Shown: positions 1 through 64,000 of the stretch, in pieces | Layout of the letters: every line of letters begins with the position of its first letter | Position numbering within the stretch: position 1 is the stretch's first letter | Assembly: GCA_026396275.1 (NCBI GenBank) | Contig: JAPLXC010000002.1 | Location: forward strand, 10,618 to 74,617 | Reading direction: 5' to 3' | DNA length: 64,000 nt | From: Candidatus Moraniibacteriota bacterium | Lineage (GTDB): Bacteria > Patescibacteriota > Minisyncoccia > Moranbacterales > JAPLXC01 | Made by a program: the position numbers and the translations under genes | Notes under the pieces: generated by a model | The model's input: only the letters and a program-made list of their open reading frames with translations | Told to the model about the DNA's origin: nothing | The model's database searches: none

Positions 1-1794
1 GTCATTGTTACCGGCCCACACGCCGACTACCAATGACGGCGTATATCCTACCGTCCAGCCGTCCCGAAACTCATTGGTCGTGCCGGTTTTAACTGCCACC
101 GGGCGGTCATCAAAACGGAGAGGGCTGTTTGAGCCGAAAACGGGGGAGCGGTAATCATTGGTGGAAAGAATATGGTCAATCATCGCCACGTATTTTTCTT
201 CAACCACTTTTTCTCCTTCTTCCTGCTTAAATTCTTCCAATACCTCGCTGTGGCTATCCTCTATTTTTAAAACCGCAGTCCGGGGATACCGAACACCTTT
301 GGTGGCTAATGTTCCAAAGGCGCTGGCGTGATCAATGAGCTTTACTTCCCCTCCGCCCAGCACCAGTGAAAGACCATAGCGTTCCGGCTGGTTCAGCCCG
401 GTAATTCCCATTCGTTTGGCAGTAGCAATTGAGTCCTTAACTCCAGCCAGGTACAACGTCTCTACTGCCGGAATGTTGAGCGACATTCCCAGTGCCTCTT
501 TCATTTTGACCGGTCCTCGGAATTTCCCATCGTAATTTCGCGGCTTATATTCTTTTCCGTCCTGGGTCTCAAATTCCGTTTCCATGTCAAAAATCATCGT
601 TTCTGGAGTATAACCCTTGGCAAAGGCAGTAAGATAAACATAGGGCTTAAACGATGATCCCGGCTGGCGATCGCGAATAGCCACGTTTACCTGCCCGTCA
701 ATTGACTTGTCAAAATAATCCTTTGAACCCACCATGGCCAGAATTTGGCCGGTTTTAGTATCAAGAGCCACCAAGGCCGCGTTCTCCGCGCCCCATGCTT
801 TTTGGTTTTTTTCGGCTCCATCTCTCACTGCTTTTTCGGCAATCGACTGCTTTTCCCAGTCCAAAGTGGTATAAACCTTGAGTCCTCCTTGTTCTACTAC
901 CTGCTGTCCGTATTTTGACTCCAGATATTCTTTCACGTACATAACAAAATGGGGGGCATCAATTCGCTCGCGATAGGGAAAAACTTTGCCAAGCACATCG
1001 GTTTTTTTGGCCTCCTCAGATTGATCCTGGGTGATGTATCCCAAATCCACCATTCTTTTCAGTGCCGCTTCCTGCCTTTTTTTCAGTTCCTCAAAATGAG
1101 ATCCGTATGGCGAGTAATAGGTCGGCGCCTTGGGAAGAGCCGCCAGGAGCGCTGCTTCATCAAGAGTCAGCTCCCGAGCGGGTTTTCCGAAATAAGTTTG
1201 CGCTGCCGCTTCAATGCCATAAGCGTTGGAACCGAAAGGAATTTCATTTAAATACATTCCCAAAATCTCATCCTTGGAAAATTTTTGCTCTATCTCAATG
1301 GCTAAAATCACTTCTTTGACTTTGCGAGTCAAAGTCCGCTCGGGGGAAAGAATGGAGTTTTTCACAAATTGCTGGGTTATAGTTGACCCTCCCTGCATCA
1401 CGTCCTGGCGCAAAATATCTTTCATGGCCGCCCGAATAATGGAGGAAAGTTTAATACCGCGATGGGAATAAAAATCCTGGTCCTCAAGAACAATGGTTGC
1501 GTATTTCACCGTATCCGGAATTTCAGAAAAAGAAATAAGAGTCCTTTTTTCTTCTCCATGAACTTCATAAAGAAGATGCTCGCCAGTGCGGTCATAAATT
1601 TTAGTGGATTCAATGATGACTCTTCTGTTTACTTTTCCAGGACTAGGCAGGTCCTTGGCAAAATAGATGAAGGTTCCGGCGACAACGAGAAAAACAAGGC
1701 CAGCCAGATAACCAGCCGCTCTTCCCGCCATTTTCCAGTGCTCTCGGGCGGAAAGGTTTTTGAAATTTTTTACGAAAATGAAGGTGGGTTTCAT
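1..1794 (-). CDS. Class A penicillin-binding protein (GT51 transglycosylase + transpeptidase), C-terminus runs off the window
   Basis: Minus-strand translation from the ATG at 1792-1794 gives MKPTFIFVKNF with a TM anchor, then ATIVLEDQDFYSHRGIKLSS (the GT51 EDxxFxxHxG motif) at about 1441-1500. The window edge encodes GWTVGYTPSLVVGVWAGNND, the transpeptidase C-terminal region. Not in the track because no stop falls inside the window. Confidence 0.85.
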   Translation of the reverse strand, partial: MKPTFIFVKNFKNLSAREHWKMAGRAAGYLAGLVFLVVAGTFIYFAKDLPSPGKVNRRVIIESTKIYDRTGEHLLYEVHGEEKRTLISFSEIPDTVKYATIVLEDQDFYSHRGIKLSSIIRAAMKDILRQDVMQGGSTITQQFVKNSILSPERTLTRKVKEVILAIEIEQKFSKDEILGMYLNEIPFGSNAYGIEAAAQTYFGKPARELTLDEAALLAALPKAPTYYSPYGSHFEELKKRQEAALKRMVDLGYITQDQSEEAKKTDVLGKVFPYRERIDAPHFVMYVKEYLESKYGQQVVEQGGLKVYTTLDWEKQSIAEKAVRDGAEKNQKAWGAENAALVALDTKTGQILAMVGSKDYFDKSIDGQVNVAIRDRQPGSSFKPYVYLTAFAKGYTPETMIFDMETEFETQDGKEYKPRNYDGKFRGPVKMKEALGMSLNIPAVETLYLAGVKDSIATAKRMGITGLNQPERYGLSLVLGGGEVKLIDHASAFGTLATKGVRYPRTAVLKIEDSHSEVLEEFKQEEGEKVVEEKYVAMIDHILSTNDYRSPVFGSNSPLRFDDRPVAVKTGTTNEFRDGWTVGYTPSLVVGVWAGNND

Positions 1795-1838
1795 AAATCA
1801 TCAGCGTTTATAATTAGCCTTCTTTTCATTAAGGAAAA

Positions 1839-2795
1839 TTAAACATTAAGTCTGCTTTTGAATATTCTTAATAATTCTTTATACAATTTAACCATGTACG
1901 GTTTTTCATTTGGGGTAAAAAATAGACCCGGCATTGAATTCAATTCCACTACCCAGGGCTTTCTCTTTTTGTCAAACATAAAATCAATGGAAAACACTCT
2001 CGGTTCAAAAGTTTCAAAAATTTTATTGGCGTAGTTTACCGCCGCAAAAACTGATTTGGGAATCTTTTTAAACGGTATAATTTTCAGTGTTCCGCCCTGG
2101 GCGAGATTAGCCAGCAAATTTCCTTTCTTGGGCTCGCGAATGTAAGCATAAATCACTTTATTATTTACAAAAACTAATCGAAGATCATGATAATAATTAC
2201 TTACACCGGGAACGCCAAAAGAAGAATCAATAAACTCCTGGGCAAGATAAACTTTGTCTAAAAGAGCTTTGGAAATTGCTTCTTTTTTATTTAGTATTTG
2301 TATATCCTTACCGCCACTTTCCAAAAGGGGCTTTAGAACGACTTTATTAGTTTTTATTTTTGGCAAAACCTTCCTTAATTCTTCCTTGTTATTCACCAGC
2401 CAGCATTTTTTGCTCCATTTTTCGAAAAAAAGACTGGTGATAAATTTGTCGTCAACGAGCTGGGTAAATTGCAAATCATTAATGAATGGATAATTTTCTT
2501 CGATTAGTTCTTTTTTATAATAGACTTCGAGGCGAGCTTTTGTTTTGTCATAAATCAAATCCGGTTTCAAATTTTTTACCTTTTTCCATTTTGCTCCTTC
2601 ACCCTCGAAAACCCAGGCGTACCTAAAAATATTCTTTTGGTAATCATACCACTCGTAGGAGGCGCGATATATCTGAATCCCATTTATTCTGCAAAGATTA
2701 TAAAAATACTCGTAAGAATATTGATATTGCTTGTTTTTAAATGGTTTAGCAGATCGCCAATCACTTTTGCCGAATAATATTAAAACTTTTTTCAT
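1839..2795 (-). CDS. ATP-grasp family ligase (RimK/YheCD-like)
   Basis: 318 aa. ATP-grasp signatures: KVVLKPLLESGGKDIQIL and a C-terminal VVELNSMPGL (E-x-N...PG). First of three consecutive ATP-grasp genes. Confidence 0.55.
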   Translation of the reverse strand: MKKVLILFGKSDWRSAKPFKNKQYQYSYEYFYNLCRINGIQIYRASYEWYDYQKNIFRYAWVFEGEGAKWKKVKNLKPDLIYDKTKARLEVYYKKELIEENYPFINDLQFTQLVDDKFITSLFFEKWSKKCWLVNNKEELRKVLPKIKTNKVVLKPLLESGGKDIQILNKKEAISKALLDKVYLAQEFIDSSFGVPGVSNYYHDLRLVFVNNKVIYAYIREPKKGNLLANLAQGGTLKIIPFKKIPKSVFAAVNYANKIFETFEPRVFSIDFMFDKKRKPWVVELNSMPGLFFTPNEKPYMVKLYKELLRIFKSRLNV

Positions 2796-2868
2796 ACTTT
2801 TCTGTCGTCTATTTATATTAACTACGACTTAGACCAACAACGTAAAGGTCTATATATAACAAAATTAG

Positions 2869-3852
2869 TTATTTAATCTTTAGCTTGGGGAAAAGATTTT
2901 TCAATATTTTTCCTGAGACATCAATTCCGGCTCCTTCTACTAAGGGACTCTCGCTCATATTGTAAAATGGATTAGAGTTTATTTCCAAAATGACATAATT
3001 TTTTTTCGAAGAAAGATTATTGGTCATCAAATCCACGCCTCCCCACGAAAGTCCGGATGCCTGGATAGATTTTACGCAAGTTTTTTTAAGAAATGCGCTC
3101 ATTTTATTGGTGCTTTCAATGGCTCTTCCGCCATCAGACATATTGAGATTATCTCTTAGCTTAAGCTTGGTATTTTTTATTAGTATGCTGTTTAAAGTAA
3201 GGTTATTTTTAGAGAGCGTTTTCTTAGCTACCTTGTCTATTTTTATCTCAAATCCTTTTTTTCTCTTTTTATTAAAAATGTTTACGAGCTCTTGAATTGT
3301 AGAAATACCATCACCCACAATGGTTGCTGGGATTTTTTTCACACAGGAAATAACCTCTCCATCAAAAACTAAGACTCGATATTCATCCCCGATATACATC
3401 TCTTCGATTAGAAATTTGTCGGATCGCAACCACTTTCTAATCTCACGACTATTAATAAGACGAACGGCTGTTTTTAGCTCTTTTTTTGATCGTACATTCC
3501 AAGTTACCCCCTTGGCACATGTTCCGTCAATCGGCTTGGCAATGAACGGATATTTTATTTTTTCTTTTCGGATTAAATTTATTGCCTCGCCATAGGAACT
3601 GGCTACAATCCCTTTGGGAGTTCGTATGTCCATAAGACCAAGAATTGTTTTAGTTAGATCTTTATTAACAACCAATCTGGCCGGATGGACCGACAATGGG
3701 ATAATTCCCATGCGAGAAAAAATAACGTCCTCTCCCAAATAAAATTTTACTAAAGAAAATCGGCCAGGATAAAATTTTACCTTAATTCCTAATTCCAGCG
3801 CTCTTTTGACAAGAGAAGCAAATCCTCCATGAGCTATTTCTTTTTTAATCAT
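2869..3852 (-). CDS. ATP-grasp ligase, cyanophycin-synthetase N-terminal-like / RimK-like
   Basis: 327 aa. YPFIAKPIDGTCAKGV, TIVGDGISTIQELV (cyanophycin-synthetase-like) and VILEINSNPF are ATP-grasp motifs. Starts 17 nt from the upstream gene. Confidence 0.6.
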   Translation of the reverse strand: MIKKEIAHGGFASLVKRALELGIKVKFYPGRFSLVKFYLGEDVIFSRMGIIPLSVHPARLVVNKDLTKTILGLMDIRTPKGIVASSYGEAINLIRKEKIKYPFIAKPIDGTCAKGVTWNVRSKKELKTAVRLINSREIRKWLRSDKFLIEEMYIGDEYRVLVFDGEVISCVKKIPATIVGDGISTIQELVNIFNKKRKKGFEIKIDKVAKKTLSKNNLTLNSILIKNTKLKLRDNLNMSDGGRAIESTNKMSAFLKKTCVKSIQASGLSWGGVDLMTNNLSSKKNYVILEINSNPFYNMSESPLVEGAGIDVSGKILKNLFPKLKIK

Positions 3853-3869
3853 CTGGCTGTTTATAAATT

Positions 3870-5318
3870 TTATTTATTCACATCAACTAAAAATTTTCCT
3901 AAATTTCTCTTTCCTATGATTACGGGATATTTTAAATGAGACCGTTCAATTATGGAAATTTTAGCAGGAATAACCTTCTCGCCTATCATAATATCTATTT
4001 TCACCATTGGACGATAAGTTGTTCCGTGTGATGAATGGATAATGGCCGTGTCAGCTAAATCCGGTATTTCTTTAAGAAGCTGCTCTTTATTTTGATTGTC
4101 AATTTCTCTTGCTTTTTCAGGAGTTAACAGATCAGGAAAGTTTTTCCTTTGAAACTTTTCCATTACTTCTTTAAATCCTAATTGTTCTGCAATATCCTTA
4201 TCAATGGAAGAAAATCCGGCTCCAGTATCAATTCGCGCTTCCACTTCAACTTCCTTTTCCTCTTTTCCAATTAATTTTACTTTTTCAACCGTGCCAATAA
4301 CTTTTCTTCCGGAAATATCCTCGATCTCGCCTTCAATTTCTCCTCCGAAAAGGTTCATTCCGACCCGGATTCCCCGCTCGGCGGTTTTAATTTTTATATC
4401 TGCGATTCTTTCCAATCTCCTTTTCAAGCCCGCGAGATTGGCGATTTGAATGGAAAGACCCGGTCGGGCGTTGAGTTCCAGAAAAACCGGACCGCGCTCG
4501 CGATCAATAGCAATATCGGCTCCTAAAAATCCTAATCCTGAAATCTCTTGAGTACGGACTGCCAACTTCAGAATATCATTCCAGTAGGGAATTTTGATTC
4601 CTGATAAAAGCAGGCGAGTGTCCGGAACATACTCAATGATTTTCCCTTTTCCTAAAACGGCAGTGGTAGTTACGCCGGAAGCTAAGTCAATCCCGACGCC
4701 AATTGCCCCTTGTTGGAGATTGGCCTTACCTTGCGATTCCTTAGTAGGAAGCCGGAGCATTGCCATTACCGGAACTTTGTTATAGACAATTACCCGGATA
4801 TCGGGAATTCCCCGATAAGCGTAGGGCTTGAATAGTTTGAGAAGCTGAAGACGCTCTTCAAAAAAAGCCGTGTCGGGAATATTGGAAAGAGAAAATGAAC
4901 CATCAATGATATTACGAATGTGATTTTTCAGGTCCTCAATGGTAACTAACGATCCATCTGCTTTAATCCAGGTATCTTCCAGTTCCCCGCCTGCATCCTG
5001 TCCGGGGTAGGAAGCATCGCGGGCAGGCTTTTTCTTTCCATAAACAACCAGAATTCCCTCGCCGCCAAATCCGCGGTTGGGCTTCAAAGCGAAACTCGTC
5101 GGTAGGATGCTCCAGTCAAATTTTTCCAGATCCTCAAGAGTTGTTATTCTGGCAATCAGTCGGGGAACAGGAATTTCATTCTTTTTTAAAATTCTCTTAC
5201 TTAGAATCTTGTTATCAGCTATCCGCTTGGCTTTTTTGAGGTTAAAAGGGCGGATGTACTGAAGATTGCGGGAATTCATTCCCAAGATCTGGCCGGTTTT
5301 TCGAAAAAACTTGAACAT
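3870..5318 (-). CDS. Fusion of an alpha-L-glutamate-ligase-like ATP-grasp (RimK-related) with a C-terminal retropepsin-like Zn_protease (PF05618/COG4067) domain
   Basis: 482 aa. N-terminal approx. 330 aa has ATP-grasp motifs (FALKPNRGFGGEGILVV; VFLELNARPGL). C-terminal approx. 140 aa (ARIDTGAGFSSID ... HGTTYRPMVKIDIMIGEKVIPAKISIIERSHLKYPVIIGKRNL) matches the DTGA-containing retropepsin-like domain usually encoded next to rimK. Domain assignment is from recall, not a search. Confidence 0.6.
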   Translation of the reverse strand: MFKFFRKTGQILGMNSRNLQYIRPFNLKKAKRIADNKILSKRILKKNEIPVPRLIARITTLEDLEKFDWSILPTSFALKPNRGFGGEGILVVYGKKKPARDASYPGQDAGGELEDTWIKADGSLVTIEDLKNHIRNIIDGSFSLSNIPDTAFFEERLQLLKLFKPYAYRGIPDIRVIVYNKVPVMAMLRLPTKESQGKANLQQGAIGVGIDLASGVTTTAVLGKGKIIEYVPDTRLLLSGIKIPYWNDILKLAVRTQEISGLGFLGADIAIDRERGPVFLELNARPGLSIQIANLAGLKRRLERIADIKIKTAERGIRVGMNLFGGEIEGEIEDISGRKVIGTVEKVKLIGKEEKEVEVEARIDTGAGFSSIDKDIAEQLGFKEVMEKFQRKNFPDLLTPEKAREIDNQNKEQLLKEIPDLADTAIIHSSHGTTYRPMVKIDIMIGEKVIPAKISIIERSHLKYPVIIGKRNLGKFLVDVNK

Positions 5319-5321
5319 AAT

Positions 5322-5972
5322 TTATAGTTTTTTAAACACTTCCCGAAAACGCAGGTATTCAATCAAGCGTAGTCCAGTCCATTTCCCCAAAAATATATTA
5401 ATTAAAATTACAAGCAAAACAATCCAAGGGAAAGAGATAATTAGGATTCTTAAAAGCTCCCACTTTGCCAGATAATACCCTCCCAGAGAAATAAGGAGTG
5501 TTTCCAGCGCCAGAATAAAAGCTGTTCTGTTTCCTTTTTCAATCTGGGCCGCTACGAATTTTTCTACAATGGTGATCATAATAAGTAAGGGAAAAATGGA
5601 AACGGCGGCGAGACCCGTCCGATGCTGCGATCCTCCAACGACTAAAATTCCCAAGATTGCCAAGGCAACGATGCTTAATGTTATTGCTACTCGAGGCAGA
5701 TAAAGTATTCTTAATTTTTTTAGCAGGTAACGAACCAGCATTCCGACTAAAATGACGCTCACGAAAATAGCAATTCCGTATTTCAGTCCGGTTGCTAAAA
5801 AAGCAAAAATCACGATCGAAGGAGTATAAATGCCGAAGGCCTTAATTCCCACTACCTGGCGGAGAAAGGCAATGAGGGTGGCGATGATCGGAAACATCAG
5901 CAGAAGAATCACGGTATCAAGCGGAACACCTTGGGAGATAAAATATTGAGTAATTGGGCTGATATTATTCAT
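5322..5972 (-). CDS. 7-TM membrane protein; likely the 7TM partner of RimK-like ATP-grasp systems (7TM_transglut-like)
   Basis: 216 aa. Seven hydrophobic helices read by eye. Starts 4 nt after the ligase-protease fusion gene and shares its strand. Confidence 0.5.
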   Translation of the reverse strand: MNNISPITQYFISQGVPLDTVILLLMFPIIATLIAFLRQVVGIKAFGIYTPSIVIFAFLATGLKYGIAIFVSVILVGMLVRYLLKKLRILYLPRVAITLSIVALAILGILVVGGSQHRTGLAAVSIFPLLIMITIVEKFVAAQIEKGNRTAFILALETLLISLGGYYLAKWELLRILIISFPWIVLLVILINIFLGKWTGLRLIEYLRFREVFKKL

Positions 5973-6098
5973 ATTTTTTAGTTATTGGTTATTAGTTAAA
6001 AGCGGTTGTTTTGGTCTAAAGTTTAAGGTTATTGGACAATTTTGATCAGCAGACCATGATTAATTACTAAACCAGAAGCTAAAACTGACAACTAATGA

Positions 6099-6587
6099 CT
6101 ATCTATCTAGATTCTTGAACTTTCTACTATGTATATGGCATATGGCAATCGCCAGCGCGTCAGCAACATCATCCGGTTTGGGAATTTGTTTCAGCTTCAA
6201 AATATTTTTCACCATTAATTGAACCTGCCTCTTTTCCGCCCGGCCGTAACCAGTAATCGCTTGTTTCACCTGGAGCGGCGTGTATTCAGCAATTCTAATT
6301 TCTTGCTTTTCCAAAGTCAAGAGAATGGCGCCTCTGGCTTGGCTGACTTTCACTGCGGTCTTCAGATTTTTAAAAAAGAAAATATCTTCAACGGCCGACT
6401 CCTGAGGATTATATTTTTTTATAATTTTTTCAATGTCTTTGCTTATTTCTTTAAGCCGTTCGGCCGTTTGTTTTTTCGAGGATGTGCTAATGTGCCCCCA
6501 GGCGTCAGGAGTCAATCTCCCTTTATTTTCAGAAATAACAGCCCACCCCACTGTTGCCGTACCCGGATCTATCCCCAGTATTTTCAT
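6099..6587 (-). CDS. ruvC: Holliday junction resolvase RuvC
   Basis: 162 aa. MKILGIDPGTATVGWAV at the N-terminus; typical RuvC size. Confidence 0.9.
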   Translation of the reverse strand: MKILGIDPGTATVGWAVISENKGRLTPDAWGHISTSSKKQTAERLKEISKDIEKIIKKYNPQESAVEDIFFFKNLKTAVKVSQARGAILLTLEKQEIRIAEYTPLQVKQAITGYGRAEKRQVQLMVKNILKLKQIPKPDDVADALAIAICHIHSRKFKNLDR

Positions 6588-6601
6588 ACAAAGTCGACTA
6601 T

Positions 6602-7354
6602 TTATAAATTATCAAAGATTTCTTGAACATCGTCTTGGTTATCAAGCGCTTCCAAAAGTTTTTCATAGTCCAGCTTTGTATCCTGATCTAAAGAAATTTT
6701 CTGAAGCGGGGCAAATACAAGACCGGCGTTTTCAATTGATACTTTATGCTTTTCTAAATGTTCTTTTACTTTCTGTAACTCTTCTGATTTCGTAAAAACC
6801 GTTAAAGTTCCGCCGGAATAAATTATGTCTTCTGCGCCTGCTTCAATGGCTTTCAATTCCAGCTCATATGGGTCTTCATCAGCTCCTACTGGAATATTAA
6901 TATTTCCCACTTGCTTAAAAAGATAACTTACTGAACCAGCGGGGACTAATTTGCCTCCGGCTTTAGTTAAAATATTTTTTAACTCTCCGAGTGTCCGATT
7001 TTTATTATCCGTCGCGGTTTTAATGAGCATTGCCACCTGCCCGGAACCACCCGCCTGCTGTACGGGCAGGTAGGCCTCATAAATTACTTCTTCCACTGTT
7101 TCGCCTTTAAGCTCGCCGGTTCCTCGCTTGATAGCCCGCTCAATATTTTCCTTCGGCATGTTAACACTTTTGGCTTGGTCAATGGCTAACTTTAATTTCC
7201 AGTTTGTTTCCGGATTGCTCCCGCCTTCCCGAGAAGCAATGGAAATTGCCCGTCCGAATTTGGTAAAAACATTCGCTCGCTTGGCATCCGTTATCGCCTT
7301 TTTATGTTTTATTCCCGCCCAATGGGAGTGACCTGACATATGATCATGAAGCAT
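6602..7354 (-). CDS. yebC: YebC/PmpR family transcriptional regulator
   Basis: 250 aa. MSGHSHWAGIKHKKAITDAKRANVFTKFGRAI is the conserved YebC N-terminus. Confidence 0.9.
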   Translation of the reverse strand: MLHDHMSGHSHWAGIKHKKAITDAKRANVFTKFGRAISIASREGGSNPETNWKLKLAIDQAKSVNMPKENIERAIKRGTGELKGETVEEVIYEAYLPVQQAGGSGQVAMLIKTATDNKNRTLGELKNILTKAGGKLVPAGSVSYLFKQVGNINIPVGADEDPYELELKAIEAGAEDIIYSGGTLTVFTKSEELQKVKEHLEKHKVSIENAGLVFAPLQKISLDQDTKLDYEKLLEALDNQDDVQEIFDNL

Positions 7355-7420
7355 AAAACATATAACATGCGGCAGGCCTGATTTCTTAATTTGTTACATG
7401 TCTCATGTTGTATGTTATAT
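7342..7420. repeat. Inverted repeat of the CAYRTAACA/ATGTAACAT family between yebC and the LTD-protein gene
   Basis: atgaagcataaaacatataacatg ... catgtctcatgttgtatgttatatg: the two arms are near reverse complements. Same motif family as 11785-11815, 18038-18118, 24368-24435 and 60975-61020. Confidence 0.45.
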
Positions 7421-7544
7421 GATACAATGATAGCATTTTAAAGGCCTAATTTCAAGAAAAAGTCGCCTCTCCTTTTTGTTTTTAATACTGTTAACTTTTG
7501 CTGCATATACAACGAAAGTTAACAGACTAATGACAAAGGAATGA

Positions 7545-9500
7545 TCACCAACTGGAAATTAATAGAATTGCTTTATTAATAAAGAAGTTTATCTCTGTTC
7601 CTAAGTTTTTGAAAAATTTTACTGCGTAGTGTTCTTCTTCCAAAATCGGAGAAGTGAAGGTGTAAATATTTTCCTCGCTTCTGACCGTTTTGGCACCCAA
7701 AACTCTGCCTTGGTTACCCTGAACATAGCTGGCCAGTTTAATATTCGTCCCATAATTGAATAGCTCGTTTTGTTTTTCCTCGCCGGATAAATCCTCCGAC
7801 TGCCCGTCCATAAATTCTTCAAAATCTTCTTCTTCAATGACTTCATTTTCCTGTGTTTCTGTTTCTACGTTTTCTTGTTCTTCTGTTTTTATGTTTTTTG
7901 GTGATTTGATCCACTGCCATCCGCTTTCCATCTTTTTGTAAACCTCGTTTTCCTCCGCTTTTTTCCCGTCCTTGTCATATTTAACTTGATAAGCTTTTTT
8001 GCCATCCGGATAGCGCAATTCTACTTTTCCTTTTTCATTATTAAGAGCAAAGCTCACGTATTTTCTGGTGATTATTCTTTCTTCTCCCGGACTAATACTA
8101 AAATCGTCCTTGATCCAATGATTGTAAAGTTTTTTGGACCCGGTGGCGATGCTCCAGCTTTTGAGATTGATTTCGTCATCCGAATAGTTTTTAACTGATA
8201 CCCATTCATTCTTGCTATCATTGCCGACGGGATTTGGGCAGATTGATTTTATCTTTACTTTATCGCGGGGAAATTTTTTGACTTTAATCTTAAAAGTTTC
8301 AATTTTTTCTTCACTACCATCAAATATCTTGAGAGTCACTTTGTATTTCCCGGCCTTTTCGTATTTGTGCTTCGTTTCCTTTTTGTAACTCTTGTGGCCA
8401 TCCCCAAAATCCCAGGTGTATTTTAACTTATCTTTATCCTTGTCCTTGGCTTTGGCGGAAAATTCGGCATAGACCCCGACATAAATTTTTTTGTCATTCT
8501 TGGACTTGGAATCAGGCAATTGATTAAATTTATTTTCTTCCCCGGGAGTCAAAAACCGGCTCCAGCGCCAAGACGCGCCGTCGAAATTGTAAGAAACACC
8601 TTCTTTGGCACTTCCCTTATATTCAACTGAGGAAACTGGGATTTTGTCCTGTGGATTATAAAGTTTTAAGATCTCTCCACTAGTATCATTAAGAGCAAGC
8701 TCACAATTTGTATTGCCTTTTCCGATTAGTAAAAAACCATTGCCTGAAATTTCTTTTCCGGAAAGATCGCATTTCTTGCCGGCTCGGTCTTCAATCCGCC
8801 AATTAGTTAATTTTTCAAGCTTATCACTGGAATTATACAGTTCAACAAATTCGTCTTGCGTCAGAGGATCATTCGGATGAGGATATATCTCATTTATACT
8901 GATTTTTTCCGTGTATACTTTTGGTTTTGAAGCTTTCTTTCCCGGTGTTCCTCCAGGATCATAGCTTTCCTGCCAGTTATAACTATTTTCCATTCTTTCA
9001 ATACTGTAATTTTTTATTGGATTTGAGAGATTATATGAACATTTTTGGGAATTTCCCCAACAAATTAAATCAATAACATCAACGTTTTTAGTCGCCGAGG
9101 TACTGATATATACCGCTCCGTTTGAAACAAGTGAAGCGGAATAAACCGTACCGATCGTCGTTTCTTGTTTATATTTTTCATAATAATCAACGGAGGAGAT
9201 CAGATAATAGTTCCCCGCTTCAATAATAGAATTTTTGAAAGAAAGCGTTTTATTAGTATCGGTTCCAGCGGAATTAACAATATGCAGTTTTAAGGGTAGG
9301 GTCTGCAGATTAATATCGTCATCGGTTGGATTGAACAGTTCAATAAATTCCTCGTTGGCTGAATTGGTGCCGATTAAAACTTCAGAGATAATTAATTGAT
9401 TAAAATTTTTCGCCAGAATAGGTTGGGAAAAACCAAAAAATCCCGCTGTAAGCAGGATTGAAAACAAAAATAAATTTACTTTTGTATTTTTGTTTTTCAC
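7545..9500 (-). CDS. Secreted surface protein with two lamin-tail (LTD) domains and a PKD domain
   Basis: 651 aa. N-terminal signal peptide. LIISEVLIGTNSANEEFIELFNPT and INEIYPHPNDPLTQDEFVELYNSS are LTD signatures. YTWDFGDGHKSYKKETKHKYEKAGKYKVTLKIFDG is a PKD signature. Lys/Asp-rich linkers. Confidence 0.6.
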   Translation of the reverse strand: MKNKNTKVNLFLFSILLTAGFFGFSQPILAKNFNQLIISEVLIGTNSANEEFIELFNPTDDDINLQTLPLKLHIVNSAGTDTNKTLSFKNSIIEAGNYYLISSVDYYEKYKQETTIGTVYSASLVSNGAVYISTSATKNVDVIDLICWGNSQKCSYNLSNPIKNYSIERMENSYNWQESYDPGGTPGKKASKPKVYTEKISINEIYPHPNDPLTQDEFVELYNSSDKLEKLTNWRIEDRAGKKCDLSGKEISGNGFLLIGKGNTNCELALNDTSGEILKLYNPQDKIPVSSVEYKGSAKEGVSYNFDGASWRWSRFLTPGEENKFNQLPDSKSKNDKKIYVGVYAEFSAKAKDKDKDKLKYTWDFGDGHKSYKKETKHKYEKAGKYKVTLKIFDGSEEKIETFKIKVKKFPRDKVKIKSICPNPVGNDSKNEWVSVKNYSDDEINLKSWSIATGSKKLYNHWIKDDFSISPGEERIITRKYVSFALNNEKGKVELRYPDGKKAYQVKYDKDGKKAEENEVYKKMESGWQWIKSPKNIKTEEQENVETETQENEVIEEEDFEEFMDGQSEDLSGEEKQNELFNYGTNIKLASYVQGNQGRVLGAKTVRSEENIYTFTSPILEEEHYAVKFFKNLGTEINFFINKAILLISSW

Positions 9501-9518
9501 CCGAATTTATATTTTTTT

Positions 9519-10094
9519 CTATTGTTTTATTTTTTCCATTATTTCTCCCAGTTCATTCACCCTCTTTGCTTCCTGCTGTTTCTGCAAGTCCATAACGATG
9601 CTTTTTATGCCGTAAGGATCGGGAATCTGGCGGAAAATAAATCGCTCCTCTTCTCCAGCTGTCTGAATATGAACGTCTCCATAGTTAAGAATAGTTGGAA
9701 AAAATCCTTCCACCTCGGCTGTTACATCCTGAATTTTGGCGAATTTTAGTTCGCTTACCTGACGCATAAAAAGCCCTTTTTGCTCAATATTCACTACCCG
9801 CTCAGAGGTAATGATCCAGACGTCAAAATAGTAATCAATCCAGACAAAAAACGCATAGATCCAGATAAAGAGGACAAAAATGGTCTCTAAAAAAAGCATT
9901 AGAGCATAAAAGTTATTCTGCTGAAAAACAGAAAACAGCGCCGGCAAGACAAAAAATCCTGACGCCAGAGCCGCGACCAGAAAAATAACAATAAAAAACT
10001 GCTGAAGAATGTCAAACCAGTGGCGATGGATAACTTTAATTATCCTCTCCTGCTCGCCTATCTCTTTAAAATGAAACGCGTGCAATCTTTTCAT
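9519..10094 (-). CDS. Membrane protein with a bacterial PH (bPH_2, YdbT-like) domain
   Basis: 191 aa. Two TM helices followed by WIITSERVVNIEQKGLFMRQVSELKFAKIQDV, which is bPH-like. Confidence 0.4.
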   Translation of the reverse strand: MKRLHAFHFKEIGEQERIIKVIHRHWFDILQQFFIVIFLVAALASGFFVLPALFSVFQQNNFYALMLFLETIFVLFIWIYAFFVWIDYYFDVWIITSERVVNIEQKGLFMRQVSELKFAKIQDVTAEVEGFFPTILNYGDVHIQTAGEEERFIFRQIPDPYGIKSIVMDLQKQQEAKRVNELGEIMEKIKQ

Positions 10095-10103
10095 TGTCGT
10101 GCT

Positions 10104-10325
10104 TTAGAGATTTAAGTTGGAAAATATTTCATCCCACCGCAGGGATAAAAACAGCATCAGGTTGGAAAAAAGAAGCGCGCCGAACACGGAAAGGAAAATA
10201 GTCAATGTTAAAACCATCACGCTTTTGCTAAAAGAATACTTGATAACGTGATAAACAATAAAAAGCGCGGCGATAGTGAAAAATAAAAAAAGGATGAGAT
10301 AGAAAATTCCAAAAATAGCGATCAT
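10104..10325 (-). CDS. Small two-TM membrane protein, hypothetical
   Basis: 73 aa, entirely hydrophobic, packed 9 nt downstream of the bPH gene. Confidence 0.3.
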   Translation of the reverse strand: MIAIFGIFYLILFLFFTIAALFIVYHVIKYSFSKSVMVLTLTIFLSVFGALLFSNLMLFLSLRWDEIFSNLNL

Positions 10326-10385
10326 ACTAGTTTGTCTACTAATTATCCCGCTAAAGCGGGACCCCGCTGAGGCGGTGGCGAATCA

Positions 10386-10468
10386 AGTACTAATATACGA
10401 ATTTCAATTATGCCTAAGAAGGGTTTTGATAATTAGTATATTCGTATATGATTCGTAGTTCGTAGAGA
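10386..10468. repeat. TACGAAT/ATTCGTA heptamer cluster (inverted arms around a spacer) directly 3' of ruvB
   Basis: agtactaatatacgaattt ... ttagtatattcgtatatgattcgtagttcgtagag. One of seven similar clusters at gene boundaries. Confidence 0.55.
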
Positions 10469-11479
10469 TTACATCAGTTTTTGCTGATGATTACTGGGCA
10501 ACTTATGCCCCAAATGCCGAAAAGCGTTTTCGGTGACAACGCGCCCGCGGGGAGTCCTGGCTAAAAAGCCAATCTGAATGAGATACGGCTCAAATACATC
10601 TTCAATTGTTTGAATTTCCTCGGATGTCGCCGCCGCGATGGTCTGCACTCCCACCGGGCCTCCGTTGAATTTTAGAATTATTGTTTCCAGAATATGCCGG
10701 TCAATCAGTTCCAAGCCCACATCATCAATGTCCAACATTTTTAACGCCTGGCAGGTAACTTCGGCTGTTATCACATCGTGGTTGCTAATTTGAGCAAAGT
10801 CGCGCACGCGCTTTAGAATCCTGTTAGCCACCCGGGGGGTCTGCCGGCTGCGGACCGCCATTTCCCTGGCTGCGTCATTTTCCACATTCACGTCCAATAT
10901 CTTGCTGGAGCGATTAATTATTTTTTGAATTTCCTCCTCACCATAAAAGTCTAGACGGTGGATGATGCCGAACCGGTTGCGCAATGGATTGGAAATAGCG
11001 CCTAATCGGGTAGTGGCGCCAATCAAAGTAAAATGGGGAAGTTCCAGCTGAAGTGTGCGCGCTGATGGGCCCTTGCCGATGATTATATCAAGCTTGTGAT
11101 CCTCCATTGCTGGGTAAAGCACTTCTTCAATTAATTTATTAAGCCGGTGTATTTCATCAATAAAAAAAATATCTCCATCCTGAAGATTGGTAAGAATTGA
11201 TCCCAGATCTCCTACCCGCTCAATCGCCGGACCGGAAGTGATCTTGATGCTCGCTCCCATTTCCTTGGCAATAATGTAGGCCAGGGTTGTTTTCCCTAGT
11301 CCTGCCGGGCCGTAAAGGAGAACGTGTTCGATTGGCTCGCCGCGTTTTTTGGCTGCTTCAATGACAATTCGCAAATTTTTCTTTACTTTTTCCTGCCCGA
11401 CGTATTCAAAAAAGCTATTGGGCCGAAGCGTAGTGTCCAGTTTAACATCCTCAATTTTCTCACTGGAATTGGTGATCAT
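10469..11479 (-). CDS. ruvB: Holliday junction branch-migration helicase RuvB
   Basis: 336 aa. Walker [20 protein letters not shown]; full AAA+ and winged-helix layout. Confidence 0.92.
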
Positions 11480-11851
11480 AAGCTGATGTAGATTTGTTCC
11501 TTAATTACCCGTTATTTGACCCCATATTAGAGAGTATACTACGATTTGACAAACTTTGAAAGTCGTGCTAAACTGGTCTGTCATCTGTAAATATGCGCTT
11601 TTGGGTGCAATTTCCGATGACTAGCAGTAAGCTGTAGACAATTGGTGGTGACTATCTTTTGCCATCAATTCAGGGAACTTTCTTGTCCAGATATGGGTGC
11701 AGGGGTTTCGGCTCTTGTTCTCCTCGACATTGTTCTCTCCCTGGGGATCACATTTCCAGGATTGTCTACAGATTAGTGATATATTCATGAAGCATGAAAC
11801 ATGCAACATGAAACAAATTAAAAAAGTTTTTTAACAAAGGAGGGAAGAAAG

Positions 11852-12019
11852 ATGGAAACGAGGTATTTAATTCAAATAATGATAACTTTCTTGGTTGGAG
11901 CGACTGTTGTTGGCTTTTCGGCTATCACAGGGATTTGGCATCCAAATAACCCTTGGGTTTTTGCTAGCGCGATGGCAATTGGGGGATTTGTTGGTTTTAT
12001 TGTTATTCCTATTTTCTGA
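11852..12019 (+). CDS. Small (55 aa) two-TM membrane protein, hypothetical
   Basis: ATG preceded by aaggagggaagaaag (RBS). Translates to METRYLIQIMITFLVGATVVGFSAITGIWHPNNPWVFASAMAIGGFVGFIVIPIF. Absent from the track because it is under 60 aa. Confidence 0.35.
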   Translation: METRYLIQIMITFLVGATVVGFSAITGIWHPNNPWVFASAMAIGGFVGFIVIPIF

Positions 12020-12049
12020 ACAAAAGTTTTGAGGAAGGAGGAGAAGACA

Positions 12050-12394
12050 ATGAAAATTGTTATTCTTGTGGGACTTTCAATATTAGCAGTAGGAGCTATT
12101 GGAGCAGCGATCAAATTCAGGAAAGACAAACTCGGGCTAGTGTTATTAATTCTTATGATTATAGGAGCTGCTGCAACATCCTTTGGTTTTTTAGCACTAG
12201 GTAAGCAAGACGGTTATTTGACATTACAAAATGAGTTGACAAAAGAAGTTGACCTCAACAAAGTTCCCATTAAAGGATACCATTCGTCTAATGCTAAAAT
12301 AACGATTGTTTACAAGGATGGTGAGATTGAAAAGGTTTTCCTGGTTAAAGGAACGACGGTCGAGGCGACAAAGAAATATCAACCCGGAGAATAA
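12050..12394 (+). CDS. Membrane-anchored hypothetical protein
   Basis: Start re-set to MKIVILVGLSIL behind the RBS gaggaaggaggag. Two TM helices, then a soluble beta-rich tail. Confidence 0.45.
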   Translation: MKIVILVGLSILAVGAIGAAIKFRKDKLGLVLLILMIIGAAATSFGFLALGKQDGYLTLQNELTKEVDLNKVPIKGYHSSNAKITIVYKDGEIEKVFLVKGTTVEATKKYQPGE

Positions 12395-12473
12395 TTGTGC
12401 TATTGCTCAAAAAAACTATAAAGGGACACGGAGAAATCCATGCCCTTTATTTTTTTATTAAACCCAAATGAAT

Positions 12474-12532
12474 TGTCATGCTGAACTCGATTCAGCATCT
12501 AATTAGATTCCGGCTCGAAGGCCGGAATGACA
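12474..12532. repeat. GTCAT-type modular double-hairpin palindromic element, full copy
   Basis: tgtcat-GCTGAActcgaTTCAGC-atctaattagat-TCCGGCtcgaagGCCGGA-atgaca. Ends 6 nt from the GIY-YIG stop codon. Confidence 0.7.
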
Positions 12533-12537
12533 AATAC

Positions 12538-12828
12538 TTATCCAAGCAATGTTTCACTTAAATCTTTCCATTTGGGATTACTTTTATTGATTAAATCAAT
12601 TTTCCATTCACGTTTCCAATTTTTAAGCTGTTTTTCTCTGGTTAAGGCGCTTCTGACATCTTCAGTCTGCTCAAAATATACTAATTTTTTCAAATTGTAT
12701 CTTTTAGTAAAACCATCAACCAGTTTATTTTTATGCTCATAAATTCTTTTAGATAAATTACCAGTAACTCCGGTATAAATTACTGTATTAATTTTATTGG
12801 TCAAAATGTAAACACAATATTGTTTCAT
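12538..12828 (-). CDS. Small stand-alone GIY-YIG nuclease (YhbQ/YazA-like URI domain)
   Basis: ATG start re-set; the track begins at an upstream TTG. MKQYCVYILTNKINTVIYTGVTGNLSKRIYEHKN is a GIY-YIG signature. About 96 aa. Confidence 0.7.
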   Translation of the reverse strand: MKQYCVYILTNKINTVIYTGVTGNLSKRIYEHKNKLVDGFTKRYNLKKLVYFEQTEDVRSALTREKQLKNWKREWKIDLINKSNPKWKDLSETLLG

Positions 12829-12831
12829 AAA

Positions 12832-12863
12832 AATTAGATCCCGGGTCAAGCCCGGGATGACAT
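12832..12863. repeat. GTCAT-type element, single-hairpin half copy, immediately 5' of the GIY-YIG start
   Basis: aattagat-CCCGGGtcaagCCCGGG-atgacat. Same scaffold as the 48139 copy. Confidence 0.55.
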
Positions 12864-12902
12864 TAAAGCAAAACTTTTGATTTTTGCATTTTGATTTTTT
12901 AT

Positions 12903-15900
12903 TTATTCTTCCGTTACTCTCTCCACTTCCTCCAATGTCGTCTCGCCTTCCAAAACCTTAAGGATCCCGTCCTGCTGCATAGTGAGCATTCCGTTTTCAA
13001 TGGCTTTGTCGCGGATGTGGGTGGAAAGTTCGTTAGCATAAATCATTTCCTGGACGGCTTTGTCAATTACTAAGACCTCACTCACAGTGGTACGGCCTTT
13101 GTAGCCGATGCCGTTGCATTTGGCGCACCCTTTGGGCTTGTAAATGTAACTTCCGGGGGGAATTTTTACTCCCGCTTTGGGTGAAATTGACTTAATAATA
13201 TTTTTTATCTTTTCTTTTTCTTCCGCGGTGGGCTTAATTTTTTCCCGGCACTCACAAAGTTTTCGCACCAGCCGCTGCGCCATAAATCCATTGGCGGCGG
13301 TGGCTAAATCATCGGTTCTCACTCCCATATTGAGAAGGCGGGGAATAGCGCCGGGCGCGTCATTGGTATGCAAAGTTGATAAAACCAAATGTCCAGTGAG
13401 CGCCGATTGAACAGCGATGCCGGCTGTTTCCTCATCGCGGATTTCACCAATCATCATAATGTCGGGGTTTTGGCGAAGAAGCGAGCGCAGGGCCGTGGGA
13501 AAAGTGTATCCTTCTTTGTCACTAACCTGTGTTTGTAAAATCCCCGTCAGCTGGTATTCAATCGGATCCTCCACGGTGATTACTTTAACTTCGGGTTTAT
13601 TGAGCACCCGCAGCAAACTGTAAAGCGTCGTTGTTTTTCCGGATCCGGTGGGACCGGTATTGAGAAAAAATCCATTGGGCTTTTTGATTTCATGAAGGAT
13701 TTTATCCAGATTTTGTTTTCTGATCCCCAGTTTATCAACATCCAGCGCCACCGCTCCCCGATTGAGAAGGCGCATCACGACTGTTTCTCCGTAGCCGCCT
13801 AAAATTATGGAAACGCGCACGTCCACTTTTATTTCAGTTATATTTTTAAACGGCCGGTCTATGGCTATGGAAAAACGGCTGTCTTTTACTCCTTGGCGAA
13901 GTTCAGCTTTAAGCCCGGAAAGTATTTTTATCTCTCCTAAAAATGTCGGGTATTCATTGAGGGGAATCCGCCCGATGGTTTGCAAAATCCCGTCAATGCG
14001 AAGGCGCACCAAGACCTCTTTCTCTTCCGGCTCGATATGAATATCGCCGGCGGAAAGCAAAAGCGCCGCCGCGATAACGTAGCGCAGAGCGTCTTTTTGA
14101 TTAGCGCCTTTCAAAAACTCGGCGAATTTTTCGAAGGAGGATGTATTTTTAGAAACCTTTTCCAAATCTTCTTGAGGTATTTCGATCGCCCGGGAAAGCG
14201 ACTGCTCCATTAATTTTTCATAAATCTCTTCAAGGAATTCGGTTTGCCCCGTCACCCGCCATACCTCTTCCAGTGAAGTGATTCCCTCAATGGCTTTCAT
14301 GATCCCATCTTGCGCCATAGTTATCATGCCTTCTTCCAAAGCGGCTTGAGTTATTTCTCCTTCGCTGGCCATGTTTAAAATAAGTTTTTCGATTGATTCG
14401 CTCATGGTGAGAACCTCGAAAACTCCGATTCTCCCCCGATATCCCAGATTATGGCAACGGGGGCAACCTTTTGGCCGATATAATTGAAGGATATCTTTGG
14501 GGATTTCCATTTTTGACTTCGGGGAGATTATCGCCAGAATCTTTTTGATTGAGTTGGCTGTTTCCTTGGCGGGCTGATAGACCTCCCGGCAGTGAGGACA
14601 AATTTTTCGCACCAGGCGCTGGGCGATAAGAGCGCTCACCGCTGGAGCAATAAGGTTGGGTTTGACTCCCAATTCTATCAGGCGCGGAACAGCGCCAGCC
14701 GCGCTGTTGGTGTGAATCGTGGAAAGCACCAGATGCCCAGTTAGTGCGGCGTTAAGGGCAATGTCGGCCGTTTCTTCGTCGCGGATCTCGCCAACCAGAA
14801 TCACGTCCGGATCCTGTCGCACTATCGCCCGCAATCCCTTTTCGAAAGTGTACCCCCGGCTCTTGGACACCTGCGTCTGGGAGATTCCTTTTATTTCATA
14901 TTCCACCGGGTCTTCAATAGTTATTATTTTCACTCCCGGTACATTGATCCGGTTAAGAACGGCGTAAAGCGTTGTGGTTTTCCCGGATCCGGTGGGGCCG
15001 GTGTTGAGAATCATCCCATGGGGCTTTTCTGTCTGTTTTTGCACTTGCTCATAAGCTAGTCCCCGCAATCCCAGTTCCTCAACTCTCAAGAGGACATCGG
15101 CTTGATTGAGAAGACGCATCACGATGCTCTCTCCGCGGTTTCCGGGAATGATGCTGACGCGGATATTGATTAGCCCGTTTTCCAGATTGACATTGAAGTG
15201 CCCGTCCTGGGCAATATCACGGATGTTGAGTTTCATTCCTCCCATCATTTTCACCCGCGATATGATGAAGCGGTAAATATCCAGAGGCAGATATCCGACA
15301 TCCTGCAGAACTCCGTCCAGGCGATAGCGCAGACGCACTTCTTCTTCCTGCGGCTCAAAATGAATGTCGCTGGCTTTCATCTTCACCGCCCCGGCCATAA
15401 TGGTAGTGATAATCTGGGTGGTGGGAATTTCCCGGATCCTTTTTTTGAGTTCCAGCAGATCCTTGAATTCCCTTTCAAATTCTTCAAGGTCTTTTCCGCT
15501 AAGAGACAGGCGGAGAGCGTCCAGATTTTCCAAAAGCGGTGTCTCTTTATACTTATTCAGGGCTTTGCTAAGCGAAGAAAGCGAAACGACATAAAGGCGG
15601 ATGTTCCAACCATTTTCTTGCTGAAGTTTTTTGACGTAATCCAGTGTTTCACGGCTTCCGGGATTGGTCAGCGCCAGCCGGATGTTTTTCCCAGCTTTCT
15701 GAAAGACGGCCACTTGAAAACGGCGCGCCTCCTCTTCGGGAAGAGAGCGAAGCTCATCGCCGCTCAAAGGAAAGAGATTGAGATCAACGTAAAAAAGATT
15801 GTGTTTTTTGGCCAGCGCCGCGGCTTGTTCTTCTTCCGATTCCTTACGCATTCGCCGCAGGACTTGAGACGCCCTGATATCTTTTTCTTTATCAGCCGGC

Positions 15901-15950
15901 AGTGTTTTGCGGAAAACTTTAACCATAGAGTTACGACTATTGTACCGCAT
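12903..15950 (-). CDS. pilB: Tandem-fused double GspE/PilB-type secretion/pilus assembly ATPase
   Basis: 1015 aa = two complete GspE modules. Each has an N1 domain, Walker A (LNTGPTGSGKTTTLYAVL / FLNTGPTGSGKTTTLYSLL), Walker B (DPDVILVGEIRD / NPDIMMIGEIRD), a His box (LTGHLVLSTIHTN / LTGHLVLSTLHTN) and a C4 zinc knuckle (CPHC..CPRC / CECRE..CAKC). Confidence 0.85.
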   Translation of the reverse strand: MRYNSRNSMVKVFRKTLPADKEKDIRASQVLRRMRKESEEEQAAALAKKHNLFYVDLNLFPLSGDELRSLPEEEARRFQVAVFQKAGKNIRLALTNPGSRETLDYVKKLQQENGWNIRLYVVSLSSLSKALNKYKETPLLENLDALRLSLSGKDLEEFEREFKDLLELKKRIREIPTTQIITTIMAGAVKMKASDIHFEPQEEEVRLRYRLDGVLQDVGYLPLDIYRFIISRVKMMGGMKLNIRDIAQDGHFNVNLENGLINIRVSIIPGNRGESIVMRLLNQADVLLRVEELGLRGLAYEQVQKQTEKPHGMILNTGPTGSGKTTTLYAVLNRINVPGVKIITIEDPVEYEIKGISQTQVSKSRGYTFEKGLRAIVRQDPDVILVGEIRDEETADIALNAALTGHLVLSTIHTNSAAGAVPRLIELGVKPNLIAPAVSALIAQRLVRKICPHCREVYQPAKETANSIKKILAIISPKSKMEIPKDILQLYRPKGCPRCHNLGYRGRIGVFEVLTMSESIEKLILNMASEGEITQAALEEGMITMAQDGIMKAIEGITSLEEVWRVTGQTEFLEEIYEKLMEQSLSRAIEIPQEDLEKVSKNTSSFEKFAEFLKGANQKDALRYVIAAALLLSAGDIHIEPEEKEVLVRLRIDGILQTIGRIPLNEYPTFLGEIKILSGLKAELRQGVKDSRFSIAIDRPFKNITEIKVDVRVSIILGGYGETVVMRLLNRGAVALDVDKLGIRKQNLDKILHEIKKPNGFFLNTGPTGSGKTTTLYSLLRVLNKPEVKVITVEDPIEYQLTGILQTQVSDKEGYTFPTALRSLLRQNPDIMMIGEIRDEETAGIAVQSALTGHLVLSTLHTNDAPGAIPRLLNMGVRTDDLATAANGFMAQRLVRKLCECREKIKPTAEEKEKIKNIIKSISPKAGVKIPPGSYIYKPKGCAKCNGIGYKGRTTVSEVLVIDKAVQEMIYANELSTHIRDKAIENGMLTMQQDGILKVLEGETTLEEVERVTEE

Positions 15951-15963
15951 TTTACACTGGCGA

Positions 15964-15996
15964 GCAAAAATAAAAAGTCAGAATATATTCTGGCTT
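15964..15996 (-). terminator. Putative intrinsic terminator after the DHH gene
   Basis: agccagaatatattctgact hairpin (1 mismatch) followed on the minus strand by tttttatttttg. Confidence 0.4.
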
Positions 15997-16032
15997 TCTT
16001 TAATTTCTTTTTCCGAAGGCAGTTAAAAAAAT

Positions 16033-17190
16033 TTAAAACGGAGTCGGGGAGCTTTGCTCTGTTATTTTTGAAAGTTTATTCACGATTTCCTGCTCGGCTT
16101 CGATCATGTCTTTTCCGCGCAGGCGAAAAGTAACAGAGTCCTGAAAGACACTCCCGCCAAAAAGAGAAGAAATTTTACCCAGGTCCTCCGCTTTGGCGCA
16201 TTTGGCTATTCCGGCTAAAGTGTCAGTTGTTTCATTGTAAAATACTAGAAATATTCTTCCCGTTGAATAATTATCTTTAATTTTCTCTAAAATTAAAGGA
16301 AGGTCCTTAGGATTGCTTCGGCTCTGAACAAAGTCCTCTAGATACACCGGAGCCCAGACCAGCCCCAGATTTTCATCCCACTTAAGCCGGGCCATTACCC
16401 GTCCCCAGAGCTTCAAAATATGAAGCGGCTGGGTCTTATACAAGTATCTTACGATTCTCTTCTGATCGGCTCCTTTTTCCATCAGTTTAGCCGCAATGGT
16501 TAAGGCCTTGGGAGTGGTATTTCTTTTTTGAAAACTATTAGTGGCACTGATGATTCCGGCCAAAAGGCAATTGACTATCGTCTCATCCAGGGAGAAAGGA
16601 TCCAGTGACTCAATCAGTCCTGCGAGAATTTCGGCAGTTGATGAAGCGGTCATATCTACAAAATTAATCTGCCCGAAATTATCATTAGTGCTATGATGAT
16701 CAATGTTTACAATTGGAACTTCGTAAAATATGTCTGAGTTTTCTTCGTATAATTTTCCGACTGATTCCTTGTCAGGGCAGTCAAGCACCACCACGAGATC
16801 ATATTTGAACTTTGCCGGAATAAAAGAAAAATCCTGGGGATCAATCGCGCCGCGTTCGGGAGTAATATAGATTTTGAATTCTTCCCCTTCAGTGGCAGTC
16901 CGCACATTTGTTATTTTGTTCAAACGGGTGTTAAAAGACAGCATGAAATCCCGCGCGCCGGAAATACGATGGGTAATTTCTTTGGGCTGGGGAAGAAAAT
17001 GGAATTTTTGAACGCTTCCCGTATCATCGGAAAAAGCGAGAGTTGCTTCAATTCCTTTTCTTTTGAGAAAAAAATAAAAAGCCCAGCCGGAGCCGATAGC
17101 GTCTCCAGTCGGGTTTTGAGGAAGAAATATCAAGACCTGTTTGGCCTGACCTAAAAGATTTTTCAATTGCTGAATTGGCTCTAGGGCCAT
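16033..17190 (-). CDS. DHH-family phosphoesterase (NrnA-like oligoribonuclease/pAp phosphatase)
   Basis: 385 aa. DHH motif VNIDHHSTNDNFG and a downstream DHHA1-like region. Confidence 0.7.
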   Translation of the reverse strand: MALEPIQQLKNLLGQAKQVLIFLPQNPTGDAIGSGWAFYFFLKRKGIEATLAFSDDTGSVQKFHFLPQPKEITHRISGARDFMLSFNTRLNKITNVRTATEGEEFKIYITPERGAIDPQDFSFIPAKFKYDLVVVLDCPDKESVGKLYEENSDIFYEVPIVNIDHHSTNDNFGQINFVDMTASSTAEILAGLIESLDPFSLDETIVNCLLAGIISATNSFQKRNTTPKALTIAAKLMEKGADQKRIVRYLYKTQPLHILKLWGRVMARLKWDENLGLVWAPVYLEDFVQSRSNPKDLPLILEKIKDNYSTGRIFLVFYNETTDTLAGIAKCAKAEDLGKISSLFGGSVFQDSVTFRLRGKDMIEAEQEIVNKLSKITEQSSPTPF

Positions 17191-17282
17191 AATGATGACT
17201 TGTTAGCTTATTAACGAAAGAAAACTGTTTCTGGGTTGATATTACAAGATAGCAGGGTCGCATTTGGGTGTCAAGCCGGCGC

Positions 17283-17311
17283 TTGACTTTTCCCTTGTTT
17301 GGGTGTATAAT
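17283..17311 (+). promoter_or_regulatory. Sigma70-type promoter (TTGACT-17nt-TATAAT)
   Basis: TTGACT at 17283-17288, exactly 17 nt spacer, TATAAT at 17306-17311, about 70 nt upstream of the Gly/Tyr-rich protein start. RBS aaagggaaaggagg. Confidence 0.6.
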
Positions 17312-17385
17312 TGCTGGAAGATTTGGTAAAGACAGATTTGAAATAACATCTATAAATCCCTTAAATAAAGGGAAAGGAGGATGAG

Positions 17386-17757
17386 GTGAAAAGGTTAACT
17401 TTAGTTCTTTTAGTTATTTTCATTGTCGCAGTATTGTTGGTTCCCACGGCATCATTTGCCTGGGACCGGGGACATCGCGGCGGACATGGTGGCGGTTATT
17501 ACGGTGGCGGTCATTACTATCATGGTGGTGGTCATTATGGTGGTAATTTCTGGGGCGGGGTTGCTGTAGGAATTATCGGAGGAGCTGTTGCAGGTGCACT
17601 TACTTCTCCGTACTATTCTCCGTACTATTACACTCCAGCACCAGTCTACACCACGTCTTCGGATTGCCGGAGGATAATGGTAGTGGACCGGTATGGTTAC
17701 CTGGTTCGTGAATATGAAGAGTGTTACCCTAACCCTGTTTACATTCGAAGATGGTAA
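17386..17757 (+). CDS. Secreted Gly/Tyr/His-rich low-complexity protein
   Basis: 123 aa. Signal peptide MKRLTLVLLVIFIVAVLLVPTASFA, then GHRGGHGGGYYGGGHYYHGGGHYGG repeats. Confidence 0.5.
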   Translation: MKRLTLVLLVIFIVAVLLVPTASFAWDRGHRGGHGGGYYGGGHYYHGGGHYGGNFWGGVAVGIIGGAVAGALTSPYYSPYYYTPAPVYTTSSDCRRIMVVDRYGYLVREYEECYPNPVYIRRW

Positions 17758-17775
17758 TACTCTATCAAAAACTAA

Positions 17776-17812
17776 AGGCAGATTGAGTTTCAGTCTGCCT
17801 TTTATCTTTTTT
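17776..17812 (+). terminator. Intrinsic terminator
   Basis: aggcaga-ttgagtttcag-tctgcct followed by tttatctttttt. Confidence 0.55.
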
Positions 17813-17838
17813 ACATTTCTTGTTAACATAAAAACAGT

Positions 17839-18318
17839 ATGAAATCTTATATCACCAACAGCTCCGCGGAAACCAAAAAACTGGGCGAATTACTCGCCCG
17901 CGAGCTTTACGGCGGGGAAATAATTTGTCTTTCCGGTGAACTGGGTTCCGGCAAGACCACATTTGCGCAAGGGCTTCTCAAGGGACTAAAAATAAAAGGA
18001 CCGCACACGAGCCCTACGTTTGTGATAATAAAACAATATCACGTAGCACGTAACACTAAACACATAACAAATAAGAAATCAGAGTTGTTACGTGATATGT
18101 GCTATGTGTTATGTGACATCTACCATATCGACGCCTATCGTGTTACTGCTAAAGATATCTTAAATCTTGGTTGGGGGGAAATTATAAAAGATAAAAGTAA
18201 TATAATAATCGTAGAATGGGCCGACCGGATAAGAAAAATAATTCCCAAAGGGGCCACTCGGATTAAGTTTGAGTGGGTAAGTGAAAATAAAAGAAAAATT
18301 ACCCTCATGTCATCCTGA
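17839..18318 (+). CDS. tsaE: tRNA t6A37 threonylcarbamoyladenosine biosynthesis protein TsaE, carrying an in-frame palindromic insertion
   Basis: GELGSGKTTFAQGL, SPTFVIIKQY and YHIDAYR motifs are present. Between SPTF..Y and YHxDxYR there are about 27 aa (HVARNTKHITNKKSELLRDMCYVLCDI) where E. coli YjeE has about 7. Confidence 0.75.
   Translation: MKSYITNSSAETKKLGELLARELYGGEIICLSGELGSGKTTFAQGLLKGLKIKGPHTSPTFVIIKQYHVARNTKHITNKKSELLRDMCYVLCDIYHIDAYRVTAKDILNLGWGEIIKDKSNIIIVEWADRIRKIIPKGATRIKFEWVSENKRKITLMSS
18038..18118. repeat. CAYRTAACA-family imperfect palindrome inserted in frame within tsaE
   Basis: atcacgtagcacgtaacactaaacacataacaaataag aaatcagag ttgttacgtgatatgtgctatgtgttatgtgacat. The arms pair cacgtaac/gttacgtg and cacataaca/tgttatgtg. 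Confidence 0.6.
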
Positions 18319-18489
18319 ATTCATTTCAGGATCTAATACCAACACATTAAATTACCAGTTGACTTTTTTAACCATGGCTGGAAATTTAAACCGGAATTTT
18401 TGGAAAATAAAAAAGACAGATGAATTACAAACTGCCTAAAATTTGGATTGGGGATGCTCGCGAAGATTCTCGCAAGCATTCCCGAAAAA

Positions 18490-18987
18490 TTAATCCCGCT
18501 GGAGTCTTTCTACTACTACTGCAATAGCTGGAAGAAGAGTTTCCGCTTCATCTTTTGTCCTTATCTCTTCAGAAAAAGCGATTTGCAGTCCGCAACGGTC
18601 ATCATAACTGCTTGTGTAGTTCATAACAACCGCTCCTCTCCTGATTTTTTTAACTTCCTTTTCGAGATCAGCTGTGGTAAACTTCCACGACTCATTGTGC
18701 TTCCAACCGCTTCTGTTTTCGAAACGGTTTGGATACGCAAAGAACCAATAACTGTTGATGTCGTGCGTGATCGCTACATGCCTCGATCTGATAACGGTTA
18801 TGTCGTTAACTGCATCCGTCTTGGCATGCCTGAATTCTTTTATCGGCACAGTTTTGATTTTTCCTGACCGTGCCAAATTTTCCAAACCCTTGAGAACACT
18901 GGCTAATGTTCTCTTTGCTTCTTCTGTTGGAAGGGTAAGTATCCCTTCCACAAGTTCTTCATAACTAAGCGTCTTCTTCTGGTCCAT
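18490..18987 (-). CDS. Hypothetical protein (orphan)
   Basis: 165 aa with no recognisable motif. Flanked by AT-rich non-coding DNA of 171 bp and 381 bp. The overlapping plus-strand ORF 18448..18867 is judged spurious. Confidence 0.35.
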   Translation of the reverse strand: MDQKKTLSYEELVEGILTLPTEEAKRTLASVLKGLENLARSGKIKTVPIKEFRHAKTDAVNDITVIRSRHVAITHDINSYWFFAYPNRFENRSGWKHNESWKFTTADLEKEVKKIRRGAVVMNYTSSYDDRCGLQIAFSEEIRTKDEAETLLPAIAVVVERLQRD

Positions 18988-19368
18988 AATATGGCCTCCT
19001 TAAATTTTTGCTGTCCCGCCAAACTGGTCGGTAATCCTATTGATTAGGAAACAAGTTTTTTACTCTGTCCAAAGGACATTTTGGCAATTACTCAGATGAC
19101 CAAATAACCGCCAAAATGCCCTCTGGAAAATATTAATGAACTGTAACGCTTTATTGTAGCAAAAAAATCAGGCGTTGTCAATAGCTTATTAATAATTTTT
19201 GCTTAAATAAACTATTTTAATTTGCTTCGCTTTTTATATTACTACTTAATGCCTTAATTAAAGCAAAAAAATGGAAATTTAGCTAGAATAAAAAGTGGCT
19301 TTTTAAAGCCAAAAAACAATATATTTTTAGCTATTGTAATATTTATAACAAGCTATATACTTAAAATA

Positions 19369-22071
19369 ATGACAGATAATAAGCCAAAAAAACTCGTCCT
19401 CATCGACGGTAACGCTATTATTCACCGGGCTTATCATGCCCTGCCGCCGCTTACGACCAAAAAAGGGGAACTGGTCAACGCCGTGTACGGCTTTACTAGT
19501 GTCCTTCTTAAGGTTATCAGTGAACTCAAGCCGGATTATATTCTGGCCACTTTTGACTTGAAAGGACCGACTTTCCGCCATGAAGAATACAAAGAATACA
19601 AGGCCACTCGTCCCAAGGCCCCAGATGAACTGATCAATCAAATTGAAAGGGTAAAGGAGGTAGTCCGCGCTTTTAATATTCCTGTTTATGAAAAAAAAGG
19701 GTTCGAAGCCGATGACGTTATTGGCACACTGGCAAGACAAGCCGAGGAGAGCAAAGAGGATGGAGGAATTGAAAATATTATTGTTACCGGCGATTTGGAT
19801 ACCCTGCAATTGGTAGATCTAAAAACAAAAGTATACGCCCTGCGACGGGGAATGAGCGACACGACTGTTTACGATGATCAGGCGGTGAAAGAGCGTTATG
19901 GACTGGCGCCGAATCAGATGATTGATTACAAGGGCCTGCGCGGTGATCCTTCCGACAACATTCCCGGAGTGAAGGGCATCGGCGAAAAAACAGCCATTGA
20001 GCTTTTGCAAAAATATCATTCAATTGAAAATATTTACGCGAATCTGTCTGAAATCAGAGACACCCTTCGCGAAAAACTAGAGCGGGACAAAGCCCAGGCC
20101 ATACTTTCTAAACGGCTGGCAACTATTCATAAAGACGTTCCGGTGGAATTTAACCTGAAGATTTCTGTCACCCAAGAATTTGACCGCGGAAAAATTTTAA
20201 ACCTTTTTCAGGAACTTAATTTTTTTAGCTTGATCAAAAGGATACCCGGCACGAAACAGCCAATGGAATTTGAATCCGCGAGTGCTGAAAGCGGAGGAGT
20301 TAAGGACTTTAAATTTGAATACATAAGCCCGGACAAACTGGACGAATTCGTAAAAAAATTAAAAGAGCAAAAAGAAATTGCACTGTATCTTAGAACCACC
20401 GGGGATAAATACTATAACAGCGACTTGAAAGGAATTGCCTTTGCCTATGAAGCTGGGCGGGCGGGATACGTAGACAATATTAAAAATCAAATATCAAAAA
20501 TAAAAAATGTTATTGAAGATGAGAATATAGAAAAAATTGGATATGACTTAAAATATGTCATTGAGGTTTTAAAAAAATATGACATTAAACTTAAGGGCGA
20601 ATTATCTGACATTATGCTGGCGGCTTACGTTCTTGCTCCCGGAGGAAAAATTGAATTTAAAAATCTGGTTCTGGAGGAATTAGGGGAAGAAATAACGGCT
20701 CGCGGCAAAAAGGGCCAGTTGGGACTAGAAATAGATTCAAAGGAAGAAATAGCCGAGAAAATCTGCCAGGCTGCCGATTACATTTTCAAGCTCAAGCAAA
20801 TTTACGAGCCAAAACTGGAAAAAATAAGCACTGCCCAGAGAAACGAAAACAATCTCAAAAACATCTTCCAAAATATTGAAATGCCGCTCGTTGAAATTTT
20901 AGCCCACATGGAAATGAACGGCGTAAAGTTAAACACCATAATTTTTAAAGGCATATCCAAAAACATCGAGCAGAAAATCGAAAATCTGCAAAAAAGCATT
21001 TATAAGCTGGCCGAGGGTGAATTTAATATCAACTCTCCCCAACAGTTGTCTGAAGTATTATTTTCCAAATTAAAGCTTCCGGCCGAAGATATCAAAAAAA
21101 CCAAAACTGGTTACTCTACTGCTTCCGCGGAACTGGAAAAGCTCCGCGCCAAGCACAAAATAATCGAAAAAATTGAAGAATACCGGGAACTTTTTAAGCT
21201 GAAAACTACTTATCTCGACACTCTGCCGGACCTCGTTGATAAAAATTCCCGCCTTCATACCACTTTTAACCAAGCGGTAACGGCGACTGGCCGTCTTTCA
21301 TCATCAGATCCTAATCTGCAAAATATTCCCATCCGAACAGATTTGGGACAGATTCTTCGCACCGCGTTTGTCACTGAACATGGCTTCCGATTGATAAGCG
21401 GCGATTATTCCCAAATCGATCTTCGCGTGGTCGCTCATGTCAGCGGCGATAAAAAGCTGATTGAGACATTTGCCCGGGGAGAAGATATCCATCGCGCGAC
21501 AGCTTCCGAAATTTTTAAAACTTCTCCTTCCCAGGTAACCGAAACGATGCGCCGCAGCGCTAAAGCCCTTAATTTCGGCATTATTTATGGGATGAGCATC
21601 TTTGGATTTTCGGAGGCAGCGGGAATTGATCGAGATGAGGCCAAAAAGTTCATTGATGATTATATGGAAAAATTCCCCGGCGTGGCTGCCTACATAAGAG
21701 AGACGAAAGAATTTGCCAAGAAAAATGAATATGTGGAAACGCAGCTGGGACGCCGGCGCTATATCCCGGAAATTAACTCTCCCAATTTTCAAGTGGCACA
21801 GGCCGCCGAACGTATGGCTATTAATATGCCGATTCAGGGGCTCGCCGCCGACATTATGAAGCTGGCAATGATCAATATATACAAGGAATACCAAAACGAT
21901 CCGGGGGTAAAAATGGTTCTCCAGATTCACGATGAAATACTGCTGGAAGTCAAGGAAGAAATAGCCGAAAAGGTAGCCGAAAGATTAAAAGAGATTATGG
22001 AAAATGTTTATCAGTTGAAAGTTCCTTTAGTTGCTGAAGTGAAAATAGGAGATAATTGGGGAGAAATCTGA
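19369..22071 (+). CDS. polA: DNA polymerase I
   Basis: 900 aa. N-terminal 5'-3' exonuclease (LIDGNAIIHRAYHALPP). Polymerase motifs RLHTTFNQAVTATGRLSSSDPNLQNIP, DYSQIDLRVVAH and QIHDEILLEV. Confidence 0.92.
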   Translation: MTDNKPKKLVLIDGNAIIHRAYHALPPLTTKKGELVNAVYGFTSVLLKVISELKPDYILATFDLKGPTFRHEEYKEYKATRPKAPDELINQIERVKEVVRAFNIPVYEKKGFEADDVIGTLARQAEESKEDGGIENIIVTGDLDTLQLVDLKTKVYALRRGMSDTTVYDDQAVKERYGLAPNQMIDYKGLRGDPSDNIPGVKGIGEKTAIELLQKYHSIENIYANLSEIRDTLREKLERDKAQAILSKRLATIHKDVPVEFNLKISVTQEFDRGKILNLFQELNFFSLIKRIPGTKQPMEFESASAESGGVKDFKFEYISPDKLDEFVKKLKEQKEIALYLRTTGDKYYNSDLKGIAFAYEAGRAGYVDNIKNQISKIKNVIEDENIEKIGYDLKYVIEVLKKYDIKLKGELSDIMLAAYVLAPGGKIEFKNLVLEELGEEITARGKKGQLGLEIDSKEEIAEKICQAADYIFKLKQIYEPKLEKISTAQRNENNLKNIFQNIEMPLVEILAHMEMNGVKLNTIIFKGISKNIEQKIENLQKSIYKLAEGEFNINSPQQLSEVLFSKLKLPAEDIKKTKTGYSTASAELEKLRAKHKIIEKIEEYRELFKLKTTYLDTLPDLVDKNSRLHTTFNQAVTATGRLSSSDPNLQNIPIRTDLGQILRTAFVTEHGFRLISGDYSQIDLRVVAHVSGDKKLIETFARGEDIHRATASEIFKTSPSQVTETMRRSAKALNFGIIYGMSIFGFSEAAGIDRDEAKKFIDDYMEKFPGVAAYIRETKEFAKKNEYVETQLGRRRYIPEINSPNFQVAQAAERMAINMPIQGLAADIMKLAMINIYKEYQNDPGVKMVLQIHDEILLEVKEEIAEKVAERLKEIMENVYQLKVPLVAEVKIGDNWGEI

Positions 22072-22079
22072 TGCAAATT

Positions 22080-22153
22080 ATGATTCGAATTATATTCAAA
22101 TTAAGATACGAATTTGGATTGTAATTCGAATTTAATTCGTATATAAATTCGCA
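22080..22153. repeat. TACGAAT/ATTCGTA heptamer cluster between polA and fpg
   Basis: tgattcgaattatattcaaattaagatacgaatttggattgtaattcgaatttaattcgtatataaattcgcat. Confidence 0.5.
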
Positions 22154-22154
22154 T

Positions 22155-23024
22155 ATGCCGGAGCTGCCTGAAGTCCAAACAATAATTACTGATCTTAATA
22201 AGAAAATTAAAGGCGATATGATCGTCGGCTTTTGGACTGACTGGCCGAAGGCAATTAAAAATAAATCGGTTAAGAATTTTACAAGAGAAATTAAAGGAAG
22301 AAAAATTTTAGGGGCGCGAAGAATCGGGAAAAATATCTTTATTGATCTTTCCGGCGGAAAGACAATTTACATTCACCTAAAAATGACAGGGCACCTACTG
22401 GTTAAAAATCAAAAATCAAAAATCAAAAATCAAAAATATTTTAGGGAAAAAGTAAACCTGTATATTCACCACGTTTGGAAACTCAAAGCCCAAAACGCAA
22501 AACTTAAAACTTTGGAATTCTCGGATCTTAGAAAATTCGGGAAAATTTTATTAGTTGATACCGGAAAACTTAGGGAAATTAAAGAAATCAAAGAACTGGG
22601 AGTTGATATTATAAGTCCAGGCTTTACTCAAAAATTTTTTAATGCTTTACTGGATAAAAAACAGAACAAGAAAATCCGTGATATTTTAATGGATCAGCGT
22701 TTAATTTCTGGGATTGGAAATATTTACGCTTCAGAAATTCTCTATGAGGCCGGGATGCTGCCGGTAATATTAGCAAAAAATATAAACTCTCAAGAAAGAA
22801 CAAAGCTCTATAATTCCATTAAAGAAGTGCTTGAAAAAGCTATAAAACTAAGGGGAACTTCTGATTCTGATTATCGAGACACTTCCGGGGCGCCGGGAAG
22901 TTTCCAAAAAGTTCTCCGGGTGTACCGGTGCGAAGGACAGCCCTGCCGGAAATGTGGTACAATGGTAAAACGGATAAGAATGGGGCAAAGAAGTGCCTTT
23001 TACTGTCCCCGGTGTCAACATTAA
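22155..23024 (+). CDS. mutM: Formamidopyrimidine-DNA glycosylase (Fpg/Nei family)
   Basis: 289 aa. N-terminal MPELPEVQTI (catalytic Pro2/Glu3). C-terminal zinc finger CRKCGTMVKR...CPRCQ. Confidence 0.85.
   Translation: MPELPEVQTIITDLNKKIKGDMIVGFWTDWPKAIKNKSVKNFTREIKGRKILGARRIGKNIFIDLSGGKTIYIHLKMTGHLLVKNQKSKIKNQKYFREKVNLYIHHVWKLKAQNAKLKTLEFSDLRKFGKILLVDTGKLREIKEIKELGVDIISPGFTQKFFNALLDKKQNKKIRDILMDQRLISGIGNIYASEILYEAGMLPVILAKNINSQERTKLYNSIKEVLEKAIKLRGTSDSDYRDTSGAPGSFQKVLRVYRCEGQPCRKCGTMVKRIRMGQRSAFYCPRCQH
22404..22438 (+). repeat. Heptanucleotide microsatellite (AAAAATC)x4 plus a partial unit inside the fpg CDS
   Basis: aaaaatc aaaaatc aaaaatc aaaaatc aaaaata, encoding KNQKSKIKNQK. The unit length is not a multiple of three. 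Confidence 0.8.
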
Positions 23025-23033
23025 CTGGTTACT

Positions 23034-23138
23034 AATTACGAATTATTTACTAATATACAAATATACGAATATTTTATCCTCTCTTTCTTTTTAGAAAGAA
23101 AATTAAGAGATTAAATTCGTATATTCGTATAAAATTCG
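23034..23138. repeat. TACGAAT/ATTCGTA heptamer cluster with a central palindrome, 3' of fpg
   Basis: ttacgaatt..actaatatacaaatatacgaatatt - ctctttctttttagaaagaaaa - attcgtatattcgtataaaattcg. Inverted arms around the ttctttttagaaagaa palindrome. Confidence 0.55.
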
Positions 23139-23258
23139 CCCGCCTGCTTCAAAATTAATTATATGGCGGGATTAATGAAATTATTTGCTCCGAAAAAATA
23201 ACTAACGATGGCAACTCAACAATGAAGCATTTCGGGCAGGTAATTCGTAAAGAAAATC

Positions 23259-24368
23259 ATGAGTAAAAAGCAAAAAATAGTTATCGCTCTCATCGCCATT
23301 CTGGTCGCTGGATTAATTACTTACGCCACAGTGGGGCGGAAAATGATTCGTTCCAGCAAGGTAAAACAAATTAAAGTAGATCAGCAAGAAGCGGACGCCG
23401 GCTCTGCCAATCAGGGTCCGGTTAGCCCTATTTCCGGACTTTCCTGCGACAATTGGAATCGCCGGCCGATCGCCGTAATGCAGCCAGCTGATGTTCCCGC
23501 CCGCCCGGCTGCCGGCTTATCCGATGCGGACATGGTCATTGAAATGCCGGTTATTACAGCGACAATAACCCGCCTTATGGGAGTTTACGTCTGCAACGAC
23601 CCGGATGACGTTGGTTCAATGAGAAGCGCCCGGCACGATTTTGTCCATCTGGCTAAAGGACTGGATGCTATTTTTGTCCATTGGGGAAGATCGGATTTGG
23701 AGTGGTTTAAGGAACAACTAAACAATGGGGTTATTGATCAGATTAATTGCAACGATGACGCCGGCAAACCAGGTCTTCGGCTCGGATTCTGCTATCGAAA
23801 AGAAGCTAATGGAACGATGCGGGGAGTGGATACTGGGTACGCAAAATTTTCAAAGCTTATTGAAGGGGTAAAATATTACCAATACCGCCTGGAGAATAAA
23901 TTTTCCGGTTATCCTCACCAGGCTGAGCCCCCGATAGATCAGAGGCCAAGCGGCGGGCACTTGAGAGTGGCCTTTGCCGGTCCTTTCGCCGTTGAATATG
24001 ACTATGATAGAAGCGCAAACAGTTATTTGAGGACCTGGGGGAATGTTCTTGATACTGATCGTAATAATGGAAAAAGAATAGTTCCTAAAAATGTGGCGGT
24101 TTTATTTGCCCAATCATCCCAGATTGAAGGCCAATATAATAATGTCCAGCTGGGTGATCCTTGGATGGACACTTCCGACTCCGGAGACGCTTATTATTAT
24201 TTCAACGGAAAAGAATACCGGGGAACTTGGAAAAAAGACAAGGGAAACATTGCCAGTAAATTATTCTTCTATGACACTTCTGGCCAGGAAATAAAATTTG
24301 TTCCCGGCCAAATTTGGGTGGAAATTTTAGAGCCGGGGCAGCGACTGAAATGGGAACCAGTTCAGTAA
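23259..24368 (+). CDS. DUF3048-domain lipoprotein-like protein (YerB-like)
   Basis: 369 aa. N-terminal TM/signal. IAVMQPADVPARPAAGLSDADMVIEMPV resembles the DUF3048 N-terminal motif. Noticeably more GC-rich than its neighbours. Confidence 0.55.
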   Translation: MSKKQKIVIALIAILVAGLITYATVGRKMIRSSKVKQIKVDQQEADAGSANQGPVSPISGLSCDNWNRRPIAVMQPADVPARPAAGLSDADMVIEMPVITATITRLMGVYVCNDPDDVGSMRSARHDFVHLAKGLDAIFVHWGRSDLEWFKEQLNNGVIDQINCNDDAGKPGLRLGFCYRKEANGTMRGVDTGYAKFSKLIEGVKYYQYRLENKFSGYPHQAEPPIDQRPSGGHLRVAFAGPFAVEYDYDRSANSYLRTWGNVLDTDRNNGKRIVPKNVAVLFAQSSQIEGQYNNVQLGDPWMDTSDSGDAYYYFNGKEYRGTWKKDKGNIASKLFFYDTSGQEIKFVPGQIWVEILEPGQRLKWEPVQ

Positions 24369-24435
24369 TCATATAACACGCAACATATAACATGTAACAC
24401 AATAATTGGTTTCATGTTTTGGTTTCATATTTCAT
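24368..24435. repeat. CAYRTAACA/ATGTAACAT-family repeat between the DUF3048 gene and holA
   Basis: catataacacgcaacatataacatgtaacac ... gtttcatgttttggtttcatatttcatg (inverted arms). Confidence 0.45.
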
Positions 24436-25399
24436 GATAATTTTTCTTTACGGCGAGGATGCCTTTCGTTCCCGCCAAAAACTAGATGAGTTAAAAAACA
24501 GGTTTCTTACAAAGTACGGAGCCCAGGCCAGCCTTAGCGTGGTTGATGCTGAAGAGAACAGGGAAGTTAGATTGGCCGACCTGATTAATTCCCCAGGGCT
24601 TTTTTCCTCTATTTATTTAGTTATAATAAAAAATCTTATTTCTGAACTGGGAAAAGATCAGCAGGTAGAGATACTCAATCTTCTGCGGTCAAAAAAATCC
24701 CTTCTCGGGAGCAAAGACATTGTTTTAATTTTCTGGGAAAAAGAAATTCCCAATGCCAAAAGTGTTTTATTTCAGTTTCTGAAAAAAAATGCGCAGACGC
24801 AAAAGTTCGCTAAATTAGAAGGTGCTTCTCTTGCCCGCTGGATGCTTGATCAGCTGAAAGAACTGAATCCGGCGCTGGAAATCTCCCGAAAAGTCCTGGA
24901 AAAAATCGCCGCTTATACCGGAAACGACCTTTTCCAAATCAGCAGTGAATTCAAAAAACTAGCGAGCTTCAGAGAAAAAGGAAAAATAACTGAGGAAGAC
25001 GTGGATTTTCTAGTAACCTCAAAGATTAATATTAACATATTTGATACTATAGAGGCGGCTTCAGAGGGAAATAAAAAAAAGGCCTTGAAGCTCCTTCACC
25101 AACAGCTTCAGAGCGGAGAGGATCCTTTTTATGTCTTTTCTATGTATATTTATCAGTTTAGGAATCTGCTGAAAATCGGTGAGCTGCATTGGCAAGGAGT
25201 GGCAGAAAAACACAAACTGGCTAAAATTACTAAACTCCACCCTTTTGTCGTCCAAAAAACCCTGCCCCAGCTCAAAAATTTTACTCTCCAGAAACTTAAA
25301 AATATTTATCAAAAACTTCAAAAAACAGACGAGGAATTAAAGACAGGTAGAGCTGAAGATATCCAAGTAGAACTGGACAGGTTAATAATGGAGATTTGA
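24419..25399 (+). CDS. holA: DNA polymerase III delta subunit (HolA-like)
   Basis: 326 aa. MIIFLYGEDAFRSRQKLDELK is typical of the HolA N-terminus. The real start is probably the internal ATG near 24434. Confidence 0.65.
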   Translation: MVSYFMIIFLYGEDAFRSRQKLDELKNRFLTKYGAQASLSVVDAEENREVRLADLINSPGLFSSIYLVIIKNLISELGKDQQVEILNLLRSKKSLLGSKDIVLIFWEKEIPNAKSVLFQFLKKNAQTQKFAKLEGASLARWMLDQLKELNPALEISRKVLEKIAAYTGNDLFQISSEFKKLASFREKGKITEEDVDFLVTSKININIFDTIEAASEGNKKKALKLLHQQLQSGEDPFYVFSMYIYQFRNLLKIGELHWQGVAEKHKLAKITKLHPFVVQKTLPQLKNFTLQKLKNIYQKLQKTDEELKTGRAEDIQVELDRLIMEI

Positions 25400-25467
25400 C
25401 TGCCACGCGAGAACATGAAAAATAAAAATTGACCCTGGAGCCAATTTTTTTTAATACAGTTAATTAT

Positions 25468-25737
25468 TTACTTTTCCCCCATATTTTTTACCAGTTTATT
25501 AAGCCGCGTTTTCTTGCGGGCGGCTGTATTTTTTTTAATAACTTTTTTTTGTACTGCCTTATCAAGGGCTTTGACGGCAATTTTTAACCATTTCTTTGCT
25601 TCTTCACTATTTCCGCTTTCGGCAGCTTCCTTTGTTCTTTTTATGGCATTTTTTAAAATCCCTTTTATTTTTTTATTTTTTTCAGTTTTCCGGCCAGTAA
25701 CCCGCATATATTTTTTAGCTGATTTTTTAATAGGCAT
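25468..25737 (-). CDS. rpsT: Ribosomal protein S20
   Basis: 89 aa, Lys/Ala-rich. IKKNTAARKKTRL and KNAIKRTKEA follow the S20 pattern. Confidence 0.8.
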   Translation of the reverse strand: MPIKKSAKKYMRVTGRKTEKNKKIKGILKNAIKRTKEAAESGNSEEAKKWLKIAVKALDKAVQKKVIKKNTAARKKTRLNKLVKNMGEK

Positions 25738-25847
25738 AACATTTCCCTCAAATTCAAGATTTAAAAGTAAAAATCGAATTTGAAAATTAAAATTTATAGC
25801 TTAATATACACTTGCAAAAAATTACAGTTTTAATTATTTAGGCTCCT

Positions 25848-26132
25848 TTAATTTTTTATTTTGATTTCTTCGACTTCTTCTGTTCCTATTTCTTTATTTA
25901 TTTTCCTGATTATGTCGCGCCGGTTCATCCAGATTTCATTGGCCCAATTTGAGTTTTTGGCTTGGAGAAAAAGTGTTTTTTTCTTAAAAAATTGGGGAGT
26001 TACATTTTCAACGCCTCGGCTACCATATTCTTTTTGAACCACTTGTCGGAAAATATAGAAAATGCTTTTGTCATCTAAATTTACTTTGGCCGAGGTTTTT
26101 TTACCTTTCAATAAAAGCTTTATTCTCTTCAT
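25848..26132 (-). CDS. DUF721/DciA-like protein immediately downstream of dnaN
   Basis: 94 aa and basic. NWANEIWMNRRDIIRKINKEIG plus the position after dnaN fit DciA/DUF721. Confidence 0.45.
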   Translation of the reverse strand: MKRIKLLLKGKKTSAKVNLDDKSIFYIFRQVVQKEYGSRGVENVTPQFFKKKTLFLQAKNSNWANEIWMNRRDIIRKINKEIGTEEVEEIKIKN

Positions 26133-26136
26133 AGCG

Positions 26137-27285
26137 CTAGCTTTTTATTGGCATAACTACATAGGCGTATTCTTTCACGGCTTTTTTTGTTTCATCACCC
26201 ATCATTTGAAGAAGAGCAGGTGAAGAATTATTATTAACGGAAAGCGCCAAAGAATAGGTGTTAATGGAATTAATTCCGTCCAGGATGTAACGGGGATTAA
26301 ATACAATTTCTTGATCCGGGCCGGATACTTCCGCGCGCAACTGACTTTTATTTTCTCCCGCTTCTTCTGATTGCGCCTGAATAACGACTTTTTTGTTTTT
26401 GGAATCAATTTTAAAATTTACCTCTCCGGATTTGCCGTGAGTGAAAATACTGGCTACTTTTACCGCCCGGGATAATTCTTCTTTACCAAGATACGCCCGA
26501 GTAGCGAATTCTTTTGGAATTATGTGTTTGTATTCCGGATATTTCCCGTTAATAAGACGGGACACAACCTTAATGGAATCAACCTGGAAGAAAATCTGGT
26601 TCTCTCCGATAGCAATTTTTACTTCCTGGGTTTCGTTGCCAATGATCCGCAATACTTCCGCAAAGGCCTGAGCCGGAATAATGAGTGAATTCACCTTGGA
26701 CATAAATACCGGATATTTTCCGTCTTTTTCCTGCTTTACGGGAAGAATAGCTTCGGCCAGGCGAAAACTGTCAGTGCCGGCTAAATGAATCTCCTTCTCA
26801 AAAAATAGCACGTTCACTCCGGTAAGTTCCGGCCTGGCATTGTCGATTGAAACGCACACAAGCAGTTTTGAAATTATATCCCTTAATTTCTGGGCAGGGA
26901 GAGAAAATAGAAAATCTCCTTCTAATTCAGGAATAATGGGAAATTCTTGGGCGCCCAGTCCTTTAATTTGAGCGTCATACTCTCCGCTAGATATTTTTAA
27001 AATAGAATTTTTAACTTCCAAGGAAATAGTGTCACTAATCGGCAAATTACTGACAAACCCACTAATAAGTTTAGCTGGGACTGTTATTTTTCCTTCTTTT
27101 TCTATTTTTGCTCCTATTTTTAATGATACTCCAATTTCTAAATTAGTAGCTGAAGCTTTCAACATGCCTTTTTCCGTCTCCAATAAAATATTTTCCAGAA
27201 TTGGAAGGGTTATTTGCCTTCCCACTACTCGCTCTGTGTTGTATATCGCTTTTTTAAAATTTTCCTGAGTGCAAATTAATTTCAT
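26137..27285 (-). CDS. dnaN: DNA polymerase III beta sliding clamp
   Basis: 382 aa, three-domain clamp. N-terminal MKLICTQENFKKAIYNTERVVGRQITLPILENILLE. Confidence 0.9.
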   Translation of the reverse strand: MKLICTQENFKKAIYNTERVVGRQITLPILENILLETEKGMLKASATNLEIGVSLKIGAKIEKEGKITVPAKLISGFVSNLPISDTISLEVKNSILKISSGEYDAQIKGLGAQEFPIIPELEGDFLFSLPAQKLRDIISKLLVCVSIDNARPELTGVNVLFFEKEIHLAGTDSFRLAEAILPVKQEKDGKYPVFMSKVNSLIIPAQAFAEVLRIIGNETQEVKIAIGENQIFFQVDSIKVVSRLINGKYPEYKHIIPKEFATRAYLGKEELSRAVKVASIFTHGKSGEVNFKIDSKNKKVVIQAQSEEAGENKSQLRAEVSGPDQEIVFNPRYILDGINSINTYSLALSVNNNSSPALLQMMGDETKKAVKEYAYVVMPIKS

Positions 27286-27580
27286 ATGTTTATAAAATTA
27301 TTATATTATATAAATTAGATTATATTTATTACTATAAAAAGAATAAAATTAGATGTTTATTATTTTTTGCTTTAGTAAAAACAATTTTTTAATATTTAAA
27401 TTGTGGATAAATAGGTTATTAATAGAATTATTTTTTGTGGGAAAAAGTTTATAAATTAGGAGAAAATAATTTCTTAATTTAAATAAACAATTTACGACAT
27501 TCCTTCTTCACAGGTTAATTGAATAGATATTCAAGGGAAATACAAAGGAATATCCGTATTAGTACACATAATATCCACAG
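27286..27580. promoter_or_regulatory. Candidate oriC: dnaA-dnaN intergenic region with DnaA boxes and an AT-rich unwinding stretch
   Basis: Perfect DnaA box TTATCCACA (as tgtggataa, 27402-27410). One-mismatch box atatccaca at 27571-27579. Extremely AT-rich 27290-27400. Confidence 0.5.
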
Positions 27581-28957
27581 CTAGATATTATAAATCCTTT
27601 CTTTTATAATTTCTATTTCCTCTTTGAGCTTTTCATTCTCCTCTACCTCTCTGGATATTTTATCAAACGCGTGAAGGGCAGTGGTATGGTTGCGGCCACC
27701 AAACCGCTCTCCGATGCTAGGATAAGAAGTATTAAGCTCGCTTCGCATCAGATACATAGCAACTTGGCGGGCGCGGGCAATTTCCTTTTTTCTTCCTTTG
27801 ATAATGAGCTTTTTGTCGTCAATGCCATAAAATTCTGAAACGGCGTCAATAATATGTTTGTGTTGTACACCCTTCTTTTTGCCGCTGGTGATTATTTCTG
27901 AAAGGGACTGCCGAACAAATTTCAAAGAAGGGGGTTTTTTATTGAACTCACTGATAGCAATAATTCTGTTTAGTGCTCCCTCAAGCTCCCGGATATTGCT
28001 TTTAATGTTCTCGGCGACAAACCTGATTGTCTCGTCATCCAGGTAAATGTCACGCTCGGCTGATTTTGCCTTTAAAATAGCCATTCTTGTCTCTAAATCT
28101 GGCTTTCCGATATCGGCTATCATACCTCCTTCAAAGCGGGACCGCAAACGCTCTTCAATGGTGGGTATGGCCTTGGGGGGTCGGTCGCTGCTGATCACAA
28201 TCTGTTTGTTAATCTGGTATAAAACGTTAAAAATATGGAAAAATTCATTTTGGGTTTTTTCTTTCCCAGAAAGAAACTGAATGTCATCGATAATTAGCAA
28301 GTCAATTTTCTGGTAATCGGCTTTAAACTGGGCAATACTTTGGTTTTTTATTGATTCAATAAGTTCATTGGCAAATCTTTCAGAAGTTATGTATTTTATT
28401 TTTTTGTGGTCGTCTTTTTTTATAATCTCATTTCCAATTGATTGAAGAAGATGGGTTTTTCCCAGGCCCACCCCGCCGTAAATAAAAAGAGGATTGTAAG
28501 CCCTTCCTAGGTTTTGGGAAACTGCGTAACAAGCAGCACGCGCCAGCTCGTTACTTTCTCCAATAATGAAATTTTCAAATAAATATCTAGGATTTAAGCT
28601 GCTATCTTGGTGGATATCATAAGAATCTGACAAAGAGGCGGACATTCTTTTGCTCTGCTTTGGTATCTGGACGGCATCTACATTTTTTACAGGACTCTGA
28701 GAAGTTCCCTGGAAATTATAAACAGCGCAACTGACTTCTTTTATATCTTGCTGCAAATTGCGAAGAGAGCGGAGAACGTAAGCGTAATACTTATTTTCCA
28801 GCCATTCTTTAGCAAACCCATTAGGAACGCCAATGATCACCCGGCCGCCTTCATTAGAAAGAATAGTGGTATTTTTAAACCAAGTGACAAAATTTGCTTT
28901 AGAAATAGAAAGCTCTATTTCACCTAAGGCAGCTTGCCATAACTCTTCATTAGTCAT
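27581..28957 (-). CDS. dnaA: Chromosomal replication initiator DnaA
   Basis: AAA+ Walker A GGVGLGKTHLLQSIGNE and a C-terminal DNA-binding domain. Start re-set to MTNEELWQAALGE; the track extends to 28990. Confidence 0.92.
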   Translation of the reverse strand: MTNEELWQAALGEIELSISKANFVTWFKNTTILSNEGGRVIIGVPNGFAKEWLENKYYAYVLRSLRNLQQDIKEVSCAVYNFQGTSQSPVKNVDAVQIPKQSKRMSASLSDSYDIHQDSSLNPRYLFENFIIGESNELARAACYAVSQNLGRAYNPLFIYGGVGLGKTHLLQSIGNEIIKKDDHKKIKYITSERFANELIESIKNQSIAQFKADYQKIDLLIIDDIQFLSGKEKTQNEFFHIFNVLYQINKQIVISSDRPPKAIPTIEERLRSRFEGGMIADIGKPDLETRMAILKAKSAERDIYLDDETIRFVAENIKSNIRELEGALNRIIAISEFNKKPPSLKFVRQSLSEIITSGKKKGVQHKHIIDAVSEFYGIDDKKLIIKGRKKEIARARQVAMYLMRSELNTSYPSIGERFGGRNHTTALHAFDKISREVEENEKLKEEIEIIKERIYNI

Positions 28958-28980
28958 ATGTTTTAGAAAACACGATTGTA

Positions 28981-29063
28981 TTATGCACAAGAAAGTATAT
29001 CACGGTCAAGTTGTTCACACCAGTCAAATTAGTTCATAAACTTGTTTATAATATGTGAATAAG
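28981..29063. promoter_or_regulatory. DnaA-box cluster in the dnaA promoter/leader
   Basis: ttatgcaca (28981-28989, fits TTATNCACA), ttgttcaca (29011-29019) and tgtgaataa (29055-29063, reverse complement of TTATTCACA). Confidence 0.45.
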
Positions 29064-29173
29064 ATATCAGATTCCGGGTTCTCGTAATCACTTAATGATG
29101 TATTGACTTTTCCGGGTCTGCTGATAAACTTTCCTATAGCTGTCGTTTATAATTTTTCAAGGGTAAAATCTCG

Positions 29174-29308
29174 ATGAAGCGAACATATCAGCCCAAAAAA
29201 AGGCGAAGAAAAAAAAGACACGGGTTTTTGAAAAGGATGAAATCTAAACAGGGAAAAAAAGTTCTAAAAAACAGAAGAAGAAAAAAAAGAAAGAAGTTGA
29301 CTCCTTAG
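29174..29308 (+). CDS. rpmH: Ribosomal protein L34
   Basis: 44 aa: [44 protein letters not shown]. Not in the track because it is under 60 aa. Confidence 0.85.
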
Positions 29309-29357
29309 CGCAACTAAAATTTGGAAATGTGAATTAAATTATAGTCCCCAAAAAAGA

Positions 29358-29705
29358 ATGCTCCCGGCCAAAAACAGATTGACCAGAAAAGATGATTTTC
29401 AAAGGGTGTACCAAAAAGGAACCTTTTTTTCTTTTGGAGACATTACTCTGAAAGCGACTGAAAACAGCCAGAAAGAGACAAGAGTAGGTTTTTTAATAGA
29501 AAAAAAAACAACGAAAAAAGCGGCTAAAAGAAATAAAATAAAAAGATTACTGCGAGAAGCCTTTTCCCGACAATTAAAAAGAATAAAACCCGGATTTGAT
29601 GTTGTAGTGTTTTATAAAGGAAAAGAAAGGATCGGCAAATTTCAACAAGTCGATTTGGCAGTAAAAAAATTATTGGAAAAAAGTGGCTTAATAAAGGCAA
29701 AATAA
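29358..29705 (+). CDS. rnpA: RNase P protein component
   Basis: 115 aa and basic. Sits in the conserved rpmH-rnpA-yidC-jag arrangement. Confidence 0.85.
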   Translation: MLPAKNRLTRKDDFQRVYQKGTFFSFGDITLKATENSQKETRVGFLIEKKTTKKAAKRNKIKRLLREAFSRQLKRIKPGFDVVVFYKGKERIGKFQQVDLAVKKLLEKSGLIKAK

Positions 29706-29711
29706 AAAACA

Positions 29712-30440
29712 ATGAGCGCAATTTTTCACGACATTTTTTATCAACCTCTGTATAATATTCTGATTACTCTTTATAATGTTCTTCCCGGACAGGATTTTGG
29801 AGTGGCTATAATAGCTTTCACTCTAATACTTCGGACGCTTCTTATTCCTATTTATAAAAAGCAGATCGAATCACAAAAACGCCTCCAAGAACTTCAGCCA
29901 AAAATTAAAGAAATTCAGCAAAAGCATAAAAACGACAAAGAAAAGCAAACCAAAGAAGTAATGGAATTTTACAAAAAGAATAAAACCAATCCTTTCTCCG
30001 GATGTTTGCCATTGATAATCCAGCTGGTTTTTTTGATTGCCATTTACCGGATTCTTATAACTATTTCCAATTCCGCTTTTGCCGTAGAAGAAAAAGAATT
30101 GTATTCTTTTGTCAATAACCCCGGGGCAATCAAGCATTTCTTTTTGGGAATCGTGGATTTAACAAGGCCCAGCATAATTTTGGCGATTCTGGCAGCGGCC
30201 GCCCAATTTTATCAAACAAAAATGCTGATGAAAAAACAACCGGAAAAAGAAAAAAGCGATTCTTCCCGGCCGGATTTTACTCAAATGATGAACAAACAAA
30301 TGCTCTATCTTGGCCCTCTTTTGACGCTATTTATTGGAATTAAATTTGCGGCTGGACTTGCCCTTTATTGGCTTGTTTCAACGATTTTTATGATTATTCA
30401 GCAAGTGTTTATTTCCCGTGAGGAGAAAAAACAATCCTAA
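29712..30440 (+). CDS. yidC: Membrane protein insertase YidC (short form)
   Basis: 242 aa, five TM helices, conserved position downstream of rnpA. Confidence 0.85.
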   Translation: MSAIFHDIFYQPLYNILITLYNVLPGQDFGVAIIAFTLILRTLLIPIYKKQIESQKRLQELQPKIKEIQQKHKNDKEKQTKEVMEFYKKNKTNPFSGCLPLIIQLVFLIAIYRILITISNSAFAVEEKELYSFVNNPGAIKHFFLGIVDLTRPSIILAILAAAAQFYQTKMLMKKQPEKEKSDSSRPDFTQMMNKQMLYLGPLLTLFIGIKFAAGLALYWLVSTIFMIIQQVFISREEKKQS

Positions 30441-30460
30441 CGCTTAAATATAACAATTCA

Positions 30461-30940
30461 ATGGAAAAAAAAGTTCAAGAAATTATCAAACAAACAGCAG
30501 AGAAGCTGGTAAAAGAAATGGGATTTAATCCTAAAGTGGAAATTGAAAAAATAGGAAAGGACGATGAAGAAAATCTGATCTGTAATATCATTGTTGATAA
30601 GGACTCCCATCTTCTTATCGGGCAGTACGGGGTTAATCTTCAGGCGCTTCAGCATATCATCCGGCTGTTAGTGAGAAAGAAAACAGATGAGAAGATAAGG
30701 TTTATTCTAGACGTTAATTCGTACCGCCAGCAGAAAAATCAATCGGTTATTGAACAGGCGCATGCAGCGGCAGAACAAGCTGTGACGGAAGGAAGGGTTG
30801 TAATTATGAGGCCAATGTCGGCTTACGAAAGAAGAATTATTCATTTGGAACTGGCCAACAACGAAAAGGTTATTACCGAGAGCATCGGGGAAGGAGAAAA
30901 CCGGAAAGTGGCAATAAAACCGGCAAAAACATCCTTTTAG
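30461..30940 (+). CDS. jag: Jag/KhpB-like RNA-binding protein (KH + R3H)
   Basis: 159 aa. C-terminal R3H: RRIIHLELANNEKVITESIGEGENRKVAIKP. Confidence 0.8.
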   Translation: MEKKVQEIIKQTAEKLVKEMGFNPKVEIEKIGKDDEENLICNIIVDKDSHLLIGQYGVNLQALQHIIRLLVRKKTDEKIRFILDVNSYRQQKNQSVIEQAHAAAEQAVTEGRVVIMRPMSAYERRIIHLELANNEKVITESIGEGENRKVAIKPAKTSF

Positions 30941-30960
30941 AAAAACAAGTAAAAGGTCCT

Positions 30961-32406
30961 ATGGCTATCGCGCGAAAAATTGCTTACAATATTCTCTTTA
31001 ATGTTGTAGCTAAAATCATCTCAACCGGACTGGCTTTGGTAGGAATAGGATTCATTACCCGCTATCTAGGGAAAGAAGGATTTGGAAATTACGCGACAGT
31101 GCTCGCGTTTTTCGCTTTTTTTGGGGCTTTAGCGGATCTGGGAATGTACGCAGTGGCTACTAGGGAGATTTCCCGTTCTGATGCTGATGAGCGAGGAATT
31201 ATGGGTAATGTGGTGACGTTGCGCATTGCGAGCTCATTTTTTATAGCGCTCCTCTCCCCGCTGATTGTACTGCTGCTCCCCTATCCTCAGGAAGTGAAGA
31301 TGGGAATACTTCTAGTCGCGTCGGCCTTTTTCTTTTCCTCAAGTTACATGGTGCTCAACGGGATATTTCAGAAAAACCTGGCGATGGACAAAGTGGCAAC
31401 GGCGGAACTAATCGGAAAAATGGTACAATTAGGCGTGGTTGTTTTGGCAGTTCACTACCGACTGGGATTTCTGGTTGTGATCGCGTCAATCCTTTTTTGC
31501 ATGATCGTAAATTCTACGCTGGTTTTTCTTTTGAGTCGCCGCTATCTGACTTTTCGTCTTTCTTTCGATTTTACCTATTGGAAAAAATTTCTTCGCGAGT
31601 CACTTCCAGTTGGAATTTCTGTTTTCGTCGCATTTGTTTATTTCAAAGCCGATACAATTCTACTGTCGATACTTAGAAATAGCGCCGACGTTGGAATCTA
31701 TAATGCCGCTTATAAAATTATTGAAAACATAAGCTATTTTCCCGGTATGATTATCGGACTAATTCTACCCATTATGTCACACTCTATTTTTTCCAACCGC
31801 CGGCGTTTTGAAGATGTGTCCAATAAAACCTTTAAATTATTTATTTTGCTGGTCGTGCCGTTGGTTATTGGAACCTTTTTTTTGGCCGATGACATTATTG
31901 AGCTTATCGGCGGAGCAGGATTTTCCGAGTCGGCTTTGACACTTCGCATTCTCATTATAGCGCTGGCCTGCATCTTTTTCGGTAACTTTTTTAATACCAT
32001 TCTTATCGCGGGGAATTTGCAAAAAGCGCTTATGAAGATTCTGATACTGTGCGCGGTGGTAAATGTAGGAACAAACCTGATACTTATTCCCCTTTACTCC
32101 TATACCGGAGCGGCTGTCACTTCGGCGATGACGGAAATTCTGGTAGTGGTTCTTACGTCTTACACAGTGGTGCGAAGATTGGACTATCGTCCCCGGGGTG
32201 AACATCTGGGAAGAATTATTGTTGCTGGACTGGCGATGGGAGCGGTTTTGTTTTTACTTCAGGACATGACTTTTATTATTCGAGCGGTACTAAGCGTTCT
32301 TGTTTATGCAGTCGCGCTTTGGATCACGCGAACGATTACCATCCGGGAGATTAGCAGTATTATTAGCCGGGAACCGCAAATTCCCTCCAAGGAAGTAGTA
32401 GTGTAA
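30961..32406 (+). CDS. MOP-superfamily oligosaccharide/lipid-linked flippase (Wzx/MurJ-like)
   Basis: 481 aa, about 12-14 TM helices. N-terminal YNILFNVVAKIISTGLALV is typical of polysaccharide biosynthesis flippases. Confidence 0.65.
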   Translation: MAIARKIAYNILFNVVAKIISTGLALVGIGFITRYLGKEGFGNYATVLAFFAFFGALADLGMYAVATREISRSDADERGIMGNVVTLRIASSFFIALLSPLIVLLLPYPQEVKMGILLVASAFFFSSSYMVLNGIFQKNLAMDKVATAELIGKMVQLGVVVLAVHYRLGFLVVIASILFCMIVNSTLVFLLSRRYLTFRLSFDFTYWKKFLRESLPVGISVFVAFVYFKADTILLSILRNSADVGIYNAAYKIIENISYFPGMIIGLILPIMSHSIFSNRRRFEDVSNKTFKLFILLVVPLVIGTFFLADDIIELIGGAGFSESALTLRILIIALACIFFGNFFNTILIAGNLQKALMKILILCAVVNVGTNLILIPLYSYTGAAVTSAMTEILVVVLTSYTVVRRLDYRPRGEHLGRIIVAGLAMGAVLFLLQDMTFIIRAVLSVLVYAVALWITRTITIREISSIISREPQIPSKEVVV

Positions 32407-32410
32407 ATTT

Positions 32411-33268
32411 ATGGCACAGCCGAAGGTATTTATTATAATTCTTAATTACAATGCTCGCTCTACCCTCAAAGGATGCCTAGCGAGCATTTTTCAGCTTGAA
32501 TACGAGAATTTTGAAGTAGTTTTGGTTGATAATAATTCAACTGACGGATCGCTGGAAGCGGCAAAAACATTTTTTCCGCGCGCCCACATTATTAAAAACG
32601 GCGCCAATCTCGGCTTTGCGGCAGGAAGCAATGTCGGAATCCGCTATGCGCTGGAAAAAATGGCGGACTATATTTTTCTTATCAATCCCGATGCGATAGT
32701 GGAAAAAGACACTCTGCGCATACTAGTTAAAGAAGCTGAACAAAGTGCTAATGCCGGAATTTTTAGCCCTCTTATTATTAAAGAAGACCATTATTCAGTC
32801 TGGTTTGCGGGAGGAAAAATAAAGTGGCTGACAATGAAAACGGTTCATATTTTCGAGCCCCTTTCAAATAAGCCCTATGAGACCCAGTATATCTCTGGCT
32901 GTACCATGTTTGTTAAAAAAGAGATTTTTCGCCAAATCGGGCTTCTGGACGAGAGATTTTTTCTATATTACGAAGACGCTGATTTTTGCCTGCGCGCAAG
33001 AAAAGAAGGATTTAAAATTATGGTGATTCCTCAGGTCCAGGTCTACCACTATGAGAAAAGTGAAGGAAACCTAGAAAATAAAATTTACTGGCTGGTGATT
33101 TCCGGAATAATTTTCTTCAAAAAAAATGCGCCGGTGATTTTAAAGCCGTGGATAAGTTTTTACACGGCATTAAGAAGAATAAAAAATCAGCTGGATGTAA
33201 AATTCAGGAAAAATAATTTGGCTGAAGTTGTTCAAAGGGCGTACGGTGATTATAAAAATGTTAGTTAA
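32411..33268 (+). CDS. Family 2 glycosyltransferase
   Basis: 285 aa. IIILNYN.. and VVLVDNNSTDGS (GT2 DxD context). Confidence 0.75.
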   Translation: MAQPKVFIIILNYNARSTLKGCLASIFQLEYENFEVVLVDNNSTDGSLEAAKTFFPRAHIIKNGANLGFAAGSNVGIRYALEKMADYIFLINPDAIVEKDTLRILVKEAEQSANAGIFSPLIIKEDHYSVWFAGGKIKWLTMKTVHIFEPLSNKPYETQYISGCTMFVKKEIFRQIGLLDERFFLYYEDADFCLRARKEGFKIMVIPQVQVYHYEKSEGNLENKIYWLVISGIIFFKKNAPVILKPWISFYTALRRIKNQLDVKFRKNNLAEVVQRAYGDYKNVS

Positions 33269-33271
33269 AAA

Positions 33272-33337
33272 TGTCATTCCCGCGAAAGCGGGAATCTAGA
33301 GAATTTTCTAGATTCCGGCTCGGAGGCCGGAATGACA
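33272..33337. repeat. GTCAT-type modular double-hairpin element, full copy between the two GT2 genes
   Basis: tgtcat-TCCCGCgaaaGCGGGA-atctagagaattttctagat-TCCGGCtcggagGCCGGA-atgaca. Starts 4 nt after the upstream stop codon. Confidence 0.7.
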
Positions 33338-33343
33338 TATTAT

Positions 33344-34075
33344 ATGGTTTTATCTTTCATTATCGTCAACTATCAAAGTGAAAAATATTTAGAAAATTGT
33401 ATTTCTTCAATTAAAGAAAAAGTTTTAAGTGTGGATTATGAAATAATTGTTGTGAATAATGACAATGGCAACTTAGAAGCTAAGCTTGCAAATGAAATAA
33501 AAGTTATAAAAAGCGAGGAAAATATTGGTTTTGGAGCAGCAAATAATATTGGTGCGAGGGAAGCAAAAGGTGAAATATTATGTTTTTTAAATCCAGATAC
33601 GAAAGTTATTTCAGAAGATATTAAGAGTCTGCTGGACGAATTTGATAAAAATGACAAATTGGCAATCATTGGGCCGAAATTATTAAGCGATAAAAATGAA
33701 GTTCAATGGTGGTGCGCCGGGAAAGAAGTAACCGTTTGGAGCATTATATTAAATAACTTGGGCTATAGGCGCGACAAAAAAATTTGGGAAAGTTCTAAAA
33801 AAATCAAATGTGCCTGGGTGAGCGGCGCGGCGATGTTTATCCGGCGGGAAGTTTTTGAAAAACTCGGCGGATTCGATGAAAAATTTTTTATGTATTTTGA
33901 AGATATTGATCTTTGCAAAAAGGTGCGAATAGCTGGATATAAAGTTTTATACTATCCAAATTTTGCCATAAAGCATTTTGGCGGCAGGAGTTTTTCACTT
34001 GACAGAAAGGCACAGAAATGCTATTATTATAAATCTCAAAAATATTTTTTGAGAAAATGGCTCATTAGTCAATAA
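33344..34075 (+). CDS. Family 2 glycosyltransferase
   Basis: Start re-set to MVLSFIIVNYQSEKYL. The track start at 33332 uses the atgaca end of the repeat element. GT2 motifs IIVVNNDNGN. Confidence 0.7.
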   Translation: MVLSFIIVNYQSEKYLENCISSIKEKVLSVDYEIIVVNNDNGNLEAKLANEIKVIKSEENIGFGAANNIGAREAKGEILCFLNPDTKVISEDIKSLLDEFDKNDKLAIIGPKLLSDKNEVQWWCAGKEVTVWSIILNNLGYRRDKKIWESSKKIKCAWVSGAAMFIRREVFEKLGGFDEKFFMYFEDIDLCKKVRIAGYKVLYYPNFAIKHFGGRSFSLDRKAQKCYYYKSQKYFLRKWLISQ

Positions 34076-34143
34076 GAGGCAAATTTATGTAAATTTGCCT
34101 CTTTCTTTTTGCAACAAAGCCCGAAGTATGCGAGGATTATTAC

Positions 34144-35496
34144 ATGGTTTATAAACTGCTTTTATTGTTCTGCCTCTATCTTCCCTTTCAAATCGCCTTA
34201 AATCCCAGCGAAGGAATTGACCTTGCTTCAGTAAGGGTAATAATCCCAATCCTGGCTTTATTATGGATTATTTCAGGTCTCAAAAACCGGCGGATTTTTA
34301 TTCCAGCGAAAATACAGACGGTTTTAATCATATTTTTTTTGTTCATAGCTGGCCTTTCACTATTTTGGGCAGATAATCAGGATTGGGGATTCCGGAAACT
34401 TTTGTTCTTGCTTTCAATCTTTCCGGTTTATTTTGTAGTAACCAGTATTATTCAATGTCATTCCCGCGAAAGCGGGAATCCAGAAATAAATGGCGTAGAT
34501 TCCGGCTCAGGGGCCGGAATGACATATCTGAATGTCAAAATTATCAAATTTCTCGTCTGGGGCGCGGGAGTTACATCTGTAATTGGCATAATTCAATTTC
34601 TTCTGCAATTTATGATTGGGCTGGATAATACTGCTGCAATTTGGAGAAATTACGTAACACCTCTGTTTTTAGGAAAATCATTTACTCATGCTGTTTTAGA
34701 ATATCCCAGCTGGCTGGTTAATGTTTCCGGGAAAGATTTTTTAAGGGCCTTTTCGACATTTCCCGATCCGCATATGCTTTCTTTTTATTTAGGGCTTTCG
34801 CTACCTTTGGCAATAGGATTATACTATGCTTTTAAAAAAAATATTTATTTATTTTTTTCTTTAATAATTTTAATCGCGAATCTCCTTACCTTTTCCCGTG
34901 GAGGGTATATCGGCTTGGCTGCCGGCCTGATTTTTATAGTTTTATATTTTGCTGTCAATAAAAAAATATCGGCTAAAAAACTTTTAGCTTCTCTTGTGCT
35001 GACACTGATTGTTTTGGCGTCTCTGGCGCTCACGCCAATCGGGAAGCGGGCCATTACCAGCTTCAGCACTGTTGAGGGCTCAAACAAGGTAAGATTTGAA
35101 AACTGGAATCAAGCGGTTAAAGTAATCAAAAATAATCCGCTGGGAGTGGGAATCGGCAATTATTCCTATGAAATTGAGCCCAGCGCTCCCTACCGGAAGC
35201 CGATTTACGCTCATAATTTATATCTTGACATCGCGGCGGAAACAGGAATTATCAATGCCATAATCTTTATATTGCTGGTCGTTTTTTCAATTAAAGATTT
35301 TGTGAAAAAATCAAAAGATAATATTTTATATCTAGGGAGTGCGGCGGGACTTGTGATTTTTTCAATCCATTCAGTTTTTGACACCGCGCTTTATTCAGTG
35401 CAAGTTCTGCCCCTGCTTTTAGTAATAATAGCTTTATCTGCTTCGAATAATTCCGGTAACACTATACTGCGGCCGCGGCATAGTGTTACCGGATGA
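34144..35496 (+). CDS. O-antigen ligase/polymerase-like (Wzy_C family) membrane protein with an in-frame repeat-element insertion
   Basis: 450 aa, multi-TM. Residues CHSRESGNPEINGVDSGSGAGMTY are encoded entirely by a GTCAT-type element. Confidence 0.55.
   Translation: MVYKLLLLFCLYLPFQIALNPSEGIDLASVRVIIPILALLWIISGLKNRRIFIPAKIQTVLIIFFLFIAGLSLFWADNQDWGFRKLLFLLSIFPVYFVVTSIIQCHSRESGNPEINGVDSGSGAGMTYLNVKIIKFLVWGAGVTSVIGIIQFLLQFMIGLDNTAAIWRNYVTPLFLGKSFTHAVLEYPSWLVNVSGKDFLRAFSTFPDPHMLSFYLGLSLPLAIGLYYAFKKNIYLFFSLIILIANLLTFSRGGYIGLAAGLIFIVLYFAVNKKISAKKLLASLVLTLIVLASLALTPIGKRAITSFSTVEGSNKVRFENWNQAVKVIKNNPLGVGIGNYSYEIEPSAPYRKPIYAHNLYLDIAAETGIINAIIFILLVVFSIKDFVKKSKDNILYLGSAAGLVIFSIHSVFDTALYSVQVLPLLLVIIALSASNNSGNTILRPRHSVTG
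34456..34525. repeat. GTCAT-type double-hairpin element inserted in frame within a CDS
   Basis: tgtcat-TCCCGCgaaaGCGGGA-atccagaaataaatggcgtagat-TCCGGCtcagggGCCGGA-atgaca. The element begins exactly at a codon boundary of ORF 34144..35496. Confidence 0.65.
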
Positions 35497-35508
35497 CCGG
35501 ATTAAAAT

Positions 35509-36777
35509 ATGGCTGCAAAAGTAAATAAAATATTGATTCCGCTGACAATACTTTTAATTCCGGCTTATCTGATCAGGTTTTCTGTTTTTGGCATCCCGAC
35601 TAATTTGCTGGAAATTTTGGTTTTGGTGGTTTTTATTTCGGCGTTTTTGAGCAAGCAAAAAATTGATTACAAAGAATTTTACAAGCAAAACAAAGTTTAT
35701 TTTTTTGGAATACTGCTGGTAATTGCCGGACTTTTTATATCAACGGTGGTGAGTGGACATTACCGAATCGGATTCGGAATAATCAAGGGATGGTTTATTA
35801 TCCCACTTGTTTTTTCTTGGGTTTTAATCAAGGAAATAAAGAAGAAAGAAGATTTAGAAAATATTTTAAAATGGCTTTATTTAGGCATTTTTGGAGTAGC
35901 TGCAATCAGTTTAATTTATTATTTTCAAGGAAATGTAACTTACGACAGCCGGCTCAAGGCCCTTTATCTTTCGCCTAATCATCTGGCGATGTATCTGACG
36001 CCGGGAATAATAATTGGAATCTACTTAATTCAAAATACAATTTCTCAACTAACGGGTGAATCTTACAAAGAGATGCGCTTACTTGCATATACAGGCAAAA
36101 GCTACCACTCGCTGTTTTTTAATACAATCTCCTTTTTAATTATTCTGTCTAGCTTGTACCTCACCTATTCCTATGCGGCGTGGGTAGCGGTGATTTTGAG
36201 TTTAATTATCACGGCGCTTTTTGGCAAAAGAAAATTAAGCAAAAAATTTGTTTTGATTGGAGCAATAATTATTTTACTTATTATTATGAGCCAGTGGAAC
36301 ACTGAAAAAATGGAAAATCTCAAAAACTTTTCCCGATCTTCTCTGGAATCAAGGGTCATCATCTGGCAATCAGCGACGAAGATTCTTAAAGATAATGTTA
36401 TCTGGGGGATCGGACCGGGAAATTTTCAAAATATTTATCTGGAATATCAAAAATATTTTCCACCCTATCTTGAATGGGCGGTTCCCCAACCCCTTAACCT
36501 ATATCTTGCTTTTTGGCTTCAGAGCGGGATTTTTGGATTTATCGGGTTTTTAATTTTAATTATTAAGTGGATGCATGAAACATTAAAAAATGAAAAAAAC
36601 AGCTTATTTTTAATAGAAGCTGTTTTATTGGGAATAATGCTTTATATATTAATTCACGGTTTCATTGACACGCCCTACTGGAAAAATGATCTGGCTGTTA
36701 TTTTTTGGATAATATTTTCTCTGAGAATAGTAGCAAGCCAACTGAAAAATCCGAAGCTATTAGCCCAAACTTCTTAA
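35509..36777 (+). CDS. O-antigen ligase/Wzy-like polytopic membrane protein
   Basis: 422 aa, about 10-12 TM helices, with a Wzy_C-like central loop region. Confidence 0.5.
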   Translation: MAAKVNKILIPLTILLIPAYLIRFSVFGIPTNLLEILVLVVFISAFLSKQKIDYKEFYKQNKVYFFGILLVIAGLFISTVVSGHYRIGFGIIKGWFIIPLVFSWVLIKEIKKKEDLENILKWLYLGIFGVAAISLIYYFQGNVTYDSRLKALYLSPNHLAMYLTPGIIIGIYLIQNTISQLTGESYKEMRLLAYTGKSYHSLFFNTISFLIILSSLYLTYSYAAWVAVILSLIITALFGKRKLSKKFVLIGAIIILLIIMSQWNTEKMENLKNFSRSSLESRVIIWQSATKILKDNVIWGIGPGNFQNIYLEYQKYFPPYLEWAVPQPLNLYLAFWLQSGIFGFIGFLILIIKWMHETLKNEKNSLFLIEAVLLGIMLYILIHGFIDTPYWKNDLAVIFWIIFSLRIVASQLKNPKLLAQTS

Positions 36778-36942
36778 AGATTGATTCCGTATAGCTTCCC
36801 GTCAATCCGGTTGATGAAAAAAAGTTCTTCTTCCGAAGGAGAAAGAAAAAGATGGCTAGCATCAAGGCTTCCTTTCATATCTTCCAGTTCAACAATTCGA
36901 TCCTTTTTCCCGGTGGACATGTCTACTTTCCAGAAAGTATCT

Positions 36943-37836
36943 TTAGTTGTAACCTTTTTTTCTTGATAGTCGTTTGGACGTGAGTGTTGGAATACTAAGG
37001 TTTTGATATCCTCCGCCGTTGCTATTAATTACAGCGAGCATTATTTTTGAGCTTCCTTTCGCTTCAGCGGAGCTAACTAGGGCCTTTTCTCCATTGGGGG
37101 ACCAAAGGTAATCCGCTCCGAATTTTTTCGAAAAGATTGTTTTTGTTTCTCCACCAGTCACTCCCACAATCTGAAGAGATGTTTCTTCAAAACCATTGGG
37201 AGCATTCCAGAAAGAAATTAGGGAGGTCTGGAGAACAGGTGTTAGAGAAATAAAGCGAAGTGTAGTGTCTGCCAATTTTTCCCAGTTGCTTCCGTCAGGA
37301 TTGGCAATATTAATACTCCGCTTTTTTGTTTGAGAATTGAAATGCTTGTAGATAATTTTATCGCCCAGATTAGTCCAAGCAATACTGTCAATTCCATCTT
37401 TAAGCCGTTTTCCTTCCTGGGTAGTGTAGTCGTAGAGATAAAAGATAGTTTTTCCTTCTTTGTTAAACACCGAAATCACTTTATTCTTATCCGGTGACCA
37501 AAAAACATTTTCCAGTCCCTTGAGATCTTCGCTTGAGGTCATTCTTTTATTAGTTCCTTTTAATGTAACTTCATAAACGTTTCCATTAGAGCGGGTGTAA
37601 TAAGTGATATGCTCACCATCTTTGCTTATCGTCGGGGAAATAACCGCTTCGTCAGTGAGAGGATAGATTTTTTCCTTTGACTTTTCTTGTTTTTTCTCCG
37701 GAGCGGCTTTTTCTTCCTTTTTAACAATCTCTGGAGAGCCGGCTTTTTTCTCTTTAAAAGCAAAATTATAAACCCCCCAGAAGAGGAGGATGACAAGAAG
37801 AGCGACGAAAGAAATTATAAAAACCTTTTTAGCCAT
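36943..37836 (-). CDS. TolB-like periplasmic beta-propeller (PD40/WD40-like) protein, apparently frameshifted at its 3' end
   Basis: 297 aa. N-terminal TM/signal, Lys-rich linker, then beta-propeller-like repeats. Another 58 protein-like codons continue in a different frame down to about 36774. The frame breaks at a T7/A7 homopolymer at 36955-36961. Confidence 0.5.
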   Translation of the reverse strand: MAKKVFIISFVALLVILLFWGVYNFAFKEKKAGSPEIVKKEEKAAPEKKQEKSKEKIYPLTDEAVISPTISKDGEHITYYTRSNGNVYEVTLKGTNKRMTSSEDLKGLENVFWSPDKNKVISVFNKEGKTIFYLYDYTTQEGKRLKDGIDSIAWTNLGDKIIYKHFNSQTKKRSINIANPDGSNWEKLADTTLRFISLTPVLQTSLISFWNAPNGFEETSLQIVGVTGGETKTIFSKKFGADYLWSPNGEKALVSSAEAKGSSKIMLAVINSNGGGYQNLSIPTLTSKRLSRKKGYN

Positions 37837-37854
37837 CTTATATTTAAAGCTTAA

Positions 37855-38325
37855 CTAGTTTTTAAGAAGTTGTCCTCCTTCGCAAAAACTTAGCTTATAA
37901 ATACCGCCTCCAAATTTTTCGTTGACCGTATATGGTACAGTAATAGAAACTTTGAGCTTACATGCGTCTTCTTTATTAATTTTAAGAGCTCTTAAAAATT
38001 CCTGCTCTGCCGCAATCTGGGCTTTTTCAGTATCTTTGTTAAGCAGAGCTATAATAAAACCTTGATCCCCGGGATAATATTCAATTAAAAAATCTTCAGT
38101 TGATTGAAAAGTGACACCGCCCATTGAAAGTTTTTCAACAGGATTTTCGGTTATATCAGTTATTTTGACTTCGCCTTGTTCAGTTTTTATTGTTATCTTT
38201 TCCGGGCCATATCTTTCCCTAAGAATAAAAAAAGCAAATATTCCTACCGTCAAAATCACTATAATTGTAATGAGCATTGTTTTTTTTGTAAGCATATATA
38301 AAAGAATTTTAGAAATTACAAACAC
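37855..38325 (-). CDS. Membrane-anchored hypothetical protein
   Basis: 156 aa. One N-terminal TM helix, then a soluble domain. In an operon with neighbours (overlaps the upstream gene by 17 nt). Confidence 0.4.
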   Translation of the reverse strand: MFVISKILLYMLTKKTMLITIIVILTVGIFAFFILRERYGPEKITIKTEQGEVKITDITENPVEKLSMGGVTFQSTEDFLIEYYPGDQGFIIALLNKDTEKAQIAAEQEFLRALKINKEDACKLKVSITVPYTVNEKFGGGIYKLSFCEGGQLLKN

Positions 38326-39211
38326 TATTAGCGCCCCAGGCTCTCCAGCCGCTTGACTGATAAATTGAACAGGCTGCTTGAATATTTGTGCTGGCTGTTT
38401 GAGCGGCGGCGACGCACTGCTGGTATAAAGTTTGATTCGTGACAGTGCAGTTATGATTACGACCTGTATATGGGTTACTAAAAGCTGAAGGGCAATTCAG
38501 GCCAGCGACAGGATTAGCACTAATATTTATTTGAAACAGTCCCCAAGAAACTACCTCGTTGCCCGGCTGGCATCTATCTACTCCACTAGCCCTCCGTTCT
38601 ATTCCACCACTCTCTGCATTGCAGATACCAGAGGCTTGCTCGGCTACAGAAGCAAAACAAGTATTTCTTAAATTTTCTACTGAACAAGGGCCAGTAGATA
38701 GGGGCGCACAACGTACCGGAGGAGGATAAACACCGGGCGGTCGTGCGGGCGGAGCTGGCTTTGGCAATTCTACTGCTTTCAAGGTGAGATTTATCTTAAC
38801 CAAATCCGGATTAATGACATAAAGTAAGAGCCAAGCAGCCAGAGCAATAAGCAAACCAAAAAGAGCATCAAAAATCACCTTTTTGGCCGATTCCATCCGG
38901 GAGGTGTTACCGGCGCTGGTCATATACATAAACCCGCCGATAGTAATCATTAGAAGCGCGGCGATCCCGACCGTCCAGATGGCAAATTTGGTAATGGAAA
39001 GAATGTAGCTGGGAAAAGTAGTGGCTGCGGTCTCAAATCCTGGGATTTTTTCCATCGGGGTATATTCATATGCTGCTGTCTGATAAACAAAAGAAATACA
39101 AAAAACAGCCAATAGTAAGAAACCAGCGATAAAAAAAGGTAAGTAAGAATTAGCTTTTTTCATAAGAAGTTTCTTTAGGCCGATAGGTCTCAGGAATGAA
39201 AGCAAAGACAA
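38309..39211 (-). CDS. VirB2/TrbC-pilin-like membrane hairpin fused to a C-terminal Cys-rich lysozyme-like (lytic transglycosylase-like) domain
   Basis: 300 aa. Two TM helices bracket FMYMTSAGNTSRMESAKKVIFDALFGLLIALAAWLLLYVINP, which is TrbC/VirB2-like. A PAPPARPPGVYPPP linker follows. The C-terminal domain carries NAESGG ... SWGLFQIN (SLT-like E-S ... GLxQ) and 12 Cys. Confidence 0.45.
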   Translation of the reverse strand: MSLLSFLRPIGLKKLLMKKANSYLPFFIAGFLLLAVFCISFVYQTAAYEYTPMEKIPGFETAATTFPSYILSITKFAIWTVGIAALLMITIGGFMYMTSAGNTSRMESAKKVIFDALFGLLIALAAWLLLYVINPDLVKINLTLKAVELPKPAPPARPPGVYPPPVRCAPLSTGPCSVENLRNTCFASVAEQASGICNAESGGIERRASGVDRCQPGNEVVSWGLFQINISANPVAGLNCPSAFSNPYTGRNHNCTVTNQTLYQQCVAAAQTASTNIQAACSIYQSSGWRAWGANSVCNF

Positions 39212-41984
39212 CTCCCGTGGTAATTAGAATAATGGCGATGGTAAGAATAATTCTTAGCAGAAACATAATCTGGGTTGGCAGATGGGAAAGAAGGCCAGCG
39301 AGAAACTTACCGCTATTTTTTAAAGTCAGTGCTTCTTCTTCACTGGATAAAGCAACTTCAACCTGAAGCGAAACCGGCATATATTTTTCCGTGGACTCAA
39401 ACTGGGAAATATTCCAGATTTTGTTGAGCGCTTTTCTTATGTCGTTTGATGTCTTATATAAAGTATTCAGTCCGATGTTATAAACATCTCCGGCCTCTTT
39501 TTCCGCCGTGAGGTTTAATCCAGCCGAGTTTGTTAAATCGCTAAAAAGTGCTCCGTCAATTGTCCATTCGGTCTTTACCCCTTTCCCAATATAGTTTTTC
39601 AACCAGGCAGGATGGAACTCGGCTTCAAGTCCTACTTCGTTTCCCGTGAGTGTTTGGAAAACTGATTCACTGGAATCAGGAAATTGATTACCATCCAGGT
39701 CAATATACATTCCTAAGTATTTTGGCCAGCAGAATTGCTCATTAGTAGAGATTATTTTCACGAAAGGGTCGATAACTTGAAAAACCCGAGTCAAATGAAT
39801 TGTCTGGCCGGTTTCCACGTCATTGGCGGTAACGTCAATAGTATATTTGTCGCCCGGGTCGCCAGTGGCCGGGAAGAAATTAATTTCTTGCTGTTCAGAA
39901 GCAAGACAATTCTTTTCTGAAATATTAGTGGAGTCGCAGAAAAGCGTCTGACCGTTAATTGTCCAGGAAAAGTTTTTAAGATTTTCTTTATCAACTTTAA
40001 GTCCGATAATCTCGTTTTTCAGGACGTAGCAGACGGCCGCTTCTTCGCGGCTGGTGCAAATTTCATTACCCTCGTTTAGTATTAAGGGTCCGCCAGTAGC
40101 GGAAAAATTCGTATCCACCGGGGAAAAAGCCCGAATCTTTTGATCGGTAGTGAAGACCTTAATGATAACATCGCTTCTTCCTTCCCGGGTTGTGTTTTCA
40201 TCCAAGCTTTCTTTCGAAGAAGGATAATTTTCATTAACTACGACGGAGACCTTCAAGTATCCATAGCCGTCGCCAGAAAAGACATTGTCATCAGTAAGAT
40301 CAAGTTTAAACTTTAATGAAGGAATATTAATTCCCTTAAGAGGAGTAGTTTTTAAAATACACTCTTCTTCATCCCCACCTTCGCAGATAGTTTGCCAGTC
40401 GGCGGGATTGGAAGAAGGAAATCCTGTCTTGCTAATAGCTATCTTCCAGGTATAAAGTAGTTGCTGGCTTTCCTGATCAGCATTGGCAATGGTTGCTTGA
40501 GTATTTACTACGTCTCCCATTTCGTCACCGCTCGAGTCATTTATCGGATTTTCCGGAGAATAGGACAGGGAAACATCCAATTTTTTCGGCTGGAGCCCTT
40601 CTTTGGGATCAACAAGATTATCTTCTAGGCAGTCATTGAAAAAATCCTCATAGTCATCGTGATCAAAAGCCGGAATTTTCACGTTGTATCCTTTTATGCT
40701 CTCGTAATAGTACGATTTGCTTGAGTCCGGAATGGAGCAGTCGTTTTTAGGCATCGCCCACATAATCATAAAAGACGAATCGTCGTGTTTGGCGGGAATC
40801 ATCGAAGTCCCTTCTACCAATACTCCGACCTTATCTCTGTCGTCATAATTCCAGGTGAAAGTAAACTGGCCCACTCCGACAGCATTGGCTTCGTCGCGGT
40901 TGCCGTTGTCGGCCGTGTCCGGATCGTGAGGATTAGTCCACCAGAATTCCTCTTCCTCTTCTTTGAAATCATTATCTCCTACTTTCTCATCGTTTAAATC
41001 TCCCTTATAGTCGGGAAAAAGATGATGAGGAAGAAGATCATAGCACTTGTTAGATACACTGGATGATTCTCCAGTAGAGCAAGTTGGTGTTTCAAACCCA
41101 AAAGAACTGCAAGCGTCAAGATTAGGGTCGGGCATATCATTGCACTCTCCTTCAAGATTGTCAGTGTCGATACATAATGGGTCGCCGGAAGAACAGACGG
41201 GGATTTGAGTGGAGGGATCGCAAGTCATAGCTGTTTCAGTATCATTGCAGGTTTTGTATTCAATGTAGTTGCCTGCCCCATCATCGCAATTAAGAGTTTC
41301 AGTTTTTACGCATTTGGCGACTGTGCCACTAGGGCAAGTAAAGCTGGTATTGGAGGTTTCGGCTAACTCATAGTTTATACCACTTACGAAATCGTGAATG
41401 TAGCAGTAAGCTGTTTCATCTTCCTGCTCTTCTTCGTTTTTATTGGCACCTCCCCAGCGGGCAAGATAGCCGTCTTTATCATCATCGGAGCTGTAGTCGG
41501 CCCTTGTTGTATCATAGCCGTTATTGGTGATATAGCGCATCGCTTCCACCTTCCAGTCATTGACAGTTATCTTTCCATTCCCGTCAGCATCGCATTTCTT
41601 CTTTGTTTCAGAGCTGGGCGAGTCGGTGGGGCCGCAGCCGCTGTGGCGCAAATACCAAGTGTAGTAAAGTTGTTCTTTGGCAATGTTGAAATACTGGGGA
41701 AGCGCTTCGGCGGTTATTTTTTCCCCCGGCCTGGGATCAGCAGGATTAAAAAAAAGCATTACTTCCGGAACATTCTTTTTCTGGTCGGACACGTTAAAAT
41801 TTTCTCCCTGATTCTGAATGCTTTCAAGGTTTAGATGATAACGCCTTTCTAATTCGGCAGCCACCGAGGAGGGAGAAGGAATAGACAAAGCAAAAGCGGG
41901 AAAAGCGCTAAGAAAAACTGCTTCAGCGGCAACCGTGAGGACTAAAAGAATTCTCTTTATGATCTTTAATATTTGTTTTTTCAT
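39150..41984 (-). CDS. Giant secreted/surface Cys- and Asp-rich protein with a C-terminal TM anchor
   Basis: 944 aa. Signal peptide, many Cys pairs, acidic low-complexity stretches, C-terminal helix IILTIAIILITTGVVFAFI. No recognisable catalytic motif. Confidence 0.55.
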   Translation of the reverse strand: MKKQILKIIKRILLVLTVAAEAVFLSAFPAFALSIPSPSSVAAELERRYHLNLESIQNQGENFNVSDQKKNVPEVMLFFNPADPRPGEKITAEALPQYFNIAKEQLYYTWYLRHSGCGPTDSPSSETKKKCDADGNGKITVNDWKVEAMRYITNNGYDTTRADYSSDDDKDGYLARWGGANKNEEEQEDETAYCYIHDFVSGINYELAETSNTSFTCPSGTVAKCVKTETLNCDDGAGNYIEYKTCNDTETAMTCDPSTQIPVCSSGDPLCIDTDNLEGECNDMPDPNLDACSSFGFETPTCSTGESSSVSNKCYDLLPHHLFPDYKGDLNDEKVGDNDFKEEEEEFWWTNPHDPDTADNGNRDEANAVGVGQFTFTWNYDDRDKVGVLVEGTSMIPAKHDDSSFMIMWAMPKNDCSIPDSSKSYYYESIKGYNVKIPAFDHDDYEDFFNDCLEDNLVDPKEGLQPKKLDVSLSYSPENPINDSSGDEMGDVVNTQATIANADQESQQLLYTWKIAISKTGFPSSNPADWQTICEGGDEEECILKTTPLKGINIPSLKFKLDLTDDNVFSGDGYGYLKVSVVVNENYPSSKESLDENTTREGRSDVIIKVFTTDQKIRAFSPVDTNFSATGGPLILNEGNEICTSREEAAVCYVLKNEIIGLKVDKENLKNFSWTINGQTLFCDSTNISEKNCLASEQQEINFFPATGDPGDKYTIDVTANDVETGQTIHLTRVFQVIDPFVKIISTNEQFCWPKYLGMYIDLDGNQFPDSSESVFQTLTGNEVGLEAEFHPAWLKNYIGKGVKTEWTIDGALFSDLTNSAGLNLTAEKEAGDVYNIGLNTLYKTSNDIRKALNKIWNISQFESTEKYMPVSLQVEVALSSEEEALTLKNSGKFLAGLLSHLPTQIMFLLRIILTIAIILITTGVVFAFIPETYRPKETSYEKS

Positions 41985-42625
41985 TATTTTGCGAGGCCAA
42001 TAACTAAAGCATCGGCGATGATGATAAAAAATAAGCTGGTTCCGAAGGAGTAAAAAATTGAACGGCTCTGATAAGCGACAATTCCAGCAAAAGGAGAAAC
42101 GATAACATAAAGGGTGGTTGACCAGTCAAGTCCGCCAACCAGGAGGAAAAAAGTCAGAAACACGGCAAATTGCACCGCAATCGACCAGTATCCTATTGCC
42201 CGCGACAATCTCAGCATAATAAACCCCCGGAAAAAAAATTCGTAAAGCGCTGCGAACAACCCAACCAGGAGAAGTTCATACGAGATAAAAAACACAAATC
42301 GTTCGGCTATCAAGCGAGGCGGATGGTAATGTTGTGGGAGATTAGTGTAGTGGAAGAGAATGTAAAAAGTCAAAAGTGAGCCCAGTAGCATTATTCCCAT
42401 CCACAAAATACCTCTTTGCCTGTCTCCTGTCTGAAGACCAAACTTTTTAAGCGACCCTTTTAGTATTATTTTAATATATAATACCGGAATTACCAAGAGA
42501 AATGCCATGGTCGAGACAATCTGCTGGAAGATATTTTGAGTGGGGAAAACACTGTATAAAATCAGGCAAATTAAAGCCACGGCGATAGTTATCAGTAAAT
42601 TCTTGTTATTTACGATGATTCTCAT
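41984..42625 (-). CDS. CPBP-family (CAAX/Abi-like) intramembrane protease
   Basis: 213 aa, about 6 TM helices. LYEFFFRGFIM resembles the CPBP EExxxR motif region. Assignment is tentative. Confidence 0.45.
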   Translation of the reverse strand: MRIIVNNKNLLITIAVALICLILYSVFPTQNIFQQIVSTMAFLLVIPVLYIKIILKGSLKKFGLQTGDRQRGILWMGIMLLGSLLTFYILFHYTNLPQHYHPPRLIAERFVFFISYELLLVGLFAALYEFFFRGFIMLRLSRAIGYWSIAVQFAVFLTFFLLVGGLDWSTTLYVIVSPFAGIVAYQSRSIFYSFGTSLFFIIIADALVIGLAK

Positions 42626-42675
42626 TAAATCTAATGTAAGTTAATCGAGAAAAAATCAATCCTGTTATTATCATA

Positions 42676-43083
42676 CTATAATTTCAAGTATTTTACTAGC
42701 AGCAAAATACCGCCGAGGACGATGAAGCTGTCGGCCAGGTTGAACGCCGGCCAAAACTTAAGGTCAATGAAGTCGATAACGCAGCCAAACATTATGCGAT
42801 CAATGATATTAGAAGTTGCTCCGGCCAGAACAGGAATTATGAATAATGAATTATGAATCACAGATTTTTTGCTAATAAAGGCAAATATTAAAATAGTAAT
42901 TGCTAAAAGCCAAAAAAGCCAAAATAAAATCTCGGGTACTTTTATTCCCCAGGCAATATTTATGTTGCAAATATAAAATCCGCCCCCTTGGCGGATTAGA
43001 TACTTAGAAAACTGGTCGAGAGGGACTAGAGCAAAAAACAACAGCGCAAAAAGTATTTTTTTGGTTTTTATTTCAGGGTCCAT
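42676..43083 (-). CDS. lspA: Lipoprotein signal peptidase II
   Basis: [41 protein letters not shown] is the LspA C-terminal motif. Start re-set to MDPEIK, which ends the overlap with the upstream gene. Confidence 0.75.
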
Positions 43084-43088
43084 AATGC

Positions 43089-43442
43089 CTACTTGCACCG
43101 GATGCATGTCTTGGCGGCGGGATAAGCCCGCAGTCGCTCGATGTTTATCTCTTGACCGCAATTGCCGCAGGTTCCGTAAGTTCCCTCTTCCATTCGTGCC
43201 AGAGCGTCGCCTACATCTTTCAGGCGCTTTTCAAGAGTGCTCTCCAGGGCTAAATTATCAGTGTATTCCTCAACTTCTGACGCGTTTTCATCCACATCGG
43301 TGCCAAGATCGCTAAATTTGGTTTTATAGTCCCCAGGAACTTCGGTAGGGGCGGCAAAGTTTTTCAGCTCGTTTTCAAGACGATTTTTTTCTTTGAGAAG
43401 CTTTTCTTTCAGTTCCGTTTGAATTTGAGGGTCAATGGCCAT
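43089..43442 (-). CDS. DksA/TraR-family C4 zinc-finger protein
   Basis: 117 aa. Coiled-coil N-terminus, then [26 protein letters not shown]. Confidence 0.75.
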
Positions 43443-43521
43443 AGCAAAAGATTGTTAGAAAATTAAAAGATGGAAAATTATTCCGTCTTGTTTTTATTGT
43501 ACTGGTAAACAGTGATATTGT

Positions 43522-43920
43522 CTAGATAAAAATGTTTTCAAGATGGCTTATTTTAAATGCTTTTCGGTTTTCTCCGATCCAAACGGAAAGAGCGTCAAAA
43601 TGATACGGCTTATCCCAGGCGTTTTCCTGCTTAATATAAAACAAGGCGATTTTGTTTAATTTGTGAAGCTTGGCTTTGGTAATATTTTCCTCGGGAAGCG
43701 ACTTATCGCCAGCGGAAAGCTCCCGCGTTTTTACTTCCACAAAAACGATCTCGCCGTTTTTTTTGGCAATAATATCAATTTCACCAAGTCTTCGCCCGAG
43801 AGGATTTTTAAAATTTTTTTCCAGAACCTTGTATCCTTTGTTTTTTAAATATTCTGCCGCAATTTTTTCGCCCAGCTGCCCGGTATTTAATTTCTCTTTT
43901 TTCCAGAATAAAAGCTTCAT
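43522..43920 (-). CDS. yraN: YraN-family (UPF0102) endonuclease
   Basis: GEKIAAEYLKNKGYKVLEKNF ... GEIDIIAKKNGEIVFVEVKTR. Start re-set to MKLLFWKK. Confidence 0.7.
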   Translation of the reverse strand: MKLLFWKKEKLNTGQLGEKIAAEYLKNKGYKVLEKNFKNPLGRRLGEIDIIAKKNGEIVFVEVKTRELSAGDKSLPEENITKAKLHKLNKIALFYIKQENAWDKPYHFDALSVWIGENRKAFKISHLENIFI

Positions 43921-43977
43921 AATCAGATTATAGCAGAAAAAACAAAAAACACCCTTGGCTGGTGTTCTTTTTCCCAA

Positions 43978-44743
43978 TATTTATCAAACAATAACTTTAG
44001 TTATTGACTGATAGATATTGGGAACCGGGCGCTACTAACGCCCATAAAAATATAATTTTTTAGCGAGAGCGCCCGGTGTTTGTTGTATTGTCAACACACC
44101 AAGAGCACTTTTAGCCGGGTGAGAGGCATAAAATGGCATTCTTTGGGTGTGTATTTTGTACAATACCCCATGACATCCACTTCTGACTTAGTAATGTCTT
44201 TCCTCTACTATTCTCTGGCTTTTAGCCTTTTATCAAAGAACAAACTTTTTTATTTTTTGTATTTGTTTAAAAAAGTTTTTTTGTTTTTGTTTTAGGGTCT
44301 TGCTGTCAGATAGCAAGCGCCTAGTCCCGACGGGTAACTACCTTAAGAGACAGTCACTCGTTGGGGACTAGGACTTGAACAGTAGAAGAATTCCAATCAC
44401 AAATAGGGGGAAATTGTGATTGGAAATGCTTCCACCATTCGTTTTTAGGGCTTTTTAAGGTACAACCTGTCCTTATTATAGCAGAAAATAAACTAAGAGT
44501 CAATTCTCCCTAAGAAATTTTTGGCTAATCTTAGCGTTTAATCGGAAAGAAAACATCTCGGTATTATCCCAAATTGTCCTAAGAAATAAATACGGCATTC
44601 AGAAAAGTGATTTACTTTTTCCGGCTTAGTTAGGTAAAGTGTGGAAAATAAGCCGCATTCCTGACAAGTTATCAACAGGTTATTAAGAATTTTAAGCAAC
44701 TATTGTTTTTCTGAGCCTTTTTCTTGGACTTTTCCGAAGGGCT
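43978..44743. other. 766-bp gene-free, hairpin-rich region; candidate structured non-coding RNA locus
   Basis: No credible ORF. Nested stems: cccaatat...atattggg (44010-44060); ccgggcgct...agcgcccgg (44060-44115); cttgct-gtcagat-agcaag; cctagtccc...gggactagg (44305-44380); ccaatcacaa-ataggggga-aattgtgattgg (44395-44430). Confidence 0.35.
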
Positions 44744-45862
44744 CTAAAGAGCTATTTTGTCCAGTATCGCCCGGATGGTATTTTTGCTTGTTCCAATAAC
44801 TAATTGGTCGGCGGTAACAGCGTAGTCAATAGAAAGTGACTCTTCTGGATTAAGATTGGCGTAACGAATCGAGAAGTCCTTGTATGTGCTGCTTTGGAAT
44901 AATTTGTCTTTTTCCTGCGGGACAGCATCGAGAAAAAGGAAAGAGAGATCATTGATAAGTGTTTTTTCCTGGTTCTTCATCGCGGCAGTGGCTCTTCCCT
45001 TGTCTTTAAGATCTGCTGCTATTCCTATTCTAACATTTTCCGAATCGGGATAAAAGAAAAGAGAAAATTCTTCTCCTAAGTTACTTAATACCGGAGAGAG
45101 CTTGAGTCCCGAAAGAACAGCAAAGATATGAAACACTATGGGGTTATTGTTGCTGTCAGTAATGATAAACTCGATGGGAGAAGTTGTTTCTGATTTTTTA
45201 ATTTCAGAAGCAGTTTGAGCAAGTGTTTGCTTAAGTGTTTCAGGAGTGGCTATTTCAGTGTCGATGGAAAGATAGTTAGGTTTCTCCGCTGAAAATTTTT
45301 CTTCGATTTTTTCAACCGCTATCGGCTCTTCAGCGGGAGAAGGAATAACTGCTTCGGGAGTAGGAGCTGGGGCAGACGCGTTTCTGGTCAACCAGAAATA
45401 GTATCCTCCGGCAGCCAAAGCAAGAAAGGAAATAATTAAAGCGCTAACCAAAAGTATTTTTTTCCAATTAAAACCGCGTTTTGGATATTGCTCAACCGGT
45501 GTTTTAGATTCCCGGCGCGGAAGAGACGGACCGCTTTTTTTAGAAAGATCGTCTGGACGAGAAGCCGGAGAGTAGAATTTGGGAGAGGGAGGAACATTTA
45601 AAAAAGGGCTGGAGGATTGAGAAGTATCAGGCCTGTACTCTGCCGAGTTGTGACGCTTGGGAGGGGCGAAAAAATCTTTTTTTCTTTCCGGGTCGCTATA
45701 TTGCCTTGCTTCTTCTGGTGGAGCAGTCAATCCTTCAATAGCATTAAGATCATCCTGCATTGTATGAAGCGGAAAGTCCTCGCCGGCCGTGCCAGATCCC
45801 CTTTTTGGAATGTCGGGACTGACGGGCTGATAATTGTTTTTGTTATTTTTAAAACCGAACAT
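44744..45862 (-). CDS. Hypothetical membrane-anchored protein with a Pro/Ser-rich N-terminal region
   Basis: 372 aa. Cytoplasmic P/S-rich low complexity, a single TM helix (ILLVSALIISFLALAAGGYYFWL), then an extracytoplasmic domain. Confidence 0.4.
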   Translation of the reverse strand: MFGFKNNKNNYQPVSPDIPKRGSGTAGEDFPLHTMQDDLNAIEGLTAPPEEARQYSDPERKKDFFAPPKRHNSAEYRPDTSQSSSPFLNVPPSPKFYSPASRPDDLSKKSGPSLPRRESKTPVEQYPKRGFNWKKILLVSALIISFLALAAGGYYFWLTRNASAPAPTPEAVIPSPAEEPIAVEKIEEKFSAEKPNYLSIDTEIATPETLKQTLAQTASEIKKSETTSPIEFIITDSNNNPIVFHIFAVLSGLKLSPVLSNLGEEFSLFFYPDSENVRIGIAADLKDKGRATAAMKNQEKTLINDLSFLFLDAVPQEKDKLFQSSTYKDFSIRYANLNPEESLSIDYAVTADQLVIGTSKNTIRAILDKIAL

Positions 45863-45950
45863 AAAATTTGCTATGCTGTTAAAAATAAAAATAGAAGCAT
45901 CTCCGCTTCTATTTTACAACAAGAATGTTTTATTGCCAAGACATTGTCAA

Positions 45951-48071
45951 CTATCTCATAGTATGGGTAGCGTCTTTGAGTGAAAGATTGATTCTTCCTT
46001 GCTCGTCGATATTTTTTACTTTTACTGGAACAACATCACCTATCTGAACTATGTCCTCCACGCGGTTTACCCGATAATCAGCTAGTTCGGAAATGTGAAT
46101 CAACCCTTCCTGGCCCGGTAAAATCTCAGCGAAAGCTCCAAAATTTATGATTCGGGTAATCCGGGCATTAAAGAGTTCTCCAGGCTTGACTTCATGAGTG
46201 AGATTATCAATCCATTTTTGGGCTTTTTTAGAAGATGATTCGTCAGGTGAAGTGATAAAAACCGACCCGTCGTCCTCAATGTCGATTTCCACTCCAGTTT
46301 GTTCAATAATTTCGTTAATGATTTTGCCGCCAGCGCCAATGACGTTTCGTATTTTTTCCGGATTAATCTTCATAATAATGATGCGCGGGGCGTACTGGGA
46401 CATTTCGTTGCGGGGAGCTGAAATTGTCTCGGTGATTTTTTTAAGTATTTCCATTCGGTTTTTATGGGACTGATTCAGTGCAGCTTCGAGCATTTCCACT
46501 GTCAAGCCATCCACCTTAACATCCATCTGGAGCGCGGTGATGCCTTTTTCTGTTCCAGTTGCTTTAAAATCCATATCGCCAAAATGATCCTCCAGACCCT
46601 GAATGTCGGTCAGTATTTTGAAATTGCCGTCATGGCCAACAATAATTCCCATCGCAATGCCGCTCACCGGCCGTTTGATCGGTACGCCGGCATCCATCAG
46701 GGACAAAGTGGATCCGCAAGTGGCGGCCATTGAGGAAGATCCGTTGGAAGAGAGTATTTCAGAAACCAGAAGAATAGTGTAAGGAAACTCTTCTTTGGAA
46801 GGGATCACTGGCAAGAGCGCTCTTTCAGCCAGGAACCCATGTCCAATTTCCCGTCTTCCTACTCCCCGCATCTTTTTGATTTCGCCGGTGGAATAGGGCG
46901 GAAAGTTGTAATGGTGAATGTAGCTTTTTTTAGTGTCGGCCTCCATTGAATCAATAAGCTGCTCGTCGCCGGGAGAGCCAAGAGTGGTGACAGTAAGCGC
47001 CTGGGTCTCTCCCCGGGAAAAAAGCGCCGATCCGTGAGTGCGGGGCAAAATCCCGACTTGACAGTCAATCGGCCTGATTTCATCCAGTTTCCTGCCGTCA
47101 GGCCGCAGTTCTTTTTCCAGGATATTTTGGTGCACAATTTCGTCGGCTGCTTCTTCAAAAACCCAGTCGGCAATTTCTCCTAGTTTTTCGCTGTTTTCCC
47201 CGCCTTTGGCTGAACTGCTTTCTTTAATGTAGGTGAATACTTTTTCCCGGATAGCGCTTACTTTTTCCTCCATCACTTTTTTATCTTTTTCGTAAAGCGC
47301 TTCGGCAATTCCTTCTTTGAAAAGAATATCTCGGACTTTACCCTCAAATTCAGGAGTTCCAGTCAGCCGCACTAGTTTGGCTTTTGGCGCTCCCGCTTCT
47401 TTGGCTATGTTTTCAATAAAGGTAGCGATCTTGCGAATGGCTTCATGACCAAACTGGAAGGCCTTGACAATCTCTTCCTCGGGAACTTCCTTGGCGCCTG
47501 CTTCAATCATGTTTATTTTTTCTTTAGTTCCGGAAAGAACGAGATCCAGGTCGCTTTCGGCTAATTCCCCGTTGACCGGGTTAAGGACAAATTCTCCATT
47601 TATTCTCCCGATTCGCACGGCAGCTAGCGGACCATTCCAGGGAATGTTAGAAATAGAAAGAGCGACCGAAGCGGCAATGACGGCAACAATATCCGGATCG
47701 TTCTCACCATCAATGGAAAGAACAGTCACTATTACTTGAACTTCGTTTCGCATTCGCATATCAAAAAGCGGGCGGATAGTCCGGTCTACTACGCGACCGG
47801 TGAGAATTCCCTCGTCTGATGGCTTTCCGTCGCGTTTGATGAATTTTGAGCCCTTTATTTTTCCGGCGGCGTAATAACGCTCTTCGTAGTCAACCATCAG
47901 CGGAAAGTGATCACTGGCTTTGGCGGCGTCCTTGCTCATTACAGCCGTGGCCAGCACCATCGTGTCGCCATAGCGAACAGTTACCGCGCCGTTAGCTTGT
48001 TTAGCCAGCAATCCGGTTTCAATTTCCAAGATTCGCCCTCCGATCTGGAGAGACCATTTTTTATGCTCCAT
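45951..48071 (-). CDS. pnp: Polyribonucleotide nucleotidyltransferase (PNPase)
   Basis: 706 aa. Two RNase PH domains plus KH and S1 at the C-terminus (GELFNARITRIINFGAFAEI). Confidence 0.93.
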   Translation of the reverse strand: MEHKKWSLQIGGRILEIETGLLAKQANGAVTVRYGDTMVLATAVMSKDAAKASDHFPLMVDYEERYYAAGKIKGSKFIKRDGKPSDEGILTGRVVDRTIRPLFDMRMRNEVQVIVTVLSIDGENDPDIVAVIAASVALSISNIPWNGPLAAVRIGRINGEFVLNPVNGELAESDLDLVLSGTKEKINMIEAGAKEVPEEEIVKAFQFGHEAIRKIATFIENIAKEAGAPKAKLVRLTGTPEFEGKVRDILFKEGIAEALYEKDKKVMEEKVSAIREKVFTYIKESSSAKGGENSEKLGEIADWVFEEAADEIVHQNILEKELRPDGRKLDEIRPIDCQVGILPRTHGSALFSRGETQALTVTTLGSPGDEQLIDSMEADTKKSYIHHYNFPPYSTGEIKKMRGVGRREIGHGFLAERALLPVIPSKEEFPYTILLVSEILSSNGSSSMAATCGSTLSLMDAGVPIKRPVSGIAMGIIVGHDGNFKILTDIQGLEDHFGDMDFKATGTEKGITALQMDVKVDGLTVEMLEAALNQSHKNRMEILKKITETISAPRNEMSQYAPRIIIMKINPEKIRNVIGAGGKIINEIIEQTGVEIDIEDDGSVFITSPDESSSKKAQKWIDNLTHEVKPGELFNARITRIINFGAFAEILPGQEGLIHISELADYRVNRVEDIVQIGDVVPVKVKNIDEQGRINLSLKDATHTMR

Positions 48072-48138
48072 ATAGAACGTATCAGCTCTTCTGCTGATGA
48101 CGCTTGAAGTAAAGTCAAAAATGAAGGTTTAATATATT

Positions 48139-48203
48139 TGTCATCCCGGACTTGATCCGGGATCTAATCTAATTAGATGCTGAATCAAGTTCAGCGTGAC
48201 ATT
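48139..48203. repeat. GTCAT-type modular double-hairpin element upstream of pnp
   Basis: tgtcat-CCCGGActtgaTCCGGG-atctaatctaattagat-GCTGAAtcaagTTCAGC-gtgacat. Confidence 0.7.
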
Positions 48204-48285
48204 TATGCTAATTAAACTCTCATTTTTGAGCTTACCTAACGCACCAGCAAAGGACTATTTAATAAATTTGTTAAGTATTAAAACA

Positions 48286-48990
48286 TTAGCTTATTTTGAT
48301 AATTTTGTCAAAAAATAAATTGACATATTCCAATTCTTTCTTTATCTCCTTCATATCGTCACAAACACTTTCAATTATTATCGGTACTTCTTTTTTCGGA
48401 AGCATCTTGATAATTTTATTCTGCCTAGTTTTGAAGAGCGGTTCGTGATATTTTTGAAAGCCGCTTATATGGATCTCACATAGTCTGTTTTTGAAGGCCT
48501 TATAAAAATCCCAAGCCAATCTCAGCGATTTGTCGTTTGAATAGCAATGATTTAAGTCAAGAACGAAGCCATAATCGTTATTTTCAAGGACTTGTTTTAC
48601 ATCTTTGACTGTTTTTCCGAAATTTTTGCGAAAATCCATATTTTCAACTGCAATCGGAAAATTATAGTTGTCAAAAATATCCCAGTTATCAACTCGGTCC
48701 GGATGGATAACCACACATTTGAAAGAAAACCTCTCATGCGCTTCCTGAATGGAATCAAGTACTTTGACGGCTTCCTGGTTTTGACCATATATGACATTAC
48801 TGGGAGCGTGAATTGAAATATAAGAAAAGCCTTGAAAGTCCGAAACTTCAAGGTCTTTGAGTTGTTCTGCCTGGTCTGATCCTAACTCGACCGCGTTTGC
48901 CCCTGTATTTCTGATAATATCCAGCATTTCTTTGGATATCGGGTGGAAAGTGTGATGAAGAACACCGGAATTAAAGCCGATTATTTTCAT
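48286..48990 (-). CDS. Xylose-isomerase-like TIM-barrel protein (sugar phosphate isomerase/epimerase or AP-endonuclease-2-like)
   Basis: 234 aa. Metal-ligand-like pattern ISIHAP ... VVIHPD ... AVENM ... LDLNH. Confidence 0.45.
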   Translation of the reverse strand: MKIIGFNSGVLHHTFHPISKEMLDIIRNTGANAVELGSDQAEQLKDLEVSDFQGFSYISIHAPSNVIYGQNQEAVKVLDSIQEAHERFSFKCVVIHPDRVDNWDIFDNYNFPIAVENMDFRKNFGKTVKDVKQVLENNDYGFVLDLNHCYSNDKSLRLAWDFYKAFKNRLCEIHISGFQKYHEPLFKTRQNKIIKMLPKKEVPIIIESVCDDMKEIKKELEYVNLFFDKIIKIS

Positions 48991-48995
48991 AAAAT

Positions 48996-49493
48996 CTATA
49001 TCAAAAACTTCTTTTTACTTTCCGAAAGATTGGTAAACTCATCCGCTTTTTCGATGAGTTTGGTGCTAGCAGATTCTTTAAAAGCTATGACTTCAACTCG
49101 GCAACTGAGAGTATTTTGAATGTATTCTACTACCGGAAGATAATCTCCGTCTCCAGAAACTAGAATAATAACATCCAGATTTTTAGAAAGCTTAATCGCG
49201 TCCACCGCGATGCCAACGTCCCAGTCGCCCTTCTTTTGGCCTCCGGGGAAAATTTGAAGGTCTTTTGTTTTTACTTCAAATCCCTGTTTTGTTAACGCTT
49301 CGAAAAATTTCTCTTCCTGACCCTCGACAGTTTTTATTCCGTAGGCAATTGCCCGAATCAGTTTGCGCTCACCAACCGCTTCCTCCAGTACTTTTTTGAA
49401 GTTCACTTTTTTCCCGTGAAGCACCCGGGCGCTATAGTACATATTTTGAATGTCAACGAGAACTCCAACCCTTTGTTCTTTAAATTTGGACAT
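48996..49493 (-). CDS. NYN-domain (LabA-like PIN) putative RNase
   Basis: 165 aa. VLVDIQNMYY and SGDGDYLPVV are NYN signatures. Confidence 0.65.
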   Translation of the reverse strand: MSKFKEQRVGVLVDIQNMYYSARVLHGKKVNFKKVLEEAVGERKLIRAIAYGIKTVEGQEEKFFEALTKQGFEVKTKDLQIFPGGQKKGDWDVGIAVDAIKLSKNLDVIILVSGDGDYLPVVEYIQNTLSCRVEVIAFKESASTKLIEKADEFTNLSESKKKFLI

Positions 49494-49760
49494 TTATTTT
49501 AATTCTAGTTTTTTAATTAACTTCTTATATGATTTTTCATTCGTCTTTTTTAAATACTCCATTAATTTTCTTCTTTTGGCCACCATTTTCAAAAGTCCCC
49601 GGCGGGAATGGAAATCCTTCTTATTTTTCTTGAGATGTTCAGTCAGGCGCTTGATTCTTGCGGTAAAAAGCGCAATTTGGTATTCCGGCGAGCCGGAATC
49701 TTTCTCGTGCCTTTTTACCTCTTTAGTCACTCTTTCTTTTTGCTTATGCGTTAACGCCAT
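49494..49760 (-). CDS. rpsO: Ribosomal protein S15
   Basis: 88 aa. [48 protein letters not shown]. Confidence 0.85.
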
Positions 49761-49837
49761 AGTTTTTGGCTAAACACTCGCTTGGGTTTCCCGAAACCAG
49801 TGTTTGCTAGTAAATTATTAGTTTCAAAAAAATCTTA

Positions 49838-50119
49838 TTATCCACCTTCTTCAGTTCTTTCTGCTGCGAACAATTTCATATGCTGTTTTTCTACTTCTGA
49901 AAGCGATTCGGTTTCTTTTATAAAACCAACCAGTGCCTCCCTTAATTTTTCGGCATAATCAGCTTCACCCTCATCGCCAATTGCCACTCCTATCTTTTCT
50001 TGGGCGTCTAGTAATTCTTCCAGAGTTTTCAATCCCCTAATGTATCTTATCATATCCTCCTTTAAAACCTCAATTTCTTTGTTTTCTTTTTGGCCTTCAA
50101 AAAATTTTGATTCATTCAT
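49838..50119 (-). CDS. Hypothetical acidic coiled-coil protein
   Basis: 93 aa, no motif recognised. Confidence 0.3.
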   Translation of the reverse strand: MNESKFFEGQKENKEIEVLKEDMIRYIRGLKTLEELLDAQEKIGVAIGDEGEADYAEKLREALVGFIKETESLSEVEKQHMKLFAAERTEEGG

Positions 50120-50136
50120 AGTTTTTTAGTTGATAA

Positions 50137-50177
50137 TTATTCGTATATTCGTACCTAATTCGTAATTCGTAGAGAAA
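50137..50177. repeat. ATTCGTA heptamer x4 direct cluster immediately 3' of gyrA
   Basis: attcgtat attcgtac cta attcgta attcgtag ag, ending at the gyrA stop. Resembles the post-ruvB copy (attcgtagttcgtagag). Confidence 0.55.
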
Positions 50178-52619
50178 TTACAGCACTGCCGCCGCCGATA
50201 TTTTGTCTCCCGCCTCTGGGCGCATAATCCGCACTCCCTGAGTGGCTCTTCCCAGCACCGATATGCTTTTGAGAGGAATTCTGATTATCTGGCCTTTTTC
50301 CGAAGTAATAATCATATCTCCTTCAATGTCATCTACGTTAGCTATGTTAGCCCCGACTAGTTTTCCGGTCTTGGTAGTAACTTTAGCGGTTTTGATTCCC
50401 GAGCCGCCCCGGCGCTGGACCTTATAAGATCTGAGATCTGTTCTTTTGCCAAATCCGTTCTCACTGATTATCAGAAGTTGATTCCCTTTTTGCCCTTTAA
50501 GTACCGCGTTCATGCCGACGACTAAATCATCCTTTCTTAATTTAATTCCCCGTACTCCGGAAGCATTTCGCCCCATTGGCCGCACATCCGATTCTTTAAA
50601 GTGAATAGCTTGGCCGTGAGAGGTGGTAATGACAATTTCATCCGTTCCGGTCGTTGCCTTTACCCACCCCAGCGTGTCTTGTTTTTCGAGTTTGATAGCA
50701 ATAAGCCCACTGCGGCGTACATTGTCAAAATCGGAGAGGTGGATCTTTTTAACAATGCCGTGCTCGGTGGTCATAAAGAAATATTTGTAATTGTCGCTTT
50801 TGCTATAGGGGATCATTTCGGTTATTTTTTCATCCGAAGCAAGCTGCAAAAAGTTCACGATCGCCTGGCCCTTGGCTGTTCGTGTTGATTCCGGAATCTC
50901 GTATGCTTTGGTTTGATACACTTTTCCGGTATTGGTAAAAAACATTAAGTTATCGTGAGTCATCACACTGGTAACCTGTTCGATGACATCTCCTTCTTTG
51001 GTGGTGGCTCCAATCACTCCTTTTCCGCCGCGTTTTTGCACCCGGTACGCGCCCGGATTCATTCGCTTGATATAGCCATCCTGGCTCAAAGTAATAATCG
51101 CTTCATCATTGGCTATCAGATCTTCCTGCTTGAACTCGCCGATTCCCGAGCGAACCACCTTTGTTTTTCGCTCGTCGCCGTATTTTTCCTGAATTTCCCC
51201 TAGCTCCTTTTTTATGGTCTCCGAGATTTTTTTCGGGCTTTTAAGAAGTGCCTCCAATTGGACAATGAGCTGTTTCTTTTCTTTGAGCTCATCGTCTATT
51301 TTGCGACGCTCCAGCCCAGCCAGTGTTTGAAGTTTCATTTCCAAAATGGCCGTTGCTTGCTGATCAGAAAAACGGAATCGCTTAATCAAATTCTGGTGGG
51401 CTATTTCCCGGGTAGCTGATTTTTTGATGGTGCTAATAATAGCATCAATATGATCCAGCGCCTTTTTTAGTCCTTCTAAAATGTGAGCGCGTTCCTTGGC
51501 TCGAGTCAGGTCAAATTTGACTCGACGGGTTATTACAATCCGGCGGTGATCAATGAAAAAGGAGAGAATCGATTTCAGGTTAATCACTCTTGGTTCAATT
51601 CCCTCAACCAGCGCCAGCATATTGACGTTAAAATTTTTCTGAAGATCAGTGTTTGAATAAAGCGAATTCAGCACTTTTTGAGGATAAGCATCTTTTTTCA
51701 GATCAACCACGATTCTCACTCCTTCTTTGCCGGACTCGTCGCGAATGTCTTTAATTCCCTGAATTTTTCCGTCTTTTGTTAACTGGGCAATTTTTTCTAT
51801 TAGGACTGATTTATTAGTAGCATAAGTTATTTCACTGACAATGATCTGGAAACTCCCTACTTTTGTTTCGGTAATTTCAGCCTTGGCCCGGGTAATGATT
51901 TTTCCTCTTCCAGTAGAATAGGCCTCTTTAATATCTTTAGCGTTGTAAATTATTCCCCCGGTGGGGAAATCAGGTCCCTGAATGAATTTCATCAGTTCCT
52001 CGGTGCCGGCTTCCGGATTATCAATAAGGTAAATCAAAGCGCTTACGACTTCAGAAAGATTGTGGGGAGGAATGCTGGTTGCCATTCCCACCGCGATTCC
52101 CATCGTTCCATTAAGAATGAGCTGGGGAATTTTAGCCGGAAGAACTACCGGCTCCTGATGAACGCCGTCAAAATTGGGGACAAAATCAACTGTCTCTCTT
52201 TCAATGTCAGAAAGTATTTCCTCGGCAATGGGCGCAAGCTTTGCTTCAGTGTAGCGGTAGGCGGCGGCGCTGTCTCCGTCCAGAGACCCAAAGTTTCCCT
52301 GTCCCCAGACTAGCGGGTAGCGCATATTGAAATCCTGGGACAGGCGGACCATTGAATCGTAAACGGCCACGTCTCCGTGAGGGTGGTATTTCCCAATAAC
52401 TTCTCCCACAACGGTAGCGGATTTTCGGAATTTAGCTCCCGGCCGGAGGCCGCTGTTCCACATGGAATAAAGAATGCGGCGATGAACCGGTTTCATCCCA
52501 TCGCGGACATCCGGCAGGGCGCGCGAAACAATTACGCTCATGGCGTAATCCAAATATGATTGCTGAATTTCTTCAGTTATCTCTCTGGGATGGATGGTTT
52601 CCTTTTTCTTCTGTTCCAT
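50178..52619 (-). CDS. gyrA: DNA gyrase subunit A
   Basis: 813 aa. Active-site region [11 protein letters not shown] (Tyr), a GyrA-box-like C-terminal beta-pinwheel with QRRGGSGI. Confidence 0.93.
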
Positions 52620-52649
52620 AAACTTTAATTAGGAAAAAGTATTGGCGTC

Positions 52650-52958
52650 TTAATTTTCAGGCGCCAATTCTGGCTGAGTAATTGTTCCTTCCTCTGAGGC
52701 ATTTTGCTGAAGGTCACCTTCGGATTCTCCGATAAAATCTTGAAGCGAAGGCAGCTCCTCCCGGACATTATTCCAGTCGCTCTGGAGACCGGAAGAATTT
52801 TTTTCTTCAGGCATCGCGTTTTTGAAGGATTCCTGGAGGGAAAAAATCCAGATGATAATAATAAAAACCATAACAATCACCACGCCGCCCAGGACATAGC
52901 GCATCCGAATATGCTCAGGTTGACGGCGGATATTTTCAATTTTGTCAGAAATAGACAT
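52650..52958 (-). CDS. Hypothetical single-TM protein
   Basis: 102 aa, one TM helix, acidic C-terminal tail. Confidence 0.35.
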   Translation of the reverse strand: MSISDKIENIRRQPEHIRMRYVLGGVVIVMVFIIIIWIFSLQESFKNAMPEEKNSSGLQSDWNNVREELPSLQDFIGESEGDLQQNASEEGTITQPELAPEN

Positions 52959-52971
52959 TAGAATAAAATCT

Positions 52972-53076
52972 TTACGAATTACGAATCTAGTACTAATATA
53001 CGAATTTTTTTAACCAAAAATTAAGTGAAGCAATTAAACTTATCTTTGGATATTGGTATATTCGTATTAAATTAGT
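52972..53076. repeat. TACGAAT/ATTCGTA heptamer cluster between a hypothetical gene and the MBL hydrolase gene
   Basis: tttacgaattacgaatctagtactaatatacgaattt ... ggtatattcgtatt. ctagtactaatatacgaattt is identical to the post-ruvB copy. Confidence 0.55.
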
Positions 53077-53088
53077 AATTAGTAAAGA

Positions 53089-53748
53089 TTACTCCACACT
53101 CATTATCACCACTTCCATACTTTTCTCTTCCAAATCCCTTTTCTTAAAAGACAGTTTATTTGATTTTTGGCTGGGGCAATTTCCCATTTCAGCGCAGAAT
53201 TTCTTTTCGTCAGCGATATCAATGGCCGAACCCTTGATTTTGTAGTGCATCGGAATAACAATTGCTGGCTCAATTTTTCTTACCAACTCTGCCGCTTTTT
53301 TGCCATCAAGAGTGATTTTGCCACCCACTGGAATAAACAAGACATCTATTCCGTCAATTTCTTCAAGCTGTTCCGAAGTAAGATCGGTTCCCAAGTCCCC
53401 CAAGTGGCAGATTTTCATTTCTTCCGATTCAATAACAAAAACAGTACTGTGTCCTCTTTCCTCTCCTCCCTTTTCATCATGAAATGTGTCTATCCCAACA
53501 GCGTTTATGCCTCTGGCTGAATACTCCCCCGGAAGATCAATAACAAGCGGGCCATTCTTAAGTGCAGAAGTATTGTTATGATCGTAATGATCATGGGATA
53601 CAAAAACAATATCCGCGTGCCCCTGAGGTGACCGCAGTCCAATGGAGCGATCAAAAGGGTCGGTAAAAATGACCACATCTTCAGTGGCTCTTCCTGCTGG
53701 TTTGGTTGTTATTTTAAAACAAGAATGGCCGTAATATTGGATATTCAC
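53089..53748 (-). CDS. MBL-fold metal-dependent hydrolase (UPF0173-like)
   Basis: Motif VFVSHDHYDHNN. Start re-set to the GTG giving (M)NIQYYGHSCFKI, because the track N-terminal extension to 53799 reads through a repeat element. Confidence 0.65.
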   Translation of the reverse strand: MNIQYYGHSCFKITTKPAGRATEDVVIFTDPFDRSIGLRSPQGHADIVFVSHDHYDHNNTSALKNGPLVIDLPGEYSARGINAVGIDTFHDEKGGEERGHSTVFVIESEEMKICHLGDLGTDLTSEQLEEIDGIDVLFIPVGGKITLDGKKAAELVRKIEPAIVIPMHYKIKGSAIDIADEKKFCAEMGNCPSQKSNKLSFKKRDLEEKSMEVVIMSVE

Positions 53749-53754
53749 GATTTC

Positions 53755-53812
53755 TTTACGAATTACCTGCCTGCCGGCAGGCAGGCGAATAACGTACAAA
53801 TATACGAATTAT
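53755..53812. repeat. TACGAAT heptamer pair around the GC palindrome tgcctgccggcaggca, upstream of the MBL hydrolase gene
   Basis: tttacgaattacc-tgcctgccggcaggca-ggcgaataacgtacaaatatacgaattatt. Confidence 0.5.
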
Positions 53813-54068
53813 TAATTTATTCTTAATTAATATACATAAGCAGTTTATCACAAAAAAACTGTTTTGTCGAAACGGCTCTTGCCAAAAATAGGTAATTAAT
53901 ATATGATTCTCTCTAGTAGTAATTATTAAGAAAATTGAATAGAGGATAAATTAAGATCCTCATTTTTCTTAATAATTTCCTTTATTTTAAGGGAAATTTT
54001 TGTTTTATATCTCGCCCTCTTAATTATTGACTTAATAGTTAGTGTCGGCGTTGATATTTTTTAGATTT

Positions 54069-55409
54069 ATGAAAAAAGACAATAAAAAAAGCAAAGATAT
54101 TTTAGACAAACTGGCGGAAGAAGTTGACAGAATTCCAGAAGAAAAATCCGCCTTGCCGGAGCAAAAGGAGAGCAAAACAGCTGAGGTGTCTGAAGCAAGC
54201 GGCTCACCGATGGGCGATCTTTTGGAAAAGTATCCCATAAGAATTCCCAAAATTAGCGATGTTCTTGAGGGAAAAGTAATTGAGGTATCGTCCAATCACA
54301 TTTTGCTTGATCTTGGACCGCTGGGGACTGGGATTGTGCTGGGAAAAGAAGTTAAGGATGGCTTAAGCGTGACCTCTAAACTGAAAAAAGGGAATGTTGT
54401 TAGCGCGACGCTTACGGATCTTGAGAATGAAGACGGGTTTCTTGAGCTTTCCATCCGGGAGGCCTCTTATGAACGGGCTTGGGATGATCTTGAATCCAAG
54501 CGTGACACCCAGGAAATTATCATTACGAAAATACTCGATGCCAATAAAGGAGGATTGATGGCGGAGGTAAACGGCATTGCCGGGTTTCTTCCGGTGTCAC
54601 AGCTTTCCAGCGAGCACTATCCTCGAGTTGAGGATGGCGACAAAAATAAAATACTGGAATTGCTCAAAAAACTTATAGGAGAAGAAATGCAAGTGAGGAT
54701 TATTGATGCCGATCGCGAGGCGGAAAAATTAATTGTAAGCGAAAAAGCGGCATTAAGCGAAAAAGAGCATGAGGTAATTTCTCAACTCAAAGTAGGCGAT
54801 GTAATTTCCGGAGAAGTCAGTGGCGTGGTTGATTTCGGTGCTTTTGTGAAATTTCTTCCCCCCTCTAAAAAGGACTCTGAAAATGAAAAAGATAAATTAG
54901 AAGGGCTGGTTCATATTTCGGAGCTGGCCTGGCAGCTTATTGACAATCCCCGGGAAATTGTCAAAACCAGCGATCAGGTAGAAGCCCAGATTATCGGAAT
55001 TGACAATACCCGGATTTCTCTTTCCCTCAAAGCGCTCAAAAAAGATCCCTGGAGCGAGATCGAAAAGAAATACAAAGCGGGAGATGTGGTTAAGGGCAAA
55101 GTGGACAAAATAAATCCTTTCGGGGCATTTGTTTATCTTGACAAGGACATCCATGGCTTGGCTCACATCAGTGAATTCCGGGAAGCCGTCCCCGACAAAA
55201 AAATGGAGGAAGTCCTCAAAACCGGCGAGAGCTACAGCTGGAAAATTCTTTCTATTGAACCCAAAGAGCATCGAATGGGGTTGATGTTTATAAAGGATGA
55301 AGAAAAAAAGCCGGTTGATAAAAAATCAGAAGAATTAACTAAAAAAGCAGAAAAGAAAAGTAAAGAGAAAAAGGAAAAGAAAGAAAAGGATAAGGACAAA
55401 AAAGAGTAA
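54069..55409 (+). CDS. rpsA: Ribosomal protein S1 (several S1 domains, Lys-rich C-terminal tail)
   Basis: Repeated S1 motifs (GKVIEVSSNHILLDLGP..; GEVSGVVDFGAFVKF; GKVDKINPFGAFVYL). Start re-set to MKKDNKKSK. Confidence 0.75.
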   Translation: MKKDNKKSKDILDKLAEEVDRIPEEKSALPEQKESKTAEVSEASGSPMGDLLEKYPIRIPKISDVLEGKVIEVSSNHILLDLGPLGTGIVLGKEVKDGLSVTSKLKKGNVVSATLTDLENEDGFLELSIREASYERAWDDLESKRDTQEIIITKILDANKGGLMAEVNGIAGFLPVSQLSSEHYPRVEDGDKNKILELLKKLIGEEMQVRIIDADREAEKLIVSEKAALSEKEHEVISQLKVGDVISGEVSGVVDFGAFVKFLPPSKKDSENEKDKLEGLVHISELAWQLIDNPREIVKTSDQVEAQIIGIDNTRISLSLKALKKDPWSEIEKKYKAGDVVKGKVDKINPFGAFVYLDKDIHGLAHISEFREAVPDKKMEEVLKTGESYSWKILSIEPKEHRMGLMFIKDEEKKPVDKKSEELTKKAEKKSKEKKEKKEKDKDKKE

Positions 55410-55422
55410 AAATTCTGCAAAA

Positions 55423-55445
55423 ATGGACGCCGGCGTCCATTTTTG
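55423..55445 (+). terminator. Intrinsic terminator after rpsA
   Basis: atggacgc-cggcgtccat perfect 9-bp stem followed by ttttt. Confidence 0.7.
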
Positions 55446-55488
55446 GTTATAATATAGTAAATAGCTAAACCTAAGCCACAAAACCATT

Positions 55489-56133
55489 ATGGAAAAATAT
55501 TCTTACGAAAAAGCTTATGAAGAAGCCGCGAAAATGCAGGAAAAAATAAAGAAAGACGAAGCGAGAAATTATTATGATGCCGAGAGACTTGTAGAAAAGG
55601 AAGATGAAGAAAAAGCAAGGCTCAAAAAATATGAGAAAAGCTTTGGTAACGAAGCAGAAATGATTATTGCGGAACTATTGAAGGAAGCTCCATTTATCAA
55701 GTCGGCAGAATTAGGAACAGACAATGAGGATAAAAAGGGTAAGTCGGACGTCTGGTTCAATTTTAGGGGAGACGAAATAACAGATCCAACAGCGCTTCAG
55801 CTTACCACATCAAGCAACCCCGAAAAAGTATCAAGTAAAAGAGAAAAATTACCACCTTTTGCAAAAAAAGAATACAGAAACGATGCTCAGATCAAATTTG
55901 ATAAAAAAGCCGATCTGGTTTTTGTTCATTGCGACAAGATTTATCTGGGAAGAAAATGGAATGAATATCTGGAGAAGAAAAAAGAAAATTCAAATACAAC
56001 CCTAACAAGTGTTTTAGGAAAAAAATTTGTAATTGATATTTTTTTACAAATTCTAAATGGGCTAGGAAAAACAAATCCTCCCAAAAAGACAATGCTTTTA
56101 AATTTTTTGAAAGAGTTTGAAAATTCTTTATAA
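55489..56133 (+). CDS. Hypothetical protein
   Basis: 214 aa, charged N-terminus, no motif recognised. Confidence 0.4.
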   Translation: MEKYSYEKAYEEAAKMQEKIKKDEARNYYDAERLVEKEDEEKARLKKYEKSFGNEAEMIIAELLKEAPFIKSAELGTDNEDKKGKSDVWFNFRGDEITDPTALQLTTSSNPEKVSSKREKLPPFAKKEYRNDAQIKFDKKADLVFVHCDKIYLGRKWNEYLEKKKENSNTTLTSVLGKKFVIDIFLQILNGLGKTNPPKKTMLLNFLKEFENSL

Positions 56134-56170
56134 AAAACAAAAGAGCTGAAGATTATTATTCTCCAGCTCT
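56133..56170. terminator. Bidirectional hairpin between convergent genes
   Basis: agagctgaag-attattatt-ctccagctct. An A-run on the plus side and a T-run on the minus side serve the 56169..56351 gene. Confidence 0.5.
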
Positions 56171-56351
56171 ATGCAACACCAGCCAGCCCTTTTTCTCTTA
56201 CGAAATTTAAAGTAAATACTGCAGAACCCTTAATTGTAAGAACATGAAACTCTCCATCCTTATATTCAACAGAAATAATTTTCGGGCTTTTTAAAAGGTA
56301 ACTAATAACCTCTTCTTTAGTTACTTCTCTGTTATTTTTATTTTTGGACAT
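56169..56351 (-). CDS. Small hypothetical protein
   Basis: 60 aa, convergent with the upstream gene. Low support. Confidence 0.3.
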   Translation of the reverse strand: MSKNKNNREVTKEEVISYLLKSPKIISVEYKDGEFHVLTIKGSAVFTLNFVREKGLAGVA

Positions 56352-56407
56352 TTTCCCTCCTTTCGCAGTCGTTGTGCGAGTTCATAATTTAGCACGGGTA
56401 TAAAAAT

Positions 56408-56986
56408 ATGTCAACAACCGGTAAAAAACTCAACCTTTTCATCATCTCCGGTCCCTCCGGTGCCGGCGAGGACTCTATAATTTCCGGACTCAAGAAATAT
56501 TTTCCCATTGAGCGGGTAATAACTACCGCCACGCGCTTGATGCGTCCCGGCGAATCCCAGAGTAAACCTTATTATTTCATTTCCCGGGATGAGTTTCAGA
56601 AAAAAATAGGAAAAGGGGACTTTATTGAATATGCCAAGGAGTATAACAATAATTTTTATGGGACAGAAAAAAAGGAGCTGGAAAGGGTCAAAAATTCCGG
56701 AAGAGTTGGAATCTGGAAAATTGAATATCAAGGAGTAATTACCGCCAAAAATCTTTTCCCGGAAATCCCGGTGATTTTTATTACAGTTTCCAATCTCAAA
56801 ATCCTCGAAGACCGCATCCGCCGCCGCGACGGGGTTTCGGAGGAATATATTAAGGAACGGATGGAATATACTAAGCAGTGGATGAAGCACAAAGATATTT
56901 ATGATTACAAAGTGGTAAATGAAGAAGGAAAACTGGACGAAGCCATTGCTCAAACCGCCGAGATTATCAAAAATCATGTCAAATAA
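56408..56986 (+). CDS. Guanylate-kinase-like protein with a degenerate Walker A (GPSGAGEDS instead of GxxGxGK[ST])
   Basis: 192 aa. Gmk fold markers TTATRLMRPGESQSKPYYFISRDEF and EYAKEYNNNFYGT. The P-loop Lys/Ser-Thr are replaced by Glu/Asp. Confidence 0.6.
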   Translation: MSTTGKKLNLFIISGPSGAGEDSIISGLKKYFPIERVITTATRLMRPGESQSKPYYFISRDEFQKKIGKGDFIEYAKEYNNNFYGTEKKELERVKNSGRVGIWKIEYQGVITAKNLFPEIPVIFITVSNLKILEDRIRRRDGVSEEYIKERMEYTKQWMKHKDIYDYKVVNEEGKLDEAIAQTAEIIKNHVK

Positions 56987-57025
56987 ACCATCCTCCTTAT
57001 TAGTCGGTAACAATTCAGCTTACTT

Positions 57026-57043
57026 TTCTAGCGATCGCTAGAA
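57026..57043. repeat. Perfect 18-bp palindrome TTCTAGCGATCGCTAGAA
   Basis: Between the gmk-like gene and tilS. Contains the PvuI-like CGATCG core. Could be a protein-binding site or a terminator stem. Confidence 0.4.
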
Positions 57044-57079
57044 ATTTAAACTGGAAATCATTTCTTATAACCGAAATTA

Positions 57080-58033
57080 ATGAGCAAGAATCTAATTAAA
57101 AAATTCCAAAATATCTCCCATCAATATGATCTTTGGCAAAAAGGATCAAAGATTGTCTTGGGTGTTTCAGGCGGGCCGGATTCGGTGGCGATGTTTGATA
57201 TTTTTGCGAAGTTAGCGCCGAAATATAATCTTAAATTAATTATTGCCCATGTGAATTATGGTTTGAGGGGGAAAGATAGTGATTTAGACCAGAAATTGGT
57301 AGAGAAATATGCTTTGCGGAATGAGTTAAGATTAGTTGTTTATAAGCCGGTTATTAAGGGAAAACACAGTGAAGAAATATTTAGGAATATCCGGTATAAC
57401 TTCTTTGAGAAAATCCGGAAGGATAATAATTTTGACTTAGTTGCTGTTGGTCATACGCTCGACGATCAGGCGGAAACTTATCTTATGAGAATTATCAGAG
57501 GCTCGGGACTGGCGGGATTAGCTTCTATGAAATTTAAGAAAGGCAACATTATCCGCCCGCTTTTAGGAATTACCAAGAAGGAAATTTTAGAATATCTTAA
57601 GGGAAATAAGTTAAACTACCGAACCGACAAAACCAACAAAGAAATCCCATTTTTGCGAAATAAAATCAGAAACGAATTAATCCCGCTTCTGGAAAAAAAG
57701 TATAATCCCAGTATAAAAGAAACTTTGTATAAATCTTCTCTCAACATTGCCGAGGATTATGATTTGATTTCTCAAATGGCGGAAGGATATTATAAAAAGC
57801 ATAGAAATTTAAAAATCAGCGAAATCTTGAAACTTCATCCCGCCCTGCAAAAAAGAGTAATTCTGGAAGCTATCAAAAAAGAAAAAAAAAGCTTAAAAGA
57901 CATAGAAAAAACCCACTTGGACGAAATTATTAAAGTTGCCAAGAGCAATAAAAGTAAATCCCAAATAGTATTACTTAAGGGCTTGAAAATTACTAGAATT
58001 GGTGATAAGCTAACCATTAATCGTTTAACTTGA
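57080..58033 (+). CDS. tilS: tRNA(Ile)-lysidine synthetase
   Basis: 317 aa. PP-loop LGVSGGPDSVAM. Sits in the conserved tilS-ftsH neighbourhood. Confidence 0.85.
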   Translation: MSKNLIKKFQNISHQYDLWQKGSKIVLGVSGGPDSVAMFDIFAKLAPKYNLKLIIAHVNYGLRGKDSDLDQKLVEKYALRNELRLVVYKPVIKGKHSEEIFRNIRYNFFEKIRKDNNFDLVAVGHTLDDQAETYLMRIIRGSGLAGLASMKFKKGNIIRPLLGITKKEILEYLKGNKLNYRTDKTNKEIPFLRNKIRNELIPLLEKKYNPSIKETLYKSSLNIAEDYDLISQMAEGYYKKHRNLKISEILKLHPALQKRVILEAIKKEKKSLKDIEKTHLDEIIKVAKSNKSKSQIVLLKGLKITRIGDKLTINRLT

Positions 58034-58035
58034 GA

Positions 58036-58110
58036 ATTCCTAATTCGTACATTTCCGCCAAAGAGAATCCATCTTTGGCGAGCGTCACGAAATTTGTAAT
58101 TCTTATACGA
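58036..58110. repeat. ATTCGTA/TACGAG heptamer pair around a hairpin between tilS and ftsH
   Basis: ctaattcgtacattt-cgccaaagagaatccatctttggcg-agcgtcacgaaatttgtaattcttatacgag. Confidence 0.5.
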
Positions 58111-58112
58111 GT

Positions 58113-59993
58113 GTGAATAAATTACTCAAAAACATTATCTCTATTATTCTTGTCTTCCTTTTTGTTTCGGGACTCTTGATTCTTTATAGCACTCCGGCCC
58201 AAAAACCGGCCAATGTCGCTTTGAGCGATCTGGTTAACCAGATCAATGACGGTAAAGTAAAAAGCATTACTGTTGACGGAAGCAAACTGAATATCGAACT
58301 TCAGGACGGGACCAAAGAACAAGCTACCAAGGAATCAGAAGCATCGCTCACGGAATCGCTGGCTAACTACGGAGTCGATAAAGAAAAGCTCAAGGGAGTG
58401 GAAATAAAAGTGAAGGAGGTCTCTTCATTGGCCTTCTGGGCTGGTGCCATTTTGCCTTTTATCCTCCCTTTTATTCTTATCGGCGCTTTTATCTGGTTTA
58501 TGATGCGCCAGGCACAAAGGGGAAATACCCAGGCCCTTTCTTTTGGAATGAGCCGAGCGCGGATGATTGATCCCAAAGACAAAAAGAAACGGGTGACCTT
58601 TGCTGATGTAGCTGGCGCCCAGGAAGCCAAGGAAGAACTAAAGGAAATCGTTGACTTTCTTAAAAATCCCAAAAGGTTCTTGACCATCGGAGCACGGATT
58701 CCTAAAGGCGTGCTGCTTTTAGGACCGCCGGGAACAGGCAAAACCCTAATGGCTAAAGCCGTGGCCGGGGAAGCCGGAGTGCCATTTTTCAATATCAGCG
58801 GTTCGGAGTTCGTAGAAATGTTCGTGGGAGTAGGGGCAAGCAGGGTAAGAGATCTTTTCAAGCAAGCCAAGAAAAATGCTCCCTCCATCGTGTTTATCGA
58901 TGAAATTGACGCGGTAGGAAGACACCGAGGAGCCGGACTGGGCGGAGGCCATGATGAGCGAGAGCAAACGCTCAATCAAATTTTGGTGGAGATGGACGGA
59001 TTTGAGACCGACACCAGCGTCATCGTTGTGGCGGCCACCAACCGACCGGATGTTCTGGATCCGGCACTCCTGCGGCCTGGGCGTTTTGACCGGCGGGTAA
59101 TTCTGGACCTTCCCGATATTTCCGAACGAGAGGAAATACTCAAAATCCACACGGCTAATAAAACTCTGGAAAAAGGAGCAAATCTGCGCATTTTAGCCGA
59201 GCGCACACCGGGCTTTTCCGGGGCGGATTTATCTAATTTGGTGAATGAAGCGGCCATTCTTTCTGTTCGTCGTGGAAAAAAACAAATCGGAATGGAGGAA
59301 CTGGCTGAATCAATTGAAAAAGTAATTCTGGGGCCGGAGCGCCGCAGTAGAGTCATCAACAAAAAAGAGAAAGAAATTATCGCCTATCATGAAGCCGGAC
59401 ATGCTTTGGTTGCCTCCAATCTTCCCAATGCTGACCCGGTACAAAAAGTGTCCATAATTTCGCGCGGCCAGGCCGGGGGCTATACTCTCGCAGTTCCGGT
59501 AGAAGATAAGCGGCTTTATTCCCGCGCCTACTTTGCCGATGAACTAGCAACCCTTCTGGGAGGATATGTTAGTGAGCAGTTGACTTTCGGGGATGTGACC
59601 ACCGGAGCGGCCAATGATTTGGAACGGGCAACGCATCTGGCCAGAAACTTAGTAACTCGCTATGGAATGAGTCGGCTGGGACCAAGAACCTTTGGCAAAA
59701 AAGAAGAATTGGTGTTTCTCGGAAAAGAACTGGGCGAGGAAAGGGACTACTCCGAATTCACAGCCCAGGAAATCGACAAGGAGGTTTCCCGGCTGATTGA
59801 TGATGCCCAAAAAACCGCCGACAGAATTATCAAAGAAAAGAAAGATGTTTTGGAAAAAATCGTGAAAGTTCTGCTTGAGAAAGAGACAATTGAGAAGGAT
59901 GAATTTTCCGAATTAGTTAGCAAAAAGAGTCCTGAAAAAGTTGAAGAAGTAAAAGCACAGCCACCGGAAGGACAAAAAATCAAAATGAATTAG
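58113..59993 (+). CDS. ftsH: ATP-dependent zinc metalloprotease FtsH
   Basis: 626 aa. GTG start, two TM helices, AAA+ GPPGTGKT and the zinc site HEAGHAL. Confidence 0.93.
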
Positions 59994-60013
59994 AAAAATT
60001 TAAAAGCAGGACC

Positions 60014-60982
60014 ATGAAGAAAATAAACTATCTGGAAATACTTAAAAAGTCCTGGAAAATTACCTGGAGCAACAGGTATCTCTGGTGGTTTGGATTTTTT
60101 TTGGCTCTGGGAAAAGGCGGAGTGAATTTTAATCTTCCTTTAAACTGGAACAATCAGGAAAGCAAAAAGGAAGAGGAATTTATCCGTGTTTTTAACGATT
60201 TTATGGCTGGATACTGGGAATGGCTGCTGGCGGGCCTGCTTTTTATGATAGTTCTAATGCTCGTGATAGTTGTCTTAAAAATCATCAGCCGGGCGGGACT
60301 AATTAAGGGAGCGGCGGAAATTGAAAAAGGGAAAGCATTTAGTTTTAAAGAGGGATTTCTTCAAGGAAAAAAATATTTTTGGAAGATATTCCTTACTGGT
60401 TTTCTGATTGCCTTCTTTCTGATCGGGATAATAATCACTCTTTTTTCTCCAGTGGCTTTTCTTATCTATCTTAAGTCCTATATCTTAGCTGTGATTTTAG
60501 GATTTCTGGCAGTTCTTCTGATTATCGCGCTGGCAATTTTGGTCTCTTTTATCAAGGAATACGCATATATTTACTTAGTCCTTTCCAATCTTAGCGTTAG
60601 GTCTTCACTGGAAAACGCCTACCAGCTTTTTCGCCGCAATATCTGGCCGAGTGTTATTATGATGCTGATTTTCATCCCTATCGGACTCGCGATAGGTATT
60701 GCTGCGATGCTTCTTCTTCTGACGCTGGTCTTGGTTTTCCTGATAATCGGACTTGCGGCTTATCTAATTCTGGCTAAAATTGGCGTTATTTTGACCGTTA
60801 TTCTGGGGTCTTTGGTTTTTCTGGCTCTCGTTTTGCTCCTGCAGTCGATCTTTGAGACCTTCCGCCAGGTCGCCTGGGTGCTGTTTTTCAAAGAAATTGC
60901 TTCAGTAAAAGTTGAGGAAGAAGTAACTGAAAAAGAAACAGTAAAAACCGCAGAAAAGGTCTTGGACGCGGGAGAAGCGTGA
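60014..60982 (+). CDS. Polytopic membrane protein, hypothetical
   Basis: 322 aa, about 7-8 TM helices, acidic C-terminal tail. Confidence 0.45.
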   Translation: MKKINYLEILKKSWKITWSNRYLWWFGFFLALGKGGVNFNLPLNWNNQESKKEEEFIRVFNDFMAGYWEWLLAGLLFMIVLMLVIVVLKIISRAGLIKGAAEIEKGKAFSFKEGFLQGKKYFWKIFLTGFLIAFFLIGIIITLFSPVAFLIYLKSYILAVILGFLAVLLIIALAILVSFIKEYAYIYLVLSNLSVRSSLENAYQLFRRNIWPSVIMMLIFIPIGLAIGIAAMLLLLTLVLVFLIIGLAAYLILAKIGVILTVILGSLVFLALVLLLQSIFETFRQVAWVLFFKEIASVKVEEEVTEKETVKTAEKVLDAGEA

Positions 60983-61101
60983 GATCATGGAACATATAGC
61001 ATGAAACATGTAACATTAACAGGGAAAGATTTTACAAAACAGGAATTGGTAGATTAGTAAAGAAATTCATATTAAGAGCGATGAAAAGTTTAAGTAAATC
61101 G

Positions 61102-61164
61102 GGCAATTAGCTCAGTTGGTTACCCGCCCGAACGTACCGTCGTTCGGTACGGGCGGGGAGTGCT
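61102..61164 (+). tRNA. tRNA 5' portion (acceptor + D-arm) interrupted by a 35-36-nt perfect hairpin; the matching 3' portion appears to lie at about 61612-61665
   Basis: GGGCAAT-TA-GCTC-AGTTGGTTA, then CCCGCCCGAACGTACCGTCGTTCGGTACGGGCGGGG, then GAGTGC. The 3' segment ...GAGTGCCCCGATGTAACATCGGGGAGGTCGCTGGTTCGATTCCAGCATTGCCCA has an acceptor 3' strand ATTGCCC perfectly complementary to GGGCAAT. Coordinates +/-1. Confidence 0.4.
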
Positions 61165-61170
61165 ATATTT

Positions 61171-61431
61171 ATGTATACCGTATACGTGTTACAAGACAAA
61201 GAAGGAAAATTTTACAAAGGTGTTACAAATAATATTAAGCGCCGACTCTATGAACATAAACAGGGCAAAACAAAAACTACAAGAAAGATGGACGAGTTAA
61301 AAATTGTTTACACAGAAAAATACAAAAACTTTAAAGAAGTGAGAAGAAGAGAAGTTTATTTTAAAACTGCAGCAGGAAGAAGATTTTTAAAGAAAATATT
61401 AAATAAAAGGGCGACTAGCTCAGCTGGTTAG
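61171..61431 (+). CDS. Small GIY-YIG nuclease (second copy), embedded in the tRNA locus with its stop codon inside tRNA-Val
   Basis: 86 aa. MYTVYVLQDKEGKFYKGVTNNIKRRLYEHKQG is a GIY-YIG signature. Track coordinates used; my hand count puts the ATG at 61172. Confidence 0.6.
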   Translation: MYTVYVLQDKEGKFYKGVTNNIKRRLYEHKQGKTKTTRKMDELKIVYTEKYKNFKEVRRREVYFKTAAGRRFLKKILNKRATSSAG

Positions 61432-61483
61432 AGCGTCACATTGACATTGTGAAGGTCACAGGTTCAAGTCCTGTGTCGCCCAC
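61410..61483 (+). tRNA. tRNA-Val (anticodon GAC)
   Basis: GGGCGAC-TA-GCTC-AGCTGGTTA-GAGC-G-TCACA-TTGACAT-TGTGA-AGGTC-ACAGG-TTCAAGT-CCTGT-GTCGCCC-A, 74 nt, full cloverleaf. Coordinates +/-1. Confidence 0.8.
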
Positions 61484-61587
61484 TTAGTTCAGTTGGTTAC
61501 CCGCCCGAACGTACCGTCGTTCGGTACGGGCGGGGAGCGCTTCGTTGACATCGAAGAGGTCTGCAGTTCGAGTCTGCACAAGCCCAC
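61484..61587 (+). tRNA. tRNA-Val(GAC)-like pseudo/variant copy lacking a matching 5' acceptor strand and carrying the same hairpin in its D-loop
   Basis: TA-GTTC-AGTTGGTTA-[36-nt hairpin 61501-61536]-GAGC-G-CTTCG-TTGACAT-CGAAG-AGGTC-TGCAG-TTCGAGT-CTGCA-CAAGCCC-A. No GGGCTTG 5' strand. Flanked by the direct repeat GCCCACTT (61479-61486 and 61583-61590). Confidence 0.4.
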
Positions 61588-61675
61588 TTGTTTATATATA
61601 GGCAATTTTAGAGTGCCCCGATGTAACATCGGGGAGGTCGCTGGTTCGATTCCAGCATTGCCCACTCAAAATAAA

Positions 61676-61700
61676 AATCGCCACCTTTGGCGATTTTTTG
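61676..61700. terminator. Bidirectional intrinsic terminator after the tRNA cluster
   Basis: aaatcgcca-ccttt-ggcgatttttt, with an A/T-run on both sides. Confidence 0.7.
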
Positions 61701-61730
61701 TATTGGCAATTTAGCAATGTAACAAATCAA

Positions 61731-62873
61731 TTAATATCTCGGTTTAAACAACGACCCCGGTCCCTGTTGGTTCATTGTATTTCTAACTTGATTCATCATA
61801 TTAGCGTCAACGTTGCGAATTTCCCGGTTAATTTGGGTCTGGACCATACCCACCCCGCTGCGGATAGTGGTAGTTATGACTCGATTGATAGTTGACATCA
61901 CTATTGCCCCTAAAAGTTCAGCCGGATTAGTAGTACCGGCAATAATTTTATTCCCCAAGTCTTGGACGTTGGATTGAATATCTTTTATGGTGCTTCCGGG
62001 AGTAATTACCATTCCTCCGGAGGTCCTAGCCAGATATCCCTGATAAGCAATCGCTTGAATTTCCGCTTTTTTTCTTTCCTCCTCCAGTTTTCTTTGGTAT
62101 TCAGCTTGAGCCATTAAAGAATATCCGAAGGGATTATTGGCGGGGTTAGAGATAAAGGCACTGAAGGCCCGCCAGTTGCCTTGGGCAAACATTTGAGATG
62201 GATCAGACGTGTACTCTTGCAAAGTGACCTGTGGAATTCCGCCTCCCATCGTGGCTTGCCTGGCTTGATTCTCGAGATAAGTGAAATAGCTTCCGGTAGC
62301 AGAACCGCCCCCTATTCCTCCTCCCGAACCCGTACCGATGCATTCTCCCGCTCCCGTAACTTGATCAAATGAACAATTATTACTACAACATTCACTGGAA
62401 GCAGAGCAGCTATCACCTTCATTCTTACACATTGATTGGTTTGATATACACTCATTTCCCTCTGCATCCCAAGTATAATTGGCGGGACAGTAGTTGGATG
62501 TTGATGACCTACCGCCGGTAGTAAGTGTGAAAAAGTCGTTAAGATAAAACTCGGTATTTCTCGCGGGGTTAGTATAGAGAAACTGCTGCCAGTCAGTGAT
62601 AAACATCGCGTTTCCCATTCCGGTTCCCCCAATCAGATTTCCCACTTGGGTATTCATCATCTGAAGAGCTGTCATTTTTAAAGATCCCAAGATTGCCCCT
62701 TCAATCTCGCGCTGGATTACCTCCATAGTTTGCTTCAAAACAGCGGCTGCTATATCTTCTCCCCAAACGCCAGCTTGTGCTCGAGGAACATTATTAAAAG
62801 CAAAGAAAAAAGAAGCGAGGACTAGGACAAAAACAACAGCTGCTCCTTTTACTTTTTTGTTCGTTGGCTGCAT
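61731..62873 (-). CDS. Secreted hypothetical protein with a central Cys-rich module
   Basis: 380 aa. Signal peptide and a CPANYTWDAEGNECISNQSMCKNEGDSCSASSECCSNNCSFD knot-like segment. Confidence 0.45.
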   Translation of the reverse strand: MQPTNKKVKGAAVVFVLVLASFFFAFNNVPRAQAGVWGEDIAAAVLKQTMEVIQREIEGAILGSLKMTALQMMNTQVGNLIGGTGMGNAMFITDWQQFLYTNPARNTEFYLNDFFTLTTGGRSSTSNYCPANYTWDAEGNECISNQSMCKNEGDSCSASSECCSNNCSFDQVTGAGECIGTGSGGGIGGGSATGSYFTYLENQARQATMGGGIPQVTLQEYTSDPSQMFAQGNWRAFSAFISNPANNPFGYSLMAQAEYQRKLEEERKKAEIQAIAYQGYLARTSGGMVITPGSTIKDIQSNVQDLGNKIIAGTTNPAELLGAIVMSTINRVITTTIRSGVGMVQTQINREIRNVDANMMNQVRNTMNQQGPGSLFKPRY

Positions 62874-62887
62874 AAGCAGAGAATTTT

Positions 62888-63901
62888 TTATAATTCAATA
62901 GGAATTTCGCTAATCCCGTAATCTTTTAATTTTTGCTGAACATCTCCGGAAAGTTGGCTAACAAATTCCATAAATCCGCCTATCTTAGAAAGAGAAACGA
63001 TATTGGCCACGGGGTCATCCTGTTCTGGTTTCACTTCTTGTTCCAATTGAGGCGCTAGAAGCGCTAGTTGCAGGCCGCGTTTGTGAATTTCAATAAGATT
63101 GGCCGGGACTTCAACCTCCTCGAGTTGTTCCAGGACTTCTGATTCCTTTTTAACCAAGGAGTCAAGATAGGAAAAGTTGCCAGATGAAATAGCAGAAGTA
63201 ACTTTGGAAGAAAACGCACTAGATGCTTCATTTAGATCGTCTGGTGATTTTATTTCCTCCGGAGAGTTGTTAACGAGAATATAAGAAAGTGCCGTCAGGT
63301 ATTCAAGAGCGTCTTGACGCTCCTTTTCCAAACGCGCCGATTCAGAAAGCTTTGAATAGTTTTGTTTTTTTATTTTAATTGTGCTTTTATCAATTTCCGG
63401 AAGATCTAACTCGTTTGTATTTTGCTGAAGAGCATTATTAATGATAGCGTCAATATTTTCAAGAGTAATTTCCTGATTTTCGGGGGTAAGATTATTCACT
63501 GAAGCAGCGATCTGCTGGGAAAGTTCCTCGGTCAAATTTTTTTCCTCATTAGTAGCAGTTATGTTGCCACTTTCTTCATTGCTGTTGCTTTCCAATTGCT
63601 TACTGCTTACCGCTTGTTGCTTGCCGCTTATCACTACTTTATCCCCCGGCGCTGGTTTCAAGGGATCATAGCCGCTTTTTACTTCCGTACCGTCGGAATA
63701 GCCATCACCGTCAGTGTCGCGATTAAAAGGATCAGTTCCATAGGATTTTTCTTCTTCATCACTTAATCCATCCTGATCAGAGTCCTGAAAAATGTTTTTA
63801 GCGCTTCCCGAATTTTCCTGAGCCACGGTAAAAAACGCGAAACTGGCAACGCACAACCCCGCAAATATCAGAAGCGTTATTTTGGTGTGATTTAATTTCA
63901 C
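62888..63901 (-). CDS. Secreted protein with thrombospondin type-3-like calcium-binding Asp repeats
   Basis: 337 aa. GTG start, signal peptide, DSDQDGLSDEEEKSYGTDPFNRDTDGDGYSDGTEV (DxDxDGxxD repeats). Confidence 0.5.
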   Translation of the reverse strand: MKLNHTKITLLIFAGLCVASFAFFTVAQENSGSAKNIFQDSDQDGLSDEEEKSYGTDPFNRDTDGDGYSDGTEVKSGYDPLKPAPGDKVVISGKQQAVSSKQLESNSNEESGNITATNEEKNLTEELSQQIAASVNNLTPENQEITLENIDAIINNALQQNTNELDLPEIDKSTIKIKKQNYSKLSESARLEKERQDALEYLTALSYILVNNSPEEIKSPDDLNEASSAFSSKVTSAISSGNFSYLDSLVKKESEVLEQLEEVEVPANLIEIHKRGLQLALLAPQLEQEVKPEQDDPVANIVSLSKIGGFMEFVSQLSGDVQQKLKDYGISEIPIEL

Positions 63902-64000
63902 GCCTTTATTATATCACTAGTGAAATTATACAACAAGAAGTTTTAAAAAGAAATGAAAATCCCCGCCTTTTGAATAAGTGCTAGGCGGGGATCATTTTTT

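What the first reader, a model, noticed from the sequence alone, without database searches (positions are those of the whole stretch)
12903..15950. Covalently duplicated PilB/GspE secretion ATPase
The 1015-aa product is two complete GspE/PilB modules in one chain. Both halves keep Walker A, Walker B, the His box and the tetracysteine zinc motif, so both look catalytically competent. PilB-family ATPases normally assemble as homohexamers of roughly 500-600-aa chains. A fused dimer would give a trimer-of-dimers and allow the two halves to diverge in function. No pilin or platform genes are adjacent in this window.
Basis: seen in the sequence. Interest (0 to 1): 0.55.

Follow-up and report, generated by a model that had tools for sequence, protein, structure and literature searches.

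The report
Tandem two-module PilB pilus ATPase
This is a real, strongly conserved gene in a group of tiny uncultured bacteria (Moranbacteria) that joins two working copies of the motor that normally builds type IV pili into one protein chain. Three chains rather than six would therefore be expected to make the usual six-part ring.

Summary
ORF 12903..15950 (-) encodes N1(MshEN)-N2-CTD-linker-N2-CTD, two PilB/GspE (T2SSE) ATPase modules 44% identical to each other.

Three corrections apply. The likely start is the ATG at 15926, giving 1007 aa. Module 2 lacks the N1 domain. Its first cysteine pair is CxC, not CxxC.

It is not an artefact. At least 120 protein clusters and at least 80 species-representative genomes, nearly all Moranbacteria/Parcubacteria (CPR), carry the same uninterrupted fusion. 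All catalytic motifs are invariant in both modules, and both are under strong purifying selection.

Among 1.84 billion representative proteins, only about 14 clusters have this architecture, all named ones from Parcubacteria. One relative has three modules.

The gene is always an orphan. No pilC, pilM or pilN lies within about 10 kb in 87 loci. It sits instead in a conserved nrnA-like DHH / ruvB / yebC / ruvC neighbourhood. A close relative carries both the fusion and a canonical T4P operon with its own single PilB on one contig.

Best reading: an extra PilB-type motor that forms a trimer of dimers. The ring architecture and the partner machinery are inferred, not shown. I found no description in the literature, so I rate it a new variant of a known kind.

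The parts
12903..15950 (-). Whole ORF of the tandem PilB-type ATPase: 1015 aa from the first ATG. The probable CDS is 12903..15926, 1007 aa.
15540..15800 (-). N1 domain (MshEN/GSPII-type), residues 51-137. It is present only once per chain.
   Evidence: Pfam PF05157, E 8e-08. AF2 pLDDT is 71-89. No RLG-type c-di-GMP motif is visible in the sequence (the motif is recalled from my own knowledge).
15417..15539 (-). N1-N2 linker of module 1, residues 138-178.
   Evidence: AF2 pLDDT is below 50. It is homologous to the segment that precedes module 2.
15075..15416 (-). Module 1 N2 domain, residues 179-292, with the RxRxDG and GES(I/V)VMRLL arginines.
14244..15074 (-). Module 1 C-terminal ATPase domain, residues 293-569. 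Walker A 14976-14999, Asp box 14898-14918, Walker B 14778-14795, His box 14706-14741, Cys pairs CPHC 14589-14600 and CPRC 14454-14465.
14193..14243 (-). Inter-module tether, residues 570-586. Predicted with low confidence.
   Evidence: AF2 pLDDT is below 50 for 562-578 in 1007-aa numbering.
14058..14192 (-). Short helical element before module 2, residues 587-631. It is the duplicated copy of the N1-N2 linker.
   Evidence: BLASTP self-alignment. AF2 pLDDT is 80-88.
13731..14057 (-). Module 2 N2 domain, residues 632-740. It has a 7-residue insertion relative to module 1 and about 7 relative to Thermus PilF.
12906..13730 (-). Module 2 C-terminal ATPase domain, residues 741-1015. Walker A 13632-13655, Asp box 13554-13574, Walker B 13434-13451, His box 13362-13397, Cys pairs CEC 13248-13256 and CAKC 13116-13127.
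12838..12858 (-). Terminator-like GC-rich hairpin plus T-run, 45 nt after the stop codon.
   Evidence: a consensus match only
15939..15997 (-). Upstream control region: a hairpin plus T-run after the DHH gene (15974-15997) and a TACAAT -10-like hexamer (15939-15944) just before the ATG at 15926.
   Evidence: read directly from the sequence; function is inferred
16033..17190 (-). Conserved upstream neighbour: a DHH-family, NrnA-like phosphoesterase.
   Evidence: Pfam DHH. NrnA-like by NCBIfam and PDB matches. Found immediately upstream in 74 of 82 loci.
10469..11479 (-). Conserved downstream neighbour ruvB, followed further on by bPH, LTD/PKD, yebC and ruvC.
12538..12849 (-). GIY-YIG endonuclease-like ORF inserted between the ATPase gene and ruvB. 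It is not part of the conserved unit.
   Evidence: Pfam GIY-YIG. Present in only 2 of 82 related loci.

Best explanation
The gene encodes a genuine tandem-duplicated PilB/GspE-type (extension-type) type IV filament ATPase: N1-[N2-CTD]-tether-[N2-CTD]. It is vertically inherited.

Shown:
- Both modules keep every catalytic and nucleotide-sensing motif.
- Both are under strong purifying selection.
- The fusion is fixed across Moranbacteria and occurs in other Parcubacteria.
- The gene is separated from pilus genes.
- A canonical T4P operon with its own single PilB coexists on the same contig in a close relative.

Inferred:
- Three chains assemble into one pseudo-hexameric ring, a trimer of dimers with alternating module-1 and module-2 positions and only three N1 anchor domains.
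- This ring docks on a PilC-type platform as a second, specialised motor.
- The rare three-module relative would give a dimer of trimers.
- ATP turnover would follow the known PilB scheme, in which the N2 of one unit packs on the CTD of the next and interfaces open and close around the ring. Here neighbouring units are chemically different and covalently tethered.
For: Architecture and motifs.

Not an artefact, and lineage-wide.

Purifying selection in both modules: pN 0.084 and 0.087 with dS saturated.

The pore-loop-1 Glu (the PilB_Gm E400 equivalent, PMC5424180) is conserved in both modules: E393 in 120/120 and E841 in 119/120. This fits both modules lining a functional pore.

Module numbers of 2 and 3 both divide 6.

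The unit duplicated to make the triple is CTD1-linker-N2_2: the middle module has an N2 like module 3 (67%) and a CTD like module 1 (64%). That is the pair of domains expected to form a PilB 'packing unit' (PMC5424180).

The roughly 60-residue connection (a 17-residue low-confidence tether plus a 45-residue helical element) is long enough to reach a neighbour (inference).

A canonical T4P operon (RR, PilB, PilC, pilin-like proteins, PilM, PilN) lies about 100 kb from the fused gene on contig JBFOMZ010000137.1.

The best PDB matches for either module are PilB, PilF and GspE.
Against: No oligomeric state was measured or modelled. AF2 pTM is only 0.46, so the relative placement of the modules is not predicted with confidence.

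No platform, PilM or pilin gene lies next to the fused gene in any of 87 loci (and Pfam contexts), so the partner machinery is unknown.

Very few module-specific fixed differences exist, 5 of 93 conserved columns, so there is little sign of functional specialisation of the halves.

The conserved neighbours are DNA-repair and housekeeping genes, not pilus genes.
Confidence: 0.6

Rival explanations
1. Stacked-ring architecture. Six chains assemble so that the module-1 domains form one hexameric ring and the module-2 domains form a second ring stacked on it, as in two-tier AAA+ unfoldases. This would replace three chains forming a single ring.
For: Two (or three) tandem P-loop modules per chain is the hallmark of stacked-ring ATPases (my own knowledge). 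N1 occurs only on module 1, which could mark a membrane-proximal ring. AF2 gives no confident inter-module packing, pTM 0.46.
Against: No stacked rings are known in the PilT/VirB11-like family (my own knowledge; PMC5424180 describes single rings of N2/CTD packing units). Module 2 keeps the pore-loop Glu, the N2 arginines and the Zn cysteines as strictly as module 1. That would be unexpected for a distal ring that never touches the platform. The segment duplicated in the triple variant is CTD1+N2_2, which is the in-plane packing-unit pair.
Confidence: 0.15
2. The fused ATPase is not a pilus-extension motor. It serves a DNA-transaction role such as DNA uptake or processing, functionally linked to the Holliday-junction genes it always accompanies.
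For: Adjacency to ruvB, ruvC or yebC persists from 100% down to 39% identity and through local rearrangements:
- DHH-PilB2-RuvB in 69-74 of 82 loci
- PilB2 then RuvC after 5 nt
- PilB2-RuvB
- PilB2-YebC-RuvC
- YebC about 3 kb downstream in L080

It is never next to pilus genes. T4P-type ATPases such as ComGA and PilF power DNA uptake in other bacteria (PMC6325625; my own knowledge). CPR bacteria are thought to rely on pili and competence systems (PMC6744442).
Against: In this window the gene has its own promoter-like and terminator-like signals, and a mobile GIY-YIG ORF plus a 1-kb gap separate it from ruvB. The region is the slowly rearranging oriC-proximal backbone (dnaA, dnaN, polA, tsaE), so synteny may be purely historical. 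The protein has no DNA-binding domain. The DHH neighbour is NrnA-like, not RecJ.
Confidence: 0.15
3. One module is a regulatory pseudo-ATPase that binds nucleotide without turning it over, as in many asymmetric duplicated ATPases.
For: Module 2 evolves somewhat faster than module 1: mean column conservation 0.77 against 0.81, and consistently lower identity to relatives. It has the altered CxC cysteine spacing. Some distant doubles have a degenerate feature in one module:
- P0128 module 2 has lost the Cys motif.
- P0134 module 2 has a degenerate RxRxDG.
- The unrelated P0138 has Walker A K->T in module 1.
Against: In this protein and 119 close homologues, every catalytic residue is invariant in both modules. 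pN is equal in the two modules.
Confidence: 0.07
4. Sequencing or assembly artefact, or a pseudogene formed by read-through of two adjacent pilB genes.
For: None found.
Against: The same continuous ORF appears in hundreds of independent assemblies and in 80 of 80 listed species representatives. The modules are only 44-48% identical, so they cannot be a collapsed or duplicated assembly repeat. Purifying selection is strong. The single-module sequences that fall inside the fused clades all sit on contigs of 3.5 kb or less, or are flagged partial.
Confidence: 0.01

Closest known systems
Canonical PilB type IVa pilus extension ATPase (Geobacter metallireducens PilB 5TSG/5TSH/6OLJ; Myxococcus PilB 3JC8; PMC5424180)
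   Same: Module 1 aligns end to end with the N1 + N2 + CTD layout (E about 1e-111). It shares Walker A, the Asp box, the atypical Walker B, the His box, the N2 arginines, the tetracysteine site and the acidic pore loop.
   Different: A second N2+CTD module is covalently appended. There is only one N1 per two ATPase modules. The gene is not in a pilus locus. The expected assembly is three chains per ring instead of six.
Thermus thermophilus PilF (5IT5, 5OIU, 6F8L) and Vibrio GspE/EpsE (1P9R, 4KSR, 4PHT)
   Same: These are the best structural relatives of module 2 alone (E about 1e-90). They belong to the same Zn-binding extension/secretion ATPase subgroup (PMC5061722). PilF also grew by internal duplication and serves both pili and DNA uptake (PMC6325625).
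   Different: PilF multiplies the N-terminal GSPII domains, not the ATPase core. GspE hexamers had to be enforced artificially by fusion to Hcp1 (4KSR/4KSS). Here nature tethers ATPase modules to each other.
PilC/GspF platform protein: an internally duplicated chain reported to form a trimer (PulF, PMC10790770; ancient internal duplication, PMC6668835)
   Same: The same evolutionary logic applies: two homologous halves in one chain, with three chains giving a pseudo-sixfold assembly. A trimer-of-dimers ATPase would match it in symmetry.
   Different: It is a different protein family (T2SSF, a membrane protein). The symmetry match is my hypothesis and was not tested.
Contiguous but unfused paralogous motor genes such as pilT-pilU (PMC6668835)
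   Same: Tandem duplication of T2SSE-family ATPase genes.
   Different: Those remain separate polypeptides forming separate homohexamers. Here the copies are fused in frame, and no split version was found.
Engineered single-chain or covalently linked ring ATPases, for example linked ClpX subunits (my own knowledge)
   Same: Covalent tethering of neighbouring subunits of a hexameric motor, which allows subunit-specific mutation.
   Different: Those are laboratory constructs of AAA+ proteins. This is a natural PilT-like-family fusion, conserved across a lineage.

Membership tests
PilB/GspE-type T2SSE ATPase (PF00437; TIGR02538 PilB, TIGR02533 GspE) | T2SSE domain match above the curated threshold | tested here: met
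   PF00437 scores 750.7 bits in two stretches. TIGR02533 scores 919 bits (cut-off 630) and TIGR02538 scores 873.8 bits (cut-off 676), each in two stretches. These whole-protein scores sum the two modules.
PilB/GspE-type T2SSE ATPase | Walker A, Asp box, atypical Walker B (GEIRD) and His box all intact | tested here: met
   Present in both modules and invariant in 120 homologues. Kept in nearly all divergent doubles.
PilB/GspE-type T2SSE ATPase | N2-domain arginines that sense the nucleotide (RxRxDG, VMRLL) | tested here: met
   R208, R210 and R279 in module 1 and R649, R651 and R727 in module 2 are each found in 120/120 sequences. Their role is taken from PMC5424180.
PilB/GspE-type T2SSE ATPase | Tetracysteine Zn site in the CTD, which separates PilB/GspE from PilT (PMC5061722) | tested here: met
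   Module 1 has CxxC...CxxC. Module 2 has four invariant Cys but with CxC...CxxC spacing. Zinc binding by module 2 was not tested.
PilB/GspE-type T2SSE ATPase | N-terminal N1 (GSPII/MshEN) domain on each ATPase unit | tested here: not met
   There is one N1 at residues 51-137 only. Module 2 starts with a copy of the linker, not of N1.
PilB/GspE-type T2SSE ATPase | Encoded with, or acting on, a PilC/GspF platform, PilM/GspL and pilins | tested here: inconclusive
   None lies within about 10 kb in 87 loci or in the 64-kb window. A canonical operon lies about 100 kb away on the same contig in a relative that is 82% identical.
PilB/GspE-type T2SSE ATPase | Hexameric ring and ATPase activity | not testable with these tools
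   Only a monomer AF2 model was obtained (pLDDT 78, pTM 0.46).
PilT/PilU retraction ATPase (TIGR01420) | About 350 aa, no N1, no Zn cysteines, and best match to the PilT family model | tested here: not met
   TIGR01420 scores 339 bits summed over two modules, against 874-919 bits for PilB/GspE. PDB PilT matches reach E 1e-31 to 1e-34, against 1e-111 for PilB. N1 and the cysteines are present.
c-di-GMP-binding MshEN-type N domain | Tandem RLGxx(L/V/I)(L/V/I)xxG... motifs at the extreme N-terminus (recalled from my own knowledge) | tested here: not met
   No RLG motif is present in residues 1-140 (read). The Pfam hit covers only the GSPII-like part, residues 51-137.
Two-tier (stacked-ring) tandem ATPases of the AAA+ type | AAA+ fold modules D1 and D2 forming stacked hexamers | tested here: not met
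   The modules are of the PilT-like/T2SSE fold. AAA-family Pfam hits are only short P-loop matches below or near threshold. Stacking itself could not be tested.

The most novel reading that the evidence does not exclude
The fusion records the true working symmetry of type IV filament motors. Alternating, non-equivalent ATPase positions (3 x 2) would be matched to a trimeric platform whose chains each carry two homologous cytoplasmic domains. In these CPR bacteria the tandem (and occasionally triple) motor would be a dedicated second engine working alongside the canonical PilB, for example for retraction or for DNA uptake coupled to the neighbouring recombination genes. If so, it is a natural single-chain tool for dissecting subunit order, the direction of ATP turnover and platform coupling in PilB-type motors.
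Probability: 0.2. Interest if true: 0.8.

Novelty: new variant of a known kind. Interest (0 to 1): 0.55.

Why it matters
How hexameric PilB/GspE motors coordinate six identical sites, and how they couple to the PilC/GspF platform, is still argued. The debate includes C2, C3 and C6 states and whether the platform is a dimer or a trimer (PMC5424180, PMC6858323, PMC10790770).

A natural chain that hard-wires two catalytically intact modules as neighbours fixes the subunit register. A sister form wires three. This halves the number of N1 anchors, allows module-specific mutation without mixed oligomers, and predicts a 3-chain ring.

It also shows that a large group of host-dependent CPR bacteria, thought to rely on pili for contact and DNA acquisition (PMC6744442), keep an extra orphan pilus-type motor under strong selection. 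That motor sits beside recombination genes.

Public annotations call it only 'GspE/PulE family protein'. Seven full-text searches found no description of the fusion.

Tried and rejected
1. Assembly artefact or read-through: rejected.
2. Degenerate half: rejected for this family.
3. PilT-like retraction identity: rejected on family scores, N1 and cysteines.
4. c-di-GMP-sensing N-terminus: no motif seen.
5. DHH neighbour as RecJ, which would have strengthened a DNA-uptake link: it is NrnA-like instead.
6. Operon with DHH or ruvB in this window: terminator-like hairpins on both sides and a promoter-like -10 argue for separate transcription. These are consensus matches only.
7. Independent origins for P0129 and P0132. 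Their two modules are sisters (bootstrap 93 and 100), but the genes sit in the same synteny. Gene conversion between modules is therefore more parsimonious. This is not resolved.
8. Split (unfused) versions in relatives: only fragments on short contigs were found.
9. AF2 full-length model: the domains are confident, but pTM of 0.46 gives no usable inter-module geometry.
10. Exact look-up of the window's own protein, P0001, found no contig on record.
11. Rfam and tRNA scans of the window found nothing near the gene.
12. A complete 1.11-Mb Moranbacteria genome (CP064974.1) carries a single PilB next to SLT/TPR/FtsW genes rather than in a pilus operon. These genomes therefore hold several PilB paralogues. 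I could not read the rest of that genome to count PilC or PilT.
Full report

Yes. The minus-strand ORF 12903..15950 is open for 1015 codons. Pfam reports two complete T2SSE domains (PF00437, 750.7 bits, two stretches) and a single N-terminal MshEN/GSPII domain at residues 51-137. The NCBIfam equivalog models for GspE (919 bits) and PilB (874 bits) both exceed their cut-offs with two stretches.

A BLASTP of residues 1-569 against 570-1015 aligns 139-567 with 580-1013 (11-444 of the second half) at 44% identity, E 4e-135. The duplicated unit is therefore linker + N2 + CTD. N1 is not duplicated.

Motif positions are:
- Walker A: 318-325 and 766-773
- Asp box: 345-351 and 793-799
- Walker B: 386-391 and 834-839
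- His box: 404-415 and 852-863
- Cys pairs: CPHC/CPRC and CEC/CAKC

Two small corrections apply. First, a TACAAT hexamer sits inside the first eight codons, and the database protein P0001 and its homologues begin MVKV. The start is therefore probably the ATG at 15926, giving 1007 aa. Second, the first cysteine pair of module 2 is CxC rather than CxxC.

**2. Artefact or degenerate copy?**

Neither. A search of 5.8 billion clustered proteins returned more than 120 clusters of 1005-1034 aa with 66-100% identity and full coverage. They come from NCBI, JGI, ENA and Logan assemblies, including the 2012 ACD and GW2011 groundwater genomes, and are named Candidatus Moranbacteria, Parcubacteria or Patescibacteria.

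A scan of one genome per GTDB species found 134 species encoding a relative. The best 80 all cover about residues 9-1014 at 54-72% identity, and nearly all are labelled Moranbacteria, Moraniibacteriota or Parcubacteria.

In an alignment of 120 family members, these residues are invariant or nearly so in both modules:
- the Walker A Lys
- the Asp-box Glu/Asp
- the Walker B Glu
- both His-box histidines
- the N2 arginines (RxRxDG and VMRLL)
- all eight cysteines

Against the 82%-identical orthologue in L088, synonymous sites are saturated (pS 0.71-0.89). Non-synonymous divergence is only 0.084 in module 1 and 0.087 in module 2. Both halves are thus under equally strong purifying selection.

**3. 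How common is the architecture?**

An exhaustive HMMER pass over 1.84 billion 50%-identity representatives found 15,877 T2SSE relatives at E<1e-30. Only about 14 were full-length two-module clusters (P0121-P0134, 978-1018 aa, 39-54% identity), plus fragments. Wherever a source gives a name, it is a Parcubacteria group bacterium or Candidatus Paceibacterota.

In these distant doubles the catalytic residues are again kept in both modules, with a few lineage-specific exceptions:
- P0128 module 2 has lost the Cys motif.
- P0134 module 2 has a degenerate RxRxDG.

Single-module sequences that fall inside the fused clades all sit on contigs of 3.5 kb or less, or are flagged partial. I therefore found no convincing split version.

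**4. Evolution of the fusion**

I built a neighbour-joining tree of 128 N2+CTD cores. Module 1 and module 2 of the main family fall in two separate groups. Each module is as distant from the other (48% identity) as from the best single-module PilBs (50-55%). The duplication is therefore old. Module 2 evolves a little faster than module 1.

In P0129 and P0132 the two modules are sisters (bootstrap 93 and 100; 57% and 74% identity). Both genes lie in the same synteny as the rest. I therefore favour gene conversion between modules over independent fusions, but this is unresolved.

One Moranbacteria relative, P0005, has three modules (1460 aa; locus L090, with DHH directly upstream). Its middle module has an N2 like module 3 (67%) and a CTD like module 1 (64%). 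It arose by duplication of the CTD1-linker-N2_2 segment and has since diverged, so it is not an assembly repeat.

**5. Genomic context**

The window is the origin-proximal part of a Moranbacteria chromosome. It holds dnaA, dnaN, rnpA, yidC, polA, gyrA and ftsH, and no pilC, pilM, pilN, pilD or pilin genes.

The order is polA, tsaE (opposite strand), DHH, the fused ATPase, ruvB, bPH, LTD/PKD, yebC, ruvC. This order is conserved. DHH is immediately upstream in 74 of 82 loci and ruvB is downstream in 69 of 82.

The association with Holliday-junction genes survives at much greater distance and through rearrangements:
- P0125 (43% identity): the fused gene is followed after 5 nt by ruvC.
- P0129: followed by ruvB.
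- P0133 (39% identity): followed by yebC-ruvC.
- P0122: DHH, then the fused gene, with ruvB about 1.4 kb further on.

tblastn with Moranbacteria PilC, PilM, PilN and pilin-like proteins found no hit in 1.6 Mb of flanks around 87 fused loci.

The DHH neighbour is NrnA-like, not RecJ. In this window, hairpin/T-run motifs follow both the DHH gene and the fused gene. A GIY-YIG ORF found in only two other loci, plus a 1-kb gap, separate the fused gene from ruvB. Co-transcription is therefore doubtful.

**6. The fused gene is an extra paralogue**

Contig JBFOMZ010000137.1 (150 kb) carries the fused gene P0007, 82% identical to ours, at 120-129 kb with the DHH/ruvB context. At 0-22 kb it carries a canonical pilus operon: response regulator, single PilB (582 aa), PilC, three proteins with prepilin-like N-termini, PilM and PilN.

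That single PilB is only 42-43% identical to either module. In L080 a single PilB lies directly after the fused gene. In a complete 1.11-Mb genome, a related single PilB is itself outside a pilus operon. Moranbacteria thus keep several PilB paralogues, and the tandem one is the constant orphan.

**7. Structure**

Each module alone matches solved PilB, PilF and GspE chains. Module 1 with N1 reaches E about 1e-111 to Geobacter PilB. Module 2 reaches E about 1e-90 to Thermus PilF. PilT is far weaker.

An AF2 model built on 78 homologues folds all domains (mean pLDDT 78). Two regions have low confidence: the N1-N2 linker, and a 17-residue tether after module 1. The tether is followed by a confident three-helix element that is the duplicated linker. 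The pTM of 0.46 means the mutual placement of the modules is not predicted.

The pore-loop-1 glutamate, equivalent to Geobacter E400, is conserved in both modules: E393 in 120/120 and E841 in 119/120 (residue roles from PMC5424180).

**8. Mechanism proposed**

Established knowledge is that PilB-type ATPases work as hexamers. The N2 of one chain packs on the CTD of the next as a rigid 'packing unit', and ATP binding and release open and close the interfaces between units around the ring (PMC5424180).

My inference is that three tandem chains close one ring with alternating module-1 and module-2 positions and three N1 anchors. Five points support this:
- Both modules are fully competent.
- Both keep pore residues.
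- The tether is long enough to reach a neighbour.
- Chains with two and three modules both divide six.
- The segment re-duplicated in the triple form is exactly a CTD(n)+N2(n+1) pair.

The platform protein is itself an internally duplicated chain, reported to act as a trimer (PMC10790770, PMC6668835). A 3 x 2 motor would match it. This point is a hypothesis.

I cannot determine what the motor drives. The candidates are a second pilus function alongside the canonical PilB, or DNA uptake or processing as hinted by the ruv neighbourhood.

Rivals are a six-chain stacked double ring, a DNA-linked function, and a regulatory half. They are listed with their tests in the Rival explanations section.

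**9. Comparison and novelty**

Each module passes the sequence tests for PilB/GspE membership. The chain as a whole departs from the family in four ways:
- a covalent second ATPase module
- one N1 per two modules
- CxC spacing in module 2
- constant separation from pilus genes

It is not PilT-like.

Databases label it simply 'GspE/PulE family protein' or 'PilB'. Seven full-text searches, and reading of the CPR protein-family paper and the type IV filament evolution paper, found no mention of a tandem ATPase fusion.

I rate it a new variant of a known kind. It is of moderate to good interest to pilus-motor and CPR specialists. The sequence facts are secure, and the ring architecture and cellular role are open.

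Noticed in passing
L090:6001-10383 (protein P0005): A three-module version of the same ATPase (1460 aa) in a Moranbacteria contig with DHH directly upstream. Its middle module is a chimera: an N2 like module 3 and a CTD like module 1. It has diverged to 64-67% identity, so this is an old in-frame duplication of the junction segment. It is known from a single contig only.
   Followed up: partly
L089:8001-11144 (protein P0138): An unrelated 1047-aa protein in a non-CPR-looking context (ECF sigma/anti-sigma, sulfatase, MoxR/BatA). It joins soluble T2SSF (platform cytoplasmic) domain(s) to two T2SSE modules. The first module has Walker A GSGTT (Lys to Thr). This is an independent tandem ATPase fused to a piece of its platform.
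   Followed up: partly
L091:3226-6213 (P0132) and L085:8001-10985 (P0129): In these two lineages the two modules are each other's closest relatives (74% and 57% identity; bootstrap 100 and 93), yet the genes sit in the usual synteny. This suggests gene conversion between the halves, or re-duplication.
   Followed up: partly
window 6099-11479 and related loci L001-L086: The fused ATPase is accompanied by ruvB, yebC and ruvC from 100% down to 39% protein identity. No ruvA was seen next to ruvB in the window.
   Followed up: partly
window 12538-12849 (-) and 11480-12537: A GIY-YIG endonuclease-like ORF (103 aa) lies between the ATPase gene and ruvB. It is present in only 2 of 82 related loci, so it is probably a mobile insertion. 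The adjacent roughly 1-kb stretch has no convincing gene, tRNA or Rfam match.
   Followed up: partly
L080:13031-14815: In a 55%-identical lineage, a single-module PilB (594 aa, MshEN+T2SSE) lies directly downstream of the fused gene, followed by ftsW and yebC. Its orthologue in the complete genome CP064974.1 (L092) also lies outside a pilus operon, near SLT, TPR and ftsW genes.
   Followed up: partly
L087:8493-19488: A canonical Moranbacteria type IV pilus operon: histidine kinase, response regulator, PilB, PilC, three proteins with prepilin-like N-termini (for example KKNGFTIIEALV), PilM, PilN and two small membrane proteins. No PilT lies within 10 kb.
   Followed up: no
window 38309-41984 (-): A 300-aa ORF with a weak T4SS_pilin (PF18895) match overlaps the end of a 944-aa ORF that has no Pfam match, followed by a 213-aa ORF with no match. 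This may be a remnant or a divergent conjugation-like or surface module.
   Followed up: no
window 1839-5972 (-): A cluster of three ATP-grasp proteins (RimK-like; one fused to a Zn-protease-like domain) and a 7TM_transglut membrane protein. The same cluster travels with yebC/ruvC in distant relatives (L001, L083).
   Followed up: no
window 26137-30440: The chromosomal origin region: dnaN, dnaA, then rnpA and yidC on the other strand. The fused ATPase therefore lies about 12-15 kb from the likely oriC.
   Followed up: no
L005, L007, L012, L059, L082 (record titles): Several MAGs carrying the Moranbacteria-type gene and synteny are labelled 'uncultured Bdellovibrionales', 'Bathyarchaeia archaeon' or 'Saccharibacteria' in their records. 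These are probably taxonomic mislabels or bin contamination.
   Followed up: no

What the first reader, a model, noticed from the sequence alone, without database searches (positions are those of the whole stretch)
18038..18118. A CAYRTAACA-family palindromic repeat inserted in frame within tsaE
TsaE normally has about 7 residues between SPTF..Y and the YHxDxYR motif. Here about 27 residues (HVARNTKHITNKKSELLRDMCYVLCDI) are encoded by an imperfect palindrome built from cacgtaac/gttacgtg and cacataaca/tgttatgtg arms. Related motif clusters (catgaaacatgtaacat and variants) occur intergenically at 7342-7420, 11785-11815, 24368-24435 and 60975-61020, mostly as inverted pairs. This is a second family of hairpin-forming repeats, and one copy sits inside an essential tRNA-modification gene.
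Basis: partly seen in the sequence, partly recalled or inferred. Interest (0 to 1): 0.7.

Follow-up and report, generated by a model that had tools for sequence, protein, structure and literature searches.

The report
Seven-base-repeat palindrome translated inside tsaE
An 84-base hairpin-forming repeat, built from tandem 7-base units, is translated as a floppy 20-residue surface loop of the tRNA-modification protein TsaE; it is real and has relatives between genes, but it is an old feature shared by most related bacteria, not a fresh insertion.

Summary
Window 18036-18119 is an imperfect palindrome lying in frame in tsaE (17839-18318). It adds about 20 residues between Switch I (SPTF) and Switch II (HIDAYR).

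Each arm is a tandem array of 4-5 heptanucleotide units: (CAYRNAA)n, a loop, then (TTNYRTG)n.

Of the 120 nearest TsaE homologues, 111 carry an expanded loop at the same codon. Insert-less genes are scattered among insert-bearing relatives, and some are visible partial deletions. Some orthologues hold heptamer arrays with other units and no hairpin, or unrelated GC-rich palindromes.

Period 7 is the only enriched tandem period in this clade. In-frame heptamer arrays also sit at a fixed site in fpg, with a different unit in each genome. Intergenic copies run up to the start codons of holA, yebC and a DHH-family gene.

Best reading: an ancient, fast-evolving heptanucleotide-repeat palindrome, like cyanobacterial STRRs, tolerated at a disordered beta-hairpin tip. 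The peptide is probably a passenger. Both kinds are known (heptamer simple repeats; Rickettsia-type in-frame palindromes), so interest is moderate.

The parts
17839..18318 (+). tsaE gene (159 aa), the host of the element
   Evidence: ORF list. Pfam TsaE E=2.9e-31. Foldseek hits to YdiB and TmTsaE.
18010..18021 (+). Codons for the Switch I motif SPTF, the upstream anchor of the expanded beta-hairpin
   Evidence: Sequence. Motif definition from PMC6614819.
18036..18119 (+). The whole in-frame palindromic element. Its termini are ATATCAC...GTGACAT, and it encodes residues about 67-94.
   Evidence: Inverted repeat I1. RNA fold z=-4.4. nhmmer E=3.5e-10 with a profile from other genomes. Alignment A3.
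18040..18074 (+). Left arm: five heptamers, CACGTAG CACGTAA CACTAAA CACATAA CAAATAA
   Evidence: Heptamer scan. TRF period 7, 4.3 copies. The unit CACTAAA avoids the in-frame TAA that a CACGTAA unit would give in that codon phase (read directly from the sequence).
18075..18087 (+). Loop. The string AATAAGAAATCAG spans the end of the left arm and the loop, and it is shared with the loop of the copy upstream of yebC.
   Evidence: Alignment A3.
18088..18115 (+). Right arm: four heptamers, TTACGTG ATATGTG CTATGTG TTATGTG, the inverted version of the left-arm units
18124..18141 (+). Codons for the Switch II motif HIDAYR, the downstream anchor
7345..7421 (-). Family copy in the 5' leader of yebC (gene 6602-7351, minus strand). 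It is a full hairpin, and on the sense strand its 3' arm ends at the yebC ATG.
24367..24436 (+). Family copy filling the spacer from the stop codon of the DUF3048 gene to the ATG of holA (24434)
11786..11815 (+). Single array CATGAAA x4.3, with no inverted partner, upstream of a small ORF that starts at 11852
   Evidence: (E=0.077).
60986..61021 (+). Single array CATGTAA x5.3, starting 3 nt after the stop codon of gene 60014-60982
   Evidence: (E=0.033).

Best explanation
The segment is a translated copy of a dispersed palindromic repeat of about 75-90 bp. Each arm is a tandem array of 4-5 heptanucleotide units, with consensus 5'-TATCA(YRNAACA)n - loop - (TGTTNYR)n TGATA-3'. It belongs to the class of over-represented heptanucleotide simple-sequence repeats, best known as cyanobacterial STRRs, here arranged as an inverted pair.

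Shown:
- It sits between Switch I and Switch II of TsaE. There it lengthens a beta-hairpin whose tip is predicted to be disordered.
- An expanded loop at the same codon is present in more than 90% of the nearest TsaE homologues.
- The same sequence family occupies non-coding sites in this genome and in related genomes.
- Period-7 arrays are the only enriched tandem period in the clade.
- Orthologous sites (the tsaE loop, an fpg loop, the spacer before holA) keep an array while the unit sequence changes between genomes.

Inferred:
- The element entered or arose at this permissive loop in an ancestor of this Moranbacteria-like group of Patescibacteria.
- It has since been remodelled at the DNA level. 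Likely routes are polymerase slippage on 7-nt units, templating between arms and between copies, partial deletions, and nested insertion of other palindromes.
- Only in-frame, stop-free versions survive in tsaE, so the peptide is a tolerated passenger rather than a selected function.
- The intergenic relatives end on start codons and probably act as RNA hairpins that gate or couple translation initiation. No such role is indicated for the tsaE copy.
For: - Anatomy.
- Family link: the nhmmer profile from other genomes; the in-register alignment of 11 copies at 64% mean identity, with AAC and GTT invariant every 7 nt; and the near-identical loop string shared by the tsaE and yebC-upstream copies.
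- Age of the insert: 111 of 120 homologues have a span of at least 36 aa, against 24 in E. coli and B. subtilis. Syntenic loci L161 and L162, and also L081 and L083, carry the same CAYRNAA/TTNYRTG hairpin in tsaE.
- Losses: insert-less genes are nested among insert-bearing ones. P0108, P0085 (=L082) and P0061 look like partial deletions.
- Fast turnover: insert similarity barely tracks core identity (r=0.10).
- A nucleotide-level process:
  - 17 of 42 expanded tsaE loops show strong period 7, and no other period passes the threshold.
  - The close clade has 43 period-7 arrays in 275 kb, against 0 for periods 6 and 8-12.
  - Perfect two-copy 7-mer duplications number 133 against 32 expected. 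Perfect three-copy runs number 16 for period 7, against 7, 3 and 0 for periods 4, 5 and 6 and none for periods 8-12.
  - The fpg site holds 4-5-unit arrays with a different unit in the window and in each of six relatives (L001, L081, L082, L089, L091, L096).
- Tolerance: in the AlphaFold2 model (mean pLDDT 87) strands 64-73 and 88-98 form the hairpin, and the tip 75-89 has pLDDT below 50. The switch motifs lie at the ATP site on the TsaD interface (PMC6614819), so the hairpin tip should point away from it. That last step is an inference from the fold topology.
- Literature: heptanucleotide repeats are the most abundant long simple repeats in most prokaryotic genomes, and polymerase slippage has been proposed as the cause (Mrazek 2007, as cited in PMC4679880 and PMC4692102). 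STRRs are 7-bp repeats that form hairpins between genes (PMC2670836) and occur inside the RNase P RNA gene (Vioque 1997, title seen).
Against: - A 7-nt unit cannot be gained or lost singly in an essential ORF without a frameshift. Simple slippage therefore does not explain how coding arrays arise or turn over, and insert lengths do not step by 7 aa.
- The unit CAYRNAA is conserved across sites and across genomes whose proteins are only about 60% identical. That fits selection on the motif, or a master copy, better than neutral repeat drift.
- No gain or loss event was caught between near-identical genomes, because the closest relative has 65-68% TsaE identity. Ancestral insertion is therefore not proven against repeated insertion at a hot spot. 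Unrelated GC-rich palindromes at the same codon in L089, L092, L099, L105 and L128 show that independent insertions do happen there.
- No copy-specific compensatory covariation was found. Shuffles give 73% pairing against 74% observed, so the data neither require nor exclude a functional hairpin.
Confidence: 0.6

Rival explanations
1. A mobile palindromic element of MITE or Rickettsia-RPE type transposed into tsaE. This could have happened in this lineage or repeatedly in many lineages, and it survives because it landed in frame in a surface loop.
For: - It is a dispersed family with conserved termini TATCAY...RTGATA at five or more sites in this window, and at different genes in other genomes.
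- The tsaE and yebC-upstream copies share a near-identical loop string, which suggests recent copying within this genome.
- Unrelated palindromes occupy the same codon in other lineages, and a GC-rich hairpin is nested inside the L086 insert.
- RPEs provide a precedent for in-frame palindromic insertions (PMC10969869).
Against: - The same family sits at the same codon in the window, L081, L083, L161 and L162, and an expanded loop is present in 111 of 120 homologues. A lineage-private jump is therefore excluded.
- No target-site duplication can be separated from the palindrome itself.
- No transposase was found in the window (tblastn with the L161 RAYT-like protein found nothing).
- Arrays with quite different units occupy orthologous sites. 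A single mobile sequence does not explain that.
Confidence: 0.2
2. The hairpin is a selected cis-acting nucleic-acid element inside tsaE. Candidates include an mRNA structure that paces translation or controls decay, an internal initiation or coupling signal like the intergenic copies, or a protein-binding array of AACAY motifs.
For: - The window's hairpin is strong as RNA (z=-4.4), and 11 of 20 long inserts fold with z<=-2.
- Intergenic relatives are placed precisely, with the 3' arm ending on the ATG of holA, yebC and the DHH gene in several genomes. In L161 both arms are replaced by another unit while the hairpin is kept.
- The AAC/GTT cores are invariant, while the variable unit positions are mostly unpaired. 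That looks like motif conservation.
Against: - 9 of 20 long tsaE inserts have no significant hairpin, and several have direct arrays only.
- There is no copy-specific covariation.
- The two strands fold about equally well.
- There is no Rfam match and no terminator-like T tract after the stem.
- Close relatives do without the insert.
Confidence: 0.12
3. The extra 20 residues are a protein-level adaptation of TsaE in Patescibacteria, for example a new contact surface. The nucleotide palindrome would then be incidental.
For: The loop expansion is widespread and old. The outer parts of the insert are modelled as extensions of the two beta-strands.
Against: - The peptide sequence is hypervariable, with unrelated 'flavours' among close relatives.
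- The tip has pLDDT below 50.
- The regularity is a 7-nt period, which has no meaning at the protein level.
- Arm peptides are simply reverse-complement translations of one another.
Confidence: 0.04

Closest known systems
Cyanobacterial STRRs (short tandemly repeated repetitive sequences) and, more generally, over-represented heptanucleotide long simple-sequence repeats (Mrazek 2007; Xanthomonas GGGAATC; Beggiatoaceae TAACTGA)
   Same: - 7-nt units, typically about 4 copies, with many loci per genome.
- Often arranged as inverted pairs that can form hairpins between co-oriented genes or just upstream of start codons.
- The same intergenic position is kept between relatives while sequence and length vary.
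- They occur inside a functional gene's tolerant helix (RNase P RNA).
- Function is unknown, and polymerase slippage has been proposed as the cause (PMC2670836, PMC4692102, PMC4679880).
   Different: - The host is a Patescibacteria (CPR) lineage.
- The units are different: CAYRNAA, AAATCAA and others.
- The array pair is translated in frame in the core of a small essential enzyme, and it is conserved in position across a large clade. In Beggiatoaceae, by contrast, in-ORF repeats lie mostly at protein termini.
Rickettsia palindromic elements (RPEs)
   Same: Dispersed palindromic repeats found both between genes and in frame inside housekeeping genes. They are translated, and they sit where the fold tolerates them (PMC10969869).
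   Different: - RPEs are about 150 bp, encode a conserved peptide per family, and are not built from tandem heptamers.
- RPE insertions differ between species at a given gene. Here the site is occupied in nearly all relatives, and the peptide is hypervariable.
REP/REPIN elements mobilised by RAYT transposases
   Same: Short dispersed palindromes. A RAYT-like gene with an adjacent GTAG-headed palindrome exists in a related genome (L161).
   Different: The tsaE family has no GTAG or CGTC head, its arms are tandem repeats rather than single palindromes, and no RAYT gene lies in the window.

Membership tests
Heptanucleotide LSSR / STRR-like repeats | Tandem head-to-tail copies of a 7-nt unit, at least 3 copies | tested here: met
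   TRF finds period 7 with 4.3 and 3.6 copies in the two arms. Own scans agree.
Heptanucleotide LSSR / STRR-like repeats | Genome-wide excess of period 7 over other periods and over chance | tested here: met
   - Window: 9 arrays at lag 7 against 0 in shuffles, and 0 at lags 6 and 8-12.
- Close clade: 43 arrays against 0 for those other lags.
- Perfect two-copy duplications: 133 observed against 32 expected.
- TRF finds 11 period-7 arrays with at least 3 copies.
Heptanucleotide LSSR / STRR-like repeats | Inverted array pairs forming hairpins in spacers between genes, with position kept and sequence varying between relatives | tested here: met
   The spacer before holA in the window, L081, L086, L161 and L162, and the fpg site.
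Heptanucleotide LSSR / STRR-like repeats | Cyanobacterial host and the canonical STRR unit sequences | tested here: not met
   - The nearest homologues and loci are Patescibacteria or Moraniibacteriota MAGs.
- The units are CAYRNAA and others, not the three Calothrix heptanucleotides (I recall them as CCCCAGT, TTGGTCA and CAACAGT; PMC4692102, only reports that three such units exist).
- It therefore works like an STRR but is not an STRR in the strict sense.
RPE-like in-frame palindromic mobile elements / MITEs | Dispersed copies that share sequence, including non-coding copies | tested here: met
RPE-like in-frame palindromic mobile elements / MITEs | In-frame, stop-free insertion at a structurally permissive site of a housekeeping protein | tested here: met
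RPE-like in-frame palindromic mobile elements / MITEs | Evidence of transposition: filled and empty sites among close relatives with defined ends, a target-site duplication, and a cognate transposase | tested here: inconclusive
   - Empty sites exist (L093, L094, L097, P0063, P0103), but they are nested among filled ones, and some are partial deletions.
- A target-site duplication cannot be told apart from the palindrome.
- No transposase was found in the window.
- The closest available genome is only 65-68% identical in TsaE.
REP/REPIN-RAYT | Palindrome of 20-40 nt with a conserved GTAG or CGTC head, and a RAYT gene in the genome | tested here: not met
   No GTAGGGG...CCCCTAC element occurs in the window. 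The arms are tandem arrays. No RAYT homologue lies in the 64 kb, though the whole genome could not be tested.
Curated structured RNA families (Rfam) | A match at or above a family's gathering score | tested here: not met
   Only a chance-level match was found (mir-9413, 22 bits against a gathering score of 100, E=0.28).
Translational bypass ('byp') or intron-like untranslated inserts | Insert need not be in frame or free of stop codons | tested here: not met
   All 111 expanded homologues were retrieved as single continuous ORFs spanning the insert. In the window, one unit is altered to avoid an in-frame TAA. Both points fit translation of the insert.

The most novel reading that the evidence does not exclude
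Patescibacteria, and perhaps other Terrabacteria with STRR-like repeats, may have an active, sequence-independent process that writes and rewrites 7-nt tandem arrays at hairpin-prone sites. Under this reading, stop-to-start heptamer hairpins are a lineage-wide device for gating translation initiation. The tsaE and fpg loops would then be self-perpetuating 'nests' where this process operates inside essential coding sequence without breaking the frame.
Probability: 0.12. Interest if true: 0.75.

Novelty: new variant of a known kind. Interest (0 to 1): 0.5.

Why it matters
It shows that heptanucleotide repeats are abundant in Patescibacteria. Their excess in bacteria has been noted since 2007, and as cyanobacterial STRRs since 1990, but it remains unexplained.

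In this clade the repeats occupy fixed positions inside conserved genes such as tsaE and fpg. The unit sequence changes from genome to genome while the reading frame is kept. That pattern is hard to explain by one-unit slippage, so these sites are natural test cases for how such repeats arise.

There is also a practical point. Hypervariable low-complexity loops in CPR proteins can be by-products of nucleotide-level repeats. They should not be read as protein adaptations or used as alignment signal.

Tried and rejected
- **Strand asymmetry.** I compared sense and antisense fold energies at 12 hairpins to detect RNA-only selection. There was no consistent difference.
- **Consensus folding.** RNAalifold on the 11-copy alignment gave only an 8-pair helix, in a register shifted by one heptamer. 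Counting pairs on the full symmetric helix showed a palindromic consensus but no copy-specific covariation.
- **Other copies of the GC-rich palindromes.** I searched for further copies of the GC-rich palindromes found in other lineages' tsaE loops. None appeared in the loci held.
- **RAYT/REP link.** L161 has a RAYT-like gene and a GTAG palindrome, but the window has neither.
- **Known RNA families and terminators.** There was no Rfam family and no terminator-like site at the hairpin.
- **Insert lengths stepping by 7 aa (21 nt).** This was not seen.
- **Genome-specific unit 'dialect'.** I tested whether the tsaE copy shares a unit with the other copies of the same genome. This is not clear-cut: CAYRNAA is shared across genomes, while other sites use other units.
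- **Literature.** Searches for heptamer repeats or in-frame palindromes in Patescibacteria or CPR found nothing. Elhai 2008 and Vioque 1997 are not held in the library.

Full report
**1. What is at the coordinates**

The ORF 17839-18318 (+) encodes a 159-aa TsaE. Pfam PF02367 matches at E=2.9e-31. Its AlphaFold2 model (mean pLDDT 87) matches B. subtilis YdiB, T. maritima TsaE in the TsaB2D2E2 complex, and H. influenzae HI0065.

From SPTF (Switch I) to YHIDAYR (Switch II) there are 44 residues, against 24 in E. coli YjeE and B. subtilis YdiB. The motif definitions come from PMC6614819.

The DNA at 18036-18119 is an imperfect palindrome.
- The arms are 35 nt each and 74% complementary.
- As RNA it folds at -28 kcal/mol, z=-4.4, and none of 200 shuffles did as well.
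- With DNA parameters the fold is only -12.1 kcal/mol, z=-2.0, because several pairs are G-T.

**2.

Each arm is a tandem array of 7-nt units.
- Left arm: CACGTAG CACGTAA CACTAAA CACATAA CAAATAA.
- Right arm: TTACGTG ATATGTG CTATGTG TTATGTG.
- TRF independently reports period 7 for both arms.

The intergenic relatives are built the same way.
- 7345-7421 and 24370-24436 are inverted pairs.
- 11786-11815 and 60986-61021 are single arrays.

Period 7 is the only enriched tandem period.
- In the window there are 9 arrays at lag 7 against 0 in shuffles, and none at lags 6 or 8-12.
- In 275 kb of close relatives there are 43 arrays at lag 7, against 0 for those other lags.
- Perfect two-copy 7-mer duplications number 133 against 32 expected.
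- Perfect three-copy runs number 16 for period 7, against 7, 3 and 0 for periods 4, 5 and 6 and none for periods 8-12.

In the coding copy, the unit that would put TAA in frame reads CACTAAA instead. This is consistent with selection for an open frame.

**3. Is it one family with the intergenic copies?**

Yes. A profile built only from three non-coding hairpins of other genomes (upstream of a DHH-family gene in L081, L085 and L086) hits the tsaE insert best in the window (E=3.5e-10). It then hits 24369-24426 (1.3e-5), 7348-7414 (1.4e-3), 60986-61017 (0.033) and 11784-11818 (0.077).

Eleven copies were aligned: tsaE copies from five genomes, plus copies upstream of holA, yebC and the DHH gene.
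- They align in register at 64% mean column identity.
- AAC and GTT are invariant every 7 nt.
- The termini are shared: TATCAY...RTGATA.
- The window's tsaE copy and its yebC-upstream copy share the loop string AAT(T)AAGAAATCAG.

**4. Is it a private insertion?**

No. Of the 120 nearest TsaE homologues (55-68% identity; Patescibacteria and Moranbacteria MAGs), 111 have a span of at least 36 aa at the same place.

The syntenic loci L161 and L162, and also L081 and L083, carry the same CAYRNAA/TTNYRTG hairpin in tsaE.

Insert-less genes (P0054, P0063/P0074, P0103, L093, L094, L097) have insert-bearing nearest neighbours. P0108, P0085 (=L082) and P0061 retain one arm, so they are partial deletions.

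Insert similarity hardly follows core identity (r=0.10), so the insert turns over much faster than the protein core.

**5. What other orthologues hold at that codon**

Among 42 loci with an expanded loop, 17 show strong 7-nt periodicity, and no other period passes the threshold.

The units differ between loci:
- AATTTTC in L084
- AAATTTC in L085
- AATACCA in L086
- ATCCCAA on one side and CTCCATG on the other in L090
- CGTGGAA/GATCCAC in L001
- AAACCCC in a Levyibacteriota genome (L004)
- ATGTCAG in L113

Several of these have no hairpin at all.

Other loci hold unrelated GC-rich palindromes (L089, L092, L099, L105, L128). L086 has one nested inside its heptamer arrays.

So the loop is a permissive hot spot for repeats. 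The palindrome is one common outcome, not the invariant feature.

**6. The same behaviour elsewhere**

In fpg (22155-23024; Pfam) a 4-5-unit array (AAATCAA) encodes KNQKSKIKNQKY after HLLV. At the same codon, relatives carry arrays with other units:
- AATACCA in L082
- AAAGCAA in L096
- AAAAGTG in L091
- AAAGCGC in L089
- CAAATCT in L081
- CAAAGTC in L001

The spacer between the DUF3048 gene and holA is filled by a heptamer-arm hairpin. It runs from the stop codon to the holA ATG in the window, L081, L086 and L162 (same family). In L161 both arms are replaced by AAGAAGA/TTCTTCA.

The copies upstream of yebC and the DHH gene also end on the start codon.

The pattern at all these sites is the same: the position is kept and the unit changes.

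**7. Structure and selection tests**

- The full symmetric 32-bp helix is 74% paired across the 11 copies, against 21-50% when the partner is slid. Shuffling partners among copies gives 73%. The family consensus is therefore palindromic, but there is no copy-specific covariation.
- The variable unit positions are mostly unpaired.
- Sense and antisense strands fold about equally well.
- There is no Rfam match and no terminator-like feature at the site.
- In the protein model the insert extends the beta-hairpin (strands 64-73 and 88-98), and the tip 75-89 has pLDDT below 50.
- The two switch motifs lie at the ATP site on the TsaD interface. The tip should therefore project away from it. This step is inferred from the fold topology and was not measured.

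**8. Explanation**

The best-supported reading is an old, rapidly remodelled heptanucleotide-repeat palindrome, tolerated at a disordered surface tip, with the peptide as a passenger.

Heptanucleotide repeats are known to be the most abundant long simple repeats in many prokaryotes. A polymerase-footprint slippage explanation has been proposed (Mrazek 2007, via PMC4679880 and PMC4692102).

Cyanobacterial STRRs are 7-bp repeats that form hairpins between genes (PMC2670836). They also occur inside the RNase P RNA gene (Vioque 1997, title seen).

Rickettsia RPEs are the precedent for translated palindromic repeats in housekeeping genes (PMC10969869).

Open problems:
- Single-unit slippage would frameshift tsaE.
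- The CAYRNAA unit is conserved more than neutral drift predicts.
- No gain or loss event between near-identical genomes could be examined.

The rivals and their weights are: transposition of a MITE/RPE-like element (0.2), a selected cis-element (0.12), and a protein-level adaptation (0.04).

**9. Verdict**

This is a new variant of known kinds. Its interest lies in the clade-wide, position-fixed, unit-variable heptamer arrays inside essential genes of Patescibacteria, and in the stop-to-start hairpins.

Noticed in passing
window 22399-22441 (also 22484-22512), inside fpg 22155-23024 (+): An in-frame heptamer array AAATCAA x4.9 encodes KNQKSKIKNQKY. Six relatives (L001, L081, L082, L089, L091, L096) carry a 4-5-unit array at the same codon, each with a different unit.
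   Followed up: yes
window 24367-24436; L081, L086, L161, L162 upstream of holA: A heptamer-arm hairpin fills the spacer from the stop codon of the DUF3048 gene to the ATG of holA, with no obvious Shine-Dalgarno sequence. L161 has the same architecture with an unrelated unit (AAGAAGA/TTCTTCA). Distant Patescibacteria L126 and L142 have CTTGTAG/CTACAAG arms there. This suggests start-codon gating or translational coupling.
   Followed up: partly
window 7345-7421 (-), upstream of yebC; L162 1-60: The 3' arm of the hairpin ends at the yebC start codon. L162 keeps only that arm (19 of 21 nt identical). The window's loop string matches the tsaE loop.
   Followed up: partly
window 20476-20508 (polA), 42834-42858 (gene 42676-43161, minus strand), 63597-63630 (gene 62888-63901, minus strand), 12875-12904, 5978-5998: Further period-7 arrays. 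Three lie in frame in coding genes, giving the peptides [20 protein letters not shown] and ISGKQQAVSSKQ. One lies in a stop-to-start spacer.
   Followed up: no
window 22069-22156, 23048-23131, 50138-50171: A different set of AT-rich repeats built on ATTCGAAT/TATTCGTA lies in the spacers around fpg and elsewhere. Some form inverted pairs.
   Followed up: no
L086 10199-10342; L089 10202-10288; L092; L099; L105; L128 (tsaE loop): Unrelated GC-rich palindromes are translated in the same TsaE loop in other lineages, for example CCCGCCTGCGCCGAGGCTTCGGCGGGCAGG, which encodes PACAEASAGRQ. Similar peptides occur in P0102, P0109 and P0117.
   Followed up: partly
L161 163-708 (-) and 120-160: A RAYT-like tyrosine transposase gene (NCBIfam REP_Tyr_transpos, E=5.6e-16, below the family cut-off) lies next to a GTAG-headed palindrome GTAGGGGTGGTTCATGAACCGCCCCTAC. 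None was found in the window.
   Followed up: partly
L025 (Chthonomonadaceae), L061 and L065 (Chloroflexia), L004, L014, L033, L108, L113 and other loci: Period-7 arrays, some as inverted pairs, also occur in other Patescibacteria classes and in Armatimonadota and Chloroflexota loci. This hints at a wider distribution of STRR-like repeats.
   Followed up: no
window 17386-17757 (+): A small secreted-looking Gly/Tyr/His-rich protein (GHRGGHGGGYYGGGHYYHGGGHYGG) has no Pfam match. It lies between the DHH gene and tsaE.
   Followed up: no
L162 5171-8126 and 10591-13395: In this relative the T2SSE-type ATPase gene (one 1015-aa ORF in the window) is called as four ORFs, and polA as two. These may be pseudogenes, assembly errors, or real gene splits.
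   Followed up: no

What the first reader, a model, noticed from the sequence alone, without database searches (positions are those of the whole stretch)
22404..22438. Heptanucleotide (AAAAATC) microsatellite inside fpg/mutM
Four and a half tandem 7-nt units lie within the Fpg coding region. Each unit gained or lost would shift the frame by one (a 3-unit change would restore it). Tandem short repeats inside coding regions are the classic substrate for slipped-strand phase variation. Switching a base-excision-repair glycosylase on and off would modulate the mutation rate. It may also be a neutral in-frame loop insertion (KNQKSKIKNQK).
Basis: partly seen in the sequence, partly recalled or inferred. 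Interest (0 to 1): 0.5.

Follow-up and report, generated by a model that had tools for sequence, protein, structure and literature searches.

The report
Slippage-prone 7-base repeat inside fpg
A perfect 7-base repeat sits in a flexible surface loop of an intact DNA-repair gene (fpg) of an uncultivated groundwater-type bacterium; in two related species, the same kind of repeat at the same spot occurs in nature both with and without one unit, and losing that unit breaks the gene.

Summary
Window 22404..22437 is (AAAAATC)x4.9, perfect, and the longest short tandem repeat in the 64 kb. It lies in frame in an intact 289-aa Fpg/MutM and codes K84-K94 (KNQKSKIKNQK). The segment is a low-confidence surface loop whose length varies from 8 to more than 40 residues among relatives. 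Loop 1 is built from 7-nt repeats across the whole Moranbacteria-like clade, with different units in different species.

In two sister species, intact and frameshifted fpg alleles exist in public assemblies. Each pair is identical over about 1,460 nt except for exactly one 7-nt unit, so arrays of this size at this site do slip and switch the gene off in nature.

No second genome of the window's own species is on record, so variation here is untested. A third sister species carries the same AAAAATC unit and shows no length variants in 20 or more contigs.

The mechanism (slippage giving ON/OFF alleles) is demonstrated at orthologous arrays. High-frequency reversible switching and any adaptive mutator role are not shown. 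The 'tolerant in-frame loop' reading also holds for the current state.

The parts
22155..23024 (+). fpg/mutM gene, intact (ON state), 289 aa. It has the N-terminal Pro2/Glu3, K59, M77, R126, F128, the H2TH domain and a four-Cys zinc finger.
   Evidence: ORF list. Pfam matches to three domains. PDB sequence matches at about 1e-36. Invariant catalytic columns in a 52-sequence alignment. AF2 model with TM 0.71 to L. lactis Fpg-DNA complex 1pm5.
22404..22437 (+). Perfect heptanucleotide microsatellite (AAAAATC)x4.9. It is read in all three codon phases and codes loop 1 (K84-K94, KNQKSKIKNQK).
   Evidence: TRF. Longest perfect short repeat in the window and beyond all simulations. Predicted effects of unit gain or loss. 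Orthologous arrays in sister species are polymorphic by one unit.
22484..22512 (+). Degenerate heptamer array (CAAAGCC CAAAACG CAAAACT TAAAACT) coding loop 2 (KAQNAKL), the second length-variable loop of the N-terminal domain.
   Evidence: Period-7 tract detected. Loop-2 p7 = 0.71. Loop 2 ranges from 3 to 32 aa among relatives. In relative L009, loop 2 carries a 29-nt perfect AAAAATC tract.
19369..22071 (+). polA (DNA polymerase I), the upstream neighbour, given as context. It contains a degenerate AAAAATC-like tract at 20476..20508 that codes IKNQISKIKNVI.
   Evidence: ORF list, TRF rows 20476/20482, pattern search. The polA-fpg-DUF3048-holA gene order recurs in relatives.

Best explanation
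The tract is a live coding microsatellite. It is an A-rich 7-nt array sitting in a structurally tolerant surface loop (loop 1, just after the HLKMTGHLL strand) of the N-terminal domain of a functional Fpg/MutM.

Because 7 is not a multiple of 3, the array is read in three codon phases. It is in frame only at unit numbers n, n+-3 and so on. Replication slippage that gains or loses one or two units truncates Fpg at 91-104 aa. The truncated product keeps the N-terminal Pro2/Glu3 but lacks R126/F128, the H2TH domain and the zinc finger, so it is a null allele.

In this genome the array is in the ON state. In the clade the array behaves as an insertion/deletion hotspot that produces segregating ON and OFF alleles. 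Selection keeps most genomes ON.

Shown: the repeat, its frame, the tolerant loop, the clade-wide 7-nt periodicity, and one-unit ON/OFF allele pairs at the orthologous arrays of two sister species.

Inferred: that the window's own array slips at a comparable rate, that the perfect arrays are kept uniform by repeated slippage, and that OFF cells have raised G:C>T:A mutation (from established knowledge of Fpg in 8-oxoG repair).

Open: whether the switching is an evolved contingency mechanism or merely a tolerated mutational liability.
For: Repeat and frame.

Intact Fpg.

Tolerant loop: pLDDT blocks of 59 and 54 for residues 81-100. Loop 1 is 8-28 aa and loop 2 is 3-32 aa in 52 relatives that are otherwise 61-78% identical to the window's protein.

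Clade-wide 7-nt periodicity with different units: AAAAGCT in L008, AAAAATT in L016, AAAACCC x4 in L011, AAAAGTT in L005/L007, and degenerate AAAAATC of the same 11-aa length in L017 and P0019. The same AAAAATC unit occurs as a 32-nt perfect tract, in another codon phase, in the P0004 species at 72% aa identity.

Direct polymorphism, species B: (AAATCTC)4 gives an intact 287-aa Fpg on 18 contigs. (AAATCTC)3 gives a split gene on a 21-kb contig. There are 0 mismatches over 1,464 nt apart from the unit.

Direct polymorphism, species A: AAAAGTC at n versus n-1, with 0 mismatches over 1,461 nt. The predicted '+1 unit' proteins were found by exact look-up.

A third split gene (L096) also breaks at a loop-1 AAAATCC array and is restored by +1 unit.

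In both species the one-unit indel is the only difference in about 1.46 kb. So the array mutates far faster than the surrounding sites.
Against: No variant of the window's own species exists in any collection searched. There is one genome only. The flank-anchored DNA search found nothing. None of the +-1, +-2 or +-3 unit products is on record.

The P0004 species has the same unit and a similar tract length. It shows three point-mutant alleles but no length variant: 20 contigs read, plus 1 more, plus 2 unbiased DNA hits.

All 80 best GTDB species-representative loci are full length.

Only n and n-1 states were seen, and no expansions.

At 4.9 units the tract is short next to established heptamer contingency loci. 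neuO has 3-53 units, with 20 the commonest (PMC13001214).
Confidence: 0.6

Rival explanations
1. Evolved contingency locus acting as a mutator switch. On this view the array is maintained by selection because reversible, high-frequency ON/OFF switching of Fpg lets part of the population raise its G:C>T:A mutation rate. This would be analogous to the homopolymer tract in H. pylori mutY.
For: ON/OFF allele pairs differing by one unit occur in two sister species, and the OFF allele carries no further damage. Perfect 31-34 nt arrays persist in at least five lineages with different units although the flanks have diverged. That suggests maintenance. The precedent of a slippage-inactivated base-excision gene, with about a 26-fold rise in mutation rate, is H. 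pylori mutY (PMC8875331, citing Huang et al. 2006).
Against: OFF alleles are rare: 1 of 19 contigs in species B, 0 of 20 or more in the P0004 species, and 0 of the 80 best GTDB species-representative loci. For neuO, 66% of genomes are OFF (PMC13001214). Only contraction by one unit was seen, reversion was never observed, and the copy number is low and narrowly bounded. No phenotype is measurable here. No report of phase-variable fpg was found.
Confidence: 0.15
2. Static low-complexity loop. On this view the repeat is a fossil of an old duplication that now merely codes a neutral Lys/Asn/Gln-rich loop. It would be effectively stable in this species, and the frameshifted relatives would be ordinary rare pseudogene alleles.
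For: Loop 1 tolerates almost any sequence and length. The window's 11-aa length equals that of P0019, L017, P0070 and others, so the length has been stable over deep divergence. The P0004 species shows no length variation.
Against: A 34-nt tract with no interruption cannot be old and static when flanking synonymous sites are saturated between species at 55-76% aa identity. It needs recent or continuing homogenisation (inference). In two sister species the only difference over about 1.46 kb is a one-unit indel at this very site. All three clean split genes break at the array.
Confidence: 0.2
3. Assembly or sequencing artefact. Either the repeat, or the one-unit differences in relatives, would be errors.
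For: The data are metagenome assemblies, and no reads could be inspected.
Against: The tracts are 25-34 nt, far shorter than reads and shorter than the assembly k-mers (k127/k141 in the contig names). The same allele recurs in many independent assemblies. Two species show the same type of event at the same site. The difference is an exact 7-nt unit, not a homopolymer error.
Confidence: 0.03

Closest known systems
E. coli K1 neuO (CUS-3 prophage O-acetyltransferase): heptanucleotide AAGACTC coding repeat
   Same: The unit is 7 nt and lies inside the coding sequence. It is translated in all three phases, and the full-length protein is made only when the unit number fits the frame (every third number). 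Switching is by strand slippage (PMC13001214).
   Different: The neuO array is at the 5' end of the gene and ranges from 3 to 53 units. 66% of 64 genomes are OFF, and single cultures contain n-1 and n+1 subpopulations. Here the array is in an internal loop (codon 84 of 289) and the perfect arrays are all 4.4-4.9 units. Only n and n-1 were seen, and OFF is rare. The proteins are unrelated.
H. pylori mutY homopolymer tract (slippage-inactivated base-excision glycosylase)
   Same: A short repeat lies inside a GO-system base-excision repair gene. Slippage frameshifts the gene and abolishes its function. The expected consequence is a mutator subpopulation (PMC8875331, citing Huang, Kang and Blaser 2006).
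   Different: In mutY the repeat is a mononucleotide tract and the mutation-rate effect was measured. Here the repeat is a heptamer array in fpg of uncultivated Patescibacteria, and no phenotype is measurable.
Canonical bacterial Fpg/MutM (E. coli, L. lactis, G. stearothermophilus structures)
   Same: Same fold and domain order, with all catalytic and DNA-intercalating residues conserved.
   Different: In the HMMER alignment, L. lactis Fpg has a 7-residue gap opposite the window's LVKNQKS and further gaps downstream. The Moranbacteria-like clade has two expanded, length-variable loops built from 7-nt DNA repeats.
H. influenzae heptanucleotide SSRs (hmw1A/hmw2A promoter repeats; (AATTTTG)14 inside hmw1a of strain PittAA)
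   Same: Heptanucleotide SSRs are accepted as mediators of phase variation. That survey counted three or more units as an SSR. An intragenic heptamer array was associated with a frameshift (PMC2651432).
   Different: Those loci affect surface adhesins of a pathogen and carry 13-38 units. This one is a housekeeping repair gene with fewer than 5 units.

Membership tests
Fpg/MutM (formamidopyrimidine-DNA glycosylase, Fpg/Nei superfamily) | N-terminal catalytic Pro2-Glu3 after the initiator Met | tested here: met
   The sequence starts MPELPEV. P2 and E3 are invariant in the 52-sequence alignment.
Fpg/MutM (formamidopyrimidine-DNA glycosylase, Fpg/Nei superfamily) | Three-part architecture: Fapy_DNA_glyco N-domain, H2TH domain and C-terminal four-Cys zinc finger | tested here: met
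   Pfam PF01149 (88 bits), PF06831 (79 bits) and PF06827 (41 bits), all above their curated cut-offs. C264, C267, C284 and C287 are invariant.
Fpg/MutM (formamidopyrimidine-DNA glycosylase, Fpg/Nei superfamily) | DNA-intercalating Met/Arg/Phe triad and the Fpg fold | tested here: met
   M77, R126 and F128 are invariant. The AF2 model has TM 0.71 to 1pm5_A and 0.69 to 1r2y_A.
Fpg/MutM (formamidopyrimidine-DNA glycosylase, Fpg/Nei superfamily) | 8-oxoG/Fapy glycosylase-lyase activity | not testable with these tools
   This needs an enzymatic assay.
SSR-mediated phase-variable (contingency) locus | Uninterrupted non-triplet SSR inside the ORF, or in its promoter, whose length change alters expression | tested here: met
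   (AAAAATC)4.9 at codons 84-94. Changes of +-1 or +-2 units truncate the product at 91-104 aa. The tract exceeds the 3-unit threshold for heptamers used in the H. influenzae survey (PMC2651432).
SSR-mediated phase-variable (contingency) locus | Repeat-number variation among strains or within populations of the same species | tested here: inconclusive
   Window species: one genome only and no variant on record. Orthologous arrays: variation by one unit in species A and B, and none in the P0004 species.
SSR-mediated phase-variable (contingency) locus | High-frequency, reversible switching (ON to OFF to ON) | not testable with these tools
   This needs read-level allele frequencies, time series or a reporter assay. 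Only n and n-1 alleles were seen.
SSR-mediated phase-variable (contingency) locus | Both phases common in natural populations | tested here: not met
   OFF alleles account for 1 of 19 contigs (species B), 1 of 2 (species A), 0 of 20 or more (P0004 species) and 0 of the 80 best GTDB species-representative loci. For neuO the figure is 66% OFF (PMC13001214).
neuO-type translated heptanucleotide repeat | 7-nt unit translated in three phases, with full-length product only at every third unit number | tested here: met
   unit changes of 0 and +-3 give proteins of 289, 282 and 296 aa, and all other changes truncate.
neuO-type translated heptanucleotide repeat | Large, widely varying copy number at the 5' end of the gene, and homology to neuO/CUS-3 | tested here: not met
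   The array has 4.9 units at codon 84 and all perfect clade arrays have 4.4-4.9 units. The host gene is fpg, not an acetyltransferase.

The most novel reading that the evidence does not exclude
A clade of Moranbacteria-like Patescibacteria maintains, by selection, a heptanucleotide array in a tolerant loop of Fpg as a reversible mutator switch. Slippage by one unit would turn 8-oxoG repair off in part of the population and a second slip would restore it. This would give these tiny-genome episymbionts a tunable mutation rate. The window's (AAAAATC)4.9 array would be one ON-state example.
Probability: 0.15. Interest if true: 0.75.

Novelty: new member of a known kind. Interest (0 to 1): 0.55.

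Why it matters
SSR-driven gene switching is known almost entirely from host-adapted pathogens and from surface or restriction-modification genes. Here a non-triplet microsatellite sits inside a housekeeping base-excision repair gene of uncultivated CPR bacteria. It is conserved as a 7-nt periodic array across a clade, and natural intact and broken alleles differ by a single unit.

If the switching proves frequent and reversible, it would be a mutation-rate switch in a major uncultivated lineage. It could be tested with existing groundwater time-series reads.

Even if it is non-adaptive, two points remain useful. It is a clean example of how slippage of a non-triplet repeat shapes protein loop length under a reading-frame constraint. 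It also warns annotators that split fpg genes in these MAGs can be one-unit slippage alleles and not decayed pseudogenes.

Tried and rejected
- **Same-species variants.** A flank-anchored variable-gap DNA search of JGI metagenome contigs found nothing. The exact-protein contig look-up found nothing. Exact look-ups of the predicted +-1, +-2 and +-3 unit products found nothing.
- **P0004 species look-up.** This look-up is by exact protein and so is biased towards invariant alleles. I complemented it with an unbiased flank search, which gave 2 hits of the same length, and with exact look-ups of variant products, which found none.
- **Genome-wide explanation.** At high stringency the fpg tract is the only period-7 tract in the window. 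At lower stringency period 7 is enriched (9 against 0.2 expected), but the other tracts are mostly a different, intergenic unit family. The fpg array is therefore not simply one instance of a genome-wide element.
- **L099 (P0138).** The split gene contains runs of N and a large loop insert, so it is uninformative.
- **L111 (P0127).** The Fpg N-terminus is joined, right after the AAAATCC array, to an unrelated sequence. From memory only (no search was run) it resembles the N-terminal region of UvrC. It is either a chimeric assembly or a rearrangement and was not used.
- **L096.** The frame break is at the array and +1 unit restores the frame, but no matching ON allele is on record.
- **Programmed ribosomal frameshifting.** Rejected on reading the sequence: no X XXY YYZ slippery heptamer exists in the zero frame, because the A runs are only five long and are flanked by C or T.
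- **Rfam and tRNA scans.** These found only a tRNA-Val at 61409.
- **Distance of the loop from bound DNA.** This could not be computed because model coordinates are not exposed. The 'surface loop' claim rests on low pLDDT and extreme length tolerance.
- **Remaining short fragments.** Most of the 65 short N-terminal fragments come from contigs of 0.5-2 kb and cannot be classified without DNA.

Full report
**1. The observation**

Window 22404..22437 is AAAAATC repeated 4.9 times without a single mismatch. It is the longest perfect tract of any period from 1 to 15 in the 64-kb window. It measures 34 nt, and the next longest for periods 4-9 is 20 nt. In 200 third-order Markov simulations the longest tract was 22 nt. 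So it is not a chance feature.

The tract lies in ORF 22155..23024 (+), 289 aa. Codon 84 begins exactly at 22404, and the repeat is read as K84-N-Q-K-S-K-I-K-N-Q-K94.

**2. The gene**

The ORF is an intact Fpg/MutM.
- Pfam finds the Fapy_DNA_glyco N-domain, the H2TH domain and the Fpg zinc finger, all above their curated cut-offs.
- Solved Fpg/MutM structures match at about 1e-36 over residues 1-288.
- P2, E3, K59, M77, R126, F128, N189, R279 and the four zinc-finger cysteines are invariant in an alignment of 52 relatives.
- An AlphaFold2 model (mean pLDDT 80) superposes on L. lactis and G. stearothermophilus Fpg-DNA complexes with TM about 0.7.

The upstream neighbour is polA. Downstream lie a DUF3048 gene and holA, and relatives share this gene order.

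The closest relatives are labelled Candidatus Moranbacteria, Moraniibacteriota or Patescibacteria. The window's own protein is on record once, from an NCBI MAG contig of 139 kb, and the next relative is only 76% identical.

**3. Where the repeat sits in the protein**

The repeat follows the invariant HLKMTGHLL.K strand, which contains the intercalating Met77. It precedes the conserved YF..VN.YIHH segment.

In the model, residues 81-100 have the lowest confidence in the N-terminal domain, with block means of 59 and 54. In the HMMER alignment, L. lactis Fpg has a 7-residue gap opposite the window's LVKNQKS.

Among 52 relatives that are otherwise 61-78% identical to the window's protein, this 'loop 1' ranges from 8 to 28 residues. 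A second loop ('loop 2', window KAQNAKL) ranges from 3 to 32 residues. More distant relatives have loop-1 inserts of more than 40 residues.

**4. The repeat is a clade-wide feature, not a one-off**

In the DNA of relatives, loop 1 is 7-nt periodic in most species of the closest clade, but the unit differs:

| Relative | Unit or state |
|---|---|
| L008 | AAAAGCT |
| L016 | AAAAATT |
| L011 | AAAACCC x4 (32 nt, perfect) |
| L005, L007 | AAAAGTT/G |
| P0002 | AAAAGGT |
| L017, P0019 | degenerate AAAAATC arrays of exactly the window's 11-codon length and phase |

The P0004 species (72% aa identity) has the same AAAAATC unit as a 32-nt perfect tract, in a different codon phase (KSKIKNQKSKL). L009 carries a 29-nt perfect AAAAATC tract in loop 2. 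The window's own loop 2 is a degenerate CAAAACN heptamer array. A more distant clade (about 45% identity) has a short, non-repetitive loop.

The units give quite different amino acids (KNQKSKI, KPKTQNP, KSEKLKV), yet the 7-nt period is kept. So the periodicity is a property of the DNA and not of the protein.

Perfect 31-34-nt arrays persist in several lineages whose flanks have diverged to saturation. By inference, the arrays are being kept uniform by continuing slippage. This is the usual life cycle of a microsatellite.

**5. Does the array change length and break the gene?**

*Window species.* This cannot be tested. A flank-anchored DNA search of metagenome contigs found nothing. The exact protein has no other contig on record. 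None of the products predicted for +-1, +-2 or +-3 units exists among about 15 billion proteins.

*P0004 species (same unit).*
- 20 contigs from NCBI, JGI and ENA assemblies carry the same protein, and the 10 examined have identical gene DNA.
- Two further alleles with point substitutions (P0007, P0008) have the same loop.
- Two unbiased flank-anchored hits have the same tract length.
- No variant-length product is on record.

In that species the array is stable at the consensus level.

*Clade-wide search.* A search with only the 83 residues upstream of the repeat returned short N-terminal Fpg fragments. Three of them lie on contigs of 9.7 to 34.7 kb (L096, L097, L098). In all three, the N-terminal part is in frame 0 and the entire remainder of the gene is intact in frame 2, down to the final CPxCQK. 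The break lies at the loop-1 heptamer array, with units AAAATCC, AAAAGTC and AAATCTC.

Adding exactly one unit restores the frame in all three. For two of them the predicted '+1 unit' protein exists exactly in the collection:
- P0186 (286 aa).
- P0187 (287 aa; 18 contigs read, including two NCBI Moranbacteria MAGs).

*DNA comparison.*

| Species | ON allele | OFF allele | Aligned length | Mismatches | Only difference |
|---|---|---|---|---|---|
| B | (AAATCTC)4, loci L100-L109 | (AAATCTC)3, locus L098 | 1,464 nt | 0 | one AAATCTC unit |
| A | AAAGTC(AAAAGTC)3, locus L110 | one unit fewer, locus L097 | 1,461 nt | 0 | one 7-nt unit |

So arrays of 4.4-4.6 units, at the same site and of the same size class as the window's, do lose a unit in nature and thereby split fpg. 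The indel is the only difference in about 1.46 kb in both species, so the array is by far the most mutable site of the locus.

**6. What this does and does not show**

It does not show high-frequency or reversible switching.
- Only n and n-1 were found. No n+1, n+2, n-2 or n+-3 state is on record.
- OFF alleles are rare: 1 of 19 contigs in species B, 1 of 2 in species A, 0 of 20 or more in the P0004 species.
- All 80 best GTDB species-representative loci are full length.

For comparison, the established heptanucleotide coding switch is neuO of E. coli K1. It ranges from 3 to 53 units, and 66% of 64 complete genomes are OFF. Single cultures contain n-1 and n+1 subpopulations (PMC13001214).

A slippage-inactivated base-excision gene with a measured mutator effect is known from H. 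pylori mutY (PMC8875331). The H. influenzae SSR survey counts three or more heptamer units as an SSR and describes an intragenic heptamer array associated with a frameshift (PMC2651432).

I found no paper reporting a phase-variable fpg/mutM, or SSR phase variation in CPR/Patescibacteria, in the library searched.

**7. Best explanation and rivals**

Most likely (about 0.6), the tract is a live, slippage-prone coding microsatellite in a tolerant loop. It is currently in frame. It acts as an indel hotspot producing null fpg alleles that segregate at low frequency, and selection keeps most genomes ON.

An evolved, reversible mutator switch is possible (about 0.15), but the rarity of OFF alleles and the narrow copy-number range argue against it.

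A static neutral loop (about 0.2) fits the P0004 species. It does not fit the perfection of the tract or the sister-species polymorphism.

An artefact is unlikely (about 0.03). The tracts are much shorter than reads and k-mers, the alleles recur in independent assemblies, and the differences are exact 7-nt units.

**8. Novelty and score**

The mechanism is of a known kind: an SSR frameshift switch, with neuO and H. pylori mutY as the closest parallels.

The host gene (fpg), the lineage (uncultivated Patescibacteria), the clade-wide persistence of a non-triplet array in two loops, and the natural one-unit ON/OFF allele pairs appear to be unreported.

I rate it a new member of a known kind, with interest 0.55. 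It is directly testable with existing read data.

Noticed in passing
window 7345-7368, 11785-11815, 18040-18116, 24365-24399, 60986-61021: Degenerate heptamer arrays of a second unit family (CATGAAN / CATATAA / CATGTAA / CACGTAA) lie mostly in intergenic spacers, for example between the DUF3048 gene and holA. Overall, period-7 tracts are strongly enriched in the window (9 observed against 0.2 expected in Markov simulations), while other periods are near expectation. Their function is unknown. No Rfam family matches.
   Followed up: partly
window 22069-22156 and 23030-23140; also 10395/10440, 50139, 52998/53060, 53802: The word ATTCGTAT occurs 12 times against 2.3 expected. It often occurs as inverted pairs (ATACGAAT ... 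ATTCGTAT) in spacers, including both spacers flanking fpg. Three AATTCGNAT copies at about 12-nt spacing run into the fpg start codon. This may be an operator or promoter motif.
   Followed up: partly
window 20476-20508 (inside polA, 19369..22071 +): A degenerate AAAAATC-like tract codes IKNQISKIKNVI in DNA polymerase I. It resembles the fpg loop peptide. I did not check whether this is also a variable loop in PolA relatives.
   Followed up: no
window 12875-12904: A TTTTGAT-like tract, the reverse complement of the AAAAATC family at 78% periodicity, lies immediately upstream of the start of the 1015-aa ATPase-like gene on the minus strand (12903..15950).
   Followed up: no
relatives: P0020/P0024/P0030 loop 1; L012 loop 1 (2501-3394 region): Some relatives carry hairpin-like inserts in loop 1 instead of heptamer arrays. 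One example is the peptide ..GHPLPKGEG... I have not seen its DNA. Back-translated by hand it could be the palindrome CCCCTCCCCAAAGGGGAGGGG, which is conjecture. In L012 the loop DNA does contain an inverted repeat, GAGGTTCGACCTCTC...AGAGGTCGAACCTCT. This suggests that small palindromic elements also insert in frame at this loop.
   Followed up: no
L081-L090 (P0004 species), locus coordinates 216-1385 and 2495-3701: While fpg is identical in all these assemblies, its neighbours vary between them. The MFS transporter gene is intact (389 aa) in some and split into small ORFs in others. The DUF3048 gene is called at 295, 314, 383 or 388 aa. So there is strain-level indel variation next to an invariant fpg.
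   Followed up: no
L111 1201-1809 (JGI 3300025841 contig Ga0210028_1044781): An Fpg N-terminus is joined, directly after an (AAAATCC)n loop-1 array, to an unrelated sequence (..IFPYRTCKTMPKRPCLYKELGLCPAPC..). From memory only, this resembles the N-terminal region of UvrC, and no search was run. It is either a chimeric assembly or a rearrangement with its breakpoint at the array.
   Followed up: partly
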